A DNA stretch of 40,339 nt, taken from the UHGV virus genome UHGV-0008619; one strand, 5' to 3'. Positions 1 through 40,339 of this stretch are shown here, in pieces. The stretch comes from a virus. The position numbers were made by a program, and so were the translations under genes. A model generated the notes under the pieces. That model did not search any database. It saw only the letters and a list, made by a program, of their open reading frames with translations, and had not been told where the DNA came from. Each line of letters opens with the position of its first letter. Positions within the stretch are counted from its first letter, which is position 1.

Positions 1-306
1 CTGGCGCTGGAAAACAAGGAATTAGCGCCAAAAGCGGCTGTCTGTGATGCGATTGTAAGAAACGAACAGCATCGCAACGCGACACAGGTTGCCAAGCCTT
101 TGGGTATGACTGCTACGCAACTCAACAAAAAACTTGAACAGGTCGACGTCTACGATACGCGGATTAAGCGAGGCGGTCGTATGTTCAAGCAGTGGTTCGT
201 AGACAAAGGCTACGGAGTGGTAAAATGTTCGGCTGAAGGTTACGTCCAATCACTATTTACTGCTAAGGGTCAGATTTGGGTGTCTGAACTTTTTGCGTGT
301 AAGTAG
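1..306 (+). CDS. 5'-truncated small protein with HTH-like segment (possible early regulator)
   Basis: Reading frame of ORF 100..306 stays open back to base 1 with no stop; segment ATQVAKPLGMTATQLNKKL looks helix-turn-helix-like; lies at head of + strand early block. Confidence 0.35.
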   Translation: MALENKELAPKAAVCDAIVRNEQHRNATQVAKPLGMTATQLNKKLEQVDVYDTRIKRGGRMFKQWFVDKGYGVVKCSAEGYVQSLFTAKGQIWVSELFACK

Positions 307-339
307 GTATACATTTTGTTAACTGGAGGGATTAACATT

Positions 340-1470
340 ATGTCGCAAAGAAAAATCAGCGATGAGCAATTGATCGCTGAATACAACAACGGTTTAACGT
401 ACAAACAGATTGCTGAGAAGTACGGCATGTCAAAACGCAATGTCGAGCGCCTGGGCGCAAAACTGGCAAAACGCGGTTTATTATCAACACGCCGCGCGCC
501 TGGTTTTGGCGTCAATGGCGAGTCGTTGCTAGTCGATAAAAACGGCAATGTGATCATGCGCTGGATTAAAACAGCCCGTGACCGCGACGAAATGGAACAG
601 TTAATGGAAGCGGCCCGCGACGCTTTCACGGATGAAATACCACGCGCGGAGGCTGTGCCAGTGCCTGAAATTGATTTTCAAAAAAGCCTGGCACTTTACC
701 CGGTATTTGACCTGCATATCGGGGCGCTTGCTCATAAAGCAGAATGCGGTGAGAGCTACGATACTGGGATCGCTGAGCGCGTGTTAAATGACTTCTTTGA
801 CTACGCTGTTGGCGCTGCTCCGATGTCTGAAAAAGCCGTACTGCTCCTCGGTGGCGATCTGCTTCATTCTGACGGTATGGTCCCGGTGACGCCAATAAGC
901 GGGCACATTCTTGATCAAGATAGTCGCTACGCAAAACTTGTTTATGTGGCGATCCGGTCGGTCCGGCGGGCGGTAGGGAAGATGTTGCTAAATCATAAGG
1001 ATGTGGAAATCCAGGTGTTATCAGGGAATCATGATCAGTCTGGTATGATTTGGCTACGTGCGGCGCTTGCGGCTTTTTACGAAGATGAACCGCGCGTGAC
1101 GGTTGATGTGTCACCTACTATCGTCCACCACACGCAGTACGGGAAAACATTTCTTGCTTACCACCACGGGCACACTATCAAAAAACCGGAAAATTTATTG
1201 GCTGCTTGCGTATCTGACTGGCGCGATGATTTCGGCAAGTCGAAATATGTTTACGTCCATGTCGGACATTTGCACCATAAATCAGTAACAGAATCATCTA
1301 TAGGCATAGTTGAACACCACGGCACGTTAGCGGGCAAAGACGCTTATTCAACTAATGGAGGATGGAGATCGCAACGTTGCGCTGCGGTTATCCTTTACAG
1401 TCCTGATTATGGCGAAATTGGTCGCTTTGTATATAGGCCTGAAATGGTGGGGTGTCATGATGTGGGATGA
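340..1470 (+). CDS. HTH domain fused to calcineurin-like metallophosphoesterase (possible replication initiation/nuclease protein)
   Basis: GGAGGG RBS 9 nt upstream of ATG 340; N-terminal HTH (LTYKQIAEKYGMSKRNVERL); phosphoesterase-type motifs DLHIG, GGDLLHSDG, GNHD, GHLHH; directly upstream of helicase. Confidence 0.6.
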   Translation: MSQRKISDEQLIAEYNNGLTYKQIAEKYGMSKRNVERLGAKLAKRGLLSTRRAPGFGVNGESLLVDKNGNVIMRWIKTARDRDEMEQLMEAARDAFTDEIPRAEAVPVPEIDFQKSLALYPVFDLHIGALAHKAECGESYDTGIAERVLNDFFDYAVGAAPMSEKAVLLLGGDLLHSDGMVPVTPISGHILDQDSRYAKLVYVAIRSVRRAVGKMLLNHKDVEIQVLSGNHDQSGMIWLRAALAAFYEDEPRVTVDVSPTIVHHTQYGKTFLAYHHGHTIKKPENLLAACVSDWRDDFGKSKYVYVHVGHLHHKSVTESSIGIVEHHGTLAGKDAYSTNGGWRSQRCAAVILYSPDYGEIGRFVYRPEMVGCHDVG

Positions 1471-1963
1471 TTTGTTTACATATAGCGACGGCGTTCTATA
1501 TTGGTCTTGTAACCGTGCAAATAACAAAATAAAAGCAGGTAGCGTGGCTGGATGTAAACATTATCGCGGATATTGGACTGTACGCGTTAATGGTATTTGT
1601 TGCACATGGCGTCACCGCATTATCTGGGAAATGTTTAACGGCCCTATTCCTGATGGAATGGAAATAGATCACATAAATCATGTACCTGGTGACGATAGAA
1701 TCGAAAACTTAAGGATGGTGACAAGGAAGGAGAATAACAGAAACAAAACAATGCCATCAAGTAATACTAGCGGATGCGTTGGCGTTACGTGGAACAAGAA
1801 AACCAATAAATGGCGTGCGCAAATAGGTATAAGGGGGTCTGATGGGAAAAAGAAAACAATATACGTTTATTACGGTGACTCATTTGATGATGCCGTAAAA
1901 GCAAGAAAAGAAGCTGAAAGAATGTATAACTTTCATAGCAATCACGGTATTTCTTTACCCTGA
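1457..1963 (+). CDS. HNH homing endonuclease (HNH plus AP2-like DNA-binding region)
   Basis: ATG 1457 overlaps stop of upstream gene; motifs IKAGSVAGCKH, HRIIWEMFNGPIPDGMEIDHINHVPGDDRIENLR; paralogous to 35629..36135. Confidence 0.85.
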   Translation: MMWDDLFTYSDGVLYWSCNRANNKIKAGSVAGCKHYRGYWTVRVNGICCTWRHRIIWEMFNGPIPDGMEIDHINHVPGDDRIENLRMVTRKENNRNKTMPSSNTSGCVGVTWNKKTNKWRAQIGIRGSDGKKKTIYVYYGDSFDDAVKARKEAERMYNFHSNHGISLP

Positions 1964-1997
1964 ATTTTCCATTTTGTAAACCGGAGGAAATAACATA

Positions 1998-4448
1998 ATG
2001 GTAACTGAGCAAATAAACTCACTACGGCAGGAACGTGAGGCGTCAGTTATCGGCGGGCTGCTGTTAGGCGGCCTAACTCCTAACGCGCAAGATGTTCTCG
2101 CCACGCTTGATCCTGAAGTGTTCACAATCCCGCTCTATAGACGTGCGTTTGAAGTTATCCGGGCGCAAGCCAGAAACAGGAATCTTATCGACGCGTTGCT
2201 TGTTGGCGATGAGATTGGCAATGAAAATTTCGTACCTCTAATGCAAACGGCGCGTTCGTGCCCTTCTGCTGCCAACCTGAAGGGGTACGCACAGCTACTA
2301 CGTGAAGAGCACCAGCGGCGGCAGATGTTGGAACTCATCGACGATATGCGTTACAAGCTGGAAACAGGTACGCTTGAGGTCGTCAAAGAGACGATGAAGG
2401 ATTTTGATTCCCGATATTCAAAATTAAAGGTAACGAAAGACAAGATCATTCCGGTGTTGTTGCGCGATGCGGTACAGGAATATACGGATGTTTTAAGCAA
2501 GCGCATGGAATGCGGTGTTAATTCTGACAACATCAAAACAGGTATTGACCCGCTCGATGAAATGTTAGGCGGCATTAACGCTACTGATTTGGTACTTCTC
2601 GCCGGACGCCCTGGGTCTGGTAAAGCGCTAAAAAACAGTGAAAAAATACTGCTTGAAAATGGAGAATGGACTACTCATGGCAAAGTTAAGGTTGGTGATG
2701 TCATCGCATCAATAGACGGCAAGCCCTCTGTTGTTACAGGTGTCTTTCCTCAAGGCGTTAGGGATATTTACGAAATTGAATTCGAAGACGGTAGAAAAAT
2801 TGATAGCGCTGATTGCCATTTGTGGGAAATAAGTAGTACGAAGTGGAACGCTCCACGTGTAGTCGATACTGTCGGACTTAATGATTTACTTAGCAAGGTA
2901 CGCTATCAAGGCCGTGTACATATCCCTGTTTTTGGTGGCGATTGCGGTATTGACAATAATATCGGCATTGATCCGTGGTTGCTTGGCGCTCTTATAGGTG
3001 ATGGTTGCTTATCACATAGTGGCGTAAGTATTAGCTGCGGTCAGGATTACATACTTAACCGCGTTAAACTTACTTGCTGCGATCTTGATGTTAAGCGAAT
3101 TGGTAGTAATCAATATGATTACCGCATTACTGCAAAAGGAAGAGGATGCAAAAACCATCTGATCGATGCGCTTGGTAAAATGGGGCTTTATGGTAAGCAT
3201 TCATGGGAAAAATTTATTCCGGATATTATTTATTCATCAAGTAAAAATATCAGGCTGGGCGTGCTCGTTGGGCTACTTGAAACTGATGGTTGGATTGAAA
3301 AAAAAGGGAGTTTGTATTATGCGTCATGTAGCAAATCGTTAACAAACGATGTGATTCGTCTTGCTAGATCACTTGGCGGGTGCGGGCACATGAGAGTAAA
3401 AAATAATGTTACTTTCTCATACAAGGGAGAAAAAAGAATTGGTAGGGATTCTTATATTGCGACGTTAAAACTTCCTGACTGGGTTTTAGCAAAAATAGAA
3501 CACCCTCGTCTAAAATCAAGATTACCAGAAAACAGGATGTATAAACACGGATTGCAAATTAAATCAGTTACGTTTAAAGGTAAGGAGGAATGCACATGTA
3601 TTATGGTTAGCCATGATAGTCACCTTTATATTACTTCTGACTATATCGTTACACATAATACATCTCTTGCATTAAAGATAGCTCAACAAGCTGCTATGCG
3701 CCCATATCCAGGCATGGAAGGTCAGCGGGTAGGCGTTTTGCTGTTTACGCTTGAAATGTCACTCGATCAGATGACTGAGCGTGCTATAGCTGGCGCTGGC
3801 AATTTATCAACTGACTGCCTGCGCAATCCGGTAAAACTTGATGATGAGGGGTGGGCGCATGTCGGCCAGGGTATGAGCGCACTTGCTAATCTTGATGTGT
3901 GGATCGTTGACGCGTCGCAGTTAACGGTTGAGGAAATACGCGCAACAACGGAACGCATGAAACAGGATCACCCAAATTTGGGTATGGTAATGATTGACTA
4001 TATCGGTTTAATGAAGCTGGCTAAAGCCGAACGTCACGATCTCGCCGTGGGGCAATTATCGTGGTCGTTAAAGATGATGGCGAAAGAATTGCGCGTACCA
4101 GTGTTGGCACTGGCGCAATTATCACGCCGAGTTGAGGAACGACCGAACAAGCGCCCTAACAATTCTGATCTTCGTGATTCTGGCAACCTTGAGCAAGATG
4201 CCGACAGGATCATCATGGTTTACCGCGATGGGTATTACGACGAACAGTCTGTTGCCCGCGAATATATGGAAATCATTGTGTCAAAAAACCGTCATGGTAA
4301 GTCTGGAACTGTTTACCAGCGGTTTGATGACAACGGTAATATCTTGCCATGCGACCAGGCTCGCGCAGCCGCCGCGTGTATTCAGTCAATGAATCATCGC
4401 ACAAGCCGTTTTAACCAACGAAACAATCAGAATAACACATCTTTTTAA
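1998..4448 (+). CDS. DnaB-like replicative helicase, intein-containing
   Basis: GGAGG RBS; Walker A GRPGSGK interrupted and resumed as TSLALKIA; downstream helicase motifs FTLEMS, DYIGLM, NRHGKSG; 816 aa because of a 345 aa insertion. Confidence 0.9.
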   Translation: MVTEQINSLRQEREASVIGGLLLGGLTPNAQDVLATLDPEVFTIPLYRRAFEVIRAQARNRNLIDALLVGDEIGNENFVPLMQTARSCPSAANLKGYAQLLREEHQRRQMLELIDDMRYKLETGTLEVVKETMKDFDSRYSKLKVTKDKIIPVLLRDAVQEYTDVLSKRMECGVNSDNIKTGIDPLDEMLGGINATDLVLLAGRPGSGKALKNSEKILLENGEWTTHGKVKVGDVIASIDGKPSVVTGVFPQGVRDIYEIEFEDGRKIDSADCHLWEISSTKWNAPRVVDTVGLNDLLSKVRYQGRVHIPVFGGDCGIDNNIGIDPWLLGALIGDGCLSHSGVSISCGQDYILNRVKLTCCDLDVKRIGSNQYDYRITAKGRGCKNHLIDALGKMGLYGKHSWEKFIPDIIYSSSKNIRLGVLVGLLETDGWIEKKGSLYYASCSKSLTNDVIRLARSLGGCGHMRVKNNVTFSYKGEKRIGRDSYIATLKLPDWVLAKIEHPRLKSRLPENRMYKHGLQIKSVTFKGKEECTCIMVSHDSHLYITSDYIVTHNTSLALKIAQQAAMRPYPGMEGQRVGVLLFTLEMSLDQMTERAIAGAGNLSTDCLRNPVKLDDEGWAHVGQGMSALANLDVWIVDASQLTVEEIRATTERMKQDHPNLGMVMIDYIGLMKLAKAERHDLAVGQLSWSLKMMAKELRVPVLALAQLSRRVEERPNKRPNNSDLRDSGNLEQDADRIIMVYRDGYYDEQSVAREYMEIIVSKNRHGKSGTVYQRFDDNGNILPCDQARAAAACIQSMNHRTSRFNQRNNQNNTSF
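2625..3659 (+). mobile_element. Intein with LAGLIDADG homing endonuclease domain inserted in helicase P-loop
   Basis: Insertion between GSGK and T of Walker A; two LAGLIDADG-type motifs (LLGALIGDGCL, LVGLLETDGWI); ends THN followed by Thr +1; starts with Ala not Cys/Ser. Confidence 0.8.
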
Positions 4449-4524
4449 TTAATCTGAGCAAACGGCTTACCGGAAAGTTTACCGCTTTCTGGTGGCTGTT
4501 ATCGCGTTTTAAACGAGGCTAAAA

Positions 4525-5082
4525 ATGAGCGCTGAAATTGAAACAAAAATTATCAATATCCTTGAACTTGATGGCATCGCAACAATGCACCAGTTACGCC
4601 AGAAAACAGGGTTATTGGCTTGGTATGATAAGGACGGAATCATGCCTGAGACAATTAAACACTTAATAAAAAACGGCATCGTCGAGCGCGTGTATACATG
4701 TTTTGGACGCCGCCGCCGCCTGCTGGGTTATCGCATTAAACAGTTATATGCTGAACGTCGTGAGCGTGTTGCGTCGTTATTTGGTGACTACAGCGTTAAA
4801 AAACGTATGCGCGACATTAGCGCTGAAACGGGAATACCGTGGAATTATCTTTCTCGTACTATGCGTTTAATGGTGATTGATGAAACGCTTTGCGTTGATC
4901 CAAATAGACACGGGGTTAATTTTTACTCACTGTTTAAACCTGGGCGATTCGGTCACGCCAATGATCTGGCGTTTGACTTTGATAGCCGCCTGAACGAATA
5001 CCGGAAAAATAATGGCTTGTTGCCGGATAAACCAGTATTTGAAATAGAAAAACTTAACGGTGAAACGGGGTTGGAATTATGA
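4525..5082 (+). CDS. hypothetical protein
   Basis: 185 aa ORF with GAGG RBS upstream of ATG 4525; no recognisable motif. Confidence 0.55.
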   Translation: MSAEIETKIINILELDGIATMHQLRQKTGLLAWYDKDGIMPETIKHLIKNGIVERVYTCFGRRRRLLGYRIKQLYAERRERVASLFGDYSVKKRMRDISAETGIPWNYLSRTMRLMVIDETLCVDPNRHGVNFYSLFKPGRFGHANDLAFDFDSRLNEYRKNNGLLPDKPVFEIEKLNGETGLEL

Positions 5083-5285
5083 GACGGGTAATATTCTATT
5101 CAGTTGAAACGTTTGTTGACAATACGCGTGTTTATTATCCGTGGGAAGTATACGACGCAATGGTTTATACACCGCCACTGATGCGGAAGTATAAACACGT
5201 AAAATTTAACCGGGTTTTTGTGCCAATGCGCGATGCACTGCGGGCGCTGCGTGGGGAATTACGAAACACAATGCGGATTGTGTAA
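5079..5285 (+). CDS. hypothetical protein
   Basis: 68 aa ORF, start overlaps stop of upstream gene (ATGA coupling). Confidence 0.45.
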   Translation: MRRVIFYSVETFVDNTRVYYPWEVYDAMVYTPPLMRKYKHVKFNRVFVPMRDALRALRGELRNTMRIV

Positions 5286-5295
5286 GGGGTAAGTC

Positions 5296-5523
5296 ATGAA
5301 CAAGGAATTAGATTTAACCGTGGAGGATTTGAGCACGATTGCGGAATACATGCGCGGCGGCGATCCTGATAAGCCTGTCACGGTTGATATAAAATATTTA
5401 AAAGGCGCTTTTATGACTTCTTCGAGATTGGTAAGTCTTGATGCAATTATAAAAGCGCGCTGGGAAAGTTGGCAGGAATATAAAGCGAAAAATAAGGCAA
5501 AAAGAAATAATGCGGCAAATTAG
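5296..5523 (+). CDS. hypothetical protein
   Basis: 75 aa ORF in compact + strand operon. Confidence 0.45.
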   Translation: MNKELDLTVEDLSTIAEYMRGGDPDKPVTVDIKYLKGAFMTSSRLVSLDAIIKARWESWQEYKAKNKAKRNNAAN

Positions 5524-5962
5524 ATTTGAAATAGTAAACGACGCCGTAAAAGAAAACGCTATCAGGCAGATAAGGGAAATCCATCCTGATGACAAAAGCC
5601 CGCTGATAATTACCATCCAGGAGAAAACACGATCACTGAGTCAAAACAGCCTTTTATGGGCGCTATTAACAGACGTTAGCGATCAGGTTAATTGGTACGG
5701 TAAAAAGCTGTCACCGGAAGACTGGAAGGCGGTATTCACTGCCGGGCTTAAGAAATATGGCGTTGTCCCTAATCTGGATAAATCAGGTTTTGTTGTGCTG
5801 GGTACGTCAACCAGCCGGATGAGTAAAGCAGAATTTAGCGAATTAATCGAACTGATCTACTCGTTCGGTGCGGAACATGGTGTTCAGTGGTCTGGCGATA
5901 CGAAGTTAAACGAGGAATTTATAAAACGCTGGGGCAATAATGGTTCGTTATTACATGGCTAA
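5510..5962 (+). CDS. ninB: NinB/Orf-family recombination protein
   Basis: Protein MRQIRFEIVNDAVKENAIRQIREIHPDD...ITIQEKTRSLSQNSLLWALLTDVS matches the lambda NinB N-terminus pattern recalled from memory. Confidence 0.8.
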   Translation: MRQIRFEIVNDAVKENAIRQIREIHPDDKSPLIITIQEKTRSLSQNSLLWALLTDVSDQVNWYGKKLSPEDWKAVFTAGLKKYGVVPNLDKSGFVVLGTSTSRMSKAEFSELIELIYSFGAEHGVQWSGDTKLNEEFIKRWGNNGSLLHG

Positions 5963-6116
5963 ACCTACAGGCATTTTATACAAGATTGATGGCGAATACG
6001 TTTACTATTTTCACAACCAGGCGCGTGATTGGCGGTTGTGTCACGCGCACTTTAAGCACGAAATAGAAAATCACCCTGAATATTTTATCAAAGTTGACAA
6101 TGTAACTGTGGCGTAA
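5940..6116 (+). CDS. small hypothetical protein (58 aa, below ORF-track cutoff)
   Basis: ATG 5940 (or 5955) to TAA 6114-6116, fills gap between ninB and next gene. Confidence 0.3.
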   Translation: MVRYYMAKPTGILYKIDGEYVYYFHNQARDWRLCHAHFKHEIENHPEYFIKVDNVTVA

Positions 6117-6130
6117 TTGAGGATAAGCAA

Positions 6131-6790
6131 ATGAATAAACTTAAAGCAATTGGCGTGATTAGCCATCGCACTAACCCTGAGTGTTACCCATCGTTTGAGG
6201 TAACAACATGCCGCACGGAATATAATTTTGGATCATGCTATTTAGTTGGTGTCCGCGCTGATACTCGCGGCACTTATTCAGTTATGGCGTCAAGCTGGAA
6301 ATTTGATAAATACGCTAATTTATCGAATAAGGATGATGACGGCATGAATAAAGAAAGTGAGATCATTGATGAATTAATCGAAGATGAGCGGCATGATTGC
6401 GATAAACCGGAAGTTACAGAATGGAAGGCAGGAGAAAAGCCGCCGTGCGGAGTGTGGCTTGATTGCATTGGATCAAGAAGCGATATAGTGATTGATGTCG
6501 TTAAGTTTTTCTACCTGGGCGATAACTGGTCTATTGCTCACAGTAAGTTAGAAACTGTTATTGAAACACCAATTGCATGGAAACAATACTCGTACCGCAT
6601 TCACATTGACCCGAAAGAAAAAGCACTGGCGGAAATTGCGTTTGCGCTGGCTACTAAGGTGATTGGTGAAGATGCGGCAAAAGAAATTAATTTTAACCGC
6701 GACAACGAATTTTCATGCGATTATCGCAACATGGCGCAAGCTATTATCGACGGATGTATCGGACACGTTGAATACACGGGGGATAAATAA
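6131..6790 (+). CDS. hypothetical protein
   Basis: 219 aa ORF, GAGGAT RBS upstream of ATG 6131. Confidence 0.55.
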   Translation: MNKLKAIGVISHRTNPECYPSFEVTTCRTEYNFGSCYLVGVRADTRGTYSVMASSWKFDKYANLSNKDDDGMNKESEIIDELIEDERHDCDKPEVTEWKAGEKPPCGVWLDCIGSRSDIVIDVVKFFYLGDNWSIAHSKLETVIETPIAWKQYSYRIHIDPKEKALAEIAFALATKVIGEDAAKEINFNRDNEFSCDYRNMAQAIIDGCIGHVEYTGDK

Positions 6791-7020
6791 TGGATAAGAT
6801 CGGGACAATTCTTCTTAGTCGCCCTGCCATCTGCCGGATGCTGGGCGGAATTAGCAGGGGGACGTTTTATTTATGGCGTAAAAAGTGGGAGGAAAACGGA
6901 ACCCCATTCCCGGCCCCGGTTGATGTATTGGGGACCGGGCGGGGCGTCATGTACCGCTATCAAGAGGTGATGCGGTTCTTTGATAAGATCGGATTAACGC
7001 CAGCCAGAGATAAGACGTAA
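6790..7020 (+). CDS. excisionase-like / AlpA-type HTH DNA-binding protein
   Basis: 76 aa, small basic HTH protein (GGISRGTFYLWRKKWEENGTPFPAPV); convergent with and overlapping 3' end of integrase. Confidence 0.6.
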   Translation: MDKIGTILLSRPAICRMLGGISRGTFYLWRKKWEENGTPFPAPVDVLGTGRGVMYRYQEVMRFFDKIGLTPARDKT

Positions 7021-8174
7021 TCCGCAAATTTATTTAACGCCTCCTTTTGTTCATCAAGATAATCATATTTGTCGTACACCGCCAGTATTCCCCTGAGTGA
7101 ATGGCCTAAGATCTTTTCCGCGATATGTACCGGAACACCTATAGCTGAAAGGTGTGTCCGGCACGTCCTGCGGAGGTCGTGACAGGACCATGATTTACCG
7201 CCCATCCTTTTACGCACGAAGATTGCGGCTACTTTTATCACTGATGCGTTTACTGGCCTGTTACCGCCGTTAATCACTGGCGGGAACACATAATCATACT
7301 CATGGGAGGCTAATACCTCCCTGAGCATTTTTATCGACAAATCTGATAATCCCCGCCTGATTTCACTTCTTGTCTTCGCCACTGCCGCCGGGACGGTCCA
7401 TACCCCGTTATCCAGGTCGAGGTGTTCCCTTCTCATTTTCTGCAACTCCCCCACCCTGCACCCAGTTAGCAATAATAGCCTTAATGCTATCTTGTTTTGA
7501 CGGTAGATCTGCGAATCATCCACCGTTCGCCAGAAATGGCCTATTTCATCGCATGATAAATAACGCTCGCCAACCGCATAATTTTCGCCAACGTCAATAA
7601 CCCTGATATTGTTTATCGCTGTACTGGTCATCAACCCGCGCCGGATAGCGCTGTTCACAACAATCTTCATTCGCTTAAGTATCAGGCCAGCCGTAACCGC
7701 GTGCCCAGCCGCAGTGATCTCGCCGAATATGTCCATCCATTGTTTCGTACTGACATCATCGGCAATATACTCACCGAATTTATCGACAACATGGCGCTTA
7801 AGCGCGCTCCTGACGTCATTATATGCAACCAGCTTAATAACGTTAGGCAGGGATAAATAGTCACTCACAATGGCGCTTATTGTTAATTTGCCACGCTCAA
7901 TATCTATCGCTTGCTTTACTGAAACAGTCGGGTTCTTCCCCTTCGCTAACAGCTCTTTGTATTCTGCCACCGCGTAGCGTGCATCTTTCAATGTCATTCT
8001 GCCGTAATCGCCGATCTTCATCCTCACGGGCTTACCGTTGAACCTGTACCGGAACTGGAAAACAATTTTCCCCTTCGGGCTTATCCTGGCAGACAAGCCA
8101 TCGCGATCTGCTATCTCGTTCGGGCCGTCATACGGCTTGTTTGCTATTGCGCGTAATTTAGTATCCGTCAGCAT
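6960..8174 (-). CDS. int: tyrosine integrase (P4-like)
   Basis: 404 aa; N-terminal arm-binding type region, C-terminal catalytic region with HDLRRT...GH..Y-type residues; strong RBS AAAGAGGTG before ATG 8174. Confidence 0.9.
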   Translation of the reverse strand: MLTDTKLRAIANKPYDGPNEIADRDGLSARISPKGKIVFQFRYRFNGKPVRMKIGDYGRMTLKDARYAVAEYKELLAKGKNPTVSVKQAIDIERGKLTISAIVSDYLSLPNVIKLVAYNDVRSALKRHVVDKFGEYIADDVSTKQWMDIFGEITAAGHAVTAGLILKRMKIVVNSAIRRGLMTSTAINNIRVIDVGENYAVGERYLSCDEIGHFWRTVDDSQIYRQNKIALRLLLLTGCRVGELQKMRREHLDLDNGVWTVPAAVAKTRSEIRRGLSDLSIKMLREVLASHEYDYVFPPVINGGNRPVNASVIKVAAIFVRKRMGGKSWSCHDLRRTCRTHLSAIGVPVHIAEKILGHSLRGILAVYDKYDYLDEQKEALNKFADYVLSLAGVNPILSKNRITS

Positions 8175-8189
8175 TATGACACCTCTTTT

Positions 8190-8211
8190 TTGGTCACGAT
8201 TTGGTACACAA
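8190..8211. repeat. 22-bp direct repeat copy 1 (TTGGTCACGATTTGGTACACAA), candidate integrase arm/att site
   Basis: 21/22 identical to copy at 8431..8452; internally a tandem of TTGGT(C/A)AC half-sites; immediately upstream of int. Confidence 0.5.
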
Positions 8212-8430
8212 TTTTATCTGAACGGATATTAACATCATCGAACGGATTAAAACACATCTGCGGAAGATTGATGTGTAACTTAGTGAATTTAAATGATATT
8301 TTTTATCATCCATCAACCAGTCTGAACGCAACTAAACACTATGAATCGTTACTGTCTGGAATGATTATCACTGTGAATAATCATTTATAAAACAGTGTGT
8401 TGCATTGATTTTGTTTTTGGTTTTGGATAT

Positions 8431-8452
8431 TTGGTCACAATTTGGTACACAA
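8431..8452. repeat. 22-bp direct repeat copy 2 (TTGGTCACAATTTGGTACACAA)
   Basis: Direct repeat of 8190..8211, 241 bp away in same intergenic region. Confidence 0.5.
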
Positions 8453-8479
8453 AAAGAAACGAGGCGTTAGCCTCGTTTC
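8449..8479 (-). terminator. rho-independent terminator after tail fibre gene
   Basis: Hairpin AAACGAGGC-GTTA-GCCTCGTTT followed on - strand by T-run (CTTTTTGTG). Confidence 0.6.
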
Positions 8480-8508
8480 GCGCGGCGATGTTCTTCGCAC
8501 ATCACCTA

Positions 8509-9861
8509 TTATTTTTCGCTTCCGGTCAACTGACTGACAAGCGCTTCAAGTTTTGCGATCCTCTCATCCATTGCGGCAATGTTGTCGCGCAGGCTTGCGT
8601 TCTCCTCTTCCAGTTCGGTGACGCGGTTATCTGTTTCGCGTGCCACCTGGACAAGTAAACCAGTCACCGCCGCATAGTCAACATTGAGGTAACGAGTTTC
8701 CTCGCGTAGCTCGTTGCCGTCAATGGTCGGGCCTTGCAATGCTTTACCGTAATGAGTAAACGATCCTACAGCCTCCGGCAGCGCCTCCATGACCTCCTGA
8801 GCGATAACGCCAGCGTAAGGCAGGCCGTTTTCCTTAAGGGTATAAGTGTACCCGTTCATTTTACGGACGGCTTCAGTTGCATCACCTATAACCTGAATGT
8901 TGTCTTTCAGGTCGCGGTCAGATGATTGGTTGATTGTAGTACAATTTACCACTCCGTTAACAGCTAATAGCACCGTTTCATCACTATTAACCTGACACTG
9001 ATATAGTAGTTTGTGAGTTGTTTCCGTGCCAACTACTAATGTTTTAAATTCGAGAGCTGAAGGTGAGGACTCTGAACCCCACAGCGTTATCGCGCAATCG
9101 TTAGCAGGACTATTTGCTGCCATCACCCTTATTTTTCTTGACCGATCATCAGAGTGGAAATGAGTATTAGTGGTATGCGTTTCTTTTGCATTTAAAACGC
9201 CATCAATAGCAACGTCACCGAATGTGGTAGAATCACCGGATTTTAATTGTTTTACCCATCTCGTTCCTGTTTCTGTGACATAGTTGTAACAATACAGTGA
9301 TTTGGTGGTGTGCCCAACAAAAACGCCTAAGTATGCTTTAATTCCACTACCATTATCACTTGCCTGTGCGATCCAGCCAGTTAAACACCATTCCCCTGAT
9401 GCTATTGAGGGGAAACCTGTCGCTGTATCAAGAATGCGAGTAAAGCCGACATAATTTGACGGATCGCCGGAAATGTTAGGACAATCTCTGTAAGTTTTGC
9501 CAAGACCTATCTTGTCTCCGATATGGTTCTGGCTCCATTCAAGCGCCTCCGATACTGCCGTTTCCTTACTCTGATAGTAGCGCAATGTTTCGGCTACATC
9601 CTGAGCAAGCCCATCAACTGAGATGGAATCAGATAACAGAATACTAAATTTTGTCCCGGCAGGGATGTCAGGATTAGACGATGGCGTTACTGATAATTCA
9701 GTACCGCTCTTGATTTCTGTGATGGTAAAAATCTGAATAGGATCGCTAACGGCAATGAGCGTGCACCCTTCCCGGATGAGCGAAAGCGGCGCGGTGAAGT
9801 TTGTCCCTGTGCCTGTAACAGTGTTACCGCTAATGGCTATTGTTCCTGCTGTATAAATCAT
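8509..9861 (-). CDS. tail fibre/tailspike with C-terminal intramolecular chaperone (peptidase S74-like) domain
   Basis: 450 aa; C-terminal region DRDLKDNIQVIGDATEAVRKMNGYTYTLKENG...YLNVDYAAVTGLLVQVARE plus terminal coiled coil typical of self-cleaving fibre chaperone. Confidence 0.8.
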   Translation of the reverse strand: MIYTAGTIAISGNTVTGTGTNFTAPLSLIREGCTLIAVSDPIQIFTITEIKSGTELSVTPSSNPDIPAGTKFSILLSDSISVDGLAQDVAETLRYYQSKETAVSEALEWSQNHIGDKIGLGKTYRDCPNISGDPSNYVGFTRILDTATGFPSIASGEWCLTGWIAQASDNGSGIKAYLGVFVGHTTKSLYCYNYVTETGTRWVKQLKSGDSTTFGDVAIDGVLNAKETHTTNTHFHSDDRSRKIRVMAANSPANDCAITLWGSESSPSALEFKTLVVGTETTHKLLYQCQVNSDETVLLAVNGVVNCTTINQSSDRDLKDNIQVIGDATEAVRKMNGYTYTLKENGLPYAGVIAQEVMEALPEAVGSFTHYGKALQGPTIDGNELREETRYLNVDYAAVTGLLVQVARETDNRVTELEEENASLRDNIAAMDERIAKLEALVSQLTGSEK

Positions 9862-9942
9862 CTCAATGACTCCATAACGTAAACCTACGTGTTAATTCTA
9901 CCATTTTTGTGACAGTGCGCACACTTTTAGTTTACCTATTGT

Positions 9943-9948
9943 ATAATA
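9943..9948 (+). promoter_or_regulatory. candidate -10 element (TATAAT) for lipoprotein operon
   Basis: Perfect TATAAT about 50 nt upstream of ATG 9999, preceded by TG; no good -35. Confidence 0.25.
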
Positions 9949-9998
9949 ATTTAATCAACAGAAAGGCTCATTACAAAACGTAGTTACCGAGGTGTGAT

Positions 9999-10220
9999 AT
10001 GAGAATGTTTTGTGTTATTGCGGTTGCTATATTGATGCTTTCCGGGTGCGCTGAAGTTGTAAGACATGATGGATACTGCGCAACTAGTGCTTATGGTGTC
10101 TGCTATGAAAGATGGGTTAACGGGGTTAAGATTCCATCTGGTGAGATCTGCCGCGTTTATGATGGCACTGATGGCCATAGTGGGAAAACAAAAGATTGCG
10201 GTAGTAAGGAGTGGTTTTGA
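9999..10220 (+). CDS. small lipoprotein, candidate Cor/Llp-like superinfection-exclusion protein
   Basis: 73 aa; signal peptide with lipobox LSGC (MRMFCVIAVAILMLSGC); opposite strand to flanking tail genes. Confidence 0.6.
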   Translation: MRMFCVIAVAILMLSGCAEVVRHDGYCATSAYGVCYERWVNGVKIPSGEICRVYDGTDGHSGKTKDCGSKEWF

Positions 10221-11155
10221 TGGGTGCTGGTATTTATATTGCGCTACCAGATGGCAGGCCAGCTATGGAGATAACGAGCGGATTAAGAGCTTTCTCCCAT
10301 TCGGGCGATTTTAATGTTAGCTCAGCTGGATTTTCAAAAAGTTTTGGTATAACTGATTTAACTGGAGGGGATAAGTTTTTAATCCCAAAAGCTGGCGCTT
10401 ACGCTTTTGAGCTTGATAGGGGCGTAGAGACTTATTATATTTCTGGTTTTAGCGCTTCTGGTGGCACAGCCACAATATCAATAGGTGGCGAGAACGCTTA
10501 TTCCGACAGGATCACTTCGTTTAGTGGTAGTGTTTTTGAGATAGCAAGAGCTTCAAGTGGTCAGGGCATTTTTGTTGCTGATAGCACTGATTTCACGTCT
10601 TTGACCACTAACAGTACACTAATGTCGTGCTTGTTTGTCGCTAATATTAGCTTTCATGGGACTTATACCCTGCCTGTTTTGGGAGTTCCCTTTGGTTGTT
10701 GGAGCAATGACGGCGTATCTGTTGAATTTGACGGTTATAACACATTAATATGCACAAACACCAATACTTCTGATGTTGGCGACACTTACGGTAGTGTTAA
10801 TATGGATCTTGCCATATTTAGTAATTCACCGCCAACCCCCGGCGATGGTGTAACCATTATAAATCCTTACGGGCAATGCGTATTTTCTACATCACAAAGG
10901 CCGCTTGTTGTTAAGGGTTTTGTGAGTTTGACAGATACCTATCAATACATCGGTGATGCGTTTTTTCCTATACTTCGCTGCGGTTTCAACACAAGAGCTA
11001 TTTCTGCATACAAAGAATTGAGATACAAGGGGATTTCAATGTTTAATGGGCATGTTAGAGGTAACACAGGATCAAGAATTGTTAGGTATGAAATAGGTAA
11101 TAAACCGAATTTCTGTATAGGGATGCCACTGCCTTATTTACCACGAATTTACTAG
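10220..11155 (+). CDS. hypothetical Gly/Ser/Thr-rich protein, translationally coupled to lipoprotein
   Basis: ATG 10220 overlaps lipoprotein stop (TGATG); AAGGAG RBS; 311 aa, low charge, beta-rich composition, no signal peptide. Confidence 0.55.
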   Translation: MGAGIYIALPDGRPAMEITSGLRAFSHSGDFNVSSAGFSKSFGITDLTGGDKFLIPKAGAYAFELDRGVETYYISGFSASGGTATISIGGENAYSDRITSFSGSVFEIARASSGQGIFVADSTDFTSLTTNSTLMSCLFVANISFHGTYTLPVLGVPFGCWSNDGVSVEFDGYNTLICTNTNTSDVGDTYGSVNMDLAIFSNSPPTPGDGVTIINPYGQCVFSTSQRPLVVKGFVSLTDTYQYIGDAFFPILRCGFNTRAISAYKELRYKGISMFNGHVRGNTGSRIVRYEIGNKPNFCIGMPLPYLPRIY

Positions 11156-11161
11156 CCAGAA

Positions 11162-11194
11162 TTGGCACCCCAACCATTTGGGATGGGGTGCCAA
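11162..11194. terminator. hairpin at convergent gene junction (candidate bidirectional terminator)
   Basis: Perfect 11-bp inverted repeat TTGGCACCCCA/TGGGGTGCCAA between stops at 11155 and 11198; no clear U-tract. Confidence 0.4.
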
Positions 11195-11197
11195 TAA

Positions 11198-14100
11198 TTA
11201 CCAAACACCAACAATAACTTTACCACCATTAGGAAGATTAACAGTGACACCGTTATTATTCATAACTACCCGTCCGTCGGCACTGCTCATATTGAATGTT
11301 TTTCCGCCCTGAACAACAACACTGCCTCTTACGGTAACGTCATTGAACACAGCCCAGCCATCTTTATTTATCATCCAACCCTGATCGCTGCCGTTCCAGT
11401 TGTGTGACGCTATGTAGTTGCCTATTTTTGCGTTGTCTATTGAACCGTCTTTAATAAACGCTTCTTTCACATACATTGCACCATTGGTGACATAGAAAGG
11501 CGTTGTATATGTGCCGTTCGCGTCAGTCATTAGCACGAAGCGATCAACAAGGAAAATACACTGCGATTGAAAGTTAGTACCGTCTCCAGTCAATCCAAGC
11601 GACATACCTGTAGCGTATTTCATGCCGTTGTTATCGGTGGCTAGCTTGATTGAATATGACGCATTAATGTTACCTTTGAGATCGATTAACGCTTTTGACG
11701 TTGTCTCGACCGCTGTCGCGCTCCCGTTAAAGGTCACTTTCAGTTGTTCAATAGCCTCGGCGCGGGCATGGGTTTCGTCTGCTATTGCCGTATCGATCCT
11801 TGCTATTTCCGCTTTTGTTTCTGTCTGGCTTTTCCTGTACTTCGCTTCAATAACGTTGCTCATCTTACTTTGCGCTATTGAGTTGTTAATGAGTGCAAGT
11901 GAGGCGTTTTGTATGCTTGCTTTTGCCTGATCTATCTTGTCACTGGCTTTACCAGCCTTATCACCAACAATACCAAGCTCCGCACTGATGCCCGATATTG
12001 CCTGGGCGCGAGCGCTTGATTCATCGGCGATGGCTTGATCTAGGCGGTCAACACTGGCGTTAGTGTTATTTTCAAGCGTTGTTAAATCAGCTTTAACCTG
12101 TGTTATTGCGTCGCTTCTTGCTTGCGTTTCATCTGATATTGCTTTATCAAGACGAGAAACGCTCGCATCAGTCTTGCTTTCAAGGTTAGTTATTGAAGCA
12201 TTCACGTCACTAATGGCTTCAGCGCGTGCACTCTCCTCGTTAGCAACTGCGCGTTGCACATGGGAAATCTGGCCTTTAAGATTGTTATCCATCGCATTCA
12301 TTTCTGCCGTGATGGTTTCCAATGATTCCGCAGTCGCTTTTTTCTCTTCAGCGATAACGTTGTCGATGCGGTCAATTTCCGCCCTCGTCTCTGTTTTACC
12401 TTTCTTGTACTGAGCGGTAAGAGTTACGCGGGTGTTAGTCTGTGCAAGTGAGTTATTAATAAGAGCGAGTGAAGCATTTTGTAGTCTTGCTTTTGTCTGC
12501 GCCAGTTCGCTGTTAGTTTTTTCGCTAGACACCTCTAATGAGTCTATTCTTACCTTATGCTGTCCTATGTTATCGGCGTTTCCCTGAGCTTTTTTATAAA
12601 GCTCTTCTGTTTCTTTTTTAAGCGTGTTGGTGTCAGATCTTAAATCGCCAGTTATATTGGCGAGATTATTAGTCGCTGTTTTTAGGTCATTCGTAGCTCT
12701 TTCGATAAGATCGGTGCGGTCACCAAGATCTTTGATGCCGCCAATCATTTCTTTAAACTGTTCTGAATTCATCACGTCTTTGGTGACGTAATCGCTGATT
12801 TCATCAAAGTTTTCAGTCGGTTTGCCTGATGCTTCAACGAAGTCTGACACACCAAAGGCATTACGCGTGCGCACATAAACGTAATAAGTGTGGCCCGTGT
12901 TCATGCCGCCAAAAGTCCACTGATACCCGCGCCCGGTAAACTGAGCTAATGTGGTTACTTTTGATGGGTCTGTGATCTGGTTTTCACCTGAGTAATAAAA
13001 CTCGTATGCCGTATCAGTGGTCAGGGTTGTTTTGCTGATCGGATATACTGTTGCCTGGAAAACGCCGGGAACCCAATTAACGCCTATTGGGGCCGCTGGC
13101 GCACCAATAATCAGGTCCACAATACTTTCCGCACCCTTCATGCCAGTGTCATTACGCCCGCGAATACCAAGCGTGTAGCTGCCAGCATCAAGGCCATAAA
13201 AATCATAGCGGTAATTCGTTGTTTCATAAGCTGCCACCACGCGGCCTTCTGCGTTATATACGCGGATCTCAAAGGTCAGGCGATGCGTTGTTGTCTGCGT
13301 TTCCCATGTAGCTCTACATTGAACAGTTTCAGAACCAACATTTAACACCTTCAGGTTTTCAATGTTCGGCACGCGGAAGTGATTAAGCGTGTCGTTGTTT
13401 ATCTCAAAGATTGCGCCTTCATCAACTACAGCCTGTTTATGCGGATCGTGCTGTGCAGCCTCGATGGTGTACACGCTGTTATTTTCGGTTTCTGCTACGC
13501 TGGTGATTCGACACAGAACCGGTTTTGCAGATTCAGTCGACACGGCAAACACGGTTCCGTTACGAATCCATGCGGGCGCTGCCGCAAGGGTAATATTGTT
13601 TCCGTCAACTCCAGTGATCTGATGTTTTTTAAACTTGCCGTCGCTGTCCAGTAAGCTGATAGTGTCACCAGCCGCCACCAGGTCAGAATCAACCTTGTCT
13701 ACAGTTATCACTTTCCCATTATTCGCCACGATGCGACCGCCTAAACGAGCGCCAGCGCGGTTATTGTCGAGTATCTCGATAATATCACCTGGGGTGAAGT
13801 GAATTGCGTCACGGGCCATTTTAAACGTGAATTTTGAGGGTTCGCGTTTTGCTGTTTCTATCAGCCATTTGCCAGCGCGGTACGCCTGCCCGCGTGACGT
13901 GCAACCGAAAGCCTCCAACGTGGTTTCGTTGTAACCATCGCGGGCGATCAGTTCATCATCTGCTACGTATTCTTTTGATTGTTCCCAACCGTTTTCCGGG
14001 TCAGTCCATGACACGATCACGGCGTTGTAAGATTCTGCGCGGGCGATACTTGAACGAGTAAACGCGCCATCAACGACGTTTGCATTTGTGATGGTGGCAA

Positions 14101-15217
14101 TTGGATCCTGCGGTGCATCAATCATCACCGTAAGGCGCTGCCCGTCCCATAACGCGATTCCACGGAACATACCTGCAATGTTATCCAGCAAGTCGCGGGC
14201 GCTCATTTGCTCCGTGATGTAAGCATTAAGCGTCATGCGAGGTTCAAAACCGCCGTATCCGTCGCTAACCAACTGGTCGCAGTATTGAGAAAGCGTATAT
14301 AATGCGCCGTCATCAACGTCAATGTAACCAGCGTGGCGGGCAAGCCCGAAGCGTTCATTTTTAACCAGATACCGGAAAAGCCAGGCAGGGTTGTTGGTGT
14401 ACGCTTTTTTAAATCCACCCAGCCATAAACCTGAATACGTGCGCGTTTCAGGGTTGTAGTTGTCCGGCACATCAACAATCAGTCCGCGCAGATGATAAGT
14501 GCGGGCAGGAGTATCAGTATACTGGTCATGGTCAATTACCGCGCCAGCCACAGCGGTATGAGGGTAAGACAGGTTATCGTCGATTATTTCGCTGTAGCTA
14601 CTCCACCGCGTATCATTACGAAGAAGATCACTTTTGCTGTCTGGTGTTACGCGACGAACGCGAATATCAAACGGCTTTTCATCCGGCGCGTTGATAATGT
14701 GAGCTTCCAAGTATTCACCGCTCTGTTTACCAGGCCCGATGGTAATATCCTTAACCAGCGTCCACGTCGATGATGATGATGGCTTAACATCAACCATTAA
14801 CATAACTGACGTGTTGTATTGATTGCCCTTATCATCTGACTGAACAAGAGCGTCAACGCCAACATTTAATCTAACGCGGGTGACGTTTGGATCTGAAACG
14901 GTCCTGATTATTGGCGTATCGCGTTTTACCTGTGTGTTAACAATAACAGTTGATTCAATGGCGTTAAAACCGTTAATCGGTGATTGGTCAGCCGTGCCAT
15001 TGCGCCACGCTATACTTACCCCAGGGATTGATGTATTCCCGTTGGCGTCAGTAACAGGCGTGTCATTAAGCATCACATCATTTAATGGCGCTTTCTGGTT
15101 TACCGGACCGTATATCGGCCCCTCGCTGAGAATGTCTAAAACACGATAAAACTGTTTATGATACAGGTTATCGTTTAGCAATGTTGGTGTTTTGGCTTTG
15201 CCGCCGCCGCTACTCAT
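11198..15217 (-). CDS. J: central tail fibre / host specificity protein J homologue
   Basis: Lambda J-like blocks (LWSSYSEIID, NYNPETRTYSGLW, AFGCTSRGQAYRAG, YYVYVRTRN); ATG 15217 with AGGAG RBS; contains expanded coiled-coil segment. Confidence 0.9.
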   Translation of the reverse strand: MSSGGGKAKTPTLLNDNLYHKQFYRVLDILSEGPIYGPVNQKAPLNDVMLNDTPVTDANGNTSIPGVSIAWRNGTADQSPINGFNAIESTVIVNTQVKRDTPIIRTVSDPNVTRVRLNVGVDALVQSDDKGNQYNTSVMLMVDVKPSSSSTWTLVKDITIGPGKQSGEYLEAHIINAPDEKPFDIRVRRVTPDSKSDLLRNDTRWSSYSEIIDDNLSYPHTAVAGAVIDHDQYTDTPARTYHLRGLIVDVPDNYNPETRTYSGLWLGGFKKAYTNNPAWLFRYLVKNERFGLARHAGYIDVDDGALYTLSQYCDQLVSDGYGGFEPRMTLNAYITEQMSARDLLDNIAGMFRGIALWDGQRLTVMIDAPQDPIATITNANVVDGAFTRSSIARAESYNAVIVSWTDPENGWEQSKEYVADDELIARDGYNETTLEAFGCTSRGQAYRAGKWLIETAKREPSKFTFKMARDAIHFTPGDIIEILDNNRAGARLGGRIVANNGKVITVDKVDSDLVAAGDTISLLDSDGKFKKHQITGVDGNNITLAAAPAWIRNGTVFAVSTESAKPVLCRITSVAETENNSVYTIEAAQHDPHKQAVVDEGAIFEINNDTLNHFRVPNIENLKVLNVGSETVQCRATWETQTTTHRLTFEIRVYNAEGRVVAAYETTNYRYDFYGLDAGSYTLGIRGRNDTGMKGAESIVDLIIGAPAAPIGVNWVPGVFQATVYPISKTTLTTDTAYEFYYSGENQITDPSKVTTLAQFTGRGYQWTFGGMNTGHTYYVYVRTRNAFGVSDFVEASGKPTENFDEISDYVTKDVMNSEQFKEMIGGIKDLGDRTDLIERATNDLKTATNNLANITGDLRSDTNTLKKETEELYKKAQGNADNIGQHKVRIDSLEVSSEKTNSELAQTKARLQNASLALINNSLAQTNTRVTLTAQYKKGKTETRAEIDRIDNVIAEEKKATAESLETITAEMNAMDNNLKGQISHVQRAVANEESARAEAISDVNASITNLESKTDASVSRLDKAISDETQARSDAITQVKADLTTLENNTNASVDRLDQAIADESSARAQAISGISAELGIVGDKAGKASDKIDQAKASIQNASLALINNSIAQSKMSNVIEAKYRKSQTETKAEIARIDTAIADETHARAEAIEQLKVTFNGSATAVETTSKALIDLKGNINASYSIKLATDNNGMKYATGMSLGLTGDGTNFQSQCIFLVDRFVLMTDANGTYTTPFYVTNGAMYVKEAFIKDGSIDNAKIGNYIASHNWNGSDQGWMINKDGWAVFNDVTVRGSVVVQGGKTFNMSSADGRVVMNNNGVTVNLPNGGKVIVGVW

Positions 15218-15231
15218 GGCTTTTTCTCCTG

Positions 15232-15762
15232 TCAACTTACAACGTCTAAGGCGTCTTTGTTATTACTTGTGTCTATGCCTAACGATCCGACGTTTGAACC
15301 TATTTTCATTTCGCCCAATAGGATTGGCACTGGTCTACCCTGGCCTACCTTGTTTTCAACGCTGGTGTAGGTGTTGTTCGTTATGGTGTTATCTTGTGCG
15401 CTTTCTGCTGATGTTTTTACCTTCATGTTGCGGGACATAAAGAGGGAGAACGCAACGCTAACCACTGAAACACCAATCAAGATCCAGCCTACAACACCAA
15501 TCCCAGCAATACCGCCTTCAACTACTGGTGCAACAATGACGGTAGTCCCATCCGGGTATTTACTATTAACCGCTGCGGGCGCGGTCTTTTCGTCATAATC
15601 TTTTCCGGCAATTCGTAAGCGCAATGGGGTGCTTAAAAACGCCTTCTTGAACTCATAATTCTGCGCAACCAATAAGCTAAGCCCCTGCGCTGGCGTTTCA
15701 ACGTTTAAACACACCTTGCCGTAATATCTTCGAAGATTGCCCGTAAATCTAAATTTGAGCAT
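15232..15762 (-). CDS. tail assembly protein I-like
   Basis: 176 aa; lambda I-like segments (IVAPVVEGG, PILLGEMKIGS); position between K and J. Confidence 0.7.
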   Translation of the reverse strand: MLKFRFTGNLRRYYGKVCLNVETPAQGLSLLVAQNYEFKKAFLSTPLRLRIAGKDYDEKTAPAAVNSKYPDGTTVIVAPVVEGGIAGIGVVGWILIGVSVVSVAFSLFMSRNMKVKTSAESAQDNTITNNTYTSVENKVGQGRPVPILLGEMKIGSNVGSLGIDTSNNKDALDVVS

Positions 15763-16436
15763 TTGTCAGATCTCCATATTGAATGCGTTTGTCGAACATA
15801 CGCGGGCCGCATTTGCTCGCGGCGGCTTAACAGTCCGGCATTGTCATGATGCAAAACAGTGTTATCGCCCAGGTAAATCATCGCGTGACATGGGTCAGTG
15901 CCTTTAAACGGCTGACGGATAATTACGTCACCTGGCTGAATACTTTGCGCGTCAACCATGAAAAACCCGTTCAATGGCAGGTTCTTTATGTACAGGTTTT
16001 CCCCACGCAGCCACCACCCGTCGTGGCGTTCAAAGTCAGGCAGATCCACGCCGCATAGGTGATAGGCGTCACGAAAAAGCGAGTAGCAGTCTGTTTTCCC
16101 GTGTTCAAATTTACGGCCTAACAGGTGCGCCACCGGGCGGAATTTTCTTACCCTGCCACCGGAACACAAATACCACGGCAGGCCGGAAATAACCTGCTGT
16201 TGTCGATCACGTGCTGACAATACCAGTGAATTGTCAGTATGGGAGTGAAAAACGGCGGTTATAACGCCTAATTCGTCAGCTTTGATATAATCGTCAGGCG
16301 AGATTTTAAAGCTGTTGTGCGGCGTTTCAGACACGTTTAAGCATGGGTAAAAATAATCGTTATCTATCACCAGCCCGCACACTTCCTCGCGCGGGTGGGC
16401 TGCCGCATAGCGAATCATTTTATCTTCAAGTGCCAT
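15705..16436 (-). CDS. tail assembly protein K-like (JAMM/MPN plus NlpC/P60 domains)
   Basis: HSHT JAMM-type motif and DCYSLFRD...H NlpC/P60 signature; ATG 16436 directly after L stop. Confidence 0.8.
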   Translation of the reverse strand: MALEDKMIRYAAAHPREEVCGLVIDNDYFYPCLNVSETPHNSFKISPDDYIKADELGVITAVFHSHTDNSLVLSARDRQQQVISGLPWYLCSGGRVRKFRPVAHLLGRKFEHGKTDCYSLFRDAYHLCGVDLPDFERHDGWWLRGENLYIKNLPLNGFFMVDAQSIQPGDVIIRQPFKGTDPCHAMIYLGDNTVLHHDNAGLLSRREQMRPAYVRQTHSIWRSDKCSNLDLRAIFEDITARCV

Positions 16437-16438
16437 AA

Positions 16439-17143
16439 TTAACCGACCTTGCTTGATCCGGGGAAACATGAAATTGGTAACGGATTGGGGCGCGGGAAAC
16501 GCAAACGGCAACCGCTCAGGCGGTGGCTGCATTTATCCAGTTTTGGATCGCTGGTCGATTCGTCTTTATCTGTAGCTACAGGGCCGCCACTGTATCCGCA
16601 ACCGTCGCCCCGGTATTGCCACTGGCAAACGTCAGCGAGGATTGTGCGCCCAGGGATAACTGCCTTGTCGGCATCAATTGGCGTTGACAGTTCATATTGC
16701 ACCTGGTCGGCTGTTTCTTCGCTCATCGCCTCAACGACGTAAAAAGATACCGCCTCGATAGACGGATCTGCATCCGGGTTGCCATTGGGGAAGTTGACAG
16801 CGTCCAGATATTTTACTTCCACCTGGCGGCGCGTAACCTTCATTCCTCGCAGGTCGTTAAAATCGTTGTTCATCCCGGTGATTAGCCCGCCAATGTTGGC
16901 TACTACCATTTGCGGGCGCGAGTAAACGCCTTCGTTTTTCATTTCGAAGCCAGTAGCCTCGATTGGGTAGCTGTTGTAAGTCACTCCCTTCCAGATAACC
17001 GGGCCGTAATAGCCATTCGCGCCGGAATGGAAGCGGATAACCTCGCCACCCAGGGGCGTCAGGTCCAGTTCAAATAAGTCAATGACCGCGCCGACTCCGG
17101 CATCCACGGAATCAATAATCATTTCTGTAGGTATGCTGCGCAT
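16439..17143 (-). CDS. minor tail protein L-like
   Basis: Lambda L-like sequence incl. GDGCGYSG...C..C cysteine cluster; AAGGTGA RBS before ATG 17143. Confidence 0.85.
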   Translation of the reverse strand: MRSIPTEMIIDSVDAGVGAVIDLFELDLTPLGGEVIRFHSGANGYYGPVIWKGVTYNSYPIEATGFEMKNEGVYSRPQMVVANIGGLITGMNNDFNDLRGMKVTRRQVEVKYLDAVNFPNGNPDADPSIEAVSFYVVEAMSEETADQVQYELSTPIDADKAVIPGRTILADVCQWQYRGDGCGYSGGPVATDKDESTSDPKLDKCSHRLSGCRLRFPRPNPLPISCFPGSSKVG

Positions 17144-17196
17144 TTTATCACCTTGTAATTTTGTGATCGCCATCACGCTAAATCATACCAAAACGG

Positions 17197-17225
17197 TTGA
17201 TTGCGTTTTTTACAATATGTATATT
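17197..17225 (+). promoter_or_regulatory. sigma70-type promoter (TTGATT-17-TATATT) for L-M intergenic cassette
   Basis: Near-consensus -35/-10 with 17-bp spacer, 17 nt upstream of RBS AAGGAAG and ATG 17242. Confidence 0.55.
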
Positions 17226-17241
17226 GTACTCAAAAGGAAGC

Positions 17242-17472
17242 ATGGTTAACAAAATGGCGCGGAGGTGTGAGGTGGATGATAAGGTGTGGAGGTTGACGGT
17301 GTTCCTTAGTGATGGCAGGGAAATGACTGTTGCCCTGTATAAAGATGAAGGCGAGGCACTTACTGACGCGCTATTACTCGCTGAAGACGAAAGGGTTTTG
17401 GGGTACAGGATTAAACCTGTCAAATGGGAGGTTAACAAAAAATGCAAAAATACAGTCTTGACGTGTGGTTAA
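17242..17472 (+). CDS. hypothetical protein (cassette gene 1)
   Basis: ATG 17242 with AAGGAAG RBS; 76 aa. Confidence 0.5.
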   Translation: MVNKMARRCEVDDKVWRLTVFLSDGREMTVALYKDEGEALTDALLLAEDERVLGYRIKPVKWEVNKKCKNTVLTCG

Positions 17473-17789
17473 GTGGTTACAAGGAGTGTTTTGGATTATT
17501 TGATAGCGAAGAAGTAGCCCTTGAAGAAGGAAGGATTCTTGAATGTAGTTTAGGCCATCCGGTGAAATATGCTGCTAATCCGGTGCAGGTAATTGATGAG
17601 GTGGAAAACATGAACCCGAAAGATATTAACTTTAACGTCAATGTTGAATTTGCTGACTCTATGGATCAGGCTTGCCCTGGTGAAATACACGCAAAAGGTT
17701 TCCCGGCAGACGATCCGCAAGCAAAACGCGAATACGAAAAAGCTGCGAAAGACTTCTGTATAGATAACTTAAGTTGCTTTGATAAATAG
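17442..17789 (+). CDS. hypothetical protein (cassette gene 2)
   Basis: GGGAGG RBS before ATG 17442; 115 aa, acidic. Confidence 0.55.
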   Translation: MQKYSLDVWLSGYKECFGLFDSEEVALEEGRILECSLGHPVKYAANPVQVIDEVENMNPKDINFNVNVEFADSMDQACPGEIHAKGFPADDPQAKREYEKAAKDFCIDNLSCFDK

Positions 17790-17797
17790 GCGGCAAT

Positions 17798-18046
17798 ATG
17801 GGGCGGCGCAATCACGGCGATTATGTGTACACGTTGAAACAGGCCGCCCGCCTCATCGGTTATCATGAGCACGAATTTATTGATTTGCTGATTGAGCGCG
17901 GGATACTGTACCAGGTCTGTTTAACGCTGTACCCAAAAGCGAAATACCTACAGGAAAAGTTATTTATCATCATGACGGACGAAAACCAGGTTAATCATTC
18001 ATTCGTCACTGATAAGGGCGTTAATTATCTGCGTGATAACTTATAG
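17798..18046 (+). CDS. hypothetical protein with HTH-like segment (cassette gene 3)
   Basis: 82 aa; segment YTLKQAARLIGYHEHEFIDLLIERGIL looks HTH-like. Confidence 0.5.
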   Translation: MGRRNHGDYVYTLKQAARLIGYHEHEFIDLLIERGILYQVCLTLYPKAKYLQEKLFIIMTDENQVNHSFVTDKGVNYLRDNL

Positions 18047-18056
18047 GTGACAGATT

Positions 18057-18173
18057 ATGAAAATAGAAGTTTTGGCGCTAATAATAATGGGATTGATAGT
18101 GTTTGGCGTTCATGCTGTAGATCTGGACTGGAAAACGATAGCGGAAAATATAGCGTTAATGGAAATGGGATAA
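18057..18173 (+). CDS. small hydrophobic membrane peptide, 38 aa (cassette gene 4)
   Basis: AGGTGA RBS 6 nt before ATG 18057; MKIEVLALIIMGLIVFGVHAVDLDWKTIAENIALMEMG; followed by terminator. Confidence 0.4.
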   Translation: MKIEVLALIIMGLIVFGVHAVDLDWKTIAENIALMEMG

Positions 18174-18179
18174 TAATAA

Positions 18180-18205
18180 CCCCGCCGTGGCGGGGTGTTT
18201 TTTTT
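18180..18205. terminator. rho-independent terminator (bidirectional)
   Basis: CCCCGCC-GTG-GGCGGGG hairpin followed by T8 on + strand, T-rich on - strand. Confidence 0.7.
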
Positions 18206-18386
18206 AATCGTAGGATAGAAATGCTACTTCTTTGCCATCCCAAGTCGTACAGCCGATATATCCATCACCCATGTCATGAAGATACCACGTCTCACCGTTA
18301 TCAGCCCGTACAGTGAGATCATTAATTTCATAGTCGGCAAACAATGTAAAAGCGCCAGTGCGCTCCACTACACAAAAATAAGGCAT
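18204..18386 (-). CDS. hypothetical protein (60 aa) downstream of M
   Basis: ATG 18386 preceded by GGGAGGGGGG RBS directly after M stop. Confidence 0.5.
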   Translation of the reverse strand: MPYFCVVERTGAFTLFADYEINDLTVRADNGETWYLHDMGDGYIGCTTWDGKEVAFLSYD

Positions 18387-18396
18387 ACCCCCTCCC

Positions 18397-18750
18397 TTAA
18401 TTAATAACTTGCTCAAACGTTGCGTTTAGTGTGTACACAGGCCCGTCTTTGGTCATACTCCAGTTACGACAAACGAAAAGCCTTTGCACCCCATCCATCG
18501 AAGGCGTCCAGTAGAAAGCATCGACAGCGCCTCGCGCCCTCAAGAATGCTTCTGCCTGGATCGCTACATTCCCACTATCACCGCATCCGGCGCTACTGCC
18601 TTTAAAAACCAGGGTATAACTATCAAGTAATGTGTTAATCCCTTTCGCCTGCCTTTGTTCATAGTTGTCACCAAGTTTAATGACAGATACGTTTGGTTCC
18701 CTGGTCACGCTGTAGCTTCTTTGCGGCGTCCATCTGAAAACTTCCGGCAT
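18397..18750 (-). CDS. minor tail protein M-like
   Basis: 117 aa; FRW near N-terminus and C-terminal FEQVIN match lambda M pattern; GGGGG RBS. Confidence 0.8.
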   Translation of the reverse strand: MPEVFRWTPQRSYSVTREPNVSVIKLGDNYEQRQAKGINTLLDSYTLVFKGSSAGCGDSGNVAIQAEAFLRARGAVDAFYWTPSMDGVQRLFVCRNWSMTKDGPVYTLNATFEQVIN

Positions 18751-18773
18751 GATTCCCCCTATAAGTTACATAT

Positions 18774-18814
18774 TGCATACATCTTTACGCGTTGCTACGC
18801 GAAAAATGAGAAAT
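18774..18814. repeat. conserved ~40-bp element, copy 1 (upstream of M)
   Basis: TGCATACATCTTTACGCGTTGCTACGCGAAAAATGAG; near-identical to 31521..31560; contains hairpin CGCGT-TGCT-ACGCG. Confidence 0.6.
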
Positions 18815-18849
18815 TCATCACAAGAATTATAACCAGTTTACAAAATGGC

Positions 18850-18878
18850 TTCACATAAGGCGTGACAAGATGTATATA
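18850..18878 (+). promoter_or_regulatory. candidate promoter (TTCACA-17-TATATA) for M-H intergenic cluster
   Basis: -35/-10-like hexamers with 17-bp spacer about 40 nt upstream of ATG 18920. Confidence 0.35.
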
Positions 18879-18919
18879 GTAAGCAAGAAGAAAAAGCAGT
18901 ACCGACAAGGGGGGGCAAT

Positions 18920-19075
18920 ATGGAACGCTATGTGGTTGTGATGCTGAACAAAGCATTCGAACAGGTGGAAGTTGCGATTGTGAAGGGCTTTGATGATGCA
19001 TTCAAATACGGTCAATTCATGATGAATGCAAAAGAAGATGAATACCGTGATTTCTTCCTGAAAGTGGTCAACTAA
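18920..19075 (+). CDS. small hypothetical protein (51 aa)
   Basis: GGGGGG RBS before ATG 18920; below ORF-track cutoff. Confidence 0.4.
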   Translation: MERYVVVMLNKAFEQVEVAIVKGFDDAFKYGQFMMNAKEDEYRDFFLKVVN

Positions 19076-19093
19076 TGGATTGCGGGGTGGGTT

Positions 19094-19348
19094 ATGAAAT
19101 TGGTAGCGATTGGTAAAAACCTGAAAGCACAGAAAAACGCACAGGACCGGATCATCAAAAAGGGCAAGGCTTTATTAAATGCTTTCCTGAAAAAAGAGGC
19201 CAACCCCAAAAAATTACGCGATGGCTACGGTTATAAATTTGACATCAACCCCGATTGGCGGTTATTCAGCGAAGATTTAAAGATGTGGTTAATTATTGAC
19301 CACCTGGAATATAACAGGCACTGTGGGGTGAAAGGGGCGCATAAGTAA
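19094..19348 (+). CDS. hypothetical basic protein
   Basis: 84 aa, Lys-rich; GGGGTGGG RBS before ATG 19094. Confidence 0.5.
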   Translation: MKLVAIGKNLKAQKNAQDRIIKKGKALLNAFLKKEANPKKLRDGYGYKFDINPDWRLFSEDLKMWLIIDHLEYNRHCGVKGAHK

Positions 19349-19462
19349 GGCGGGCATGAAGGGCGATAAATCCACCTGGCGGGAGAACTGGAATATTTGG
19401 TTGGTGATTTTTGTGAGGGTATATATCTCGCGGAATGGTCGGATATAAAAATGGGTGTGATT

Positions 19463-20395
19463 ATGGCGCGAAAAATGACACATGAAGAACATATTGCAGA
19501 TATAGCAAATGTCAATCCGCGTGTTGATATTTTAGGAGAAATTACAGGCTGCAATGATAAGGTGTTGTGTCGTTGCAGAGTTTGTAACCACGAATGGCGT
19601 ACTACGCCGCACAGCCTTAAGACTGGCAGGGGCTGCCCCGAATGTAAAAGAACAAAGATAGCACGAATAAAACAACTATCACATAACGATCATGTCGCTG
19701 CAATTGCTAATGTTAATCCATTTGTTGAAGTGCTAGAAAAAATTGTTAATGTAAAGAAAAAGATCACATGTCGTTGTAATAATTGCAAAAACATATGGAT
19801 GACTACGCCAAATGATCTCAAAAACGGTCACGGCTGTCCGAAATGCTCTGGCGTAGCGAAGCTGTCACATGAAGAGCAGATTGCAGCTATTGCGAAAGTT
19901 AACCAAAATGTTGAGGTAATAGGTAATATCGTTAATGACAAAACAAAAGTATCATGCTGCTGCAAGGTTTGTGGTCATGTGTGGTCGGCTACGCCTAACG
20001 ACCTTAAAAATGGGCGCGGCTGTCCGAAATGCGCGAAACGCGGGTTTTTATCCCACGATCACGGAAAACTTTACATCATGGTTGATGATCTGGAGGTGCC
20101 AACAATGATGAAAATCGGCGTGAGCGTTAAGGAGAACGAGCGAAGAAATAAAGTATTAAAAAGCGCACATAAAGCAGGTGTCAGAATCCCTGATTTGTAT
20201 GTCGCGAAAACGTGGGTGGGGCCAACTGAAAAAGTACAAGAATTAGAAAGCACGATGCATAAGGCTTTTAGCAATTATAAAATTAACTTTCCTGTAAAAT
20301 TTGATGGGAGTAATGAATTTTTCTACTACAGGCCGGAAGTATTCAGCATGGTAGAAAGTACATACAGTGATATTGTAAATAAAAATGCGGCATGA
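19463..20395 (+). CDS. protein with three tandem zinc-ribbon repeats and C-terminal T5orf172/GIY-YIG-like domain
   Basis: Three ~58 aa repeats each with C-x2-C ... GxGCPxC; C-terminal KLYIMVDD...KIGVS...ERRNKVL resembles T5orf172; start 19463 or 19451 (track start is TTG 19397). Confidence 0.6.
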   Translation: MARKMTHEEHIADIANVNPRVDILGEITGCNDKVLCRCRVCNHEWRTTPHSLKTGRGCPECKRTKIARIKQLSHNDHVAAIANVNPFVEVLEKIVNVKKKITCRCNNCKNIWMTTPNDLKNGHGCPKCSGVAKLSHEEQIAAIAKVNQNVEVIGNIVNDKTKVSCCCKVCGHVWSATPNDLKNGRGCPKCAKRGFLSHDHGKLYIMVDDLEVPTMMKIGVSVKENERRNKVLKSAHKAGVRIPDLYVAKTWVGPTEKVQELESTMHKAFSNYKINFPVKFDGSNEFFYYRPEVFSMVESTYSDIVNKNAA

Positions 20396-20435
20396 ATATT
20401 CAGCCCACCACCATTAGTGACGGGCTTATTCTTTG

Positions 20436-22643
20436 TTATCTTTTTCGTGGCTGTATAATCCCCCCGGGGCGCGTGCTCTGCTCCCTCACAACACCCATAG
20501 CAACCTTCTTCATCGTCTCTTGCAGTTTGGCGCTGTCCTGCTCGGTCCATCCGTTCTCGGCTGTTATGTTGATGGTAACAGGCATGTTGATGCCGCCACC
20601 GCCGCCAATATCACGGCCCGGAATGATACGACCGTTCTCGCCTGGGATCATGTACTGCCTACCGTTATTGGTCTGGAAAAGCTCGGGGACTTTGTTTTCA
20701 CCGACCCTATAAAGATTGCCACCATTAACCGCACCGCCGTTATAACGAGCACCAGCAAGCCCAAGCGCCTTAGCCCCAGCCACACCAGTGGCAAGACTCG
20801 TGCCCCCCACGGTCGCCGCTCCGCCCATCGTGGCAACGTTTGCCAGGTATGCAGGAGTGGCCCACGCAGAGCCTAATGCAGTAGCCTCGGCTAGTGCTTT
20901 AGCTGTTGCCGCAGCGCTGGCGGCCTCACCGATCAATTGCTGTTTAACCCATTCAGCCCCCATTTGAACAAGTGTACCGATAACGGAGGAAAGGATTGTA
21001 TTGCCAATGTTAGCCAGCGCCTGCTGCCAGCTTTGAGTACCGTTAACCAGGCCCACAAGCGCATTTGTTGCAGATCCGCCCATTGCATCAACGGTATCGC
21101 CCAACAGTTTGTAGCTCATTGACTGTGCTTTATATCGCTCCCATTCAAGGGTGAGCATTTCCTGTGCGTGTGCTCTTTCTTGTTCCCTCATATATTGCTC
21201 AGTAGCGCCAAGATCTTCCAGCATTTGCTTACGAACGGTCCATTCATTTTGCGCCTGCTGTATTGGGTCCAGCTCGCCGCGCTTCTGATCCAGTGAAGGA
21301 ATCATTTTGTCCCATTTTTCTTGCAGCCTATTGATCGGGTCGTTAATTTCTGCCAGAGTTTCGCGCAATTCATCACCGATTCCCTTCATTGCGCCTTTGT
21401 ATTCAAGCATGGTTATTTTCCCGGCTTTAAAGGCTGCATCTATGGCTTTTTGTGATTCAAGCGCTTTGCGCATTGCTGCTGAATCTTCGTTATATGCATC
21501 TGAAATGCGCACACCCTGTTCCGCAAGGCGCTCGGCTTCTGATTTGCCGGTTTTTTTACCTTTGCCATTCTTACCCTTACCACCAGGTTGAGGCTTAAAC
21601 GTTATGCGACTTACACCAGCTTGCCCCGTGGGGAGAGTGGAAACAAATGGCTGTTCTCCATCACCAAACCATCCAACCTGTTTCGCTTGAGCGCGGAACA
21701 AACTAAGCCCAGGTACTATCCCCTCAAACGCCCCAGCCAATAGCCACAATTTGTCAGTTAATGACGTGCTATCGCTCGCCAGGGACTTAAACCAACCGGA
21801 TAACATCTGAACTTCACTAGAAACAGCCTTTATACCAGTAACTACCAAATCAGACACCCCAAGCGCTTGGTTTAGCGTGTCAATTAACAGATCGAAGTTG
21901 TTTTTTAGCTCGTTAAATGCCTGATCTGTTGTTGTTGGCAGCTTTGCGAAGTCCTTCTCTATGTCTTCTGCTCCAGCAAGGATTGCGTTTGTAACATCCT
22001 CGGCGGTGAGCTTACCATCAAGCATTCTTGCGCGAAGTTCACCCATCGAGATCCCCATCTGTTTAGCGACGCGACGCCACACTTCCGGCATGTTTTCAAG
22101 CACAGAGTTGTATTCTTCCGCGCGAACAATGCCGCCAGTCAGTGACTGTCCTAACTGGCGAAGTGCGTTTGACATTTCATCTGAGGAGCTACCTCCGATA
22201 CGGCCTATTTTCTGAAGCGAGTCGGTAAGCTGCAATACCTGTTGACTTGTCGCACTGGTATCCTGTAGGCTGGCCTTTAGGCTTTCCCACAGCTTCCCGG
22301 TGCTTTGAACACTCATCCCTGTGCGATTCGATATCTGAATAATCCCGTCAAAATTCGATTTCGCGTCAGCAATGCCGCTTGATAGCCGCGTTACCCTGGC
22401 GCGTAGCAGATTTACGTTATCTGCGATCTCCAGGAATTTTTTTGCAGCCATGACCATCATTCCAATGTTCACAGCTTTGGATAACTTACTTATCGTGGTA
22501 TTAAGTGACTGCACTGATTTATCGGTACGTTTGGCACCTTGCTCGATTTTATCAAACGAGTCCTCAGCCTTGCGTTGAGCTACGAGTAACCGCTCGGTTT
22601 TTGCGTCAACGGTATACTCAATCGTGCCCACATTTGTTGTCAT
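20436..22643 (-). CDS. tail tape measure protein
   Basis: 735 aa, long helical/low-complexity Ala/Gly-rich protein, position between chaperone and M; GGAG RBS. Confidence 0.85.
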   Translation of the reverse strand: MTTNVGTIEYTVDAKTERLLVAQRKAEDSFDKIEQGAKRTDKSVQSLNTTISKLSKAVNIGMMVMAAKKFLEIADNVNLLRARVTRLSSGIADAKSNFDGIIQISNRTGMSVQSTGKLWESLKASLQDTSATSQQVLQLTDSLQKIGRIGGSSSDEMSNALRQLGQSLTGGIVRAEEYNSVLENMPEVWRRVAKQMGISMGELRARMLDGKLTAEDVTNAILAGAEDIEKDFAKLPTTTDQAFNELKNNFDLLIDTLNQALGVSDLVVTGIKAVSSEVQMLSGWFKSLASDSTSLTDKLWLLAGAFEGIVPGLSLFRAQAKQVGWFGDGEQPFVSTLPTGQAGVSRITFKPQPGGKGKNGKGKKTGKSEAERLAEQGVRISDAYNEDSAAMRKALESQKAIDAAFKAGKITMLEYKGAMKGIGDELRETLAEINDPINRLQEKWDKMIPSLDQKRGELDPIQQAQNEWTVRKQMLEDLGATEQYMREQERAHAQEMLTLEWERYKAQSMSYKLLGDTVDAMGGSATNALVGLVNGTQSWQQALANIGNTILSSVIGTLVQMGAEWVKQQLIGEAASAAATAKALAEATALGSAWATPAYLANVATMGGAATVGGTSLATGVAGAKALGLAGARYNGGAVNGGNLYRVGENKVPELFQTNNGRQYMIPGENGRIIPGRDIGGGGGINMPVTINITAENGWTEQDSAKLQETMKKVAMGVVREQSTRPGGIIQPRKR

Positions 22644-22678
22644 GATTGTTACTCCACTTTTGTGATCTGTGTATCTAT

Positions 22679-22722
22679 TTTATACAAAATGTCTTTACTA
22701 CAACGACTCCATTTTGTATAAA
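22679..22722. promoter_or_regulatory. 12-bp perfect inverted repeat (TTTATACAAAAT/ATTTTGTATAAA) overlapping candidate promoter TTTACT-17-TATAAA
   Basis: Arms at 22679-22690 and 22711-22722, 20-bp spacer; right arm contains -10-like TATAAA. Confidence 0.45.
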
Positions 22723-22799
22723 GAGACTAAAGGAAAGGGATAGAGTAAAGGGGTTTGAAAGGACCGGATAAACCGGAGGAAGCAAAAGAGGATAAGAAA

Positions 22800-22889
22800 A
22801 TGAAAAACGTAAACTATCGTCCCAACGAACATGAACGCTATGCGGACTTCATAGAAGAAATGTTAAAAGCACTTAAAAACAAAAATTAA
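22800..22889 (+). CDS. small hypothetical protein (29 aa)
   Basis: GAGGA RBS 7 nt before ATG 22800; MKNVNYRPNEHERYADFIEEMLKALKNKN. Confidence 0.3.
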   Translation: MKNVNYRPNEHERYADFIEEMLKALKNKN

Positions 22890-22901
22890 TCGAGGCGGGT
22901 T

Positions 22902-23399
22902 ATGAAACGGTTAGTAAAAGTCGCGGTAGCTGCGGTCATGGCAATATTCGCGGTCAATGCAAATGCAAGTAATAAAGTCAGCAAGATGTGCGACGCTATT
23001 TATCCAGCCTACGAAAAAGCATATACAATGGCAAATGTAAACTTTTTTTCAATTGGTAGGCACGGCGTTAACTGGGAGTATTTCATCTTAAATAAAGATA
23101 GCAGGACCAAAAAGAGTGACGCTAAAATGATAAAAGCGCACAGTGAAAGTTTCGCTCACATGATGGCTGTTATTGAAAACAAAGAAAATGACAATGAATT
23201 TAAAAACTTTGTCGCCGGACTTGCCATCATGGCTGCCGAACGGGCGATAAAGGATCACGACAATAACGCTTATGCCGCTGCCGACGAGATGGCATTAGAT
23301 AGGGTAAGAATTGACTTCAAAAACATGTGCATCAAAGAAGGCGCTAACATGTATAAAAAAGTAATAGATAAACACCACGAATATTATATAGGTTATTAA
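22902..23399 (+). CDS. secreted/periplasmic hypothetical protein (moron)
   Basis: 165 aa with N-terminal signal peptide MKRLVKVAVAAVMAIFAVNANA; on opposite strand within tail operon; followed by terminator. Confidence 0.65.
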   Translation: MKRLVKVAVAAVMAIFAVNANASNKVSKMCDAIYPAYEKAYTMANVNFFSIGRHGVNWEYFILNKDSRTKKSDAKMIKAHSESFAHMMAVIENKENDNEFKNFVAGLAIMAAERAIKDHDNNAYAAADEMALDRVRIDFKNMCIKEGANMYKKVIDKHHEYYIGY

Positions 23400-23428
23400 A
23401 AAAAGGCCCGGCTAATCCCGGGCTTTTT
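23397..23428. terminator. bidirectional rho-independent terminator
   Basis: A-run, GCCCGG-CTAATC-CCGGGC hairpin, T5. Confidence 0.7.
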
Positions 23429-24092
23429 CTTGCTCGCTATTTTCCATTCTTTTTAATATCTCCACAGCCTCCCTCATTCCATCGTCATAAGCCTTTTTAT
23501 CCAGCAATACATCTGGTCGTTTTTGTTTGCTTCTTGCTTCTGGCGGCGTTTTAGCACGCACAGCGGCCCTGTATCCGGTCATTGTCATGCCCCACGCTTC
23601 TGATTCAGATAACCCCAGGTGGGCAACGGCAGAATAAACGAAATCAAGTACATCAAATGTCGGCTTGTATTCACCTTCCTGGATCTCGCTTGTATTTTCT
23701 TCCGGCCCGTCACCGATTAAACCGTGGTACATGCAGTGTTGCGCCAGCGTGATAACATCATCAACTGGCATTATTCCGGGCTTTAACCTTAATTTACCCG
23801 AAGGAGTAAGCCAGCATTCGCCCAATAACGGGCCTATTTCGCATTCTGAGCAACATTTCAGTACGTGGATGGATGTTTGCACTATCTCACCATAACACCG
23901 CGCCATAATGCGATTGCGGAGGTCTGGATCTGTGGGTAATCGTGAAGGGTATTTGCTACCGTGGATGGTTGCGAAACATTCCACAAGCTCCCTGTCATTA
24001 CCGATTTTAGCCATCGCAGCAAAACACGGGTTAAATTCATAGCGCTTACCGTTCACCACAGCCGCAAATTGTCCTGTACGAACATGGATCAT
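23412..24092 (-). CDS. tail assembly chaperone (G/GT-position protein)
   Basis: Position between major tail and tape measure genes; ATG 24092 with AGGGTGA RBS; acidic C-terminus. Confidence 0.5.
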   Translation of the reverse strand: MIHVRTGQFAAVVNGKRYEFNPCFAAMAKIGNDRELVECFATIHGSKYPSRLPTDPDLRNRIMARCYGEIVQTSIHVLKCCSECEIGPLLGECWLTPSGKLRLKPGIMPVDDVITLAQHCMYHGLIGDGPEENTSEIQEGEYKPTFDVLDFVYSAVAHLGLSESEAWGMTMTGYRAAVRAKTPPEARSKQKRPDVLLDKKAYDDGMREAVEILKRMENSEQEKARD

Positions 24093-24135
24093 AGCATTCA
24101 CCCTAAAAGGAAGGGGCCAAATGGCCCCTTGTTGT

Positions 24136-24612
24136 TTATGCGGCAACTGGATCGGTTACAGTTACCTGGCCCGCGCTTTCGCACTCAATGGACCAGGTGG
24201 AAACATCATCGTTCGGGTCTTCTTCTTTAAAGGAAGTGCAAAGGAACGGACCTTCAGTCACATCAAGCGGAGAAACAAGTTTAAGCCACACATAAGGTTG
24301 CGCTCCGGTTGTTTCTCCTGGGTTAATAACGTGGCGTTTAAGTGCCTTCTGGTTGTGGATTTCTTCAGTACGGGATACGCCGTCGCCGGAGAAAGAAACA
24401 GATTTGTAAGTCACCATTGATTCTTTCGTGTAATCCGCCGATTTATCAGCGGTGGCGTCTGCGGTTTCCCATTCTACGGAAAGCGTTTTGCCGCGCATCA
24501 TGCCTAACGCTTTGTAATCGTCAGATGACGGCTTCGCATTAGGGCAAGCGATAGCGTAGAATGCGGCAACGTCGCGGCCTAAAAATGCGCCTTTTTGACA
24601 AGTCTGAGACAT
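24136..24612 (-). CDS. major tail (tube) protein
   Basis: 158 aa, position immediately upstream of chaperone/TMP; AAGAGG RBS. Confidence 0.65.
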   Translation of the reverse strand: MSQTCQKGAFLGRDVAAFYAIACPNAKPSSDDYKALGMMRGKTLSVEWETADATADKSADYTKESMVTYKSVSFSGDGVSRTEEIHNQKALKRHVINPGETTGAQPYVWLKLVSPLDVTEGPFLCTSFKEEDPNDDVSTWSIECESAGQVTVTDPVAA

Positions 24613-24625
24613 GTTTAGTTACCTC

Positions 24626-25012
24626 TTATCTGGATATTATGGTTTGAAAAGCTACGGTAAAAATAAAGCGCCCTTCTCTCGTCTGCATTGCAGGAATAGC
24701 GCCAACTGGCTTCATGTGTGTAATTTTATCAGTTTTATACTCTGTTATCATACTTTGGCGTATTGCGTCGGCGAGGTCTTCCACTTCACTAATATTTGCA
24801 TCGTTACGCGCTGAAATAACCAGGATGCGAAAATAGTCACGGGTTATCGCCTCTTCTCCCGCCGCTCCGCCGTTTTGCTGTATGACAATATATCTGCTGT
24901 TATTCGAATTGGATCGCTCATTCCAGAAACGGGCCTGCAAAATATAACCTTCGTCGTACCCGTGGGATTTAATCCAATCCCTTATTTCGTCGTAAACCTC
25001 GCTGCGTTTCAT
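24626..25012 (-). CDS. tail terminator/completion protein (by position)
   Basis: 128 aa ORF directly upstream of major tail gene. Confidence 0.45.
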   Translation of the reverse strand: MKRSEVYDEIRDWIKSHGYDEGYILQARFWNERSNSNNSRYIVIQQNGGAAGEEAITRDYFRILVISARNDANISEVEDLADAIRQSMITEYKTDKITHMKPVGAIPAMQTREGRFIFTVAFQTIISR

Positions 25013-25449
25013 GTTTTGTAACCTTCTATAATCGTTTTATAAATATCGTCGGCGTTATCTGGTTCTTCGAATGCTTTGCGCAAAAATTCCGGTTCCGCGT
25101 TTGGATCCCAGTAATCACCCTTACCAGTACCGCCGCCAAATTCGACGCCTTCTCTTGTTTTGCCGAAATGTTCGCGCGGCTGGCCTTTTAATGTGCCTGG
25201 CATATTGTGTACCCATTCAGCGTAACGGGCCGTATATCCCAGCCGTAACTGCATACCCTCAGCCGTGCTACCTATGTACTGGAATTGACTGTTAATTAAA
25301 AAACCAGTATCGATCGGTGTCATGTTCGCAGCGAATCCACCAGCAACAAGCCCCACTCGCCATAATACATCGTGCGTTTTTCTGTCTGTAATTTCCTTTA
25401 GTTCCTGCTTCAATCGCTCCCTGACGCGTTTAACACCCTTAATAGGCAT
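25009..25449 (-). CDS. head-tail joining protein (HK97 gp10-like by position)
   Basis: 146 aa ORF in head-tail connector block, start overlaps neighbour. Confidence 0.4.
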   Translation of the reverse strand: MPIKGVKRVRERLKQELKEITDRKTHDVLWRVGLVAGGFAANMTPIDTGFLINSQFQYIGSTAEGMQLRLGYTARYAEWVHNMPGTLKGQPREHFGKTREGVEFGGGTGKGDYWDPNAEPEFLRKAFEEPDNADDIYKTIIEGYKT

Positions 25450-25451
25450 GA

Positions 25452-25820
25452 TTAACCCCCTGTCACGATCTTATAATCCGGCGTGTCGTTAAACATACTC
25501 ATGTCCCATTCAACGATTCCGGTTATAAAGTTGGCCCCAGCCGCCAGCGGGTCAGCAATAGCGGCAGTGTCGCCAGTGGCAATCATCCACCCTTTTTCCG
25601 GGCGCTGCACTGGCTGCATCTTGTGAAGCAGTTCGGTATATACGGTTATCGTGTTGCTAACCTCATTCCCGTTTGCGTCTGTTGCGGTTCCGTCAGTACG
25701 CTCCCATGCACAATCTACCAGGTATGGCGCACCGTATACGTCGGAGTTTGTCCAGTCGTCACGCGTCACGGGGTAAATGGTGGCTAATGCCTTGTAACTG
25801 AATCTCGCGATCTTACTCAT
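25452..25820 (-). CDS. head-tail adaptor/head closure protein (by position)
   Basis: ORF with ATG 25820 preceded by GGAG; track start 25841 is TTG. Confidence 0.4.
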   Translation of the reverse strand: MSKIARFSYKALATIYPVTRDDWTNSDVYGAPYLVDCAWERTDGTATDANGNEVSNTITVYTELLHKMQPVQRPEKGWMIATGDTAAIADPLAAGANFITGIVEWDMSMFNDTPDYKIVTGG

Positions 25821-25998
25821 AGCCATAGCTCCATTTAACAATTTTCGGATGGGTTTTCGCCACGCGCGGGCAAAGAATTACCCATTCACCAGCATCATTG
25901 AGATAGGCTGCCACCTGTCGCCCGGTGTCAGTTTTCACCCACACGCGGGTAAACAGTTTCGGCAATAGCGGATCCGGTAATGTCAGGTCGTTCCACAT
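25813..25998 (-). CDS. hypothetical protein (61 aa)
   Basis: GGGAGG RBS before ATG 25998. Confidence 0.45.
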   Translation of the reverse strand: MWNDLTLPDPLLPKLFTRVWVKTDTGRQVAAYLNDAGEWVILCPRVAKTHPKIVKWSYGYE

Positions 25999-26000
25999 TG

Positions 26001-26387
26001 TTACATCCTCCCGCTTTTACCTATCCAAAGCCCAGCGTGTGCGGTGTTTTCTGGATCTGGTGGAATCAGTTCGGCTGTACAGTGATGTTTATCAAGGGAG
26101 TAAAGCAACGAGTAGGCTGCCTTCCATTTCTTATTAAAATCGACATAGCGGTATGACTGGCTTGCACCGTTCGGACCAGTTTGCGAGGAAACGTACTTGT
26201 TAGCCTGGGTGAGTCCTAACAGGCCGATCAGATAAAGTTGGATCAATGTTGCAGTGGAGGCCGGATAGTTGGCATCAAGGCATTCATTAACGCTATTCGC
26301 CTGCTCCACCAGCAAGGATAAGATAATGTCTGGCAGGTCAATACCCTGGCTTTCAAGATATTCCCGCGCCTGTTCTGTAGTGACCAT
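26001..26387 (-). CDS. head-tail connector protein (gp6-like)
   Basis: N-terminus MVTTEQAREYLESQGIDL typical of gp6-like connector proteins; GGAG RBS before ATG 26387. Confidence 0.5.
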   Translation of the reverse strand: MVTTEQAREYLESQGIDLPDIILSLLVEQANSVNECLDANYPASTATLIQLYLIGLLGLTQANKYVSSQTGPNGASQSYRYVDFNKKWKAAYSLLYSLDKHHCTAELIPPDPENTAHAGLWIGKSGRM

Positions 26388-26403
26388 TTTGTTTGCTCCA
26401 CAT

Positions 26404-26433
26404 ACAAAAAAAATCCCCGGCATCGCGCCGGGG
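26404..26433 (-). terminator. rho-independent terminator downstream of major capsid gene
   Basis: CCCCGGC-GCGAT-GCCGGGG hairpin followed by T8 on - strand. Confidence 0.65.
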
Positions 26434-26453
26434 AGTTACAGAGAATATATCAA

Positions 26454-27518
26454 TCAGGTGTTGCTGCCGTAAACAACACCAGAACGACCTTTCATGTCAC
26501 AGGTGATCTGTAGACCCTCGGCGGACATAATGCGGAAATTGTAGTTATCAGTCGGCATCATGCGCGGTAACGGAACTACACCAGTGGTCATACCAATCAG
26601 CGGGGTGATGACGCTGCGACTACGCTGATAAGCGATAAATTCGTTGCCGGACAGCGCATAGGTCTGGCGAATATCGCCAACCGGGATGAACGGTTTAACA
26701 ACATCCAGCACACTACCAACAATAGCGCCGTTAACGATGTGCGGACGTGCCAGGTTAGCCATAATTTCTGGCGATACCCACATTACATCGTATTTAGCTA
26801 CGAAGTTGGCGCGGGCCAGTTTCCCGAACTCACCAGTGGTAAAGAATTCAATAATCTTATCGAAAGCCGCAGTGGTAAGGTCGATTTTAGCGACAGTTTT
26901 CAGTTTAAGTTGCTGGGTGTTTTTGTGGTTTTTAATACCCATTGCTTTATGACCATCAACCACGATACGGTCGTTACCATTCAGATAGAACTGAACGCGG
27001 GCTTTATTGAATTTTTTCAGTTTCAGGCGTTGGCTATCCAGTGCAAGATCGATACCCACGGTATTTAAGCCCTGAGCTAAACGCCAGTTAACACCGTAAC
27101 CCGCTGCGAACATCGGGATTGGGTCGCCATCGCTGCCGTATTCAGTGTGATCAAAGCCGTGCGGCGCTTGACCATCCATAGACATCACGACCTCATCGTT
27201 GATGTCGCCGGATACGCTGTACATTTTCAGCGTTTTACCGATAGGCAGTACGGTTTGAACACCCATCAGGTCGTTTACGATCTCAATACCGATTTCTTCG
27301 GTGTTCAGTTCGATAATCTGGTTATCGATTTCTTTCCAGAATTCTTTTGCGAAGCCGCCGACGGCGTTACAGGTCAACATTTCAGCGGTCATATTTGCCT
27401 GATTTGCTGCAATCATGGCGTTGTGCTGCTCGTTGAAGATATTGCGTTGCGCCCACAGTTCTTTCCAATGGCCCTGCATACGGGCGTTGGTGGCAAGGTT
27501 TTCTTTTGTAAAGTACAT
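26454..27518 (-). CDS. major capsid protein
   Basis: 354 aa; position after scaffold/decoration genes; AAGGGG RBS; followed by terminator. Confidence 0.75.
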   Translation of the reverse strand: MYFTKENLATNARMQGHWKELWAQRNIFNEQHNAMIAANQANMTAEMLTCNAVGGFAKEFWKEIDNQIIELNTEEIGIEIVNDLMGVQTVLPIGKTLKMYSVSGDINDEVVMSMDGQAPHGFDHTEYGSDGDPIPMFAAGYGVNWRLAQGLNTVGIDLALDSQRLKLKKFNKARVQFYLNGNDRIVVDGHKAMGIKNHKNTQQLKLKTVAKIDLTTAAFDKIIEFFTTGEFGKLARANFVAKYDVMWVSPEIMANLARPHIVNGAIVGSVLDVVKPFIPVGDIRQTYALSGNEFIAYQRSRSVITPLIGMTTGVVPLPRMMPTDNYNFRIMSAEGLQITCDMKGRSGVVYGSNT

Positions 27519-27535
27519 GTTTTTCCCCTTTTAAA

Positions 27536-27961
27536 TTAAGCGACGCGAACGCGGATGAAGTCAACGCCTTCCAGGGTTACGTCTTCCTGGCAGTACGCAA
27601 TGATTGGGTCTGCGGCACCACTTTCCGGTGCGGCAAACAGTTTCACGCCAGTAGCCGAAAGAGCGATAGCCGCCCCTTTTTTGTATTCTCCAGCAGGAAC
27701 ACGGAGAGCAAACTCACGACCCTGTTCCACATAATCAGCAACAACGGTTGCGTCTTTAGCAATTTCATCAGCAATGGTTTTGCCTTCATGGAATGCCGGG
27801 TTAACGATGAAAAGTTGGGCCTTGCCAACATCTGCAAGGGCTGCTTTAGCGAATTTACCTTCAGCCAGTTTAACCAGTTCACCAGGTTTCACCGCCTCAT
27901 TGGCTGCATAGGTTTCGGTAATTGACTTACCATCAATATTTACACGACGAAAACGAAACAT
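27536..27961 (-). CDS. head decoration/structural protein (by position)
   Basis: 141 aa Ala-rich protein directly upstream of major capsid gene; AAGGGG RBS in same context as capsid gene (TTAATTAAAAGGGGA). Confidence 0.4.
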   Translation of the reverse strand: MFRFRRVNIDGKSITETYAANEAVKPGELVKLAEGKFAKAALADVGKAQLFIVNPAFHEGKTIADEIAKDATVVADYVEQGREFALRVPAGEYKKGAAIALSATGVKLFAAPESGAADPIIAYCQEDVTLEGVDFIRVRVA

Positions 27962-27977
27962 TGTGATCCCCTTTTAA

Positions 27978-29246
27978 TTAGAAATAAGTGTTAAAGTCTG
28001 GTACTTCGCCTTTTTTACCTTCGCTTGCTGCATTGGTTGCCATTGGCGCGGCTTTGCCCAGGGATTTAAACATTGCTTCTAACGCTTCCCCACTTAATGC
28101 GTTAGCAACAATTTCGCCGTGCACTTTTGCTACTGCGGCGCGTTTTTCTGCTACTTCTTTATTTGCGTTTGCTGCGATCTCTTCTTTAATCGCTTTCTGG
28201 TTGGTCTGTAATTCTTCAACGCTTGCCTGTACTGGTTTAAGTGCTTCAGCGATTGCATTAGCCATATTTGCAGTGATGCTTTCGTTAATTTCTTTTACCA
28301 GTTCGGCGCGTTCTTCTTTGGTCAAAGGCATGGGATCGTCCTCCGATTTATTGGCCTTAATTTTTTCATTCAGGGAGAAAAGATTAGATAGGTGTTCAGC
28401 GAACTGAGCGAACCATGATTTACCTTCCTCATTGGTTGCAAGCTCGCCATTATTGAGAATTATTTTATCAGCCTGTTTTTCATACGTGCAAACTTGAGCA
28501 TTTTCAGCGTTAGTAGCAATCGTCACTTCTTTATCAGTGAAGTCCACGACATAGACATAATCTGCATCGGGGAACAGTTTACGCGCCGCTTCCTCAAGTT
28601 GTCTTTCAAGCGTGCGATAGCTGTTTTCTTTCATTGCCACCGCCATTAACGGCTTCGCCTGGTCAGTGTTAACCATCAGGCCAACGCCCTGTTCAGGCGA
28701 TGCGGCAGGCGGTTCGTGAAGCAGGATAGCGTCATGGTCGATTGACATGATTTTTACCACGCTGTCAGCACCCTGGGCTTTCATTTCTTCAGTAGCTGGC
28801 ATACGCTGACGATATACGGCAACAGATGACCAGATCGGATCTTTGCTTTCGCCTTTTTCCAGCGCTTCCAGTCGGCTTAATAATTCGCGTCCTTGTTCTG
28901 AATGGCTGGCGGTTTCCACATCCACCCATTTTTCCACATAAACACGGTTGCCGCGTAATTCAACATTTCTGTTCCACGCTCCACAAAAGCCAATATTCAG
29001 ACCTTCCGGGCTAAATGCGGAAACAAATTCGCCGTCAACCGTAGGATGGCCCAGCGGTGCGAGCGTGCCTTCCAGAGATTGATAATTAGCAATGATTTCG
29101 GCTTCCGGGTAATATTCACGATTCATAACAATATTGAAGGGCAACGTATACGACGGGACTACAATGTGTTCACGCCCGTTATATGTTTCCCGGCGGATGG
29201 TATTAGCGGTTAATTTGGTATTAACCTGAATCAGTTCTTTACTCAC
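27978..29246 (-). CDS. prohead protease/scaffolding protein
   Basis: C-terminal long coiled coil (scaffold-like) after N-terminal globular domain; likely GTG start 29246 after GGGAG RBS (track start 29261 is TTG). Confidence 0.55.
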   Translation of the reverse strand: MSKELIQVNTKLTANTIRRETYNGREHIVVPSYTLPFNIVMNREYYPEAEIIANYQSLEGTLAPLGHPTVDGEFVSAFSPEGLNIGFCGAWNRNVELRGNRVYVEKWVDVETASHSEQGRELLSRLEALEKGESKDPIWSSVAVYRQRMPATEEMKAQGADSVVKIMSIDHDAILLHEPPAASPEQGVGLMVNTDQAKPLMAVAMKENSYRTLERQLEEAARKLFPDADYVYVVDFTDKEVTIATNAENAQVCTYEKQADKIILNNGELATNEEGKSWFAQFAEHLSNLFSLNEKIKANKSEDDPMPLTKEERAELVKEINESITANMANAIAEALKPVQASVEELQTNQKAIKEEIAANANKEVAEKRAAVAKVHGEIVANALSGEALEAMFKSLGKAAPMATNAASEGKKGEVPDFNTYF

Positions 29247-29251
29247 GATTT

Positions 29252-30196
29252 TTACTCCCAATCTTCGCCATATTTAGCGTGCGCAACCTTATAGTTTTCT
29301 TGCGCCCGATCTAATATTCGTTTGTTTAATATATTACCGTCTTCATCAACTAATACGGTAATCGTGCTACATTTGCAGTTAATTGAATTAGGGGATCTGC
29401 TCCACCATTCGCGCTGCTCTTTTATGGTGTATGTTTTCCCGTGCCGCTGTGCGTGTGATAACCTGGTAGTCGGTGATAATGCCGAAATATGCATTTGCAT
29501 GGTGCGCAAATTAAGCTCTTCTGACGCTGCTTCTGCCTCATCCATACGCGCTGTGCGCAACGCTGTGCATATTTCAGTACGGGCAATACGTTTGCACCTG
29601 TATAGCGGCAATTGCGTTTCCTGCTGCAATGTGCGCGCTATTTCGAGTGGGTTTAGGCCACGGGCCATGCCTTCGGTTAATCGGCGGGCCATATCCTTCT
29701 TGATCTGTGCGGTCAGCCCACGCATCTCTTCAAATACACGGGTACGGACCAGGGCAAGACGCGTGCGATAGGTCTGACTGGTTAATACCGCCGACACTTC
29801 AGGGTAAGCCCTGGAATATGTGACTGACTGGTTAGCGAGGTTGGCATATTCCTGTGAAGTGCCGCGTTGATATGCTACCTTCACGTATTCCTGCCAGAAC
29901 CAGAAGTTTTCCGGGTCGGTTAACTCGAATATCTCATCAATCATGTCGCTGGCGTCTTCCAGCAAGTCATGTAATTCGTCAATGTAGATCTGGAAAGTGT
30001 ATTTCTTATTAACAGCCAGGGTATATTGTATTCTGTCCAGTATGGCGATATACGGATCTGCAACTTTCTTCAGGCAGGCTTTAAAACGCTTAATAGCACC
30101 AGACCTTAACTTCCCTGTCATTGTCGGGTCTTCGGTGTTAGATGGCATTATCGCGGCTGGAGGTATTCGCCTGATTATCTTCTTCACCCTCATCAT
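29252..30196 (-). CDS. head morphogenesis protein (minor head, SPP1 gp7/Mu F-like)
   Basis: 314 aa ORF between portal and protease; GAGGAGG RBS before ATG 30196. Confidence 0.5.
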   Translation of the reverse strand: MMRVKKIIRRIPPAAIMPSNTEDPTMTGKLRSGAIKRFKACLKKVADPYIAILDRIQYTLAVNKKYTFQIYIDELHDLLEDASDMIDEIFELTDPENFWFWQEYVKVAYQRGTSQEYANLANQSVTYSRAYPEVSAVLTSQTYRTRLALVRTRVFEEMRGLTAQIKKDMARRLTEGMARGLNPLEIARTLQQETQLPLYRCKRIARTEICTALRTARMDEAEAASEELNLRTMQMHISALSPTTRLSHAQRHGKTYTIKEQREWWSRSPNSINCKCSTITVLVDEDGNILNKRILDRAQENYKVAHAKYGEDWE

Positions 30197-31508
30197 CGTC
30201 CTCCTCTTCCGTTTCTACTTCACTGGCTGGGCCATCGTATCCGGCGGCCTCACGGATCTCATCGCCGCTAAATATTTCTTCACCAGTAGCCAGACAAGCC
30301 TGATTGATTTGTGCCATTTTGTATGCCGCTTCCAGTAGCTCGGCTTTGGTCATGGCGTTCAGGTCGTCCCATATCACTGATATATCAACTGGCATACTGA
30401 TAAGGCGTAGCGCTGCCATCTTGCTAAACAGATCTTCAAGCTCACCGCCGATTTCCTCCCTGCGGGTCATGCAGCGACTGTTGAAGTAGCGGAGGTCTTC
30501 GGTTGATGCGCGTTCGCCCTGCTGGTTCCCAACCAGGATGCGGGTTGGAATATCAATACCAGCGGCGGCGGTTTGCAGGTTGACGTCATAGGTTGCTGAC
30601 GGGTCAGATACGGCAGTCACCAGCGGGCTAACTGTTGCCCCTTGTAATGCCATCATCACGTCGTTACCCTTATTCATTTCATCCGCTGCCTCATTGAATT
30701 TTTCTCGCAGCTCTGTGACGTCGCATCCGTATGTAGCTGCCAGTGACCTGAAGTCAATATCCTTGTCGAATGAGATAGCAAGCTGTCGTGCGGCGTTTTT
30801 CAGGAACGATTCACCACTACCGCCTTCCACTTTCTCCAGTGACACAAAGGCGTTATATGACGGTTCAAGGAAAGCGATGGCATCATCAGAATAGTCGCCA
30901 AAGATGAAAATGCGGTCAGGGTGGATCCTTCTTGCTATGGTCTTACTGTTAATGCGTTCCTTGTACTCCCACCACGTAGGCAGGCCATAGTTTTCATTAT
31001 CCGGGTCTTCTTCGAACTCCTTCGGCGTAAGCGCACCAGCCCATACCGGGGTAAATTTGGCAATGCCTACGCCTTTTGTGACTGGCTTATCCCACGGCTG
31101 GTTATCTCTGACATGAATCAACAGGCCAGCATAACGACCAATGAGGCGGCGGCGGTCGCATTCAGCAATGACACGCCAAAATCTGTTGTCGAATTGTTTC
31201 TTGATTTCTCTTTCCCAGGGTGTTTCCTTTTCGGCTTTCTCGTCTTCTGTCCCCTCGATTAGCGTTGGCATGGTGCGCCAGCAAGTGGTGACAATCTTCT
31301 CCACAGCACCATGAGCGATGCCACCGCGTCTGTACAGTTTGTATAGATCGTCATACGTGATCTCTTCTTTGAATCCGTATTCACTCCACGCAGCATCACG
31401 TTTGGCATCTATCCCCATAGTGAACGGGTTGGCAGCTGCATAGCGGGCGTATGCCGCCTGGCGTTGTGACAAGGCAGCATTAACCGCCAATTCTAAATTG
31501 GATGGCAT
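30138..31508 (-). CDS. portal protein
   Basis: About 456 aa with acidic C-terminal tail (EEEDDDEGEED), immediately downstream of terminase; AGGAG RBS before ATG 31508. Confidence 0.75.
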   Translation of the reverse strand: MPSNLELAVNAALSQRQAAYARYAAANPFTMGIDAKRDAAWSEYGFKEEITYDDLYKLYRRGGIAHGAVEKIVTTCWRTMPTLIEGTEDEKAEKETPWEREIKKQFDNRFWRVIAECDRRRLIGRYAGLLIHVRDNQPWDKPVTKGVGIAKFTPVWAGALTPKEFEEDPDNENYGLPTWWEYKERINSKTIARRIHPDRIFIFGDYSDDAIAFLEPSYNAFVSLEKVEGGSGESFLKNAARQLAISFDKDIDFRSLAATYGCDVTELREKFNEAADEMNKGNDVMMALQGATVSPLVTAVSDPSATYDVNLQTAAAGIDIPTRILVGNQQGERASTEDLRYFNSRCMTRREEIGGELEDLFSKMAALRLISMPVDISVIWDDLNAMTKAELLEAAYKMAQINQACLATGEEIFSGDEIREAAGYDGPASEVETEEEDDDEGEEDNQANTSSRDNAI

Positions 31509-31520
31509 AATGTTTACTCC

Positions 31521-31560
31521 TGAATACATGTTTACGCGTTGCTACGCGAAAAATAGAAAA
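31521..31560. repeat. conserved ~40-bp element, copy 2 (upstream of portal)
   Basis: TGAATACATGTTTACGCGTTGCTACGCGAAAAATAGA; 24-bp exact match to copy at 18786-18809. Confidence 0.6.
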
Positions 31561-31586
31561 ACTTGTGGGGGGTTGTGAGTCAGATT

Positions 31587-33065
31587 TTAAAATCCGCGCA
31601 GGCGCTTCGGTAACATGAGGCCCATTGCCTGTGGTTGGCTTAGTTCGGTAATACCCCATACCATCGCGTCCATACGGTCAGGGGATTTTTTAGCGGTAGC
31701 TGGCACGTATTCCATCATTTGATTTTCCAGCGTGTACAGACTGCCAGTGTGTGCCACCCTGCCCTGGGCATACAGTGCAGATATTGGTTCAGCACGGGCG
31801 AATTTACCCTTGCTTGCGTGCACCTTAACAATGCGGCCTTTGAACCCTGCATTGCGTAGTGTGGCCTCTGCCATGTCACCGCCCTGGTTGGTTTCGATAA
31901 CCATCGCGTCAGCTTCATGGATGTCATATGCTTTCATGGATGCTTGCGCCCAGTCGTTAGGCGACATGCGGCCTGAATAGTCACCATCAACAGAATACTG
32001 AGCATTCTTACCGCCACCATATGCGGAACACGCCACGATCCCCGTTTCGTCAGATTCATCAGATGACGTTGTCGCCGGGTCGATGGCTATTACCGTGCGG
32101 ATCTTGTCCTGCGTTATCTGCATCCGGTGCGCTGCGGTTATCATCGCTTCAGTCCACAATGCACCCTCTTCGTCGAATTTACGCGGGCGCTGCATGTACT
32201 GGGCCTCAAATGACCGCCTGTGTGCTTTCAGTCCAGCTTCATGGGCGTCATTGTGCTTTTTAGGCCATAGCCAACCATCAGGCAGGTTGTGAGGAATAGG
32301 GATAGCGAACTCGTTTTCAGGGTACAAATCCCGGTAGCCAACGCTGTTGTCGATCTTCACTGGCAAGTTCAGGTGATGCCATTTCTCACCACTTCCACCG
32401 CGTAGCAGGTAGCCGGACAAATCATCGTAGTGGATGCGTTGCATGATGACGATAACAGGCGTCGTTTGCACTGCCAGACGTGAAGCAAGCGTGTCGTTAT
32501 AGTTAGTGTTTACCTGCTTTCTCACCACGTCAGAGTAAGCGTCAGCGGGTTTTAATGGGTCGTCGATGATTAACGCACCGTTAAATCCCGGTTCCATATA
32601 CCCAGCACGGAACCCAGTAACCTGGCCCAGCGATGACGTTGCATACACGCCGCCACCGTATTCAGTCCACCACATCGATTTACTGTTTGCATCGTTGCGG
32701 ATCTTCATGGGCCACATTGCCTGATACTCAGGCGTACAGATCATGTTTCTTACAGTTGAGGAGTTGAGTAGCGCCAGGTTGTTGGAATAGGAAACGTGAA
32801 GGAAGCGTGTGCGGGGATTTATTGCGAGGGACCGTGCCATCATGTTGATGGTAGCGATCATGGTTTTACCGTACCCTGGGGGAATGTTGATGATGAGTCG
32901 GGTTATCTCACCATTGACAACGCGCTGCAACGCGTCGCGGATAGCTAAGTGATGGCCTGATAGTAACATCTTCGTTCCGTTCGCTTGCTTGTAAAAGTAG
33001 CGATTGAAAAACAGGCCATCGTTTTCACATTTGGACTGAATAACTCGTTCTTTGATTGTCAACAT
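31587..33065 (-). CDS. terminase large subunit
   Basis: Walker A PPGYGKT near N-terminus, C-terminal nuclease-type acidic residues; ATG 33065 after GAGGTG. Confidence 0.85.
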   Translation of the reverse strand: MLTIKERVIQSKCENDGLFFNRYFYKQANGTKMLLSGHHLAIRDALQRVVNGEITRLIINIPPGYGKTMIATINMMARSLAINPRTRFLHVSYSNNLALLNSSTVRNMICTPEYQAMWPMKIRNDANSKSMWWTEYGGGVYATSSLGQVTGFRAGYMEPGFNGALIIDDPLKPADAYSDVVRKQVNTNYNDTLASRLAVQTTPVIVIMQRIHYDDLSGYLLRGGSGEKWHHLNLPVKIDNSVGYRDLYPENEFAIPIPHNLPDGWLWPKKHNDAHEAGLKAHRRSFEAQYMQRPRKFDEEGALWTEAMITAAHRMQITQDKIRTVIAIDPATTSSDESDETGIVACSAYGGGKNAQYSVDGDYSGRMSPNDWAQASMKAYDIHEADAMVIETNQGGDMAEATLRNAGFKGRIVKVHASKGKFARAEPISALYAQGRVAHTGSLYTLENQMMEYVPATAKKSPDRMDAMVWGITELSQPQAMGLMLPKRLRGF

Positions 33066-33067
33066 AA

Positions 33068-33553
33068 TCACACCTCATCTTCTACTTCCTGAACGATGCG
33101 GGCGATCTCTTCTTTTGTGACTTCTACCTGTACGGGCGCTTCTTCCCTGTTGCCGACGATTTCCTGCGTAACGCGTTCGCCATACTTACGCGGTTGCAGT
33201 TTTGCCAATAGCCATTTACGCGTTTCAATCATCAGTTGATGGCGGCGGCATTCGTCTTTATCGATGTTCTCCGCTGCATCGGCTATATCGATGATCTCAT
33301 CAGCCAATACCTCAAAACCGATCTCCTTCGCGCGCATGTACATGTCCGAGAACTCTGGCACGTCTCTGAACCATTTGAGGATTGTTGAACGCGCAGGCAT
33401 ATCAGGCATCTTCGAAATCTTGTTAATACTATGACCGTCCGCCACCAGCTCGCAGATTTCTAATGCCTTTTCTTCGGTATAACCATGCGGACGGCCCGTC
33501 TTTTTGGCTGCTGGCTTTTTGTCTTCAGCATTTGCCTTTTTAGTGCGGGCCAT
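33068..33553 (-). CDS. terminase small subunit
   Basis: 161 aa, basic N-terminus with HTH (HGYTEEKALEICELVADGHSINKISK), immediately upstream of large subunit; AAGAGGTGA RBS. Confidence 0.7.
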   Translation of the reverse strand: MARTKKANAEDKKPAAKKTGRPHGYTEEKALEICELVADGHSINKISKMPDMPARSTILKWFRDVPEFSDMYMRAKEIGFEVLADEIIDIADAAENIDKDECRRHQLMIETRKWLLAKLQPRKYGERVTQEIVGNREEAPVQVEVTKEEIARIVQEVEDEV

Positions 33554-33563
33554 ATTTCACCTC

Positions 33564-33647
33564 TTAATATTTGTTGATGATATATACGCAAGCCACAAAA
33601 CTTGCGCAGTATGTTAATACTTCCAACCAGTCGAATAGCTCTTTCAT
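33564..33647 (-). CDS. mini-gene H: 27 aa hydrophobic peptide MKELFDWLEVLTYCASFVACVYIINKY
   Basis: ATG 33647 preceded by GAAGGG; stop TAA; single hydrophobic stretch. Confidence 0.45.
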   Translation of the reverse strand: MKELFDWLEVLTYCASFVACVYIINKY

Positions 33648-33657
33648 TGTTTACCCT

Positions 33658-33738
33658 TCACATAATAGAAAGCGCCCAGGTAATAAGGACGATAGCCAAA
33701 ACCATATAGATAAAATCTGACTCTCTCATGTTGTCCAT
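33658..33738 (-). CDS. mini-gene G: 23-26 aa hydrophobic peptide M(DNM)RESDFIYMVLAIVLITWALSIM
   Basis: ATG 33738 or 33729 (AGGATGG RBS favours 33729). Confidence 0.4.
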   Translation of the reverse strand: MDNMRESDFIYMVLAIVLITWALSIM

Positions 33739-33804
33739 CCTGCTTACGCGAAGAAAACGATAACAACTAACAGCGAACTTATAGCTATGATTAAGAAATC
33801 ACTG

Positions 33805-33879
33805 TCAGACATTGATAATAAACCCCACAATTACAACCGCTGCGATGCATACGAATAATACAGCTTCGATAGTTTCCAT
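33805..33879 (-). CDS. mini-gene F: 24 aa hydrophobic peptide METIEAVLFVCIAAVVIVGFIINV
   Basis: AGGTGA RBS 4 nt before ATG 33879. Confidence 0.45.
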   Translation of the reverse strand: METIEAVLFVCIAAVVIVGFIINV

Positions 33880-33887
33880 ATATTCAC

Positions 33888-33956
33888 CTATTGAGTCAGT
33901 GCGATCATAGTGAGAACAATTGCGACAATCAGGAAAAAGAAATCAAGCCATTTCAT
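33888..33956 (-). CDS. mini-gene E: 22 aa hydrophobic peptide MKWLDFFFLIVAIVLTMIALTQ
   Basis: ATG overlaps stop of gene D (ATGA); GGGAG RBS. Confidence 0.45.
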   Translation of the reverse strand: MKWLDFFFLIVAIVLTMIALTQ

Positions 33957-34033
33957 TTTTTAAACTCCCGATAAACATCAACAGCAATGACTACAACTAC
34001 AGCCACCAGCAATAGCATTTCGTATGCGTTCAT
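33953..34033 (-). CDS. mini-gene D: 26 aa hydrophobic peptide MNAYEMLLLVAVVVVIAVDVYREFKK
   Basis: ATG overlaps stop of gene C (ATGA coupling). Confidence 0.4.
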   Translation of the reverse strand: MNAYEMLLLVAVVVVIAVDVYREFKK

Positions 34034-34128
34034 TTGATGCTACCCATAACAAGGCCGATGATGATAATTATGGCGACAGTGCCTAACATCATTCCGCGCA
34101 TAATCGCCAGTAATTCGAATATATCCAT
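34030..34128 (-). CDS. mini-gene C: 32 aa hydrophobic peptide MDIFELLAIMRGMMLGTVAIIIIIGLVMGSIK
   Basis: AGGTGA RBS before ATG 34128. Confidence 0.45.
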   Translation of the reverse strand: MDIFELLAIMRGMMLGTVAIIIIIGLVMGSIK

Positions 34129-34136
34129 GCCGTCAC

Positions 34137-34211
34137 CTATACAACATTCTTCCACCAGAAATAGATAATGACGGCGACCAACGACCACCAGATGAGATCG
34201 TAAATATTCAT
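34137..34211 (-). CDS. mini-gene B: 24 aa hydrophobic peptide MNIYDLIWWSLVAVIIYFWWKNVV
   Basis: AAAGG RBS before ATG 34211. Confidence 0.4.
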   Translation of the reverse strand: MNIYDLIWWSLVAVIIYFWWKNVV

Positions 34212-34221
34212 GTGAATGCCT

Positions 34222-34296
34222 TTAGCTTTCAATGAATATCATGATCGCCAGCCATACAGCGACGCAGGCAGAAAGGATAATTAGCGGGTCAATCAT
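34222..34296 (-). CDS. mini-gene A: 24 aa hydrophobic peptide MIDPLIILSACVAVWLAIMIFIES
   Basis: GAGG RBS 6 nt before ATG 34296, 2 nt after stop of HExxH gene. Confidence 0.45.
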   Translation of the reverse strand: MIDPLIILSACVAVWLAIMIFIES

Positions 34297-34298
34297 AA

Positions 34299-34883
34299 TC
34301 AGCCTCGTTTAAAGCTCATCACACGCGGTACAAGCGCTTCTTTTGCTTTCGGCTTACGTTTGCCTTTCTTCGCGGTTTTTTCTTCTTCCTTCGGCTCCTC
34401 TGCCTGTTCAACTGCCTGTTCTGCTGCATCAGTCGCCTTTTCCGCCTGGTCTAATGCCTTCTCAACGACTTCAGCGGCCTGCATAGCTGCCAACTGTGCT
34501 TCATTAGACTCAGCCAGGATCGGGAAGAATGCGTCAAAGATGCGGCCCACCATGTAAGCATAAGTCTCGTTCGCCGGATGAGTTGGATCGGTGGTCGCCA
34601 CGACGCCTACATCACTTAAAACGTGGAATGTAGTGTGGGCGCATTCATGGACCAGCGTACCAAGCTCATTATCGAATACTGCGATCACGTAGAAGTTACC
34701 GCCTTTCTCGCCAGTGCAAGTAAGCGTCAATCCTCCTGCCAGTTCAAAATCAGGTTCGATTGGGATCCCTGCCTTTTCGCAAAATTCATAGAACATGTCG
34801 CGAGTCGGGCAGAAGAAAACTGTTGTATGCTCAAAGAGCGGGACTTTGAATTGAGGCAACTTAATGCCTTTACCCTTAGCCAT
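34299..34883 (-). CDS. HExxH-motif protein with Ala/Glu/Lys-rich low-complexity C-terminal tail (possible zinc metallopeptidase-like)
   Basis: 194 aa; motif LVHECAHTTFH; AGGAG RBS; C-terminal tail AAMQAAEVVEKALDQAEKATDAAEQAVEQAEEPKEEEKTAKKGKRKPKAK. Confidence 0.55.
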   Translation of the reverse strand: MAKGKGIKLPQFKVPLFEHTTVFFCPTRDMFYEFCEKAGIPIEPDFELAGGLTLTCTGEKGGNFYVIAVFDNELGTLVHECAHTTFHVLSDVGVVATTDPTHPANETYAYMVGRIFDAFFPILAESNEAQLAAMQAAEVVEKALDQAEKATDAAEQAVEQAEEPKEEEKTAKKGKRKPKAKEALVPRVMSFKRG

Positions 34884-35154
34884 CAGAATAATCTCCTGTC
34901 TGGTTTGCTTTTACTTCCTGTTTATACAGCGGCAGGAATGACATAAAACACTGAAAACGGCGCTTCATCAGTACCGTTTCCAGAATTTTATAAAATTGGT
35001 TAATGGCGCTTTCTTCTACCCAGGCAGCGCCTAACCTGTTAATGGGATGACGTGCATCCGGTATTGCGTGTTTTTGACTTTTCCGCCGTCGCTCGCGGGA
35101 AGGATTGGCCCGGTTATGGCTGGCTGGCAGAAACGGCGACACGCCAACGCGCTG

Positions 35155-35625
35155 TTATTCTTTGCGTAAGCACTGCGTTTTGATGTAGCCCTGAAGCGCG
35201 GTTATCTTCGCGTCCTTCTCTTTTAGTTGTTCTCTGAGGGATAGATAAGCCGATTCAGCGTCGGGAGTGAGTCTACAGGAGGCTCCATTAATGGTGCTGG
35301 CGGATCCGGTGGAGTCGGACACTCGCACGGGTATTGCGTTGACGCGCAGCCGGATAGTACCGTTATCAATGCCAGTGCGCAGATCGGCAATGTCAGATCT
35401 GATAGCTTTAATCTCATCGTGATACCTCTTATCAAGTTTTGACAGTTCGGCGTTTCGCTCCTTCATCTGCTGAATAGTGTTACTTGCCGTTTTCAGTGCG
35501 CCTTGCGTGGTCGTTAATTCTTCCTGTAACCTTGTCGCCTCACTCTGGTAATGGCATGTTACGGCTGTAAGGCTGGCAATGATGCAAACAACAGCGGCGA
35601 TGATTAACGTCTTCACCTTGTCCAT
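35155..35625 (-). CDS. i-spanin (Rz-like)
   Basis: N-terminal TM segment, coiled-coil periplasmic domain, embedded +1 frame lipoprotein gene. Confidence 0.75.
   Translation of the reverse strand: MDKVKTLIIAAVVCIIASLTAVTCHYQSEATRLQEELTTTQGALKTASNTIQQMKERNAELSKLDKRYHDEIKAIRSDIADLRTGIDNGTIRLRVNAIPVRVSDSTGSASTINGASCRLTPDAESAYLSLREQLKEKDAKITALQGYIKTQCLRKE
35223..35417 (-). CDS. o-spanin (Rz1-like lipoprotein), embedded in Rz
   Basis: MRLKLSDLTLPICALALITVLSGC lipobox followed by Pro-rich short mature region; AAGAGG RBS. Confidence 0.7.
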   Translation of the reverse strand: MRLKLSDLTLPICALALITVLSGCASTQYPCECPTPPDPPAPLMEPPVDSLPTLNRLIYPSENN

Positions 35626-35628
35626 GTT

Positions 35629-36135
35629 TCACCCCTCGCAACCCATCGAAGGTGCATATTCACCATAGAAAAAGTTTTCCGCCAAAATGCGAGCGGCGAT
35701 CGCTTCGTCTAGTGAGTCAAATAAACCAATAGATATACGCTTACCTTCATTGTCGGTAATTCTTACTCGCCATTTAGGCTTGCTTCGCTCTGTTTTGTGG
35801 TAGCTAACACCCCTGAATGCAGACAATGTGTGAGTGGCAATATGTTTCTTGTTTCTGCAGTTATGCGCATCATCTGTTTCTCGCAGGTTTACTATCCTGT
35901 TGTCGGTTTTTATTCCATTAATATGGTCAATGTCCTTTTCGGGCCACACTCCATAATGGAAAAACCACGCAAGGCGATGCGCTTTATATCTTCCTATGTG
36001 TATGTATCCGCTTTTATGCTTACACCCTGCTACGCTTCCGGCCTTGATTCTCCCGTGAGGACTAATCTTATAGGTGAAAATACCTGTCGCTGGATCGTAG
36101 TGTAGCTTTCGTTTTAGTTCATCATCACTTTCCAT
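35629..36135 (-). CDS. HNH homing endonuclease (HNH plus AP2-like), inserted between endolysin and spanin genes
   Basis: IKAGSVAGCKH, HRLAWFFHYGVWPEKDIDHINGIKTDNRIVNLR; paralogue of 1457..1963; overlaps both neighbours' ends. Confidence 0.85.
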   Translation of the reverse strand: MESDDELKRKLHYDPATGIFTYKISPHGRIKAGSVAGCKHKSGYIHIGRYKAHRLAWFFHYGVWPEKDIDHINGIKTDNRIVNLRETDDAHNCRNKKHIATHTLSAFRGVSYHKTERSKPKWRVRITDNEGKRISIGLFDSLDEAIAARILAENFFYGEYAPSMGCEG

Positions 36136-36616
36136 TGGTTACGCCCCATTCACATATAGCACGTTCAATATCGCGACGATTCTTTAAGCCTTGTATATAC
36201 CTCCCATTGTCATACACCCAGCGATCCATCTCCTTACACGCTCCCTTAAAGTCGCCTTTGTTTATTTTTTTTAACAAGGTTGATTTTTTGAAAGCGTCAA
36301 CCCCGATATTGTATGAAAAGCTAATTAGCGCGGCGCGTTGGTAGTCATTCATGTCAACTTTTACATAACGATCGACCGCCTTTTTGTAAACGGCTAAGTG
36401 TTTTTGTAAAAGTCTATCGCATTCATCAGGTGTGTATCTCTTACCAGGGACAACATCAGGGCCGGTTATGCCATTGCATACAGTTAGCACGCCTCCGGTA
36501 TCGTAATAAGGCTCGTAAGCCGTACCCTCAACCCATATAAGCAAAACAGATGCAATGGCTAACGTTCCACCAGCCGCCGCCTTAGTTAGTCGGTTTTTCA
36601 GCGATTGGCTAATCAT
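36125..36616 (-). CDS. SAR endolysin (T4-lysozyme-like, phage 21 R-type)
   Basis: N-terminal weakly hydrophobic Gly/Ala-rich SAR segment (AAAGGTLAIASVLLI), lysozyme-type motifs (VCNGITG, SFSYNIG...STLLKKIN, RRDIERAICEWG). Confidence 0.85.
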   Translation of the reverse strand: MISQSLKNRLTKAAAGGTLAIASVLLIWVEGTAYEPYYDTGGVLTVCNGITGPDVVPGKRYTPDECDRLLQKHLAVYKKAVDRYVKVDMNDYQRAALISFSYNIGVDAFKKSTLLKKINKGDFKGACKEMDRWVYDNGRYIQGLKNRRDIERAICEWGVTNGK

Positions 36617-36817
36617 TTACTTATTCCCCATTCGCGCGTCGTGTTCCTCTTGCGCTCGCTTATTCTCCTGTGATTTGAAGTAATAATTAACGGCAAATGT
36701 GCCTACGGTTGATAAGATACCCACAAAGACGGCAATGTCATTGATGGTTATCGCGCCGAAAAAAGCAGTTACGGCCCCAGTCACATACGCACACGCCTCC
36801 CGCATTCTGTCGAACAT
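36617..36817 (-). CDS. class II holin (pinholin-like)
   Basis: 66 aa, two TM segments, dual Met start (M1/M5), charged C-terminus; immediately upstream of SAR endolysin. Confidence 0.7.
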   Translation of the reverse strand: MFDRMREACAYVTGAVTAFFGAITINDIAVFVGILSTVGTFAVNYYFKSQENKRAQEEHDARMGNK

Positions 36818-36832
36818 AGATTTTCCTCCAAC

Positions 36833-36860
36833 AAAGCAAAAACCCGGCGCGGGGCCGGGT
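36833..36860 (-). terminator. rho-independent terminator immediately upstream of holin RBS (late-operon tR'-like)
   Basis: ACCCGGC-GCGGG-GCCGGGT hairpin followed by TTTTTGCTTTG then GGAGG and holin ATG. Confidence 0.6.
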
Positions 36861-36924
36861 AGTTACAGTTTCGCATTGTTAGGTAATATTTTAATCTGTT
36901 TGTTTTCGACCCACAAATACGGCT

Positions 36925-37101
36925 TTACGCAGTTCTGTATATCAGTTTGTTATCAAACAATGTTTGCATGTGTTCGCGATCCATGTCGCTTAATTCCCAA
37001 TAAGGAACATCTTCATTCCTTATCATCACCTCTTCGCCTCTTACCAAATAGGCGATGTCAAATACCTTATGCAAATAGATGCCATCTTCGATCTCGTTCA
37101 T
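36925..37101 (-). CDS. small hypothetical protein (58 aa), paralogue of 37098..37280
   Basis: ATG overlaps stop of upstream gene; shares IEDG(I/V)Y...V.GEE/DD(V/I).IR pattern with neighbour. Confidence 0.4.
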   Translation of the reverse strand: MNEIEDGIYLHKVFDIAYLVRGEEVMIRNEDVPYWELSDMDREHMQTLFDNKLIYRTA

Positions 37102-37280
37102 AGGTCGCTAACCTTTACCAGTTCACCAGCATCAAGAAATATTTTAATTGTTTCTCGCGTCGTCTTAATGATTGGCGCTACCCACTCGCCACCGCCAACA
37201 CGGATACGAATATCATCACCTTCCACGCGGTAAAACAGCCTGTCGACTACTGTTGCTGCGTACACGCCATCTTCAATCAT
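37098..37280 (-). CDS. small hypothetical protein (60 aa)
   Basis: ORF in compact - strand operon. Confidence 0.45.
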   Translation of the reverse strand: MIEDGVYAATVVDRLFYRVEGDDIRIRVGGGEWVAPIIKTTRETIKIFLDAGELVKVSDL

Positions 37281-37476
37281 TTTTACGCTCCTTAATGGCT
37301 CGCTTGATCTGCGCTACCGTAGCATCGAAGAAAGCGAGAAACATCACCACAGGCCATAAAGGAATCTCTAGGCCACCAGGTTCAGCGCCGCTGTACTTAA
37401 TAAAACATGACATCAGGATCGCGCCAGCTATATAAAGCAAAACAATCACAGCAATAAGGCATTCAATCATAATCAT
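37273..37476 (-). CDS. small membrane protein (two predicted TM segments)
   Basis: Hydrophobic segments IECLIAVIVLLYIAGAILM and LWPVVMFLAFF; start 37476 or 37470 after GAGGA. Confidence 0.45.
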   Translation of the reverse strand: MIMIECLIAVIVLLYIAGAILMSCFIKYSGAEPGGLEIPLWPVVMFLAFFDATVAQIKRAIKERKND

Positions 37477-37726
37477 CGTCCTCATCGTCTTCATGTTCAG
37501 CCAGGAACTCATCAACTACGCGGTAAGTCACTGGCGGTATGTATTCGAAATCATCAGAATCGAGATCAAGCGTCCGGCTGTCGCCGTCATCGTCCAGCGT
37601 GTTCATCCCTAATTCACCGAAAGGGCCGTACCCCATGCGGCCCAGGTATTCGCAACCAATCGTAAAGCCAGGATATTCGCCTTTACACCTGATCTTGTAT
37701 AGCTTACTTGATGCGCTCAATTTCAA
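37463..37726 (-). CDS. hypothetical acidic protein
   Basis: 87 aa, very acidic C-terminus (EHEDDEDDDYD). Confidence 0.45.
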   Translation of the reverse strand: MKLSASSKLYKIRCKGEYPGFTIGCEYLGRMGYGPFGELGMNTLDDDGDSRTLDLDSDDFEYIPPVTYRVVDEFLAEHEDDEDDDYD

Positions 37727-38027
37727 TTCCCCCTTCTACCCCTTCAGTCATTTTGTATTCCGCAAACAGTTCAGCACCAAGTAATTCGACATCAACATCA
37801 CCAATGCCAGGGAACGCCAGATAAGCAAAAATAAGGCTTTTAATTCTATTCAGGTCTTCAAGATGGTCTGCATTAAAAGGCGGTTCAGTTACATGGAAGC
37901 ATTTAACGTGCGCGTCGTCTTCAGTGGCTACACGGAAACATGCGCCAGGTTGTCCGGCGAATTGCCCTAATGTTTCCTTGCTCGGTAAAGTGCCACGAAA
38001 AACTTTAACGCTGATAAATTTAGACAT
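37704..38027 (-). CDS. hypothetical protein
   Basis: 107 aa ORF. Confidence 0.45.
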   Translation of the reverse strand: MSKFISVKVFRGTLPSKETLGQFAGQPGACFRVATEDDAHVKCFHVTEPPFNADHLEDLNRIKSLIFAYLAFPGIGDVDVELLGAELFAEYKMTEGVEGGIEIERIK

Positions 38028-38030
38028 TTA

Positions 38031-38288
38031 TTATTCTCCTTCGTAAAGAATTGCCACCAGTTCGGCATCTGTTAGCGTGTTGTGATCTTTATAAGTACCG
38101 TAGCGGGCAACGAAAGCTATTTCGCCAGCTATTTTCCGCCACATAGGGATTGACTCATTAAAATAGGTATTCTCCATTGCCTCCCTGTATGCCAGTTCAT
38201 AAAAACGCCCGCGATTAACATCTTCAATAACGCGGCTGTACTCACCATCAAGCTGACTATTGCCGCGCCACAGCCTGAACACAACCAT
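38031..38288 (-). CDS. hypothetical protein
   Basis: 85 aa ORF. Confidence 0.45.
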   Translation of the reverse strand: MVVFRLWRGNSQLDGEYSRVIEDVNRGRFYELAYREAMENTYFNESIPMWRKIAGEIAFVARYGTYKDHNTLTDAELVAILYEGE

Positions 38289-38290
38289 AA

Positions 38291-38590
38291 TTAAAACTCC
38301 GCACCAGGTAAGCTACGCGCTTTATGCACAGTGTCCTTTTCAAGCCACATATTAGATTTAAGATCCATCATGGATATAGCGGCAACTGGCGCATAATTAT
38401 TTAATGAGTTGATGTGAAATAGTTGATTTCTGGTAAAAATCATGTCGTCGTCTGTTATATATAACCAATCGCCACGCTTACCAACAACAACATGAGATCG
38501 GCCTAAACTGTCTTTAAATTCATAATTGAAGAAAACATCACCTTTAGGCACTTCAACAAAACAGCACGCTATGAACTTATCGCTTTTCAT
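38291..38590 (-). CDS. hypothetical protein
   Basis: 99 aa ORF. Confidence 0.45.
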   Translation of the reverse strand: MKSDKFIACCFVEVPKGDVFFNYEFKDSLGRSHVVVGKRGDWLYITDDDMIFTRNQLFHINSLNNYAPVAAISMMDLKSNMWLEKDTVHKARSLPGAEF

Positions 38591-38633
38591 GATTCAACCC
38601 TTCTGGTTTGATGGGGCCATCCGACCCCGCGCT

Positions 38634-38774
38634 TTATCCTTCTTTGCCTCCTTTGAACCCCAAACACTCCGCGTATTCGTCAATGCTTAATGCTTCCTCA
38701 CCTGGTGCCAGCAATTCAAAGTAACGGGCATATAACTCAAAAACCCATGCCGGATATTTAGCGTTAGCGCTCAT
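38634..38774 (-). CDS. small hypothetical protein (46 aa)
   Basis: GGAGG RBS before ATG 38774; below ORF-track cutoff. Confidence 0.35.
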   Translation of the reverse strand: MSANAKYPAWVFELYARYFELLAPGEEALSIDEYAECLGFKGGKEG

Positions 38775-38888
38775 CTTCTTGCCTCCCCTCCGCCTTTCCG
38801 TGGCTTATATATAACAAAATGGCACTGTCGAAACAATGCCATTTCGTAAACCTTGTGATACAGATCACATTTATGGTTGTCCAACGCC

Positions 38889-39104
38889 TCACCACTTAAC
38901 AAAACGCGCCATTACACGATTATCAAAACTACCCTTAACGACCCCTTTCGCATGATCGCCGTAAAATTGCCACGCATCACCATCATTATCTTTTACATAA
39001 TGAATACCGCCAGCGCCGCGCTTGCACCCGTTGAGAAGGTCAACGCTATATGATTCTCCAACAGTAAAGCACACAGTGTCAGAGTAAACGCATCTTGCAA
39101 ACAT
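38889..39104 (-). CDS. hypothetical protein
   Basis: 71 aa ORF. Confidence 0.4.
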   Translation of the reverse strand: MFARCVYSDTVCFTVGESYSVDLLNGCKRGAGGIHYVKDNDGDAWQFYGDHAKGVVKGSFDNRVMARFVKW

Positions 39105-39106
39105 AA

Positions 39107-39358
39107 TCAGAAAACCCCTTTATAATCGACCGTGTATTTTGCCACTAATTTCCATTCACAATAGCTTTCCATATCGCGCGGCTGCCAGCCTTTCATGCCT
39201 ACCGCACTCCGCGCAGCGTGACGGCGATAATCGTCATTAAGATCCGCAATACACCACGGCTGAAGAAAAAACATGTAATTCGCTTCGTTAACCAGGATAG
39301 ACATTAGTCTTCCAGTGGCCTTATCTTTCGCCATGAAATAACTTACCTTGATTTTCAT
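39107..39358 (-). CDS. hypothetical protein
   Basis: 83 aa ORF. Confidence 0.4.
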   Translation of the reverse strand: MKIKVSYFMAKDKATGRLMSILVNEANYMFFLQPWCIADLNDDYRRHAARSAVGMKGWQPRDMESYCEWKLVAKYTVDYKGVF

Positions 39359-39569
39359 TTTTAATTACCTCGATCAGCATTTCTTCTTCCAGGTTAGCCG
39401 GACGTTTACGGAATATCCCGGCAAAAACCAGATCATCGAGTAGGTCTTTACGCTTAAATAACCACTCTTTCATTATCACCCCGTCGTCACTGCGATATAC
39501 GACGCCGTTTTTCAGAAAATAAAAAGTGTGGGTATTTGTCTGAAGGTACAGATCTTCGTAAACATCCAT
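39321..39569 (-). CDS. hypothetical protein
   Basis: 82 aa ORF. Confidence 0.4.
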   Translation of the reverse strand: MDVYEDLYLQTNTHTFYFLKNGVVYRSDDGVIMKEWLFKRKDLLDDLVFAGIFRKRPANLEEEMLIEVIKNENQGKLFHGER

Positions 39570-39573
39570 GATA

Positions 39574-39801
39574 TTAACCCTCGACTACTTGCAGCCCGCG
39601 CCCCTTGTCGCCCACGAAGTCACCAAGACTGAACGTATACGACCACGCAGGATTGATATAATGGTCATCAGCACCAGCGGCAATGAGATCAGAACCATTA
39701 ATCATGCAAGTAATCTCATCGCTATGGACGACATTAACGACCTTACCAACAACATGTTTCAATGAAGGGTATCCGTGATCGTGCAAGAATTTAACTTTCA
39801 T
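39574..39801 (-). CDS. hypothetical protein
   Basis: 75 aa ORF. Confidence 0.4.
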   Translation of the reverse strand: MKVKFLHDHGYPSLKHVVGKVVNVVHSDEITCMINGSDLIAAGADDHYINPAWSYTFSLGDFVGDKGRGLQVVEG

Positions 39802-40031
39802 TCCTCTGCCTCCCAGCGGTCAATGCTGATTAAAAAGTCCCGGATAGCGTGGCGCTCGTCGCGCGTTGGTTTACGTTTCCGGTAGATCCTGAAATCGAAC
39901 CATTCTTTTTCCTGCTCAAAATCCAGGTCGTAAGCAAGCGCCTCAATGTATCCGCATTCGTGATACCAGTACGCCACGCCAGCACGGACAAAAAAGCGGG
40001 TTTTATCCCGCTTGTGTTCATAGATACGCAT
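39798..40031 (-). CDS. hypothetical protein
   Basis: 77 aa ORF, basic. Confidence 0.4.
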   Translation of the reverse strand: MRIYEHKRDKTRFFVRAGVAYWYHECGYIEALAYDLDFEQEKEWFDFRIYRKRKPTRDERHAIRDFLISIDRWEAEE

Positions 40032-40041
40032 ATCAACCCCG

Positions 40042-40272
40042 TTATGCTGTTGTGTAACTGTCAGTCAGTATTTCATCTTTCATTCTGGCAAGCTGTGCTA
40101 TGTTCATCGTGTAGCCGCCATCAGCGAAAAGCAATTCCGCCGCAGCGCGACGGAAAGCAATATCATCATAGTTACGTGTCCATGTAGCGATCACAACGCG
40201 TTTCCCGTTAGTGGCGAACATAGACAATTCGTTATCAACAACGTCGATAGCACACCAGATTTTTAGCTCCAT
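40042..40272 (-). CDS. hypothetical protein
   Basis: 76 aa ORF. Confidence 0.4.
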   Translation of the reverse strand: MELKIWCAIDVVDNELSMFATNGKRVVIATWTRNYDDIAFRRAAAELLFADGGYTMNIAQLARMKDEILTDSYTTA

Positions 40273-40339
40273 GATTTATCTCCGTAGATCTTGAATAGTT
40301 CACACGCTTCCTGATTTTCCAATATATTCATATGCAGGT

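Follow-up and report, generated by a model that had tools for sequence, protein, structure and literature searches.

The analyzed window, the 40,339-nt UHGV virus genome UHGV-0008619 taken at its full length, is the genome of an mEp021-like (mEpimmI) temperate coliphage. Between its genes for an M-like minor tail protein and the tape measure protein (TMP), both on the minus strand, we observed a cluster of plus-strand genes (Table 1), as in the original prediction, in which such a cluster had been placed between the M and tape measure genes and viewed as an accessory insertion in the tail operon; the position is confirmed by gene calls and Pfam matches, and the insertion is likewise borne out. 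The cluster has a GC content of about 40%, against about 50% in the tail genes, and its genes are tightly packed, with gaps of 18, 7 and 14 nt. It had been taken for a single three-gene unit, which did not hold up: we find a conserved module of three small genes, coding for a 51-aa protein, a ParE-like 84-aa protein and a 30-aa product, and a rare, separately mobile gene for a predicted nuclease as an optional passenger. The slot that they occupy is a pre-existing opposite-strand 'moron' slot of the mEp021-like temperate coliphages. Searches with Rfam recovered no RNA families anywhere in the window.

Table 1. Genes and other features at the locus between the M-like and tape measure genes
Feature	Coordinates	Strand	Remarks
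Minor tail protein M-like gene	18397-18750	-	Pfam Phage_min_tail 2.7e-28
Conserved non-coding stretch separating the divergent M-like and 51-aa genes	18751-18919	+	
51-aa acidic protein, putative antitoxin-like partner of the ParE-like gene	18920-19075	+	phrog_29810
84-aa basic protein with ParE-like toxin domain	19094-19348	+	Pfam PF24732
30-aa Trp-rich basic small ORF	19356-19448	+	MKGDKSTWRENWNIWLVIFVRVYISRNGRI; conserved in relatives
310-aa protein with three zinc ribbons and T5orf172 domain, putative free-standing homing endonuclease	19463-20395	+	
Zinc-ribbon repeat 1	19463-19672	+	aa 1-70; Cys 36, 38, 41, 58, 61
Zinc-ribbon repeat 2	19673-19861	+	aa 71-133; Cys 103, 105, 108, 125, 128
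Zinc-ribbon repeat 3	19862-20050	+	aa 134-196; Cys 165, 167, 170, 187, 190
T5orf172 / GIY-YIG-fold nuclease domain (predicted)	20051-20392	+	aa 197-310
Hairpin (20402-20426) and U-rich tract	20402-20445	+	RNA fold
TMP last 35 codons and stop codon	20436-20543	-	co-segregates with nuclease gene
Tape measure (TMP) gene	20436-22643	-	Pfam TMP_3 1.2e-52

The conserved module and its flanking signals

The 170-nt intergenic block ahead of the 51-aa gene shows a mean identity of 90% across eight phage and prophage genomes, with long invariant blocks; the synonymous sites of the neighboring M gene are, by comparison, saturated (dS 1.6). It contains a promoter-like arrangement of TTCACA (18850-18855), a 17-nt spacer and TATATA (18873-18878), and a G-rich ribosome-binding site follows at 18910-18915. 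The candidate promoter of the original prediction stands in part: the motif lies within the conserved block and matches the consensus at 9 of 12 positions, the final T being missing, but a consensus promoter scan flagged zero promoters on the plus strand. At the distal end of the cluster, the hairpin (predicted fold of -14.7 kcal/mol, z -2.4) is followed by UUAUUCUUUGUUAUCUUUUU and abuts the TMP stop codon; it is likely to be the intrinsic terminator of the plus-strand cluster, which a simple terminator scan misses because the loop is too long.

Along its entire length, the 51-aa protein matches phrog_29810 (E 1.7e-35), with identities of 80-100% in nearly all relatives and a dN/dS of 0.03, and its gene is invariably separated from the ParE-like gene downstream by 18-24 nt (18 nt in the window). 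The 84-aa protein matches the Pfam ParE_like family PF24732 (E 7e-12, 45.6 bits against a cutoff of 24.4), an identity that the original prediction had not recognized; its profile recovered no matches in the PDB, and its predicted structure (pLDDT 60) is too uncertain for a meaningful fold search. Both products had been described as small basic proteins, which is correct for the 84-aa protein (pI 9.9) but not for the 51-aa protein, with its pI of 4.85. Of 45 IMG/VR loci, 43 contain both genes, as do all the curated relatives. That just two small genes precede the nuclease gene also needs amendment, as a third, the 30-aa ORF, had been overlooked. This ORF is an annotated 93-bp CDS in mEp010/013/044/515/554 and MagusPhagus, and in mEp013, mEp021, MagusPhagus, L006 and about 30 IMG/VR loci it retains 60-73% amino acid identity, with many synonymous differences among the relatives; in E. 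coli 2-331 it is frameshifted. The complete module is found in nearly all of the approximately 55 relatives examined.

Judged by these sequence features, the module looks like a type II toxin-antitoxin (TA) pair. As in ParE/RelE systems, a small gene whose product is acidic, as an antitoxin-like partner should be, precedes by 18 nt the gene for a basic ParE_like protein in an operon-like layout, and the pair is borne by a mobile element. It departs from them in that the 84-aa toxin is shorter than canonical ParE, the 51-aa partner has no Pfam match and shows no recognizable antitoxin domain, and a conserved third ORF of 30 aa lies downstream.

A protein with three zinc ribbons and a predicted nuclease domain

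The start of the fourth gene at ATG 19463 agrees with the N-termini of its homologs and yields a protein of 310 aa, in agreement with the approximate length originally proposed; the mechanical ORF from TTG 19397 comprises 332 aa. The protein matches phrog_681, labeled 'endonuclease' (E 3.8e-58), has 390 homologs, and is modeled by AlphaFold2 with a pLDDT of 86. Profile searches, one of the checks put forward with the original prediction, recovered Pfam DUF4379 (three stretches, E 1.2e-17, 64.3 bits against a cutoff of 24.5), CapR (PF21817; three stretches, E 4.4e-14, 52.8 bits against 24.2) and T5orf172 (PF10544, of the GIY-YIG clan; residues 203-292, E 4.9e-5, 24.2 bits against 20), all above their gathering thresholds. 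NCBIfam gave zero matches for the 51-aa, 84-aa and 310-aa proteins.

These Pfam matches, together with an internal tblastn self-match (48% identity, E 1.6e-38), uphold the three tandem zinc-ribbon repeats that had been predicted, but not their stated length of about 58 aa: successive repeats are spaced by 67 and 62 aa (201 and 186 nt), with a conserved core of 57 aa. Each repeat starts with [TS]-H-x2-[HQ]-[IV]-A-x-I-A-x-V-N and bears the signature C-x-C-x2-C...G-C-P-x-C, in which the spacing CxCxxC-x16-CxxC defines two conserved cysteine pairs; these cysteines are invariant or nearly so in 43 homologs and 376 unique repeats. In the model, repeat 1, whose coding DNA belongs to direct-repeat family D1, forms a helix, a three-stranded sheet and a short helix. 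The hypervariable positions of the 57-aa modules cluster around the zinc knuckles.

The C-terminal domain scores modestly against T5orf172 (24 bits) and just under the cutoff against MUG113 (22.0 against 22.3). Its invariant residues comprise S221 along with Y204, K217, G219, R227, E262, H266 and E285, the last seven of which are, like all the zinc-ligand cysteines, invariant in 43 homologs; Y204, R227, E262 and E285 are located in the expected secondary-structure elements, and the core motif is kept in all of the best 120 matches. By fold comparison, the predicted alpha/beta fold of the domain matches the GIY-YIG nucleases SLX1 and I-TevI. Its profile recovered noise only from the PDB, hhalign to the I-TevI catalytic domain (with an approximate I-TevI sequence) gave a probability of 0.1, and, in a Foldseek search of the PDB with the complete model, the zinc ribbons prevailed and the nuclease fold was not retrieved. 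Residues equivalent to R27 and E75 of I-TevI or E180 of Odn are not alignable by sequence, and we infer the catalytic equivalences because similarity to the solved GIY-YIG enzymes is undetectable at the sequence level. The T5orf172/GIY-YIG-like domain of the original prediction is thus borne out by a Pfam match above the gathering score and by the predicted fold, and its reading as a DNA-binding nuclease or homing-endonuclease-like factor draws support from the profiles, the predicted fold and comparative genomics.

Sporadic occupancy of the slot and signs of a mosaic history

Synteny in related phages, another of the proposed checks, reveals a sporadic nuclease gene at one conserved locus. 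The zinc-ribbon/T5orf172 gene is present between the M and TMP genes in four genomes, namely those of the window, L006, mEp013 and mEp021, with five repeats in both mEp013 and mEp021 and two in-frame stops in the latter as deposited. It is missing from mEp010/044/554, MagusPhagus, and E. coli 2-331 and 190, and from each of the 45 IMG/VR loci bearing the ParE-like module. The slot is taken instead by an HNH endonuclease (HNH_3, 8.4e-20) in mEp515 and the IMG/VR contig L060, and houses neither nuclease in about 50 genomes. Homology to the nuclease-free 2-331 and L048 ends at 19449, one base past the stop of the 30-aa ORF and 14 nt ahead of ATG 19463; on the other side, homology to L048 returns inside the TMP gene, exceeding 86% only beyond about 20700. 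The insertion is intergenic and leaves the flanking genes intact, with the gene and its own hairpin succeeded by an intact TMP stop codon.

Beyond this site, megablast against 5,426 complete E. coli genomes found no nucleotide copy of the gene at an identity of at least 85%, and a distant search found just 12 genomes with related copies; in the two compared by coordinates, the copy lies 35-36 kb from the M-like gene, a distance consistent with a site in the replication module. Related prophages carry paralogs within their replication module (mEp021_12 and P0069, the latter appearing in 281 index blocks of the collection of assemblies), and lytic coliphages of the rV5-like and T5-like types have further copies, some of which bear the annotation of a putative homing endonuclease. 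All of the approximately 10 family loci whose context was examined belong to phages or prophages, at several different sites, and none to a chromosomal defense island.

Relative to its L006 ortholog, the 310-aa gene has a dN/dS of 0.18, and its T5orf172 domain, at 0.20, is under purifying selection. Positive selection on the zinc ribbons was looked for, and purifying selection was found instead (omega 0.12-0.25 per repeat). The synonymous divergence is uneven: dS to L006 is only 0.17 in repeat 2 and about 1.25 in the other two, a contrast that speaks for a mosaic history. This sevenfold difference between repeats, along with a repeat number ranging from 2 to 6 in the family, indicates repeat shuffling.

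The TMP flank shows a related pattern. In a comparison of four positive and six negative genomes, which are phylogenetically non-independent, nucleotide identity to the window over the final 35 TMP codons is 66-78% in the other three genomes that carry the T5orf172 gene, against 49-52% in the six that lack it. This pattern is independent of the TMP body, which is 95% identical in L048 and about 50% identical in mEp021, making these two the informative recombinants. The segment may represent a co-conversion tract or confer target immunity. The adjoining codons, -100 to -36, are hypervariable in all genomes compared, and selection acting on the tape measure protein, instead of co-conversion, could account for this.

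Proposed homing, alternative readings and known relatives

Taking the domain profiles, the structural model and the distribution together, we posit that the 310-aa ORF is probably a free-standing homing endonuclease gene of the T5orf172 family within the GIY-YIG superfamily; nuclease activity, a target site, homing and the timing of expression are what we infer for it. The three CapR/DUF4379-type zinc ribbons would form a beads-on-a-string array for DNA recognition, and the C-terminal T5orf172 domain would cut the DNA. During co-infection, or upon superinfection of a lysogen by a related phage, the enzyme would cleave the nuclease-free allele of the locus, the likeliest site being within or close to the TMP gene's 3' end, and recombinational repair from the nuclease-bearing genome would transfer the gene, along with the neighboring 3' end of TMP, to the cleaved genome. 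Counting against homing is the placement of the gene opposite to the late operon and behind a TA-like pair, a typical layout for accessory genes, such as those for defense, expressed by the lysogen; classical phage homing has been shown mostly in lytic phages.

This layout could alternatively mark a moron that is co-transcribed with the ParE-like module and codes for an exclusion or defense nuclease, expressed by the lysogen and cleaving incoming heterologous phage DNA, to the benefit of the host and prophage rather than the gene's own spread. The opposite strand, the AT-rich composition, the own terminator within the late operon and the adjoining TA-like pair are all in the classical moron style, the T5orf172 region gives weak PADLOC matches to PDC-S57 (1.6e-5, 22.7 bits) and PDC-S54, and Odn illustrates that T5orf172 nucleases can be weaponized (PMC8263062). 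However, no validated PADLOC-DB system model was matched, the matches to candidate models cover the generic nuclease domain alone, and the 51-aa and 84-aa proteins have no significant match in PADLOC-DB. Moreover, the family's presence in phages and prophages, lytic ones included, rather than in chromosomal defense islands, the occupation of the same slot by another homing-endonuclease family, and the retention of the upstream module in about 50 genomes lacking the nuclease gene render a defense role unlikely; the last observation implies that module and gene are not a functional unit. The same evidence bears on the proposal of a multi-gene TA or abortive-infection system in which the nuclease serves as effector or third component alongside the 51-aa, 84-aa and 30-aa products. 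Despite the shared strand, tight spacing, single candidate promoter region and single terminator, we consider this highly improbable: the module lacks the nuclease gene in 45/45 IMG/VR loci and 6/10 curated relatives, and the replication-module paralogs lack such neighbors. We rejected a single three- or four-gene functional unit on account of those 45 nuclease-free module loci, and the nuclease gene is independent of the ParE-like module.

We also weighed a domesticated DNA-binding regulator, on the pattern of PLE CapR or of I-TevI in its autorepressor role: the zinc-ribbon array would bind a specific operator, located for instance within the tail operon or the conserved block at 18751-18919, and the protein would control transcription and not cut DNA. 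The convergence of the gene with late transcription, the matches to the CapR homology domain, and the fact that CapR itself is a repressor derived from the same class (PMC8096241) favor such a role. Yet CapR has lost its nuclease domain, and the 310-aa protein keeps a full T5orf172 domain with a dN/dS of 0.20 and every conserved polar residue invariant; the sporadic distribution also argues against an integrated regulatory role, so that we give this reading very little credence. Lastly, and only as a rather improbable extension, the prophage-borne homing nuclease might double as an inter-phage weapon with a re-assortable recognition code of 2 to 6 modules: expressed by the lysogen from its place behind the ParE-like module, it would cut the TMP 3' end of superinfecting mEp021-like phages that lack a resistant TMP tail allele. 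Were this true, the recognition code of the 57-aa zinc ribbons could be read and re-programmed.

The preferred interpretation, a homing endonuclease, is in line with a published class: T5orf172 homing endonuclease genes with repeated CapR-type zinc fingers are known to adjoin essential genes and recombination boundaries (PMC10448857), and the 310-aa protein matches this class. Like gp165 and gp174 of ICP1 (Barth, Dunham & Seed 2023, PMC10448857), it combines an N-terminal array of CapR-type zinc fingers with a C-terminal T5orf172 domain. It also shares with the class from ICP1 and other lytic phages, whose fingers are of the CapR/DUF723/DUF4397 type, a variable repeat number with signs of repeat recombination, a position beside essential (structural) genes at the boundaries of mosaic segments, and the presence of several paralogs per phage lineage (PMC10448857). 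Unlike that class, it is carried by a temperate mEp021-like (mEpimmI) coliphage, and lies downstream of a ParE-like module, in a moron slot on the strand opposite to that of the late operon; its sequence identity to the vibriophage members is below 60%, and neither 'temperate' nor 'prophage' occurs in the text of PMC10448857.

CapR of the Vibrio cholerae PLE satellites (Netter et al. 2021, PMC8096241) has a homologous zinc-finger DNA-binding domain with conserved cysteine pairs, and requires its cysteines for DNA binding (PMC8096241). It is, however, a single-domain transcriptional repressor with a CxxC...CxC pattern and no nuclease domain, unlike the three CxCxxC...CxxC repeats and retained T5orf172 domain of the 310-aa protein. 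Odn (ICP1 Gp88), per the cited papers the only T5orf172 nuclease tested biochemically (Barth et al. 2021, PMC8263062), is inactivated by E180A (PMC8263062); it likewise joins a C-terminal T5orf172 domain with conserved Arg and Glu to a modular N-terminal DNA-targeting domain, which in this anti-satellite weapon is a RepA_N domain copied from the satellite rather than zinc ribbons. With I-TevI and the T4 Seg/Mob enzymes (GIY-YIG and HNH), the 310-aa protein shares the bipartite architecture of nuclease and DNA-binding parts, including a zinc finger, as well as the free-standing insertion between conserved genes, for which co-conversion of flanking markers is expected. It differs from them in lacking detectable sequence similarity, in the reversed domain order, with the nuclease C-terminal, and in binding DNA with a zinc-ribbon array, not an HTH.

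Our findings do not overturn the current understanding, the gene being essentially ordinary for its class, but they extend the recently described T5orf172/CapR-zinc-finger homing endonucleases from lytic vibriophages and coliphages to the prevalent temperate gut coliphages of the mEpimmI group, whose published genome description leaves the zinc-ribbon/T5orf172 genes unmentioned. A single locus offers a natural set of occupied (mEp013, mEp021), HNH-occupied (mEp515) and empty (mEp010) alleles, and, as all four are isolated phages, homing and co-conversion are directly testable in crosses. The shuffled 57-aa zinc-ribbon modules, two to six per protein, also provide a possible entry to the DNA-recognition rules of this domain. 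The window additionally carries further selfish nucleases, in the form of an HNH_3+AP2 ORF and a DnaB intein.

The opposite-strand island between the tail genes

The window represents a temperate siphophage belonging to the mEp021/mEpimmI group, with 86-93% nucleotide identity over most of its length to the Escherichia phages mEp010, mEp013, mEp515, mEp021 and MagusPhagus, and its integrase gene adjoins the tail-fibre genes, matching the phage form of the genome. Tail genes are on the minus strand, and the tape measure (TMP) and minor tail protein M-like genes flank a plus-strand, AT-rich island (~40% GC vs ~50% in the tail genes). The original prediction of an opposite-strand cluster of three genes at this position was right as to the strand, and the island holds four ORFs.

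Features of the window (plus three genes on related loci, named in the first column)
Feature	Coordinates	Strand	Remarks
HNH_3 ORF	1355-1963	+	202 aa; HNH_3 (1.9e-21), weak AP2 domain; just upstream of helicase gene
DnaB-type helicase ORF	1998-4448	+	816 aa vs 471 aa in mEp021
Second opposite-strand island	17442-18046	+	between L-like and M-like tail genes; conserved in relatives; 115-aa ORF (no Pfam match), 82-aa ORF (ANT/KilAC antirepressor domain, C-terminal part only, 7.4e-7)
M-like gene	18397-18750	-	Phage_min_tail, 2.7e-28
Conserved stretch	18751-18919		upstream of 51-aa gene
Imperfect inverted repeat	18766-18785 / 18867-18886		within conserved stretch
51-aa ORF	18920-19075	+	pI 4.85
84-aa ORF	19094-19348	+	ParE-like; pI 9.9
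30-aa ORF	19356-19448	+	between ParE-like and nuclease genes
310-aa ORF	19463-20395	+	Zn-ribbon/T5orf172 nuclease gene
Repeat 2 of 310-aa ORF	19673-19861	+
TMP gene	20436-22643	-	TMP_3, 1.2e-52
C-terminal ~100 TMP codons	20436-20740	-	far more divergent than rest of gene in every pairwise comparison
Third AT-rich island	22902-23399	+	38% GC; just past TMP start; 165-aa ORF (no Pfam match); different small ORFs in relatives
HNH_3 gene, L014 (mEp515)	3137-3643		168 aa; downstream of ParE-like gene
HNH_3 gene, L060 (IMG/VR)	4243-4746		168 aa; downstream of ParE-like gene
Zn-ribbon/T5orf172 gene, L002 (mEp021)	4261-5571		5 repeats

The 30-aa product, which is Trp-rich and basic (consensus MxDDKFTWREIWNIWLVMFxRSYIxRNGRL), retains 60-73% amino acid identity in relatives with many synonymous differences; six deposited phage genomes have its ORF annotated, and in E. 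coli 2-331 the ORF carries a frameshift. It could be a third component of a toxin-antitoxin-like module with the 51-aa and ParE-like genes. The 170-nt stretch upstream of the 51-aa gene shows 90% identity over eight genomes, with long invariant blocks. Because this conservation is well above that of synonymous sites in the flanking genes, we consider the stretch, which separates the divergently oriented M-like and 51-aa genes, to be probably regulatory. The promoter proposed earlier (TTCACA-17 nt-TATATA) falls inside this conserved region but did not pass a consensus scan. A hairpin with a U-tract is present downstream of the 310-aa gene.

The zinc-ribbon/T5orf172 protein and its family

The suggestion that the 310-aa protein is a zinc-ribbon plus T5orf172 nuclease or homing-endonuclease-like factor was supported by profile searches, which recovered DUF4379 ('probable treble clef zinc finger') in three stretches (1.2e-17), the CapR homology domain in three stretches (4.4e-14) and T5orf172 at residues 203-292 (24.2 bits, cutoff 20) in Pfam, and phrog_681, 'endonuclease' (3.8e-58), in PHROGs. 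The repeats recur with periods of 67 and 62 aa (201 and 186 nt), and all three contain C-x-C-x2-C-x16-C-x2-C. An AlphaFold2 model from an alignment of 43 homologues has a mean pLDDT of 86 and a pTM of only 0.44, low values of the latter being expected for beads-on-a-string proteins; it renders each repeat as a helix, a small three-stranded sheet and a short helix, and residues 200-310 as a compact alpha/beta domain (pLDDT 90-95). Since sequence-only comparison with solved GIY-YIG enzymes gave no match, Y204, R227 and E262/E285 are offered as putative catalytic equivalents, based on their invariance in the 43 homologues and on where they lie in the predicted structure. Against its orthologue in the E. 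coli assembly GCA_026561015, the gene is under purifying selection (dN/dS 0.18 overall, 0.17 in the ribbons, 0.20 in the nuclease domain), and by its sequence the ORF appears to be a real, functional coding sequence.

The 390 significant homologues, mostly from E. coli where source names are given, have lengths that group by zinc-ribbon count. Among the best 120 of these, 19 have two ribbons, 54 three, 38 four, six five and three six, and the T5orf172 core motif is kept in all 120. A set of 376 unique 57-aa repeats shares a conserved scaffold, with variation concentrated in the stretch before the first Cys cluster and at positions following each zinc knuckle. Between the window and the GCA_026561015 orthologue, dS is 1.24 and 1.28 in repeats 1 and 3, and 0.17 in repeat 2, a contrast that points to repeat-level mosaicism, with a single repeat apparently exchanged recently between copies. 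Paralogues also sit at another location, in the replication module of related prophages, flanked by the replication protein gene and a gene pair ending with the DnaB helicase gene; among them are mEp021_12 (495 aa) and P0069, the latter listed by the assembly collection in 281 index blocks. A tblastn search picked up relatives in 875 phage records; these include rV5-like and T5-like coliphages, in which some of the relatives carry the annotation 'putative homing endonuclease'.

The insertion slot and a homing interpretation

We compared the slot downstream of the ParE-like module in ten curated relatives and 45 IMG/VR contigs, all with a ParE-like gene at this position. A zinc-ribbon/T5orf172 gene occupies it in the window, GCA_026561015 (three repeats, 82% amino acid identity), mEp013 (five repeats, 436 aa) and mEp021; neither this gene nor an HNH_3 endonuclease gene, only small ORFs or nothing, is found in mEp010, mEp044, mEp554, MagusPhagus, E. 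coli 2-331, E. coli 190 and 44 of the 45 IMG/VR loci. The nuclease gene can be separated from the module. In mEp515 and the remaining IMG/VR locus, L060, an HNH_3 gene (8.4e-20) takes the same position, making the slot a hotspot for two unrelated endonuclease families. The mEp021 copy, annotated as two CDSs, is as deposited a single open frame but for two in-frame stops (…NIE*NPF*SASL…); this reflects either decay of the copy or misassembly within a repeat, and the stops may be artefacts, given that this genome was assembled from SOLiD reads (PMC11893012).

At the left junction, homology of the window to the nuclease-free E. coli 2-331 and IMG/VR contig L048 stops at 19449, one base past the 30-aa ORF stop codon and 14 nt ahead of the nuclease ATG. 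On the other side, the L048 TMP is 93-99% identical to that of the window from ~20700 onward, and falls through 86%, 62%, 51% and 37% in successive 100-nt windows toward the 3' end. mEp021 presents the opposite picture: identity is only ~50% in the TMP body, yet reaches 69% in the alignment of the nuclease gene plus TMP 3' end (window 19865-20748). Over the final 35 codons of the TMP gene, identity to the window is 66-78% in the three other gene-bearing genomes and 49-52% in six without the gene, and the gene-bearing genomes share the protein motif VAMGV[VI][RK]EQS. This pattern would fit flank co-conversion, or linkage of a homing endonuclease gene to a target variant that resists cleavage, but is suggestive only, as the sample is small and not independent and all genomes show hypervariability at codons -100 to -36. 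The TMP of GCA_026561015 or mEp013 is 96% identical to the window in its body and 69% at these codons; relatives display three distinct types of TMP C-terminal tail.

The 310-aa gene belongs to an already described class. T5orf172 homing endonuclease genes are known from ICP1 and other phages; ~87% bear CapR, DUF723 or DUF4397 zinc fingers, often repeated as 'beads on a string', with recombination between repeats, and they adjoin essential genes, including structural ones, and mark boundaries of genetic exchange (Barth, Dunham and Seed 2023, PMC10448857). DNA binding by CapR requires conserved Cys pairs (Netter et al. 2021, PMC8096241), and Odn, a T5orf172 nuclease, cleaves DNA and loses its activity with the E180A substitution (Barth et al. 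2021, PMC8263062). In the publication on the mEpimmI group there is no mention of homing endonucleases, zinc fingers or morons, and the words 'temperate' and 'prophage' are absent from the text of the 2023 survey (PMC10448857).

We posit that the gene is probably a selfish, free-standing homing endonuclease gene of the T5orf172/CapR type, for which we infer nuclease activity, target site, homing and expression timing. It would have inserted, together with the adjacent TMP end, into a conserved opposite-strand moron slot holding the ParE-like toxin-antitoxin-like module. The main rival, an exclusion nuclease expressed by the lysogen, appears unlikely; the two readings are nevertheless compatible, since superinfecting relatives would also be harmed by a prophage-encoded homing endonuclease.

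Other nuclease elements in the window

Selfish nuclease elements are a general feature of this genome. The HNH_3 ORF upstream of the helicase gene is predicted to be a further free-standing gene of homing-endonuclease type within the replication module. Residues 211-554 of the DnaB-type helicase form a 344-aa insert splitting the Walker A motif (GRPGSGK | A...VTHN | TSLALK); with a weak LAGLIDADG_3 match, it has the appearance of an intein that starts with Ala and carries a homing endonuclease domain.

Follow-up and report, generated by a model that had tools for sequence, protein, structure and literature searches.

In lambda, the early promoters PR and PL carry the operator pairs OR1-OR2 and OL1-OL2, respectively, with sites about 24-25 bp apart, whose centres near -41 and -17 lie over the -35 and -10 elements, and at PRM the site OR2 at -42 activates and OR3 at -19 represses. 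The late region of phage P22 contains immI (mnt-arc-ant), an operator-controlled unit that is off in lysogens and transiently on after infection. In lytic phages, T4 Imm, T4 Spackle (a small helical periplasmic protein) and T5 Llp are signal-peptide or lipoprotein products that are made early and protect the envelope of the infected cell. With respect to genomic position, the closest described system is HK97 gene 15, the first moron described, which is expressed from the prophage, yields an envelope-targeted product and has a putative terminator of its own (Juhala et al. 2000; Cumby et al. 2012; reviewed in PMC3594210). Accessory envelope-targeted proteins are also described for mEpimmI phages, namely the Lpp exclusion lipoproteins, which were identified via their lipobox and exclude phages, according to the available sections of PMC11893012; these sections contain no mention of the term moron, and no description of the slot between the DUF6246 and tape-measure genes that is considered here was found in them.

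The cassette analysed in the present study is located in a 40,339-nt stretch of viral DNA (UHGV-0008619, hereafter the window) from an mEp021-type (mEpimmI) temperate coliphage, a siphophage. The tail operon is on the minus strand in the order tail tube (24136-24612), DUF6246 (23412-24092), cassette and tape measure (20436-22643), and the cassette itself is on the plus strand, antisense to this operon. The upstream flank of the slot was assigned by Pfam DUF6246 (1.7e-53), phrog_791 and the RefSeq annotation of relatives, and the flank downstream in the direction of the tail operon by Pfam TMP_3 (1.2e-52) together with PHROG tape-measure families. An earlier reading of the sequence alone had called the DUF6246 gene a chaperone; by gene order only, its position being typical of tail assembly chaperone genes, it may be one. 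The cassette resembles HK97 gene 15 in its slot between tail assembly chaperone genes and tape measure and in being a small inserted unit with a terminator and an envelope product. However, gene 15 is oriented like the tail operon and has a single product, an inner-membrane protein of 62 aa related to YebO, whereas the cassette here is antisense and combines a conserved regulatory module, which includes a 27-29 aa gene, with exchangeable cargo and operator-like boxes. A BLASTP search of HK97 gp15 against 131 ORF products of at least 26 aa from the slot loci (cargo plus spurious ORFs) gave no hit at E values up to 10.

Several features that define morons in the sense of Juhala and Hendrix were found at this locus. 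The GC content of the cassette (38.4%) deviates from that of the tape-measure (50.3%) and DUF6246 (47.6%) genes; it has in silico its own promoter (a conserved -35/-10 pair in fixed register) and its own two-way terminator; and it constitutes extra DNA between genes that are adjacent in relatives, as indicated by collinear mEpimmI genomes with differing cargo and by a distant DUF6246 phage (L242) in which the slot is empty and a gap of 63 nt separates the DUF6246 gene from that of the TMP_3 protein. The proposal of a secreted-protein moron agrees with this promoter and terminator, the opposite strand, the low GC content and the signal peptide described below, but it missed that the slot is group-wide and its content exchangeable. 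A strong bidirectional intrinsic terminator overlapping the stop of the gene in the chaperone position, as also proposed, is indeed present at 23400-23431: its stem (23406-23423), flanked by an A-run and a T-run, spans the last codons and stop of the DUF6246 gene and folds at about -18 kcal/mol on either strand (-18.1 on the plus and -17.6 on the minus strand). An automated scan lists this terminator on the minus strand, and the GenBank entries of mEp phages carry ARNold terminator annotations at the corresponding position. It lies in the path of tail-operon transcription, and the suggested reliance on antitermination is supported by the Nus-dependent, N-like and Q-like antitermination that the available part of PMC11893012 documents for the mEpimmI group.

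A cassette was detected at the same place in about 60 related mEpimmI phages and prophages. The repeat-flanked promoter and the two-way terminator are common to all of them, most add a purine-rich leader and a gene of 27-29 aa, and the constant parts of the slot extend into the start of the cargo gene, with its ribosome-binding site and initial codons. By megablast, the promoter, the leader with the small ORF and the terminator matched whereas the cargo was unmatched in 6 phage records and in 27 of 28 E. coli genomes, and a side-by-side comparison of 18 loci revealed at least six types of cargo. Secreted proteins, lipoproteins and membrane proteins make up most of it. The same DUF6246/tape-measure context was observed in 43 of the 44 viral contigs that carry the repeat. 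The cargo is thus exchangeable and would be swapped by recombination between the homologous constant flanks. In other distant DUF6246 phages (L233-L241), cassette promoters are too heterogeneous for operators of the respective phage to be assigned.

At the promoter end of the cassette lies a perfect inverted repeat, whose 13-nt arms (22679-22691, TTTATACAAAATG; 22710-22722, CATTTTGTATAAA) are 100% complementary and separated by a spacer of 18 nt. It is the sole perfect inverted repeat of at least 13 nt within 60 nt in the whole window, and the 12-bp repeat with a 20-bp spacer noticed earlier is the same element minus one base per arm. The candidate promoter said to overlap it is of the sigma-70 type and can be read directly from the plus strand as described, with the hexamers TTTACT (-35, 22694-22699) and TATAAA (-10, 22717-22722) separated by 17 nt and matching the consensus at 4/6 and 5/6 positions, respectively; transcription would start near 22729. 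This promoter is absent from the list of an automated scan because the scan demands T at the last -10 position. The final T is missing in every related locus (TATAAA, TATAAG or TATAGA), and this genuinely weakens the case for a promoter; no better -10 hexamer conserved in both long-form and short-form cassettes was found 3' of the repeat.

Each arm corresponds to one 13-bp box of the type ATAC-N5-G(T/G)A(T). The upstream one (ATACAAAATGTCT, 22682-22694) has its centre at 22688, or about -41, and its last base opens the -35 hexamer. The downstream one (CTCCATTTTGTAT, 22707-22719) has its centre at 22713, or about -16, and extends three bases into the -10 hexamer. The centre-to-centre distance is 25 bp, or about 2.3 helical turns, and the boxes overlap the -35 and -10 regions. 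Using a position weight matrix (PWM) trained exclusively on sites outside the window, the left and right boxes scored 16.6 and 16.1 bits, and the repeat was the top 25-bp-spaced box pair in the window (16.1 bits, compared with a maximum of 7.6 in 40 shuffles). Across 46 unique promoters, the arms are conserved at about 98-99%, a figure partly built in for the viral contigs, where the scan required exact arms, compared with 83-88% for the -35 hexamer and spacer; the -35 hexamer varies among loci (TTTACT, TTCACT, TTCATT, TTTGCT) and the arms are constant, the right box being a perfect ATACATTTTGTAT in most loci. The idea that the half-site is a UP element and nothing else was rejected, considering that an inverted copy overlies the -10 region at several promoters.

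The arrangement is reminiscent of lambda PR and PL, with the layout of OR2/OR1 at PR, in having two dyad-type sites with near-equal spacing and position and a site type common to left and right early promoters. It differs in that the box is 13 bp long (ATAC-N5-GTAT) as against 17 bp for the lambda site, and in that the candidate operators are placed in the late tail region, where they would drive an accessory cassette. The same arrangement recurs in two further antisense cassettes of the tail operon (slots 2 and 3), which are located in the interval between the M-like and tape-measure genes and in that between the L-like and M-like genes; their promoters have two boxes with equal spacing but imperfect complementarity. 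Further promoters of the same design are present elsewhere in the genome.

A repeat of this kind might instead act as an RNA hairpin in the late minus-strand tail transcript, serving processing, stability or tape-measure translation, with the promoter overlap being secondary. On the minus strand the repeat folds at -13.8 kcal/mol (z -3.2), the tape-measure start codon is 35 nt further downstream on that strand, and the late transcript must include the repeat. In one lineage (L019-L021), both arms have changed compensatorily (AAAACG with CGTTTT), as a hairpin would predict, but this double change fits a pair of operators or repair of the palindrome just as well as a hairpin in the RNA. On the other hand, the stem is rich in A and U and closes a loop of 18 nt, the promoters of slots 2 and 3 keep the box spacing without perfect complementarity, and single boxes incapable of forming a hairpin occur in fixed register to the -35 and -10 elements at pL, at OR and upstream of nutR2. 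We consider the hairpin highly improbable as the primary role of the repeat.

Evidence that the box is an operator comes from early regions of related phages. In a different temperate phage (L031), five box sites were found at one mismatch or less, compared with 0.4 hits per shuffle at up to two mismatches. Three of them lie directly upstream of a CI-like repressor gene; the remaining pair makes up the identical inverted repeat, which there surrounds the promoter of a gene for an N-like protein. The result is a three-part OR and a two-part OL, all built from this box type. The repressor of this phage is 44% identical to mEpimmI Rep, and their helix-turn-helix segments are nearly equal (GITKGAVSHWLN vs GITKGGLSHWLN). 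In the mEpimmI prophage M15, which carries the same cargo as the window (96% DNA identity), the OR-like and pL regions share only the box and nut boxA among words of at least 11 nt. The same dyad site is accordingly found at both OL and OR in L031 (3+2) and in M15, where the OR copies are weaker, with a moderate PWM score of 10.6 bits. Six PWM hits of at least 14.6 bits were obtained in the M15 early region, four of which are in annotated intergenic DNA, and the sixth-best hit in shuffled sequences never exceeded 11.2 bits. The mEpimmI pL reads GTATACAAAATG-GA-TTGACT-N17-TATATT, so the box adjoins the -35 hexamer in the register of the left arm; this arrangement is present in more than 20 mEpimmI contigs, which were retrieved by searching for the box combined with TTG. 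At pL the -41 box alone is strong, and the candidate at -16 (TTACGGGGCGTAT) keeps the outer half-sites only and is missed by the PWM. The register of the right arm (CC[A/G]TTTTG followed by TA...) recurs at the pR-like and nutR2-upstream promoters of M15. Single boxes were also found directly upstream of replication genes at window positions 309 and 1967, so the role of the box may be broader or a different one, which counts against the operator reading. The claim that the repeat is operator-like is well founded in that its arms are the box of the early promoters of the group and of the OR and OL of L031. Based on these comparisons, we infer that the box is the operator of the phage CI-like repressor (Rep) and probably of a Cro-like protein too. 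No operator sequences of Rep021 are described in the available part of PMC11893012.

Upstream of the repeat is another conserved element (22654-22676), which overlaps the tape-measure 5' UTR of the other strand. It contains TGTGATC, a motif that is 99.7% conserved over the 46 unique promoters and was absent from the scan pattern. The element is ambiguous: it could be a third, degenerate box (CCACTTTTGTGAT, 22654-22666; ATACAAAATGTGA at this position in most related loci) or a CRP-like half-site (TGTGA-N6-TATCT, 22661-22676, centre about -60.5). On the latter reading, the promoter would be a host-controlled cAMP-CRP class I promoter and the repeat an A/T-rich upstream or spacer element. The centre at -60.5 is near the -61.5 expected for class I, variants of the site match the 22-bp CRP consensus at 12-18 of 22 positions, and a same-design promoter at 38808-38869 (minus strand) has a perfect TGTGA-N6-TCACA at equal distance. 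However, the site in the window is poor (12/22, with TATCT as its right half), the element can also be read as the third box or as part of the tape-measure 5' UTR, and the inverted copy over the -10 region is left unexplained. Control by CRP in place of the repressor appears quite doubtful to us; moreover, it is compatible with repressor control and hence no true alternative to it.

The explanation we favour, to which we give about an even chance judging from sequence comparisons, is that the cassette occupies a moron slot and has an immunity-controlled promoter, which is repressed by Rep in stable lysogens and fires upon infection or induction. In an established lysogen, Rep would keep the promoter closed. 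When Rep is absent, either just after infection or after induction, the cassette promoter would fire, and it would be turned down again before Q-modified late transcription crosses the cassette and its terminator to reach the tape measure. Such a unit would be similar to P22 immI in being a separately regulated unit within the late genes of a temperate phage, whereas immI encodes an antirepressor and repressors with operators of their own, and the cassette here carries envelope cargo and apparently uses the main immunity operators.

The sequence-only reading had instead regarded the module as lysogen-expressed. On that account it would be a classic moron, the repeat would bind either Rep as an activator at -41, with the -16 box doing no more than limiting expression, or only a lytic shut-off protein such as the Cro-like one, and the secreted protein would help the lysogen, for example through exclusion or envelope modification. 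Morons are by definition on in a repressed prophage, and HK97 gp15, in the same slot, is one of them (PMC3594210). The -41/-16 layout equally fits lambda PRM, so that activation in the lysogen may occur, and a -10 hexamer without its final T (TTTACT/TATAAA) would suit a weak promoter in need of an activator; both are weak points of the repression model. In addition, lipoprotein and membrane cargo resembles prophage exclusion factors, exclusion lipoproteins encoded elsewhere in the genomes of the same group block infection when supplied from a plasmid (available sections of PMC11893012), and a neighbouring cassette of the same design carries a gene for a ParE-like toxin, a type usually on in lysogens. 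Against expression in the lysogen, the -16 box equals or surpasses the -41 box (16.1 vs 16.6 bits in the window, a perfect box in most loci), and cooperative filling of both would block the -10 region. Furthermore, pL, which is necessarily off in lysogens, has its -41 box in equal register, the L031 early promoter shows the identical two-box arrangement, and the third cassette of this design includes a KilAC/ANT-like gene, a type usually off in lysogens. Thus, expression in the lysogen is not backed, considering that boxes at early promoters and at the OR and OL of L031 point to control by the repressor, probably repression, and we regard it as rather unlikely, although a real contender.

With regard to the products of the cassette, the purine-rich leader (22729-22799, plus strand) is conserved in long-form cassettes and contains a small hairpin (CCGG-ATAAA-CCGG, 22764-22776) with an invariant stem and a variable loop. 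Its folding energy of -6.7 kcal/mol (z -1.7) is not significant, and covariation is not seen because the stem never varies; an RNA element is therefore not claimed. No nut-like boxA was found in the leader, and an Rfam search of 22400-23600 gave sub-threshold hits only, all on the terminator hairpin, with no match for leader or repeat. The leader is followed by a gene for a 29-aa protein (MKNVNYRPNEHERYADFIEEMLKALKNKN; 22800-22889, plus strand) preceded by the Shine-Dalgarno sequence GAGGA, whose product has neither a signal peptide nor a transmembrane segment and gave no significant match in Pfam, PHROGs, NCBIfam or PADLOC. Among 25 unique DNA versions, pN/pS is 0.12, variable sites are distributed 11/6/20 over the three codon positions, and a one-codon indel is in frame. 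Judged by this pattern, the 27-29 aa gene is under purifying selection. The mini-ORF seen earlier does exist at 29 aa, but it is not a throwaway leader ORF, since it is a conserved protein-coding gene.

The cargo gene of the window, ORF165 (22902-23399, plus strand), encodes 165 aa, with a signal peptide encoded by 22902-22967 and the mature part by 22968-23396. The signal peptide, which had been called clear, was judged by inspection and shows Sec-type (signal peptidase I) features: an N-terminus of MKRLVK / VAVAAVMAIFAV / NANA|S with a 12-residue hydrophobic core (hydropathy 2.9 over residues 7-18), no other hydrophobic segment and no lipobox. ORF165 and the Lpp lipoproteins are from the same phage group and both envelope-targeted by prediction or annotation, but ORF165 differs from them in the lack of a lipobox. 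Structure prediction gives a four-helix bundle, and two cysteines (Cys30 and Cys143) are conserved. The family is tiny and restricted to E. coli (6 clusters in a set of 5.8 billion proteins; a profile search against 1.84 billion representatives yielded 2 representatives and nothing outside the family), and every member with an examined locus sits in the DUF6246/tape-measure slot. ORF165 had no significant match in Pfam (none below E = 0.05), PHROGs or NCBIfam, no PDB sequence matched below E = 1 and no fold match was obtained, PADLOC models did not hit it or two other cargo types, and no likeness in sequence or fold to Ivy, MliC/PliC, PliG or T4 Spackle was found. With family, defence-system and fold matches all absent, neither the lysozyme-inhibitor-like nor the virulence-associated role that had been suggested finds support. 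Going by its signal peptide, the cargo most probably has the cell envelope as its site of action, and it is plausible that it guards the infected cell against superinfection or loss of progeny. It would then resemble T4 Imm, T4 Spackle and T5 Llp, and its predicted helical build and signal peptide recall Spackle in particular.

It is conceivable, and we put this forward tentatively, that mEpimmI phages possess an early accessory regulon, in which at least three antisense tail cassettes have pL-like promoters with a pair of immunity operators. If so, these morons would be shut off in lysogens and switched on jointly by infection or induction, and their operators would clear the path for late transcription. 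They would represent a class of morons that benefits the infecting phage and not the lysogen, and whose regulatory flanks stay conserved when the cargo between them is exchanged. The slot supplies uncharacterised secreted, lipoprotein and membrane proteins, together with the 27-29 aa protein, for exclusion and envelope screens, and the plasmid pRep021 and the mEp phage collection exist for such tests. Morons are usually seen as genes that are on in the prophage and benefit the host, whereas here a whole phage group, one that is common in the human gut, uses the classic moron slot for an exchangeable cassette and wires it, along with at least two neighbours, to an apparent immunity operator. 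If confirmed, this would reveal the operator of the mEp021-type repressor, which has so far not been published, and account for the coexistence of antisense cassettes with a tail operon whose transcription must traverse them. It would also show that temperate phages can use accessory envelope proteins as early functions in infection.

All features reported in the sequence-only reading (the repeat, the promoter, two ORFs, the signal peptide, and the terminator) were recovered from the sequence and the ORF list. The perfect inverted repeat consists of two 13-nt arms (22679-22691 and 22710-22722) lying 18 nt apart, and no other perfect inverted repeat of at least 13 nt within 60 nt is present in the 40-kb window. 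It overlaps a + strand promoter (TTTACT 22694-22699 and TATAAA 22717-22722, with 17 nt between them), which was absent from the automated promoter-scan list of the window because the last base of its -10 hexamer is A and not T. Two + strand ORFs with good Shine-Dalgarno sequences follow, of 29 codons (22800-22889) and 165 codons (22902-23399), and the N-terminus of the 165-aa product (MKRLVK, a 12-residue hydrophobic core, and NANA|S) has the appearance of a textbook Sec signal. The terminator hairpin (stem 23406-23423) serves both strands, with a fold of approximately -18 kcal/mol either way and a - strand tail of U7; the convergent DUF6246 gene has its stop codon inside this hairpin. Genes on the - strand are arranged in the order tail terminator, tail tube (24136-24612), DUF6246 (23412-24092), cassette, and tape measure (20436-22643). 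The neighboring gene had previously been called a chaperone gene; its position fits, whereas the label itself is backed for DUF6246 by gene order only. The GC content of the cassette is 38%, compared with 48-50% in its neighbors. Its leader carries a small CCGG hairpin with an invariant stem and a variable loop, which was statistically unremarkable in a folding test and matched no Rfam family. A separate G+C-rich hairpin at 24111-24130 (AAGGGGCCAAATGGCCCCTT) lies between the tail tube and DUF6246 genes, corresponds to the ARNold terminator in mEp phage record annotations, and may govern how much tube protein is made relative to the downstream tail proteins; HK97 likewise has a putative terminator directly after its major tail gene (HK97 annotation).

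The flanks match the mEpimmI group (archetype mEp021), including mEp515, mEp010, mEp013, mEp044, mEp554, and MagusPhagus as well as E. coli prophages. These phages, described as a group in 2025, are Nus-dependent, non-lambdoid temperate siphophages; their N-like protein (Gp17) works at three nut sites, and they also have a Q-like function and a single common CI-like repressor, Rep021 (PMC11893012). That article does not use the word 'moron' or give operator sequences, and its passages on the group do not describe the slot cassette. The integrase gene (6960-8174, - strand) directly adjoins the tail-fibre region (8509-9861, with a Peptidase_S74 chaperone domain), and therefore the window is a phage-form (attP-joined) genome and not an integrated prophage. 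Replication genes fill positions 1-6800, and the immunity region is absent from the window. Among the former, the 816-aa DnaB-like replicative helicase (1998-4448, +) has its DnaB_C domain in two stretches, and its residues 419-460 match LAGLIDADG_3 weakly; these features point to an inserted intein or homing endonuclease. Just upstream is a gene for an HNH_3/AP2 endonuclease (1355-1963).

The gap between the DUF6246 and tape-measure genes is an exchangeable slot. Megablast matches cover its first ~260 nt (22661-22921: promoter, leader, mini-ORF, and first cargo codons) and the terminator, and the cargo itself was unmatched except in strain M15 (96% identity), one of 5426 complete E. coli genomes. 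By extracting and comparing first 18 and then 66 loci side by side, we found that these flanks enclose at least nine different cassette compositions. Some cassettes encode the 165-aa protein or its relatives of 160 aa, and others encode unrelated proteins with signal peptides (116-119 or 137-138 aa). A VasI/TagO-like lipoprotein (Pfam VasI, 1.7e-15) occurs together with either a BamE/OsmE-like lipoprotein or a 106-aa protein, two small membrane proteins of 35 and 100 aa form a further type, and several combinations are rarer. Most cargo products have a signal peptide, lipobox, or membrane segments, and a few (such as the 106-aa and 74-aa proteins) have no export features. Because cargos with unrelated mature domains carry a common signal-peptide start (MKRL.K...NANA), the sequences suggest recombination in which the ribosome-binding site plus signal-peptide region and the terminator act as homologous flanks. 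The slot is empty in a distant DUF6246 phage (L242), where only 63 nt separate the DUF6246 gene from that of a TMP_3 protein, and holds 1-2 kb of opposite-strand genes in other distant relatives. HK97 gene 15, the first moron ever named, occupies the same position (PMC3594210; HK97 annotation). As a kind of element, the window cassette is a moron, and its slot is the archetypal one for morons. However, HK97 gene 15 has no sequence relation to the slot cargo and is in sense orientation, whereas the window cassette is antisense to the tail operon.

A search of 5.8 billion proteins with the 165-aa cargo returned six clusters, all from E. coli (48-99% identity), and one further distant family member came from a profile search covering 1.84 billion representatives. 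All five members whose locus was retrieved (M15, P0004, P0006, P0007, and the window) are in this slot. In their alignment, the cysteines C30 and C143 never vary and a core (GLAIMAAER...DRVRIDFK) is conserved, and the AlphaFold model (pLDDT 71, pTM 0.75) predicts a signal helix followed by a four-helix bundle.

The 29-aa ORF is a real gene, judging from its substitution pattern: in 25 distinct DNA versions, changes at codon positions 1/2/3 number 11/6/20, pN/pS is 0.12, and the sole length change within the ORF is one codon lost in frame. Its product, MKNVNYRPNEHERYADFIEEMLKALKNKN, showed no export signal and no family match. Leader and 29-aa gene are both missing from about one-third of cassettes, chiefly those of VasI/TagO type, in which the cargo begins ~45 nt past the -10. 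Some loci (L009, L028, L053, and L064) have a ~92-nt purine-rich leader insert between the promoter and the CCGG hairpin, creating a lysine/arginine-rich ORF of 30-32 aa, which overlaps the beginning of the 27-29 aa gene. In the early region of the M15 prophage (L066, 16452-16488), a 100-nt intergenic gap contains two boxes 24 bp apart, ATACATTTTGTAT (perfect) and ATCCGTTTTGTAA, followed by a ribosome-binding region, CGGAGGAAGCAAAA, with 14-nt identity to that preceding the 29-aa gene; the regulatory module seems to be reused within an mEpimmI genome.

The repeat was detected in 44 viral contigs and lies in the slot in 43 of them. The lone exception (L031, IMGVR_UViG_3300023280_000099) comes from another temperate phage, of which it covers 9.4 kb. 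In it, identical arms lie on either side of a promoter (TTGCAT-17-TATATT) located downstream of a CI-like repressor gene; the gene that this promoter precedes encodes a protein with an arginine-rich motif resembling the one in N-like Gp17. The L031 repressor and mEpimmI Rep share 44% identity, and their helix-turn-helix segments are almost the same. The repressor gene is separated from OL by a Panacea/SocA-like gene (called by eye) and a gene for a membrane protein. When each arm was read as a 13-bp box with consensus ATACAAAATGTAT (ATAC-N5-GTAT), L031 contained five sites that differed from it at no more than one position, against 0.4 hits in shuffled sequence even with up to two mismatches. 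Three of the five are immediately upstream of the repressor gene, and the early leftward promoter has the other two. These sites, a candidate three-part OR (2458-2528) and two-part OL (4738-4775), have by analogy the pattern of lambdoid operators. In M15, the only words of at least 11 nt common to the cro-like/rep intergenic region and the region downstream of rep are the box and nut boxA. The downstream box is at a near-consensus promoter before the N-like gene (GTATACAAAATG-GA-TTGACT-N17-TATATT), and the left arm in the window (TATACAAAATG-TC-TTTACT) is in the same register. A scan demanding a box and then TTG recovered this promoter type from more than 20 mEpimmI contigs, and an inverted box, CC(A/G)TTTTG, followed by a -10 is also present at a pR-like promoter and upstream of nutR2.

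With a position weight matrix (PWM) built from sites outside the window only, the best 25-bp-spaced pair in the window was the two cassette boxes (16.1 bits vs at most 7.6 in 40 shuffles). With a matrix lacking any M15 site, the M15 early region yielded six hits of at least 14.6 bits, four of them in annotated intergenic DNA, and the sixth-best shuffle hit reached at most 11.2 bits. Conservation over 46 distinct slot promoters was 98-99% in the arms (a value biased for viral contigs, for which exact arms were the selection criterion), 88% in the -35 hexamer, and 83% in the rest of the spacer. We consider it fairly probable that the arms are operators of the Rep/Cro family. A role as an RNA hairpin on the late transcript, with a -13.8 kcal/mol fold 35 nt ahead of the tape-measure start and both arms altered together in one lineage, would be secondary at best, as boxes occur singly at other promoters. 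Single boxes were also observed at 309-321 (15.0 bits) and 1967-1979 (17.6 bits), ~20 nt upstream of the start codons of two early-region genes, before a 384-aa ORF beginning near 341 and the DnaB-like helicase gene at 1998 (itself preceded by TTCCATTTTGTAAACCGGAGGAAATAACATAATG), respectively; the M15 prophage has the same arrangement (L066, position 7232). They may mark internal promoters under operator control; alternatively, the box may do something else as well.

Transcription is expected to start near 22729, judging from the -10, and the box centres (22688 and 22713, 25 bp apart) would then lie at about -41 and -16. In lambda, PR is shut by a pair of repressor dimers that bind OR2/OR1 cooperatively, and PL likewise at OL2/OL1. 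Because the cassette has this layout, the repeat is predicted to be an immunity operator pair. The cassette promoter would be early-type: Rep would keep it shut in lysogens, it would open immediately after infection or induction, and a Cro-like protein would probably close it again before opposing late transcription arrives. This off-in-lysogens, on-early behavior is tentative, slightly short of an even chance, and its direction is one we infer. The same box positions may instead be read as those of lambda PRM, which is activated from -42 and repressed from -19, and the promoter would then be activated rather than shut off in lysogens. The cassette promoter is weak, its -10 lacking the final T, and the -16 box at mEpimmI pL is only half-site-like (TTACGGGGCGTAT). 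The conserved upstream TGTGATC has its centre at -60.5 and may be a half-site for CRP; a same-design promoter at 38808-38869 has a perfect TGTGA-N6-TCACA at equal distance. In most relatives, however, this stretch can be read as a third box, ATACAAAATGTGA. Late transcription would have to cross the - strand terminator and then 770 nt of antisense cassette before the tape-measure gene, which fits the Q-like antitermination noted for the group in PMC11893012.

Promoters of similar design were observed elsewhere in the window. A second antisense cassette (18751-20435, +; GC content 41%), between the M-like minor tail gene (18397-18750, -) and the tape-measure gene end, comprises a 51-aa ORF and genes for two larger products: a protein of 84 aa with a ParE_like toxin domain, and one of 310 aa in which treble-clef zinc-ribbon, CapR, and T5orf172 domains were recognized (PADLOC gave a weak PDC-S57 match). 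Its + strand promoter has the design of the slot promoter: box TTACAAAATGGCT (18838-18850), -35 TTCACA, 17 nt, -10 TATATA (18873-18878), and second box TGACAAGATGTAT (18863-18875). A third (17177-18396, +) is flanked by the L-like minor tail gene (16439-17176) and the M-like one. It consists of three small ORFs (17242-17472, 17442-17789, and 17798-18046, the last with a KilAC/ANT antirepressor-type domain; Pfam ANT, 7.4e-07). Its + strand promoter (TTGATT 17197-17202, 17 nt, TATATT 17220-17225) has box TTACAATATGTAT over the -10 (17210-17222) and a box-like element, one base longer, at 17185-17197. The promoter at 38808-38869 (-) points in the direction of the late genes, upstream of small ORFs (46, 99, and 85 aa), and combines a CRP-type perfect palindrome, TGTGATCTGTATCACA (38869-38854), box TTACGAAATGGCA, second box TGCCATTTTGTTA, -35 TTGTTT, 17 nt, and -10 TATATA (38813-38808).

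What is new is that cargo is exchanged at this slot while a regulatory module and a 27-29 aa protein are conserved there, that its cassette runs antisense to the tail operon, and that the cargo family is an orphan restricted to the slot. Also new, the promoters of this cassette and of the two neighboring antisense cassettes appear from their sequences to carry the phage's own candidate immunity operators. The interest of the finding lies in this regulatory logic and not in the cargo protein.

Follow-up and report, generated by a model that had tools for sequence, protein, structure and literature searches.

Small membrane proteins of bacteria, among them MgtS (31 aa), MgtR (30 aa), AcrZ, KdpF and YohP, are no longer than 50 aa, span the membrane with one helix that has few flanking residues, lack an enzymatic domain and are missed by annotation (PMC12648545). 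Bacterial membrane peptides of 30-31 aa regulate larger membrane proteins, and small membrane proteins whose action is known work by binding such partners (PMC12648545). In Enterobacteriaceae, unannotated intergenic small open reading frames (smORFs) of 15-70 codons are under purifying selection and mostly encode hydrophobic or transmembrane products (Fesenko et al., PMC11188072). In tailed phages, the genes for holins and antiholins are expressed late and lie near the lysis genes; their products are inner-membrane proteins. Holins have a length of about 60-150 aa and a charged (cytoplasmic) C-terminal domain, and they are encoded beside the endolysin. Type I toxins (Ibs, Ldr, Hok, TisB) are tiny, very hydrophobic single helices, and some of their loci are tandemly duplicated, with ibs and ldr as known cases of tandem paralogues. 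Every toxin gene comes with a promoter, a structured 5' UTR and an antisense RNA of its own. The Pf3 coat protein (44 aa) of a filamentous phage, a YidC substrate, inserts into the membrane N-out/C-in without a signal peptide.

We analyzed a window of 40,339 nucleotides from the virus genome UHGV-0008619. The phage belongs to the temperate, non-lambdoid mEpimmI (mEp021) group of E. coli, so an earlier 'lambdoid' label for this DNA is not supported; the group is reported to be prevalent in the human gut (PMC11893012). Between the genes for an HExxH protein and the terminase small subunit (terS), the 745 bases at 33554-34298 contain no ORF of 60 aa or more on either strand, as originally claimed; the longest, of 52 aa, is one mini-gene extended to a GTG start. 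On the minus strand we identified nine consecutive ATG-initiated mini-ORFs of 22-32 aa in mixed frames (Table 1). The original prediction had described them in these terms but counted eight; it had also reported two starts at ATGA stop/start overlaps, both of which are present (34033 and 33956), but had missed a third overlap of 8 nt (ATGTCTGA) that joins the sixth and seventh mini-genes. The mini-genes lie 5-10 nt apart or overlap, in a single operon. These nine hydrophobic ATG-ORFs, all 20 aa or longer, occupy 91% of the gap, and none of 2000 composition-matched dinucleotide shuffles reached nine such ORFs (mean 1.4, maximum 6). The antisense strand of the stretch has zero comparable hydrophobic ATG-ORFs, and the rest of the 40-kb window has no second cluster of mini-genes of this kind.

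Table 1. The nine mini-genes and neighboring features, with coordinates in the window. SD, Shine-Dalgarno duplex energy (kcal/mol); Intact, intact homologous copies.
Feature	Family or match	Coordinates	Strand	Length (aa)	Product	pN/pS	SD	Intact	Remarks
Holin, canonical		36617-36817		66					abuts endolysin
Terminator-like hairpin		34942..34992	-						A and U tracts on its flanks; HExxH start about 60 nt downstream
HExxH protein (upstream neighbor)	phrog_1365, E 7e-31	34299..34883	-	194
Mini-gene 1	F00	34222..34296	-	24	MIDPLIILSACVAVWLAIMIFIES	0.31	-5.9	48/48	start 2 nt past HExxH stop codon; in 50/54 loci
Mini-gene 2	F07	34137..34211	-	24	MNIYDLIWWSLVAVIIYFWWKNVV	0.31	-3.2	33/35
Mini-gene 3	F08	34030..34128	-	32	MDIFELLAIMRGMMLGTVAIIIIIGLVMGSIK	0.12	-3.7 (AGGTGA)	22/23	two GxxxG motifs
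Mini-gene 4	F01	33953..34033	-	26	MNAYEMLLLVAVVVVIAVDVYREFKK	0.24		49/49	ATGA overlap with preceding stop
Mini-gene 5	F02	33888..33956	-	22	MKWLDFFFLIVAIVLTMIALTQ	0.13	-6.9 (GGGAG)	50/50	ATGA overlap with preceding stop
Mini-gene 6	F05	33805..33879	-	24	METIEAVLFVCIAAVVIVGFIINV	0.36	-3.7 (AGGTGA)	22/22
Mini-gene 7	F06	33744..33812	-	22	MSDSDFLIIAISSLLVVIVFFA	0.31	-5.4	36/40	8-nt overlap with mini-gene 6; ACG replaces ATG in four relatives
Mini-gene 8	F10	33658..33729	-	23	MRESDFIYMVLAIVLITWALSIM	0.29	-6.5	16/16
Mini-gene 9	F03	33564..33647	-	27	MKELFDWLEVLTYCASFVACVYIINKY	0.08 (lowest of nine)	-4.6	45/45	ends 10 nt before terS start
Terminase small subunit (terS, Sf6 type; downstream neighbor)	PF20901, E 4.5e-37	33068..33553	-				-7.1

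Every mini-gene start has its own Shine-Dalgarno (SD) site or overlaps the preceding stop, and SD duplex energies range from -3.2 to -6.9 kcal/mol (mean about -4.8) against a background of -1.9. For mini-gene 8, an in-frame upstream ATG at 33738 would prepend MDN; the second ATG at 33729 (MRESDF...) is most likely the start because the SD duplex there is far stronger than the -0.6 kcal/mol at 33738. The start of F10 in relatives is also MRESDF. Among 53 related loci, pN/pS was 0.24 in the proposed frames and 0.92 and 1.50 in the other two, with high divergence at synonymous sites (pS 0.28). All 17 families tested had in-frame values of 0.08-0.36, and 321 of 328 homologous copies (98%) were intact. 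By these measures the nine mini-genes are clearly protein-coding, each under purifying selection on its amino-acid sequence; conservation lies at the protein level and not merely in the nucleotides, in support of the original proposal that these are true mini-genes for single-pass hydrophobic peptides.

It could be argued that the stretch is instead a spacer rich in T, a packaging or regulatory site that acts in cis, or a structured RNA, and that the hydrophobic ORFs are a by-product of base composition. The sense strand is 35% T, which favors hydrophobic codons, and the hydrophobicity of intergenic smORFs has been noted to track AT content (Fesenko et al., PMC11188072). However, composition-matched shuffles never reproduced the array, the excess of synonymous change is strong and frame-specific, nearly all copies are intact and mosaic breakpoints fall exactly at gene boundaries. 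A structured RNA, which the original prediction had named as a competing possibility, was not found either: an Rfam scan of the stretch gave nothing above threshold (the sole match, an S15 leader with E 0.11, was far below the gathering score), and its fold was no more stable than that of shuffles (MFE z-score +1.23). The by-product explanation is already largely refuted and we consider it scarcely tenable.

Based on hydropathy windows and charge distribution, each product is predicted to be a single-helix hydrophobic peptide of 22-32 residues. The shared architecture described earlier holds: acidic or aromatic residues at the N-terminus, a core of 13-27 uncharged residues and a short tail that is neutral or basic. 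Of 25 families, 19 have a net negative N-flank, and the C-terminal flank (0-8 residues) is net neutral or basic in all except F00 and F18. By the positive-inside rule, this acidic N-terminus and neutral or basic C-terminus would favor N-out/C-in insertion into the inner membrane. The Pf3 coat is likewise short and single-spanning, acidic in its N-terminal tail, basic at the C-terminus and inserted in this orientation; however, it is a virion structural protein of an inovirus, and the array peptides show no sign of a structural role. Several peptides contain GxxxG helix-packing motifs. Helical periodicity of conservation was not significant overall (p<0.05 in 2 of 13 families), and the lack of clustering of conserved positions on one helix face counts against a specific binding surface.

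In size and helix content (at most 50 aa, a single predicted helix), and as real genes by SD energies, purifying selection and conservation, the peptides fall into the class of small membrane proteins, a class defined by function and not by homology; no sequence similarity to the bacterial members was detected. Whereas those are chromosomal and usually encoded by single genes beside, or co-regulated with, their targets, the phage genes lie head-to-tail as nine to thirteen unrelated or distantly related members of a late operon with no recognizable target gene nearby. The array also resembles the smORFs of Enterobacteriaceae in purifying selection, hydrophobicity and, often, co-direction with flanking genes, but prophages, tandem repeats and terminases do not appear in that survey, which describes no dense, cassette-exchanging array of 9-13 genes (PMC11188072). 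The original prediction had remarked that an array of eight was unfamiliar. Indeed, no array of such size is described in the literature searched, and the mEpimmI genome paper does not describe this one.

Relatives carry 3-13 array genes in conserved order, drawn from about 25 families whose peptides are 20-47 residues long. There are 40 distinct array compositions in 54 loci, with flanks that are 80-99% identical. Where two loci differ in the family of the preceding gene, homology nearly always ends 0-14 nt from the ATG. Sequence comparisons show the mini-genes behaving as independent cassettes, each gained, lost or replaced with its limits exactly at gene boundaries. Four or five families are near-universal (F00, F01, F02, F03, F04). 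The suggestion that the mini-genes are diverged paralogues stands for F02/F10/F11, F01/F15/F24, F07/F22, F03/F17 and F09/F16/F14; for the remainder, similarity is inseparable from the shared architecture. We also considered whether F10 and F11 are mutually exclusive alleles. This is true in the 54 loci, but the metagenome loci L072 and L079 carry both. Like morons, the array genes show presence/absence polymorphism between otherwise collinear genomes; a flanking promoter and terminator of their own, also typical of morons, are absent, the array running up to terS.

One family, F12, which does not occur in the present window, differs by one residue and has 96.7% nucleotide identity to a Vequintavirus gene for a 29-aa hypothetical protein, such as bas55_0158 of phage JeffSchatz. 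This protein is a direct F12 homolog and the ribosome-binding junction GAGGCTGATT is also in common, but it is a singleton among soluble hypothetical proteins of a virulent 135-kb phage, and it has no HExxH neighbor. At the nucleotide level, one cassette family is thus shown to be common to the mEpimmI array and unrelated virulent phages. Exchange at exact boundaries, including that of the cassette shared with Vequintavirus, shows that horizontal transfer can move genes of about 70-90 bp as units.

Outside this match, a tblastn search of GenBank phages and plasmids with concatenated peptides retrieved only mEpimmI phages. A related-locus search with concatenated peptides, in which most patterns straddled peptide junctions, returned 12 contigs, all already known. 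A back-translated F03 pattern was found in 20 metagenome contigs, all from the same phage group; the HExxH gene was visible in 19 and terS in 18, and none had a different context. Back-translated F03 and F01 patterns had 0 matches in 100,044 species-representative genomes. Distant relatives of the Sf6-type terS (37-47% identity) had no array upstream, indicating that the array is not general to that terminase type.

The HExxH gene lies immediately 5' of the array in 54 of 54 loci, and the co-oriented position between this gene and terS was found in all of these loci and in every metagenome contig with visible flanks. Invariant residues of the HExxH protein are H79, E80, H83, N105 and E106 (HExxH...NE). 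It had no Pfam match and no peptidase or RiPP family or fold match; in the PDB it had no sequence match, and its AF2 model (pLDDT 76.6) gave no fold match better than E 0.08. The protein therefore provides no functional lead for the array. Upstream of its gene, the terminator-like hairpin is strong (MFE -22.8 kcal/mol, z -5.84; equal stability in 0 of 200 shuffles), and the homologous site in mEp021 (MH706966) is annotated 'terminator'. The array would therefore belong to a late transcription unit that depends on read-through (antitermination). Promoter and terminator signals inside the array or at its 3' end did not exceed those of shuffles. A translational relay that only tunes terS was ruled out, as terS has a strong SD of its own and the peptides are under amino-acid-level selection. 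Farther upstream is a complete lysis cassette with holin, SAR-type endolysin and Rz/Rz1.

The array may well be a polycistronic set of nine late-expressed inner-membrane microproteins of an mEpimmI phage that act individually on membrane targets, a function we infer with about even confidence. Only late transcription that passes the upstream terminator would yield the peptides, which would build up in the inner membrane during late lytic growth. By analogy to MgtS, MgtR and AcrZ in bacteria, each may act alone by contacting, helix to helix, a membrane protein of the host or the phage. They would then be accessory factors in fitness or conflict and not core parts of lysis or packaging. They might, for instance, block abortive-infection effectors at the membrane, keep out competing phages or adjust the timing of lysis. 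The complete lysis cassette, with a holin about 97% conserved while array composition varies, argues against a core lysis function; the near-universal families would suit a core role no less than an accessory one. A more speculative version, which we consider rather unlikely, is that the array is an 'arsenal locus' of interchangeable transmembrane helices, each neutralizing a different membrane protein of the host or a rival phage. It would be the membrane-embedded counterpart of anti-defense islands, with specificities arising by duplication and divergence and traveling among temperate and virulent coliphages in cassettes of roughly 80 bp. Targets may include abortive-infection effectors that form ion channels or pores, the machinery of DNA entry and membrane proteases. 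If the peptides do target membrane proteins of hosts or rivals, each would amount to an inhibitor of a membrane process that is both minimal and transferable.

Among other explanations, a role limited to lysis timing is possible but doubtful. Here the peptides would insert with a pinholin-type holin and the SAR endolysin and shift the trigger by antiholin-like helix binding or slow loss of proton-motive force. The array is in the same late region as the lysis genes, about 0.9 kb downstream of Rz/Rz1, and the GxxxG motifs would be consistent with helix binding. The endolysin has a hydrophobic SAR-like segment at its N-terminus, and release of SAR endolysins depends on membrane potential; proton-leaking peptides would thus advance lysis, so this role keeps some weight. 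However, the strong hairpin and the HExxH gene separate the array from the lysis cassette, which is complete without it, and a nearly constant holin accompanies 40 array compositions. A comparison with the alleles of holin, endolysin and Rz, which carried little information, showed no co-variation with array content. The peptides are two to three times smaller than holins and do not lie beside the endolysin, and none matched a holin or antiholin family in PHROG or Pfam profiles.

Membrane-depolarizing, Hok-like killer peptides serving abortive infection or host shut-off are less probable still, and we regard them as quite unlikely. As small hydrophobic single-helix peptides, the products do resemble type I toxins, including ShoB, and in size and extreme hydrophobicity they are like IbsC (19 aa) and other members (PMC12648545). 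The tandem arrangement of ibs and ldr also provides a precedent. However, searches at E up to 10 matched no type I toxin family in Pfam or NCBIfam, no antitoxin RNA was matched in Rfam and antisense promoter-like sites were below chance (4 found, 7.2 expected). Because the genes are so tightly packed or overlapping in one translationally coupled operon, there is no room for individual regulatory 5' UTRs, and nine co-expressed toxins beside a SAR endolysin would be expected to lyse the cell prematurely. The resemblance to type I toxins and holins noted in the original prediction therefore does not amount to membership, the phage's holin lying elsewhere. Finally, tandem short peptides directly after a protein with an invariant HExxH...NE motif could be RiPP or bacteriocin-like precursors processed by that enzyme; an HExxH peptide-hydroxylase model was also matched, but very weakly and without significance (E 1.4). 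We consider this highly improbable. The peptides have no leader/core organization and no conserved modification residues, and they are uncharged membrane helices, neither cationic nor amphipathic. The next genes encode terminase, with no export, immunity or other maturation genes; the HExxH protein lacks a RiPP or peptidase assignment, and F12 occurs in Vequintavirus without it. Nothing was found in favor of the bacteriocin-like family originally listed as a candidate.

None of the nine peptides matched Pfam, NCBIfam, PHROGs or PADLOC, even at E up to 10, and the PADLOC defense-system profiles gave no match for the HExxH protein. Only F01 had an exact match among 15 billion proteins, a single JGI record. 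A protein search with concatenated peptides retrieved five 'proteins' of 139-176 aa that are gene-calling artifacts with TGA read as Trp; metagenome gene callers misread the stretch by taking TGA as a sense codon. In most genomes RefSeq has nothing annotated under the array, and about 10% of the genes in this coliphage group are invisible to standard annotation. With its many families, clear selection signatures and natural presence/absence variants, the array gives microprotein research an unusually clean, naturally occurring test bed. Cultured phages with the array in E. coli K-12 include mEp021 and mEp044, among others.

The 745 bases on the minus strand between the stop of the HExxH gene and the start of terS, which encodes an Sf6-type terminase small subunit, had been described in the original prediction as having no ORF of at least 60 aa on either strand and as a run of eight ATG-initiated minus-strand mini-ORFs. 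The stretch is indeed devoid of such ORFs and the mini-ORFs are consecutive, but they number nine. Together they cover 91% of the stretch, with intergenic gaps of 5-10 nt and three overlapping junctions (ATGA twice, an 8-nt overlap once). Anti-SD duplex energies at all nine starts were -3.2 to -6.9 kcal/mol, compared with -1.9 for the window background; mini-gene 8 has an SD only at its second ATG (33729). Shuffled versions of the stretch (2000 dinucleotide-preserving shuffles) contained a mean of 1.4 and a maximum of 6 hydrophobic ORFs of at least 20 aa. The antisense strand of the stretch contains none, and no comparable mini-ORF cluster was found elsewhere in the 40-kb window. One isolated hydrophobic mini-ORF was noted outside the array.

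Features of the mini-gene array, its neighbours and the lysis cassette (window positions)
Feature	Position	Strand	Family	Length (aa)	Remarks
Holin	36617-36817			66	Lysis cassette
Endolysin	36125-36616	minus			Lysis cassette; hydrophobic SAR-like N-terminus AAAGGTLAIASVLLIWV
HNH/AP2-type endonuclease-like gene	35629-36135	minus		168	Between endolysin and Rz
Rz	35155-35625				Lysis cassette
Lipoprotein ORF	35223-35435	minus			Lipobox LSGC; out of frame inside Rz
Hairpin	34942-34992	minus			Between Rz and HExxH gene
HExxH gene	34299-34883			194	
Mini-gene 1	34296-34222	minus	F00	24	
Mini-gene 2	34211-34137	minus	F07	24	
Mini-gene 3	34128-34030	minus	F08	32	
Mini-gene 4	34033-33953	minus	F01	26	
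Mini-gene 5	33956-33888	minus	F02	22	
Mini-gene 6	33879-33805	minus	F05	24	
Mini-gene 7	33812-33744	minus	F06	22	
Mini-gene 8	33729-33658	minus	F10	23	
Mini-gene 9	33647-33564	minus	F03	27	
terS	33068-33553				
Isolated hydrophobic mini-ORF	18057-18173	plus		38	MKIEVLALIIMGLIVFGVHAV...; SD-like motif

We collected 53 related loci for comparison. Each has a gap of 318-1154 bp bounded by the HExxH gene and terS, and 3-13 co-oriented hydrophobic mini-ORFs fill it. Pooled pN/pS in the proposed frames was 0.24 (range 0.08-0.36 over 17 families), while reading these alignments in the two remaining frames gave 0.92 and 1.50. Among 328 homologues of the nine genes, 321 had kept start, frame and length, and F00, F01 and F03 were near-identical even in a relative with just 60% identity in the HExxH protein. 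No Rfam family scored above threshold for the stretch, and the 745-nt RNA folded no better than its shuffles (z +1.23). Because selection is frame-specific, nearly all copies are intact and there is neither an Rfam family above threshold nor excess folding, conservation is not confined to the nucleotide level and a structured RNA is not indicated, in agreement with the coding role originally proposed. The mini-ORFs are genes under selection and form an operon with coupling.

Matches to the region came from temperate E. coli phages of the mEp021 group (mEp021, mEp044, mEp554, mEp010, mEp515, mEp013 and MagusPhagus) and, among 5426 complete E. coli genomes, from prophages in 35. Members of this group are Nus-dependent, non-lambdoid 'mEpimmI' phages (PMC11893012), and the match replaces the lambdoid setting assumed earlier. 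The same paper makes no mention of transmembrane peptides, small ORFs or the terminase region. Back-translated patterns of F03 and F01, the two best-conserved genes, gave no match in 100,044 species-representative genomes. In metagenomes the F03 pattern recovered 20 contigs, all from the same phage group (several explicitly human-gut, many about 52-54 kb), with the HExxH gene in 19 of the 20 loci, terS in 18 and a different context in none. Source-named homologues of both flanking proteins were all from E. coli until identity fell below about 50%, and distant Sf6-type terS relatives had no array. The array is thus a signature feature of a single E. coli phage group.

Clustering of mini-ORFs from the related loci yielded approximately 25 families in a conserved collinear order with variable presence, giving 40 distinct array compositions in 54 loci. 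Some families are clearly related (F03/F17, F01/F24/F15, F10/F11, F09/F16 and F07/F22), and weaker relatedness joins F02 to F10/F11 and F14 to F09/F16; z was 5-12 against shuffled sequences. Inside the window, links were detectable between F02 and F10 (z 6.2) and weakly for F01-F07 and F06-F10, although modest z-scores are inflated because shuffling destroys the shared polar-then-hydrophobic layout. The description of the mini-genes as diverged paralogues is therefore supported for part of the array, and for the remainder similarity does not decide.

Where a family follows different neighbours, upstream identity stops 0-14 nt from the ATG in nearly all comparisons, and the mosaic joints therefore lie at gene boundaries. 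F12, which the window array lacks, takes the first slot of the array in 13 relatives. Virulent Vequintavirus (rV5-like) phages carry a lone annotated 29-aa gene one residue off F12 and 96.7% nt-identical to it, at L055:2507-2596 (phage JeffSchatz, MZ501082.1) and in about 90 other Vequintavirus records. The common segment takes in the ribosome-binding junction GAGGCTGATT; in the temperate phages this junction is found again at the cassette's 3' end. This sequence similarity points to recent horizontal transfer of the roughly 90-bp F12 gene between temperate mEpimmI and virulent coliphages. The mini-genes are mobile as cassettes, and the near-identity of a lone gene argues that single mini-genes are functional alone and move between unrelated phages. 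A natural fusion of F04 and F00 into one 60-aa two-helix ORF was observed at array slots 2-3 of locus L013 (IMGVR_UViG_3300045988_063525).

Upstream of the array the lysis cassette is complete. The lipoprotein ORF inside Rz, missing from the large-ORF list, is the expected Rz1 o-spanin. The endolysin is a rare allele (at least 80% identity in only 2 related loci, about 55% in others), next to a holin that is about 97% conserved. The HNH/AP2-type gene had a tblastn match in only 3 of the 53 related loci (median identity 37%, one 100%), is also present in locus L054, and looks like a homing-endonuclease insertion polymorphism within the cassette. The hairpin upstream of the HExxH gene (-22.8 kcal/mol, z -5.8) was missed by a simple terminator scan; because an A-tract and a U-tract flank it, it is terminator-like in both directions, and the mEp021 annotation marks a terminator at this site. 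Given this hairpin, and since no promoter or terminator signals above chance were found inside the array, the array most simply belongs to the antiterminated late transcript along with the packaging genes. In the HExxH protein, H79-E80-x-x-H83 and N105-E106 are invariant and show gluzincin-like spacing; its alpha/beta core is confident, and its tail is basic (Lys/Arg-rich) and disordered. It had no match in Pfam, PDB sequences or PDB folds, and a homologue from one MAG carries the label 'PolyVal metallopeptidase'.

The N-flank of the peptides is net acidic in 19 of 25 families, the core comprises 13-27 uncharged residues (mean hydropathy 1.8-3.6), and the C-flank of 0-14 residues is net neutral or basic except in F00 and F18. 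By the positive-inside rule, hydropathy and these charges alone predict a single span oriented N-out/C-in in the inner membrane. Pf3 coat protein is arranged in this way, as are many small membrane proteins of bacteria, a class reviewed in PMC12648545. GxxxG-type motifs are invariant in F04, F08, F09 and F12; helical periodicity of conserved positions was overall not significant. The window F08 copy has Arg at codon 11 (34098-34100, minus strand, MDIFELLAIMRGMM...), where relatives most commonly have Cys and a few have Phe, so that the N-terminal portion of this hydrophobic helix carries a charged residue.

By analogy and exclusion, we suggest that, late in lytic growth, each peptide may act on its own on a membrane target and serve as an accessory fitness or conflict factor. 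This reading is favoured by the turnover of array composition, the transfer of one cassette to virulent phages, a lysis cassette that is complete without the array, and the precedent of 30-aa bacterial peptides that regulate membrane proteins. The main live rival is that the peptides modulate lysis timing, a reading supported by how close the array lies to the lysis genes and by the way SAR endolysins respond to membrane potential. Specific tests contradicted each of the type I-toxin, RiPP/bacteriocin, non-coding and by-product readings; the original prediction had noted a likeness to type I toxins and listed a bacteriocin-like family among its candidates.

Selected hydrophobic smORFs in Enterobacteriaceae and tiny phage membrane peptides are known kinds (PMC11188072). 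In the literature searched we found no description of a tightly packed array of 9-13 such genes with translational coupling that combines conserved order and modular content, exact gene-boundary cassette exchange and a cassette shared with virulent phages. Fremin et al. 2022 reportedly also bears on known tiny phage membrane peptides and selected smORFs. The observation of the array is solid, and it is experimentally tractable in K-12 phages.

In most genomes PGAP annotated nothing under the array, and PHANOTATE and Pharokka called some of its ORFs as hypothetical proteins. Five records from the protein search (P0211-P0215, on short ENA/Logan contigs) present the array as 'proteins' of 139-176 aa. 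We rejected these as real long proteins, as metagenome gene callers had read TGA stops as Trp, an artefact that would hide mini-genes in protein databases.

What the first reader, a model, noticed from the sequence alone, without database searches (positions are those of the whole stretch)
34299..34883. HExxH-motif protein with low-complexity charged tail, immediately upstream of and coupled to the mini-gene array
The 194 aa protein has a candidate metal-binding motif (HECAHTTFH) in a globular N-terminal half and an Ala/Glu/Lys-rich tail. Its stop is 2 nt from the start of the first mini-gene, so the nine genes look like one transcription unit sitting between the lysis cassette and the terminase genes. 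A metallopeptidase-like protein next to many small membrane peptides suggests a processing or immunity relationship, or a membrane-acting module. The 270-bp leader upstream (34884-35154) has no convincing gene and may carry the promoter.
Basis: partly seen in the sequence, partly recalled or inferred. Interest (0 to 1): 0.6.

Follow-up and report, generated by a model that had tools for sequence, protein, structure and literature searches.

The report
Small phage zinc-peptidase-like protein (HkcC family)
This is a real, strongly conserved late gene of a temperate E. coli phage that encodes a very small protein with the hallmark residues of a zinc protease. It belongs to an uncharacterised phage family (HkcC of HK620 and P22) that usually sits just before the DNA-packaging genes, and its link to the neighbouring mini-genes is a lineage-specific accident rather than a functional pairing.

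Summary
The 194-aa ORF at 34299-34883 (-) is real. It has dN/dS of 0.015-0.08, a good ribosome-binding site, and hundreds of homologs. The window is a relative of the mEpimmI coliphages (mEp021 gp49). The N-terminal ~126 aa belong to PHROG 1365, which has no known function and no Pfam or NCBIfam model. Members include HK620/P22 HkcC and epsilon34 gp70.

Across 177 diverse members, the only invariant residues are H79, E80, H83 and E106, with G51 and Y110 near-invariant. This is an HExxH+E gluzincin signature.

The tail is an acidic helix followed by a conserved basic C-terminal peptide, and it is lineage-specific.

The stop-2-nt-ATG junction with the mini-gene array holds in 47 of 48 related loci. 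Distant homologs, and one tailed homolog, abut the small terminase gene with no array at all.

The upstream leader carries a conserved terminator-like hairpin and no detectable promoter.

The target is unknown. I favour a late-expressed accessory protease. Interest is moderate to low.

The parts
34299..34883 (-). ORF194: HkcC-family (PHROG 1365) protein with C-terminal extension; ortholog of mEp021 gp49 and MagusPhagus CDS0060
34506..34883 (-). N-terminal globular domain (aa 1-126). Predicted elements: strand 21-25, helix 28-38, strands 51-57 and 63-69, helix 74-91, helix from 104
   Evidence: PHROG 1365 E=7e-31 over aa 3-130. AF2 N-domain model pLDDT 88.5, pTM 0.83
34635..34649 (-). HECAH (H79 E80 C81 A82 H83). 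H, E and H are invariant in 177/177 family sequences; C81 varies
34566..34568 (-). E106 (in NETYAY), invariant; candidate third zinc ligand at the start of the next helix. Y110 is 98% conserved
34389..34505 (-). Acidic Ala/Glu/Gln-rich helical stalk (aa 127-165, net -7). It continues the helix from residue 103 to 161, and its length varies among relatives (protein lengths 144-194 aa)
34299..34388 (-). Basic, predicted-disordered C-terminal peptide (aa 166-194, net +7) ending KKGKRKPKAKEALVPRVMSFKRG, plus the stop codon. Under purifying selection; a related ending (YVPRIARYKRG) occurs in L099
34893..34897 (-). Shine-Dalgarno AGGAG, 9 nt before the ATG
34294..34301 (-). Coupling junction TGAttATG: stop of ORF194, 2 nt, then the start of mini-ORF 1. 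Conserved in 47 of 48 mEpimmI-type loci even when the first mini-ORF differs
33564..34296 (-). Array of 9 single-TM mini-ORFs (22-32 aa). Lineage-specific insertion between the HExxH gene and terS
34884..35154 (-). Non-coding leader between Rz and ORF194. Its 5' ~90 nt are highly conserved
34942..34992 (-). Conserved A-tract / ~22-bp stem / U-tract hairpin (terminator-like) with compensatory changes in relatives
   Evidence: (TERM_6 in mEp021)
33068..33553 (-). Small terminase subunit (Sf6_terminase), the conserved downstream neighbour of the family
31587..33071 (-). Large terminase subunit (Terminase_6C)
35155..35625 (-). Rz spanin (with embedded Rz1 at 35223-35435), the end of the lysis cassette upstream

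Best explanation
ORF194 is a cytoplasmic, late-expressed accessory protein of an mEpimmI-type temperate coliphage.

Its N-terminal ~126 residues form a stand-alone minimal domain of the HkcC / PHROG 1365 family. I infer that this domain binds one zinc ion through H79, H83 and E106, and uses E80 as the general base (with Y110 assisting) to hydrolyse a peptide bond. That would make it a gluzincin-type metallopeptidase of about the smallest possible size.

In this lineage the last helix is prolonged into an acidic Ala/Glu stalk. The stalk ends in a conserved Lys/Arg-rich disordered peptide. I infer that this peptide docks the enzyme onto a partner (DNA or another acidic surface), or alternatively regulates it.

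The gene is transcribed with the late genes, reading through a conserved hairpin upstream. It is translationally coupled to whatever follows it: terS in most phages, and an inserted array of mini membrane-protein genes here.

The substrate is unknown. My best guess is a host protein, or a defence or DNA-associated protein, cleaved late in infection, as proposed for metallopeptidase domains of phage and plasmid polyvalent proteins and ArdC.

Shown: the gene is real and under selection; family membership; residue invariance; predicted secondary structure; synteny. Inferred: zinc binding, peptidase activity, the role of the tail, and the target.
For: - Real gene under strong purifying selection, including the tail end.
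- PHROG 1365 match at E=7e-31, and all 70 sampled relatives match the same PHROG.
- In alignments of 70, 139 and 177 sequences (19-22% mean column identity in the first two) the only invariant columns are G51, H79, E80, H83 and E106, with Y110 at 98%.
- 185 of 189 family sequences carry HExxH with a Glu 18-22 residues later. The four exceptions are fragments or partial matches.
- The AF2 N-domain model (pLDDT 88.5, pTM 0.83) orders the elements strand, helix, strand, strand, helix (HExxH), helix (E106), which is the order of minimal zincins.
- A profile search of PDB sequences returns only zinc endopeptidases: myroilysin at E=0.026-0.043, peptidyl-Lys metalloendopeptidase, and tolloid-like. 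All align over the hairpin plus the HExxH helix.
- 18 of 70 relatives give weak SprT-like Pfam hits, best E=4e-4.
- Two sources name relatives 'PolyVal metallopeptidase' and 'SprT-like'.
- No signal peptide or TM segment.
- Not labelled a virion protein in the mEp021 record; the paper's virion MS found 16 structural proteins.
- Late-operon position between the lysis and terminase genes in more than 90 loci.
- Accessory ('moron') behaviour: an alternative location in the P22/HK620 ant moron and two paralogs in some phages.
- Neighbours in some loci are ParB_N proteins, a helicase or a methyltransferase, as in polyvalent-protein neighbourhoods.
Against: - No Pfam, NCBIfam or PADLOC hit for this protein.
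- hhalign against an enterobacterial SprT alignment gives 9% probability and does not align the motif.
- PDB profile hits are marginal and partly driven by the motif itself.
- No biochemical data exist for any family member in the literature I could search.
- The zincin fold also hosts non-peptidase hydrolases (for example YbeY-type RNases; established knowledge), so a substrate other than a peptide is not excluded.
- The docking role of the tail is pure inference. In L012/L013-type phages the conserved C-terminus is replaced after an HNH insertion, so it may be dispensable.
Confidence: 0.55

Rival explanations
1. Processing or immunity partner of the mini-peptides. The peptidase matures, degrades or guards against the single-TM mini-proteins encoded directly downstream, forming one membrane-acting module.
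For: - The stop-2-nt-start junction is conserved in 47 of 48 mEpimmI-type loci.
- The array always lies right after this gene in that lineage.
- The tail is basic and could approach the membrane.
Against: - Distant family members have no array. They abut terS or dec by 0-10 nt or lie in the ant moron of P22/HK620.
- L099 has the tail but no array.
- L012 and L013 have an HNH gene between the two.
- The mini-ORFs are 22-32 aa with no leader-like or conserved cleavage segment, and they come and go as cassettes independently of the enzyme.
- The enzyme has no membrane segment.
Confidence: 0.07
2. Packaging accessory factor. The protein works with the small and large terminase at initiation of DNA packaging, by analogy with HNH proteins that are syntenic with and needed by HK97-type terminases. 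It might, for example, clear DNA-bound proteins, with the basic tail binding DNA.
For: - The gene lies 0-3 genes upstream of TerS and TerL in all 47 mEpimmI-type loci, in all 30 distant IMG/VR loci with enough downstream sequence to judge, and in 10 of 13 Enterobacterales genomes.
- These loci span at least six unrelated terminase types, often with only 3-4 nt spacing.
- The tail is Lys-rich.
Against: - P22 and HK620 carry their only copy about 12 kb away, in the ant moron.
- That region is a known variable moron region.
- Dec or Hoc-like decoration genes can intervene.
- Only 82 of 50,697 phage records have a homolog, so terminases of these types normally work without it.
Confidence: 0.15
3. 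Non-catalytic protein. The HExxH is a structural or metal-binding relic, and the protein acts as a regulator or binding protein.
For: - No significant fold or profile match to any peptidase.
- The protein is very small.
Against: Exactly the four catalytic-type residues, and almost nothing else, are invariant over sequences that share 19-22% column identity. Relic motifs decay.
Confidence: 0.08
4. Self-inhibited zymogen. The conserved C-terminal peptide folds back into, or is cleaved in, the active-site cleft, as the C-terminal tails do in the archaeal minigluzincins proabylysin and projannalysin (recalled knowledge). This would give latency until a trigger late in infection. It is a refinement of the main explanation rather than a true alternative.
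For: - The terminal peptide is conserved after a linker of variable length.
- The tail is predicted disordered and therefore free to dock.
Against: - AF2 does not dock the tail (pLDDT <50 for residues 171-191).
- Most family members have no tail at all.
Confidence: 0.1

Closest known systems
HkcC of phages HK620 and P22; epsilon34 gp70; ST104 ORF47; SE1 orf49 (PHROG 1365, function unknown)
   Same: Homologous over the whole N-terminal domain (39-45% identity to the P22-like versions). It has the same invariant HExxH...NE..Y residues and the same late-operon or moron setting.
   Different: The window protein has a ~68-aa acidic helix plus basic tail that the ~120-130-aa P22-like proteins lack. 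It is followed by a mini-gene array instead of terS or dec.
Minigluzincins (proabylysin, projannalysin) and selecase, archaeal ~105-110-aa minimal zincins (recalled knowledge)
   Same: Comparable size, HExxH plus a downstream Glu, and the same order of strand, helix, strand, strand, active-site helix and Glu helix in the model.
   Different: No sequence or structural match was found to any PDB chain, which should include these. The source here is phage rather than archaeal.
SprT-like / Spartan / Wss1 zincins (Pfam PF10263)
   Same: HExxH on a helix after a small sheet. 18 of 70 relatives give weak PF10263 hits, and one relative is named 'SprT-like' by a source. The basic tail recalls the DNA-binding regions of DNA-dependent SprT proteases (recalled knowledge).
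   Different: The window protein has no PF10263 hit even at E<=10. hhalign against E. coli SprT relatives gives 9% probability. The candidate third ligand here is Glu, not His, and there is no zinc-ribbon.
MPTase-PolyVal domain of polyvalent proteins and ArdC (Pfam PF18818; Iyer et al. 2017, recalled)
   Same: A small HExxH domain of phages and mobile elements, proposed to act on host proteins after DNA entry. One relative (P0118) is so named by a source. The L102 neighbourhood has ParB_N proteins and a helicase.
   Different: No PF18818 hit. This protein is stand-alone, late-expressed, and not labelled a virion protein in the mEp021 record.
ImmA/IrrE (Peptidase_M78) anti-repressor proteases
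   Same: HExxH with a Glu third ligand about 25 residues downstream. They are encoded by phages and mobile elements.
   Different: Only 1 of 70 relatives has a hit, at E=0.099. M78 genes sit beside their repressor substrate in the lysogeny module, whereas this gene sits in the late operon.

Membership tests
PHROG 1365 / HkcC family | Significant full-length match to the family profile | tested here: met
   E=7.4e-31, aa 3-130 on profile positions 5-123 of 127. 70 of 70 relatives match the same PHROG. tblastn links it to HK620 hkcC and the P22 ORF.
Zincin metallopeptidases (gluzincin type) | HExxH motif conserved across the family | tested here: met
   H79, E80 and H83 are invariant in 177/177 sequences. 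185 of 189 family sequences have the motif; the exceptions are fragments or partial matches.
Zincin metallopeptidases (gluzincin type) | Third metal ligand (Glu) on the helix after the active-site helix | tested here: inconclusive
   E106 is invariant and lies at the start of predicted helix 104-129.
Zincin metallopeptidases (gluzincin type) | Zincin fold: mixed sheet with an edge strand, a backing helix and an active-site helix, recognisable by structure comparison | tested here: inconclusive
Zincin metallopeptidases (gluzincin type) | Zinc-dependent peptide-bond hydrolysis | not testable with these tools
   Needs biochemistry.
SprT-like (PF10263) | Pfam match at or above the gathering score | tested here: not met
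   No hit for the window protein at E<=10. 18 of 70 relatives hit only weakly, best 4e-4. hhalign against an SprT alignment gives 9% probability.
MPTase-PolyVal (PF18818) | Pfam match | tested here: not met
   Absent from the hit lists of the window protein and of the 70 relatives. Only a source's name for P0118 suggests it.
ImmA/IrrE Peptidase_M78 (PF06114) | Pfam match, and adjacency to a repressor gene | tested here: not met
   1 of 70 relatives at E=0.099. The gene's neighbours are lysis and terminase genes.
Known anti-phage defence components (PADLOC) | Match to any PADLOC model | tested here: not met
   0 hits for the window protein and three relatives.
Virion / head-maturation protease | Presence in virions, or homology to prohead proteases | tested here: not met
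   mEp021 gp49 is annotated hypothetical, not a virion protein. The paper's virion MS found 16 structural proteins and places the only two outliers upstream of the lysis genes. The only PHROG hit to a maturation protease has E=0.51 and falls on the low-complexity tail.

The most novel reading that the evidence does not exclude
HkcC-like proteins are a previously unrecognised family of roughly 120-residue gluzincin-type proteases. Their fold has diverged beyond detection from catalogued peptidases. They are carried by temperate Enterobacterales phages (including P22, L, epsilon34 and HK620) at the very start of the packaging module. They cleave a specific host or defence protein late in infection, for example a sensor of terminase, portal or capsid proteins. 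In the mEpimmI lineage, an acidic stalk and basic tail tether the enzyme to DNA or to the packaging machinery.
Probability: 0.2. Interest if true: 0.65.

Novelty: new member of a known kind. Interest (0 to 1): 0.38.

Why it matters
If the inference holds, a gene long listed as "unknown function" in the classic phages P22 and HK620 (hkcC), and its unnamed homologs in L and epsilon34, encodes one of the smallest zinc proteases known. No Pfam model matched it in these searches. Because it occurs in genetically tractable model phages, the target could be found by simple deletion and pull-down experiments.

It would also add a late-expressed protease to the list of phage accessory ("moron") functions, which are candidates for counter-defence.

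The enzyme gene is ancient and widespread. The mini-gene array is a recent, fast-evolving insertion and deserves its own analysis.

Tried and rejected
- **Family libraries.** Pfam, NCBIfam and PADLOC scans of the protein found nothing significant.
- **PDB by single sequence.** Only noise on the low-complexity tail.
- **afdb50 search.** The library was not available.
- **SprT membership.** hhalign against E. coli SprT, alone and as an 18-sequence alignment, gave 5-9% probability. The SprT alignment has low diversity, so this test is weak.
- **Tail-array correlation.** I asked whether the tail correlates with the array. It does not, because L099 has the tail without the array.
- **P22 pid.** I asked whether the P22 ORFan pid is the same gene. 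It is not; pid lies between orf25 and orf80 on the opposite strand.
- **Literature.** Searches for SprT-like phage proteases, MPTase-PolyVal, and HExxH anti-defence returned nothing useful.
- **Rfam on the region.** Only a sub-threshold S15-leader hit over the terS start, rejected.
- **Sigma-70 promoter scan of the leader.** No hit on the coding strand.
- **The search for related loci with the most diverse alignment.** Failed for lack of conserved stretches. I repeated it with a narrower alignment.

Full report
**What is there**

On the minus strand of the window, the genes run as follows:
- holin (36617-36817)
- endolysin (36125-36616)
- an HNH_3/AP2 endonuclease ORF (35629-36135)
- Rz with embedded Rz1 (35155-35625)
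- a 270-nt gap
- the 194-aa ORF (34299-34883)
- nine mini-ORFs (33564-34296)
- the small terminase (33068-33553, Sf6_terminase)
- the large terminase (31587-33071, Terminase_6C)
- the portal (30138-31529)

The region is 88-91% identical in DNA to the temperate E. coli siphophages of the mEpimmI group. These include mEp021, mEp010, mEp013, mEp044, mEp515 and mEp554, plus phage MagusPhagus. In those records the ORF is 'hypothetical protein' (mEp021 gp49). That group was described in 2025 without any comment on this gene (PMC11893012).

**Checking the observation**

- The ORF, its HECAH at residues 79-83 and its charged tail are as described.
- It has an AGGAG ribosome-binding site 9 nt upstream of the start.
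- Its TGA stop is followed by two bases and then the ATG of the first mini-ORF, whose GAGG Shine-Dalgarno lies in the last codons of ORF194.
- The gene is under strong purifying selection. dN/dS is 0.015-0.08 in the N-terminal 126 codons. It is 0-0.09 in the last 23 codons, against relatives with dS of 0.3 or more.
- There are nine mini-ORFs rather than eight.
- 31 of 5,426 complete E. coli genomes carry the gene, always on the chromosome and always annotated as hypothetical.

**Family**

- Pfam, NCBIfam and PADLOC give nothing for this protein.
- PHROGs gives phrog_1365, function unknown, at E=7e-31 over residues 3-130.
- An exhaustive HMMER search with the N-terminal 126 residues found 161 cluster representatives. 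Almost all are stand-alone proteins of 110-140 aa. All 70 that I sampled match the same PHROG.
- In alignments of 70, 139 and 177 members (mean column identity 19-22% in the first two) the only invariant columns are G51, H79, E80, H83 and E106. Y110 is 98% conserved.
- 185 of 189 sequences carry HExxH with a Glu 18-22 residues after it. The four exceptions are fragments or partial matches.

This is the signature of a gluzincin: two His ligands and the catalytic Glu on one helix, and a Glu ligand on the next.

**Structure**

- AlphaFold2 with a 42-sequence alignment gives a confident N-domain model (pLDDT 88.5, pTM 0.83).
- The elements are strand 21-25, helix 28-38, strands 51-57 and 63-69, helix 74-91 carrying HExxH, and helix 104-129 starting at E106. 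That is the element order of minimal zincins.
- In the full-length model the last helix runs on to residue 161, and residues 171-191 are disordered.
- A sequence profile of 139 members against PDB sequences returns only five chains. All five are zinc endopeptidases aligned over the hairpin plus the HExxH helix, but at marginal E-values: myroilysin 0.026-0.043, peptidyl-Lys metalloendopeptidase 0.64, and tolloid-like 1.5 (similar).
- 18 of 70 members give weak SprT-like Pfam hits. Two database sources call relatives 'PolyVal metallopeptidase' or 'SprT-like'.
- hhalign against an enterobacterial SprT alignment fails at 9% probability.

I therefore treat 'zinc metallopeptidase' as probable. The support comes from the conservation pattern and the topology, not from a recognised fold or family match.

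**Genomic context of the family**

Relatives fetched from assemblies, IMG/VR and GTDB genomes sit after the lysis cassette and 0-3 genes upstream of the small and large terminase genes. The counts are:
- all 47 mEpimmI-type loci
- all 30 more distant IMG/VR loci with enough downstream sequence to judge
- 10 of 13 Enterobacterales prophages (Atlantibacter, Citrobacter, Kluyvera, Pantoea, Mixta, Yokenella, Phytobacter and others)

These loci span at least six unrelated terminase types, often with only 3-10 nt between the genes.

In the P22-like phages epsilon34 (gene 70), ST64T, ST104 (ORF47), SE1 and L, the gene lies between rha and the decoration gene dec, just before gene 3.

A 39%-identical paralog is hkcC of HK620. 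The same gene is intact in P22 at 13861-14226, between sieA and orf59a/mnt in the 'ant moron'. It is not annotated in RefSeq NC_002371.2. Villafane et al. 2008 list it as a gene of unknown function. Several phages carry both copies. The gene therefore behaves as a mobile accessory gene of late-transcribed regions, not as a fixed part of the packaging machine.

**Relation to the mini-gene array**

- In 47 of 48 mEpimmI-type loci the first mini-ORF starts 2 nt after the stop of this gene, even when that first mini-ORF is a different one.
- The arrays hold 3-13 single-TM ORFs and differ by gain and loss of whole cassettes.
- None of the distant homologs has an array.
- L099 belongs to a phage with the same head module and encodes a 59%-identical protein that keeps the tail (ending YVPRIARYKRG). 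There terS starts 4 nt after the stop.
- In L012 and L013 an HNH gene sits between the two features and has replaced the C-terminus of the protein.

The array is thus an insertion at a pre-existing coupled junction between this gene and terS. The coupling is real, but a peptidase-substrate relationship has no comparative support.

**The tail**

- Residues 127-165 form an acidic Ala/Glu/Gln helix (net -7). Its length varies among relatives, giving proteins of 144-194 aa.
- Residues 166-194 are basic (net +7) and disordered. They end in a conserved peptide, KKGKRKPKAKEALVPRVMSFKRG, which is under purifying selection.
- A few unrelated members have analogous charged tails.
- Its role is inference only. 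Possibilities are a DNA or partner tether, oligomerisation through the alanine-rich helix, or self-inhibition as in archaeal minigluzincins.

**The leader**

- The 270 nt between Rz and the ORF are non-coding, because relatives differ by 2-nt, 7-nt and 58-nt indels.
- The leader is nevertheless conserved. Conservation is 0.92-0.94 over the first ~90 nt, as high as the best coding stretches. Blocks are retained even in L099.
- At 34942-34992 there is an A-tract, a ~22-bp stem and a U-tract. Compensatory substitutions in L012 and L099 preserve the stem. The mEp021 record marks it as a terminator.
- No sigma-70 consensus was found on this strand.
- Relatives encode a Q-type antiterminator upstream of the lysis genes.

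The simplest reading is that the gene is part of the antiterminated late operon. That operon continues without a terminator into terS.

**Verdict**

- The metallopeptidase-like reading is plausible, and I give it about 0.55.
- The proposed link to the mini-peptides is not supported, and I give it about 0.07.
- The protein is a tailed member of the uncharacterised HkcC / PHROG 1365 family.
- Its interest lies mainly in putting a testable catalytic hypothesis on a gene present in P22, L, epsilon34 and HK620.

Noticed in passing
window 33564-34296 (-); loci L001, L002, L009, L012-L062: Array of tightly packed single-TM mini-ORFs (22-48 aa). It holds 9 here and 3-13 in 48 related loci, with 200 distinct peptides. 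The arrays evolve by gain and loss of whole cassettes. The three substitutions seen in mini-ORF 1 among four phages are all synonymous.
   Followed up: partly
window 34942-34992 (-): Conserved A-tract / ~22-bp stem / U-tract hairpin 60-110 nt upstream of ORF194. It keeps its pairing through compensatory changes in L012 and the distant L099. It is bidirectional-terminator-like and is annotated TERM_6 in mEp021.
   Followed up: partly
window 35071-35160 (-): The first ~90 nt after the Rz stop are non-coding yet 0.92-0.94 conserved across 41 distinct relatives. Blocks (TGTCGCCGT, GGTnGAAGAAA) persist in L099. Function unexplained; possibly a pac/cos-related site, an RNA element or a regulatory site.
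   Followed up: partly
window 35629-36135 (-): HNH_3 + AP2-domain ORF (168 aa) wedged between the endolysin and Rz and overlapping both. It is absent from mEp021 and MagusPhagus but present in L009, L012 and L013. It looks like a mobile homing endonuclease.
   Followed up: partly
L012 and L013, 4563-5000: A second HNH_3 gene is inserted immediately after the HExxH gene. In these phages the conserved basic C-terminus of the protein is replaced by a different ending (P0113 type, a cluster of 108 member sequences).
   Followed up: no
L096 (P22 NC_002371.2) 2501-2866 = record 13861-14226 (+): An intact 121-aa HkcC homolog with HECAH...NETYCY has no CDS feature in the P22 RefSeq record. It lies between sieA and orf59a/mnt, overlapping the annotated sieA promoter and the mnt terminator.
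   Followed up: yes
L009 9491-10534: The Mu_F-like minor head protein gene of a related phage carries an intein (Pfam Intein_splicing).
   Followed up: no
window 35223-35435 (-): Rz1-type lipoprotein ORF (lipobox LSGC) embedded out of frame inside Rz.
   Followed up: no
L102 2528-6486: A tailed family member (P0187, 189 aa) lies in a different neighbourhood: a ResIII/DEAD helicase, two ParB_N proteins and an ATPase. This is reminiscent of the gene sets associated with polyvalent proteins.
   Followed up: no
window 37000-40339 (-): A long run of small (55-107 aa) same-strand ORFs of unknown function upstream of the holin, as in the other mEpimmI phages.
   Followed up: no
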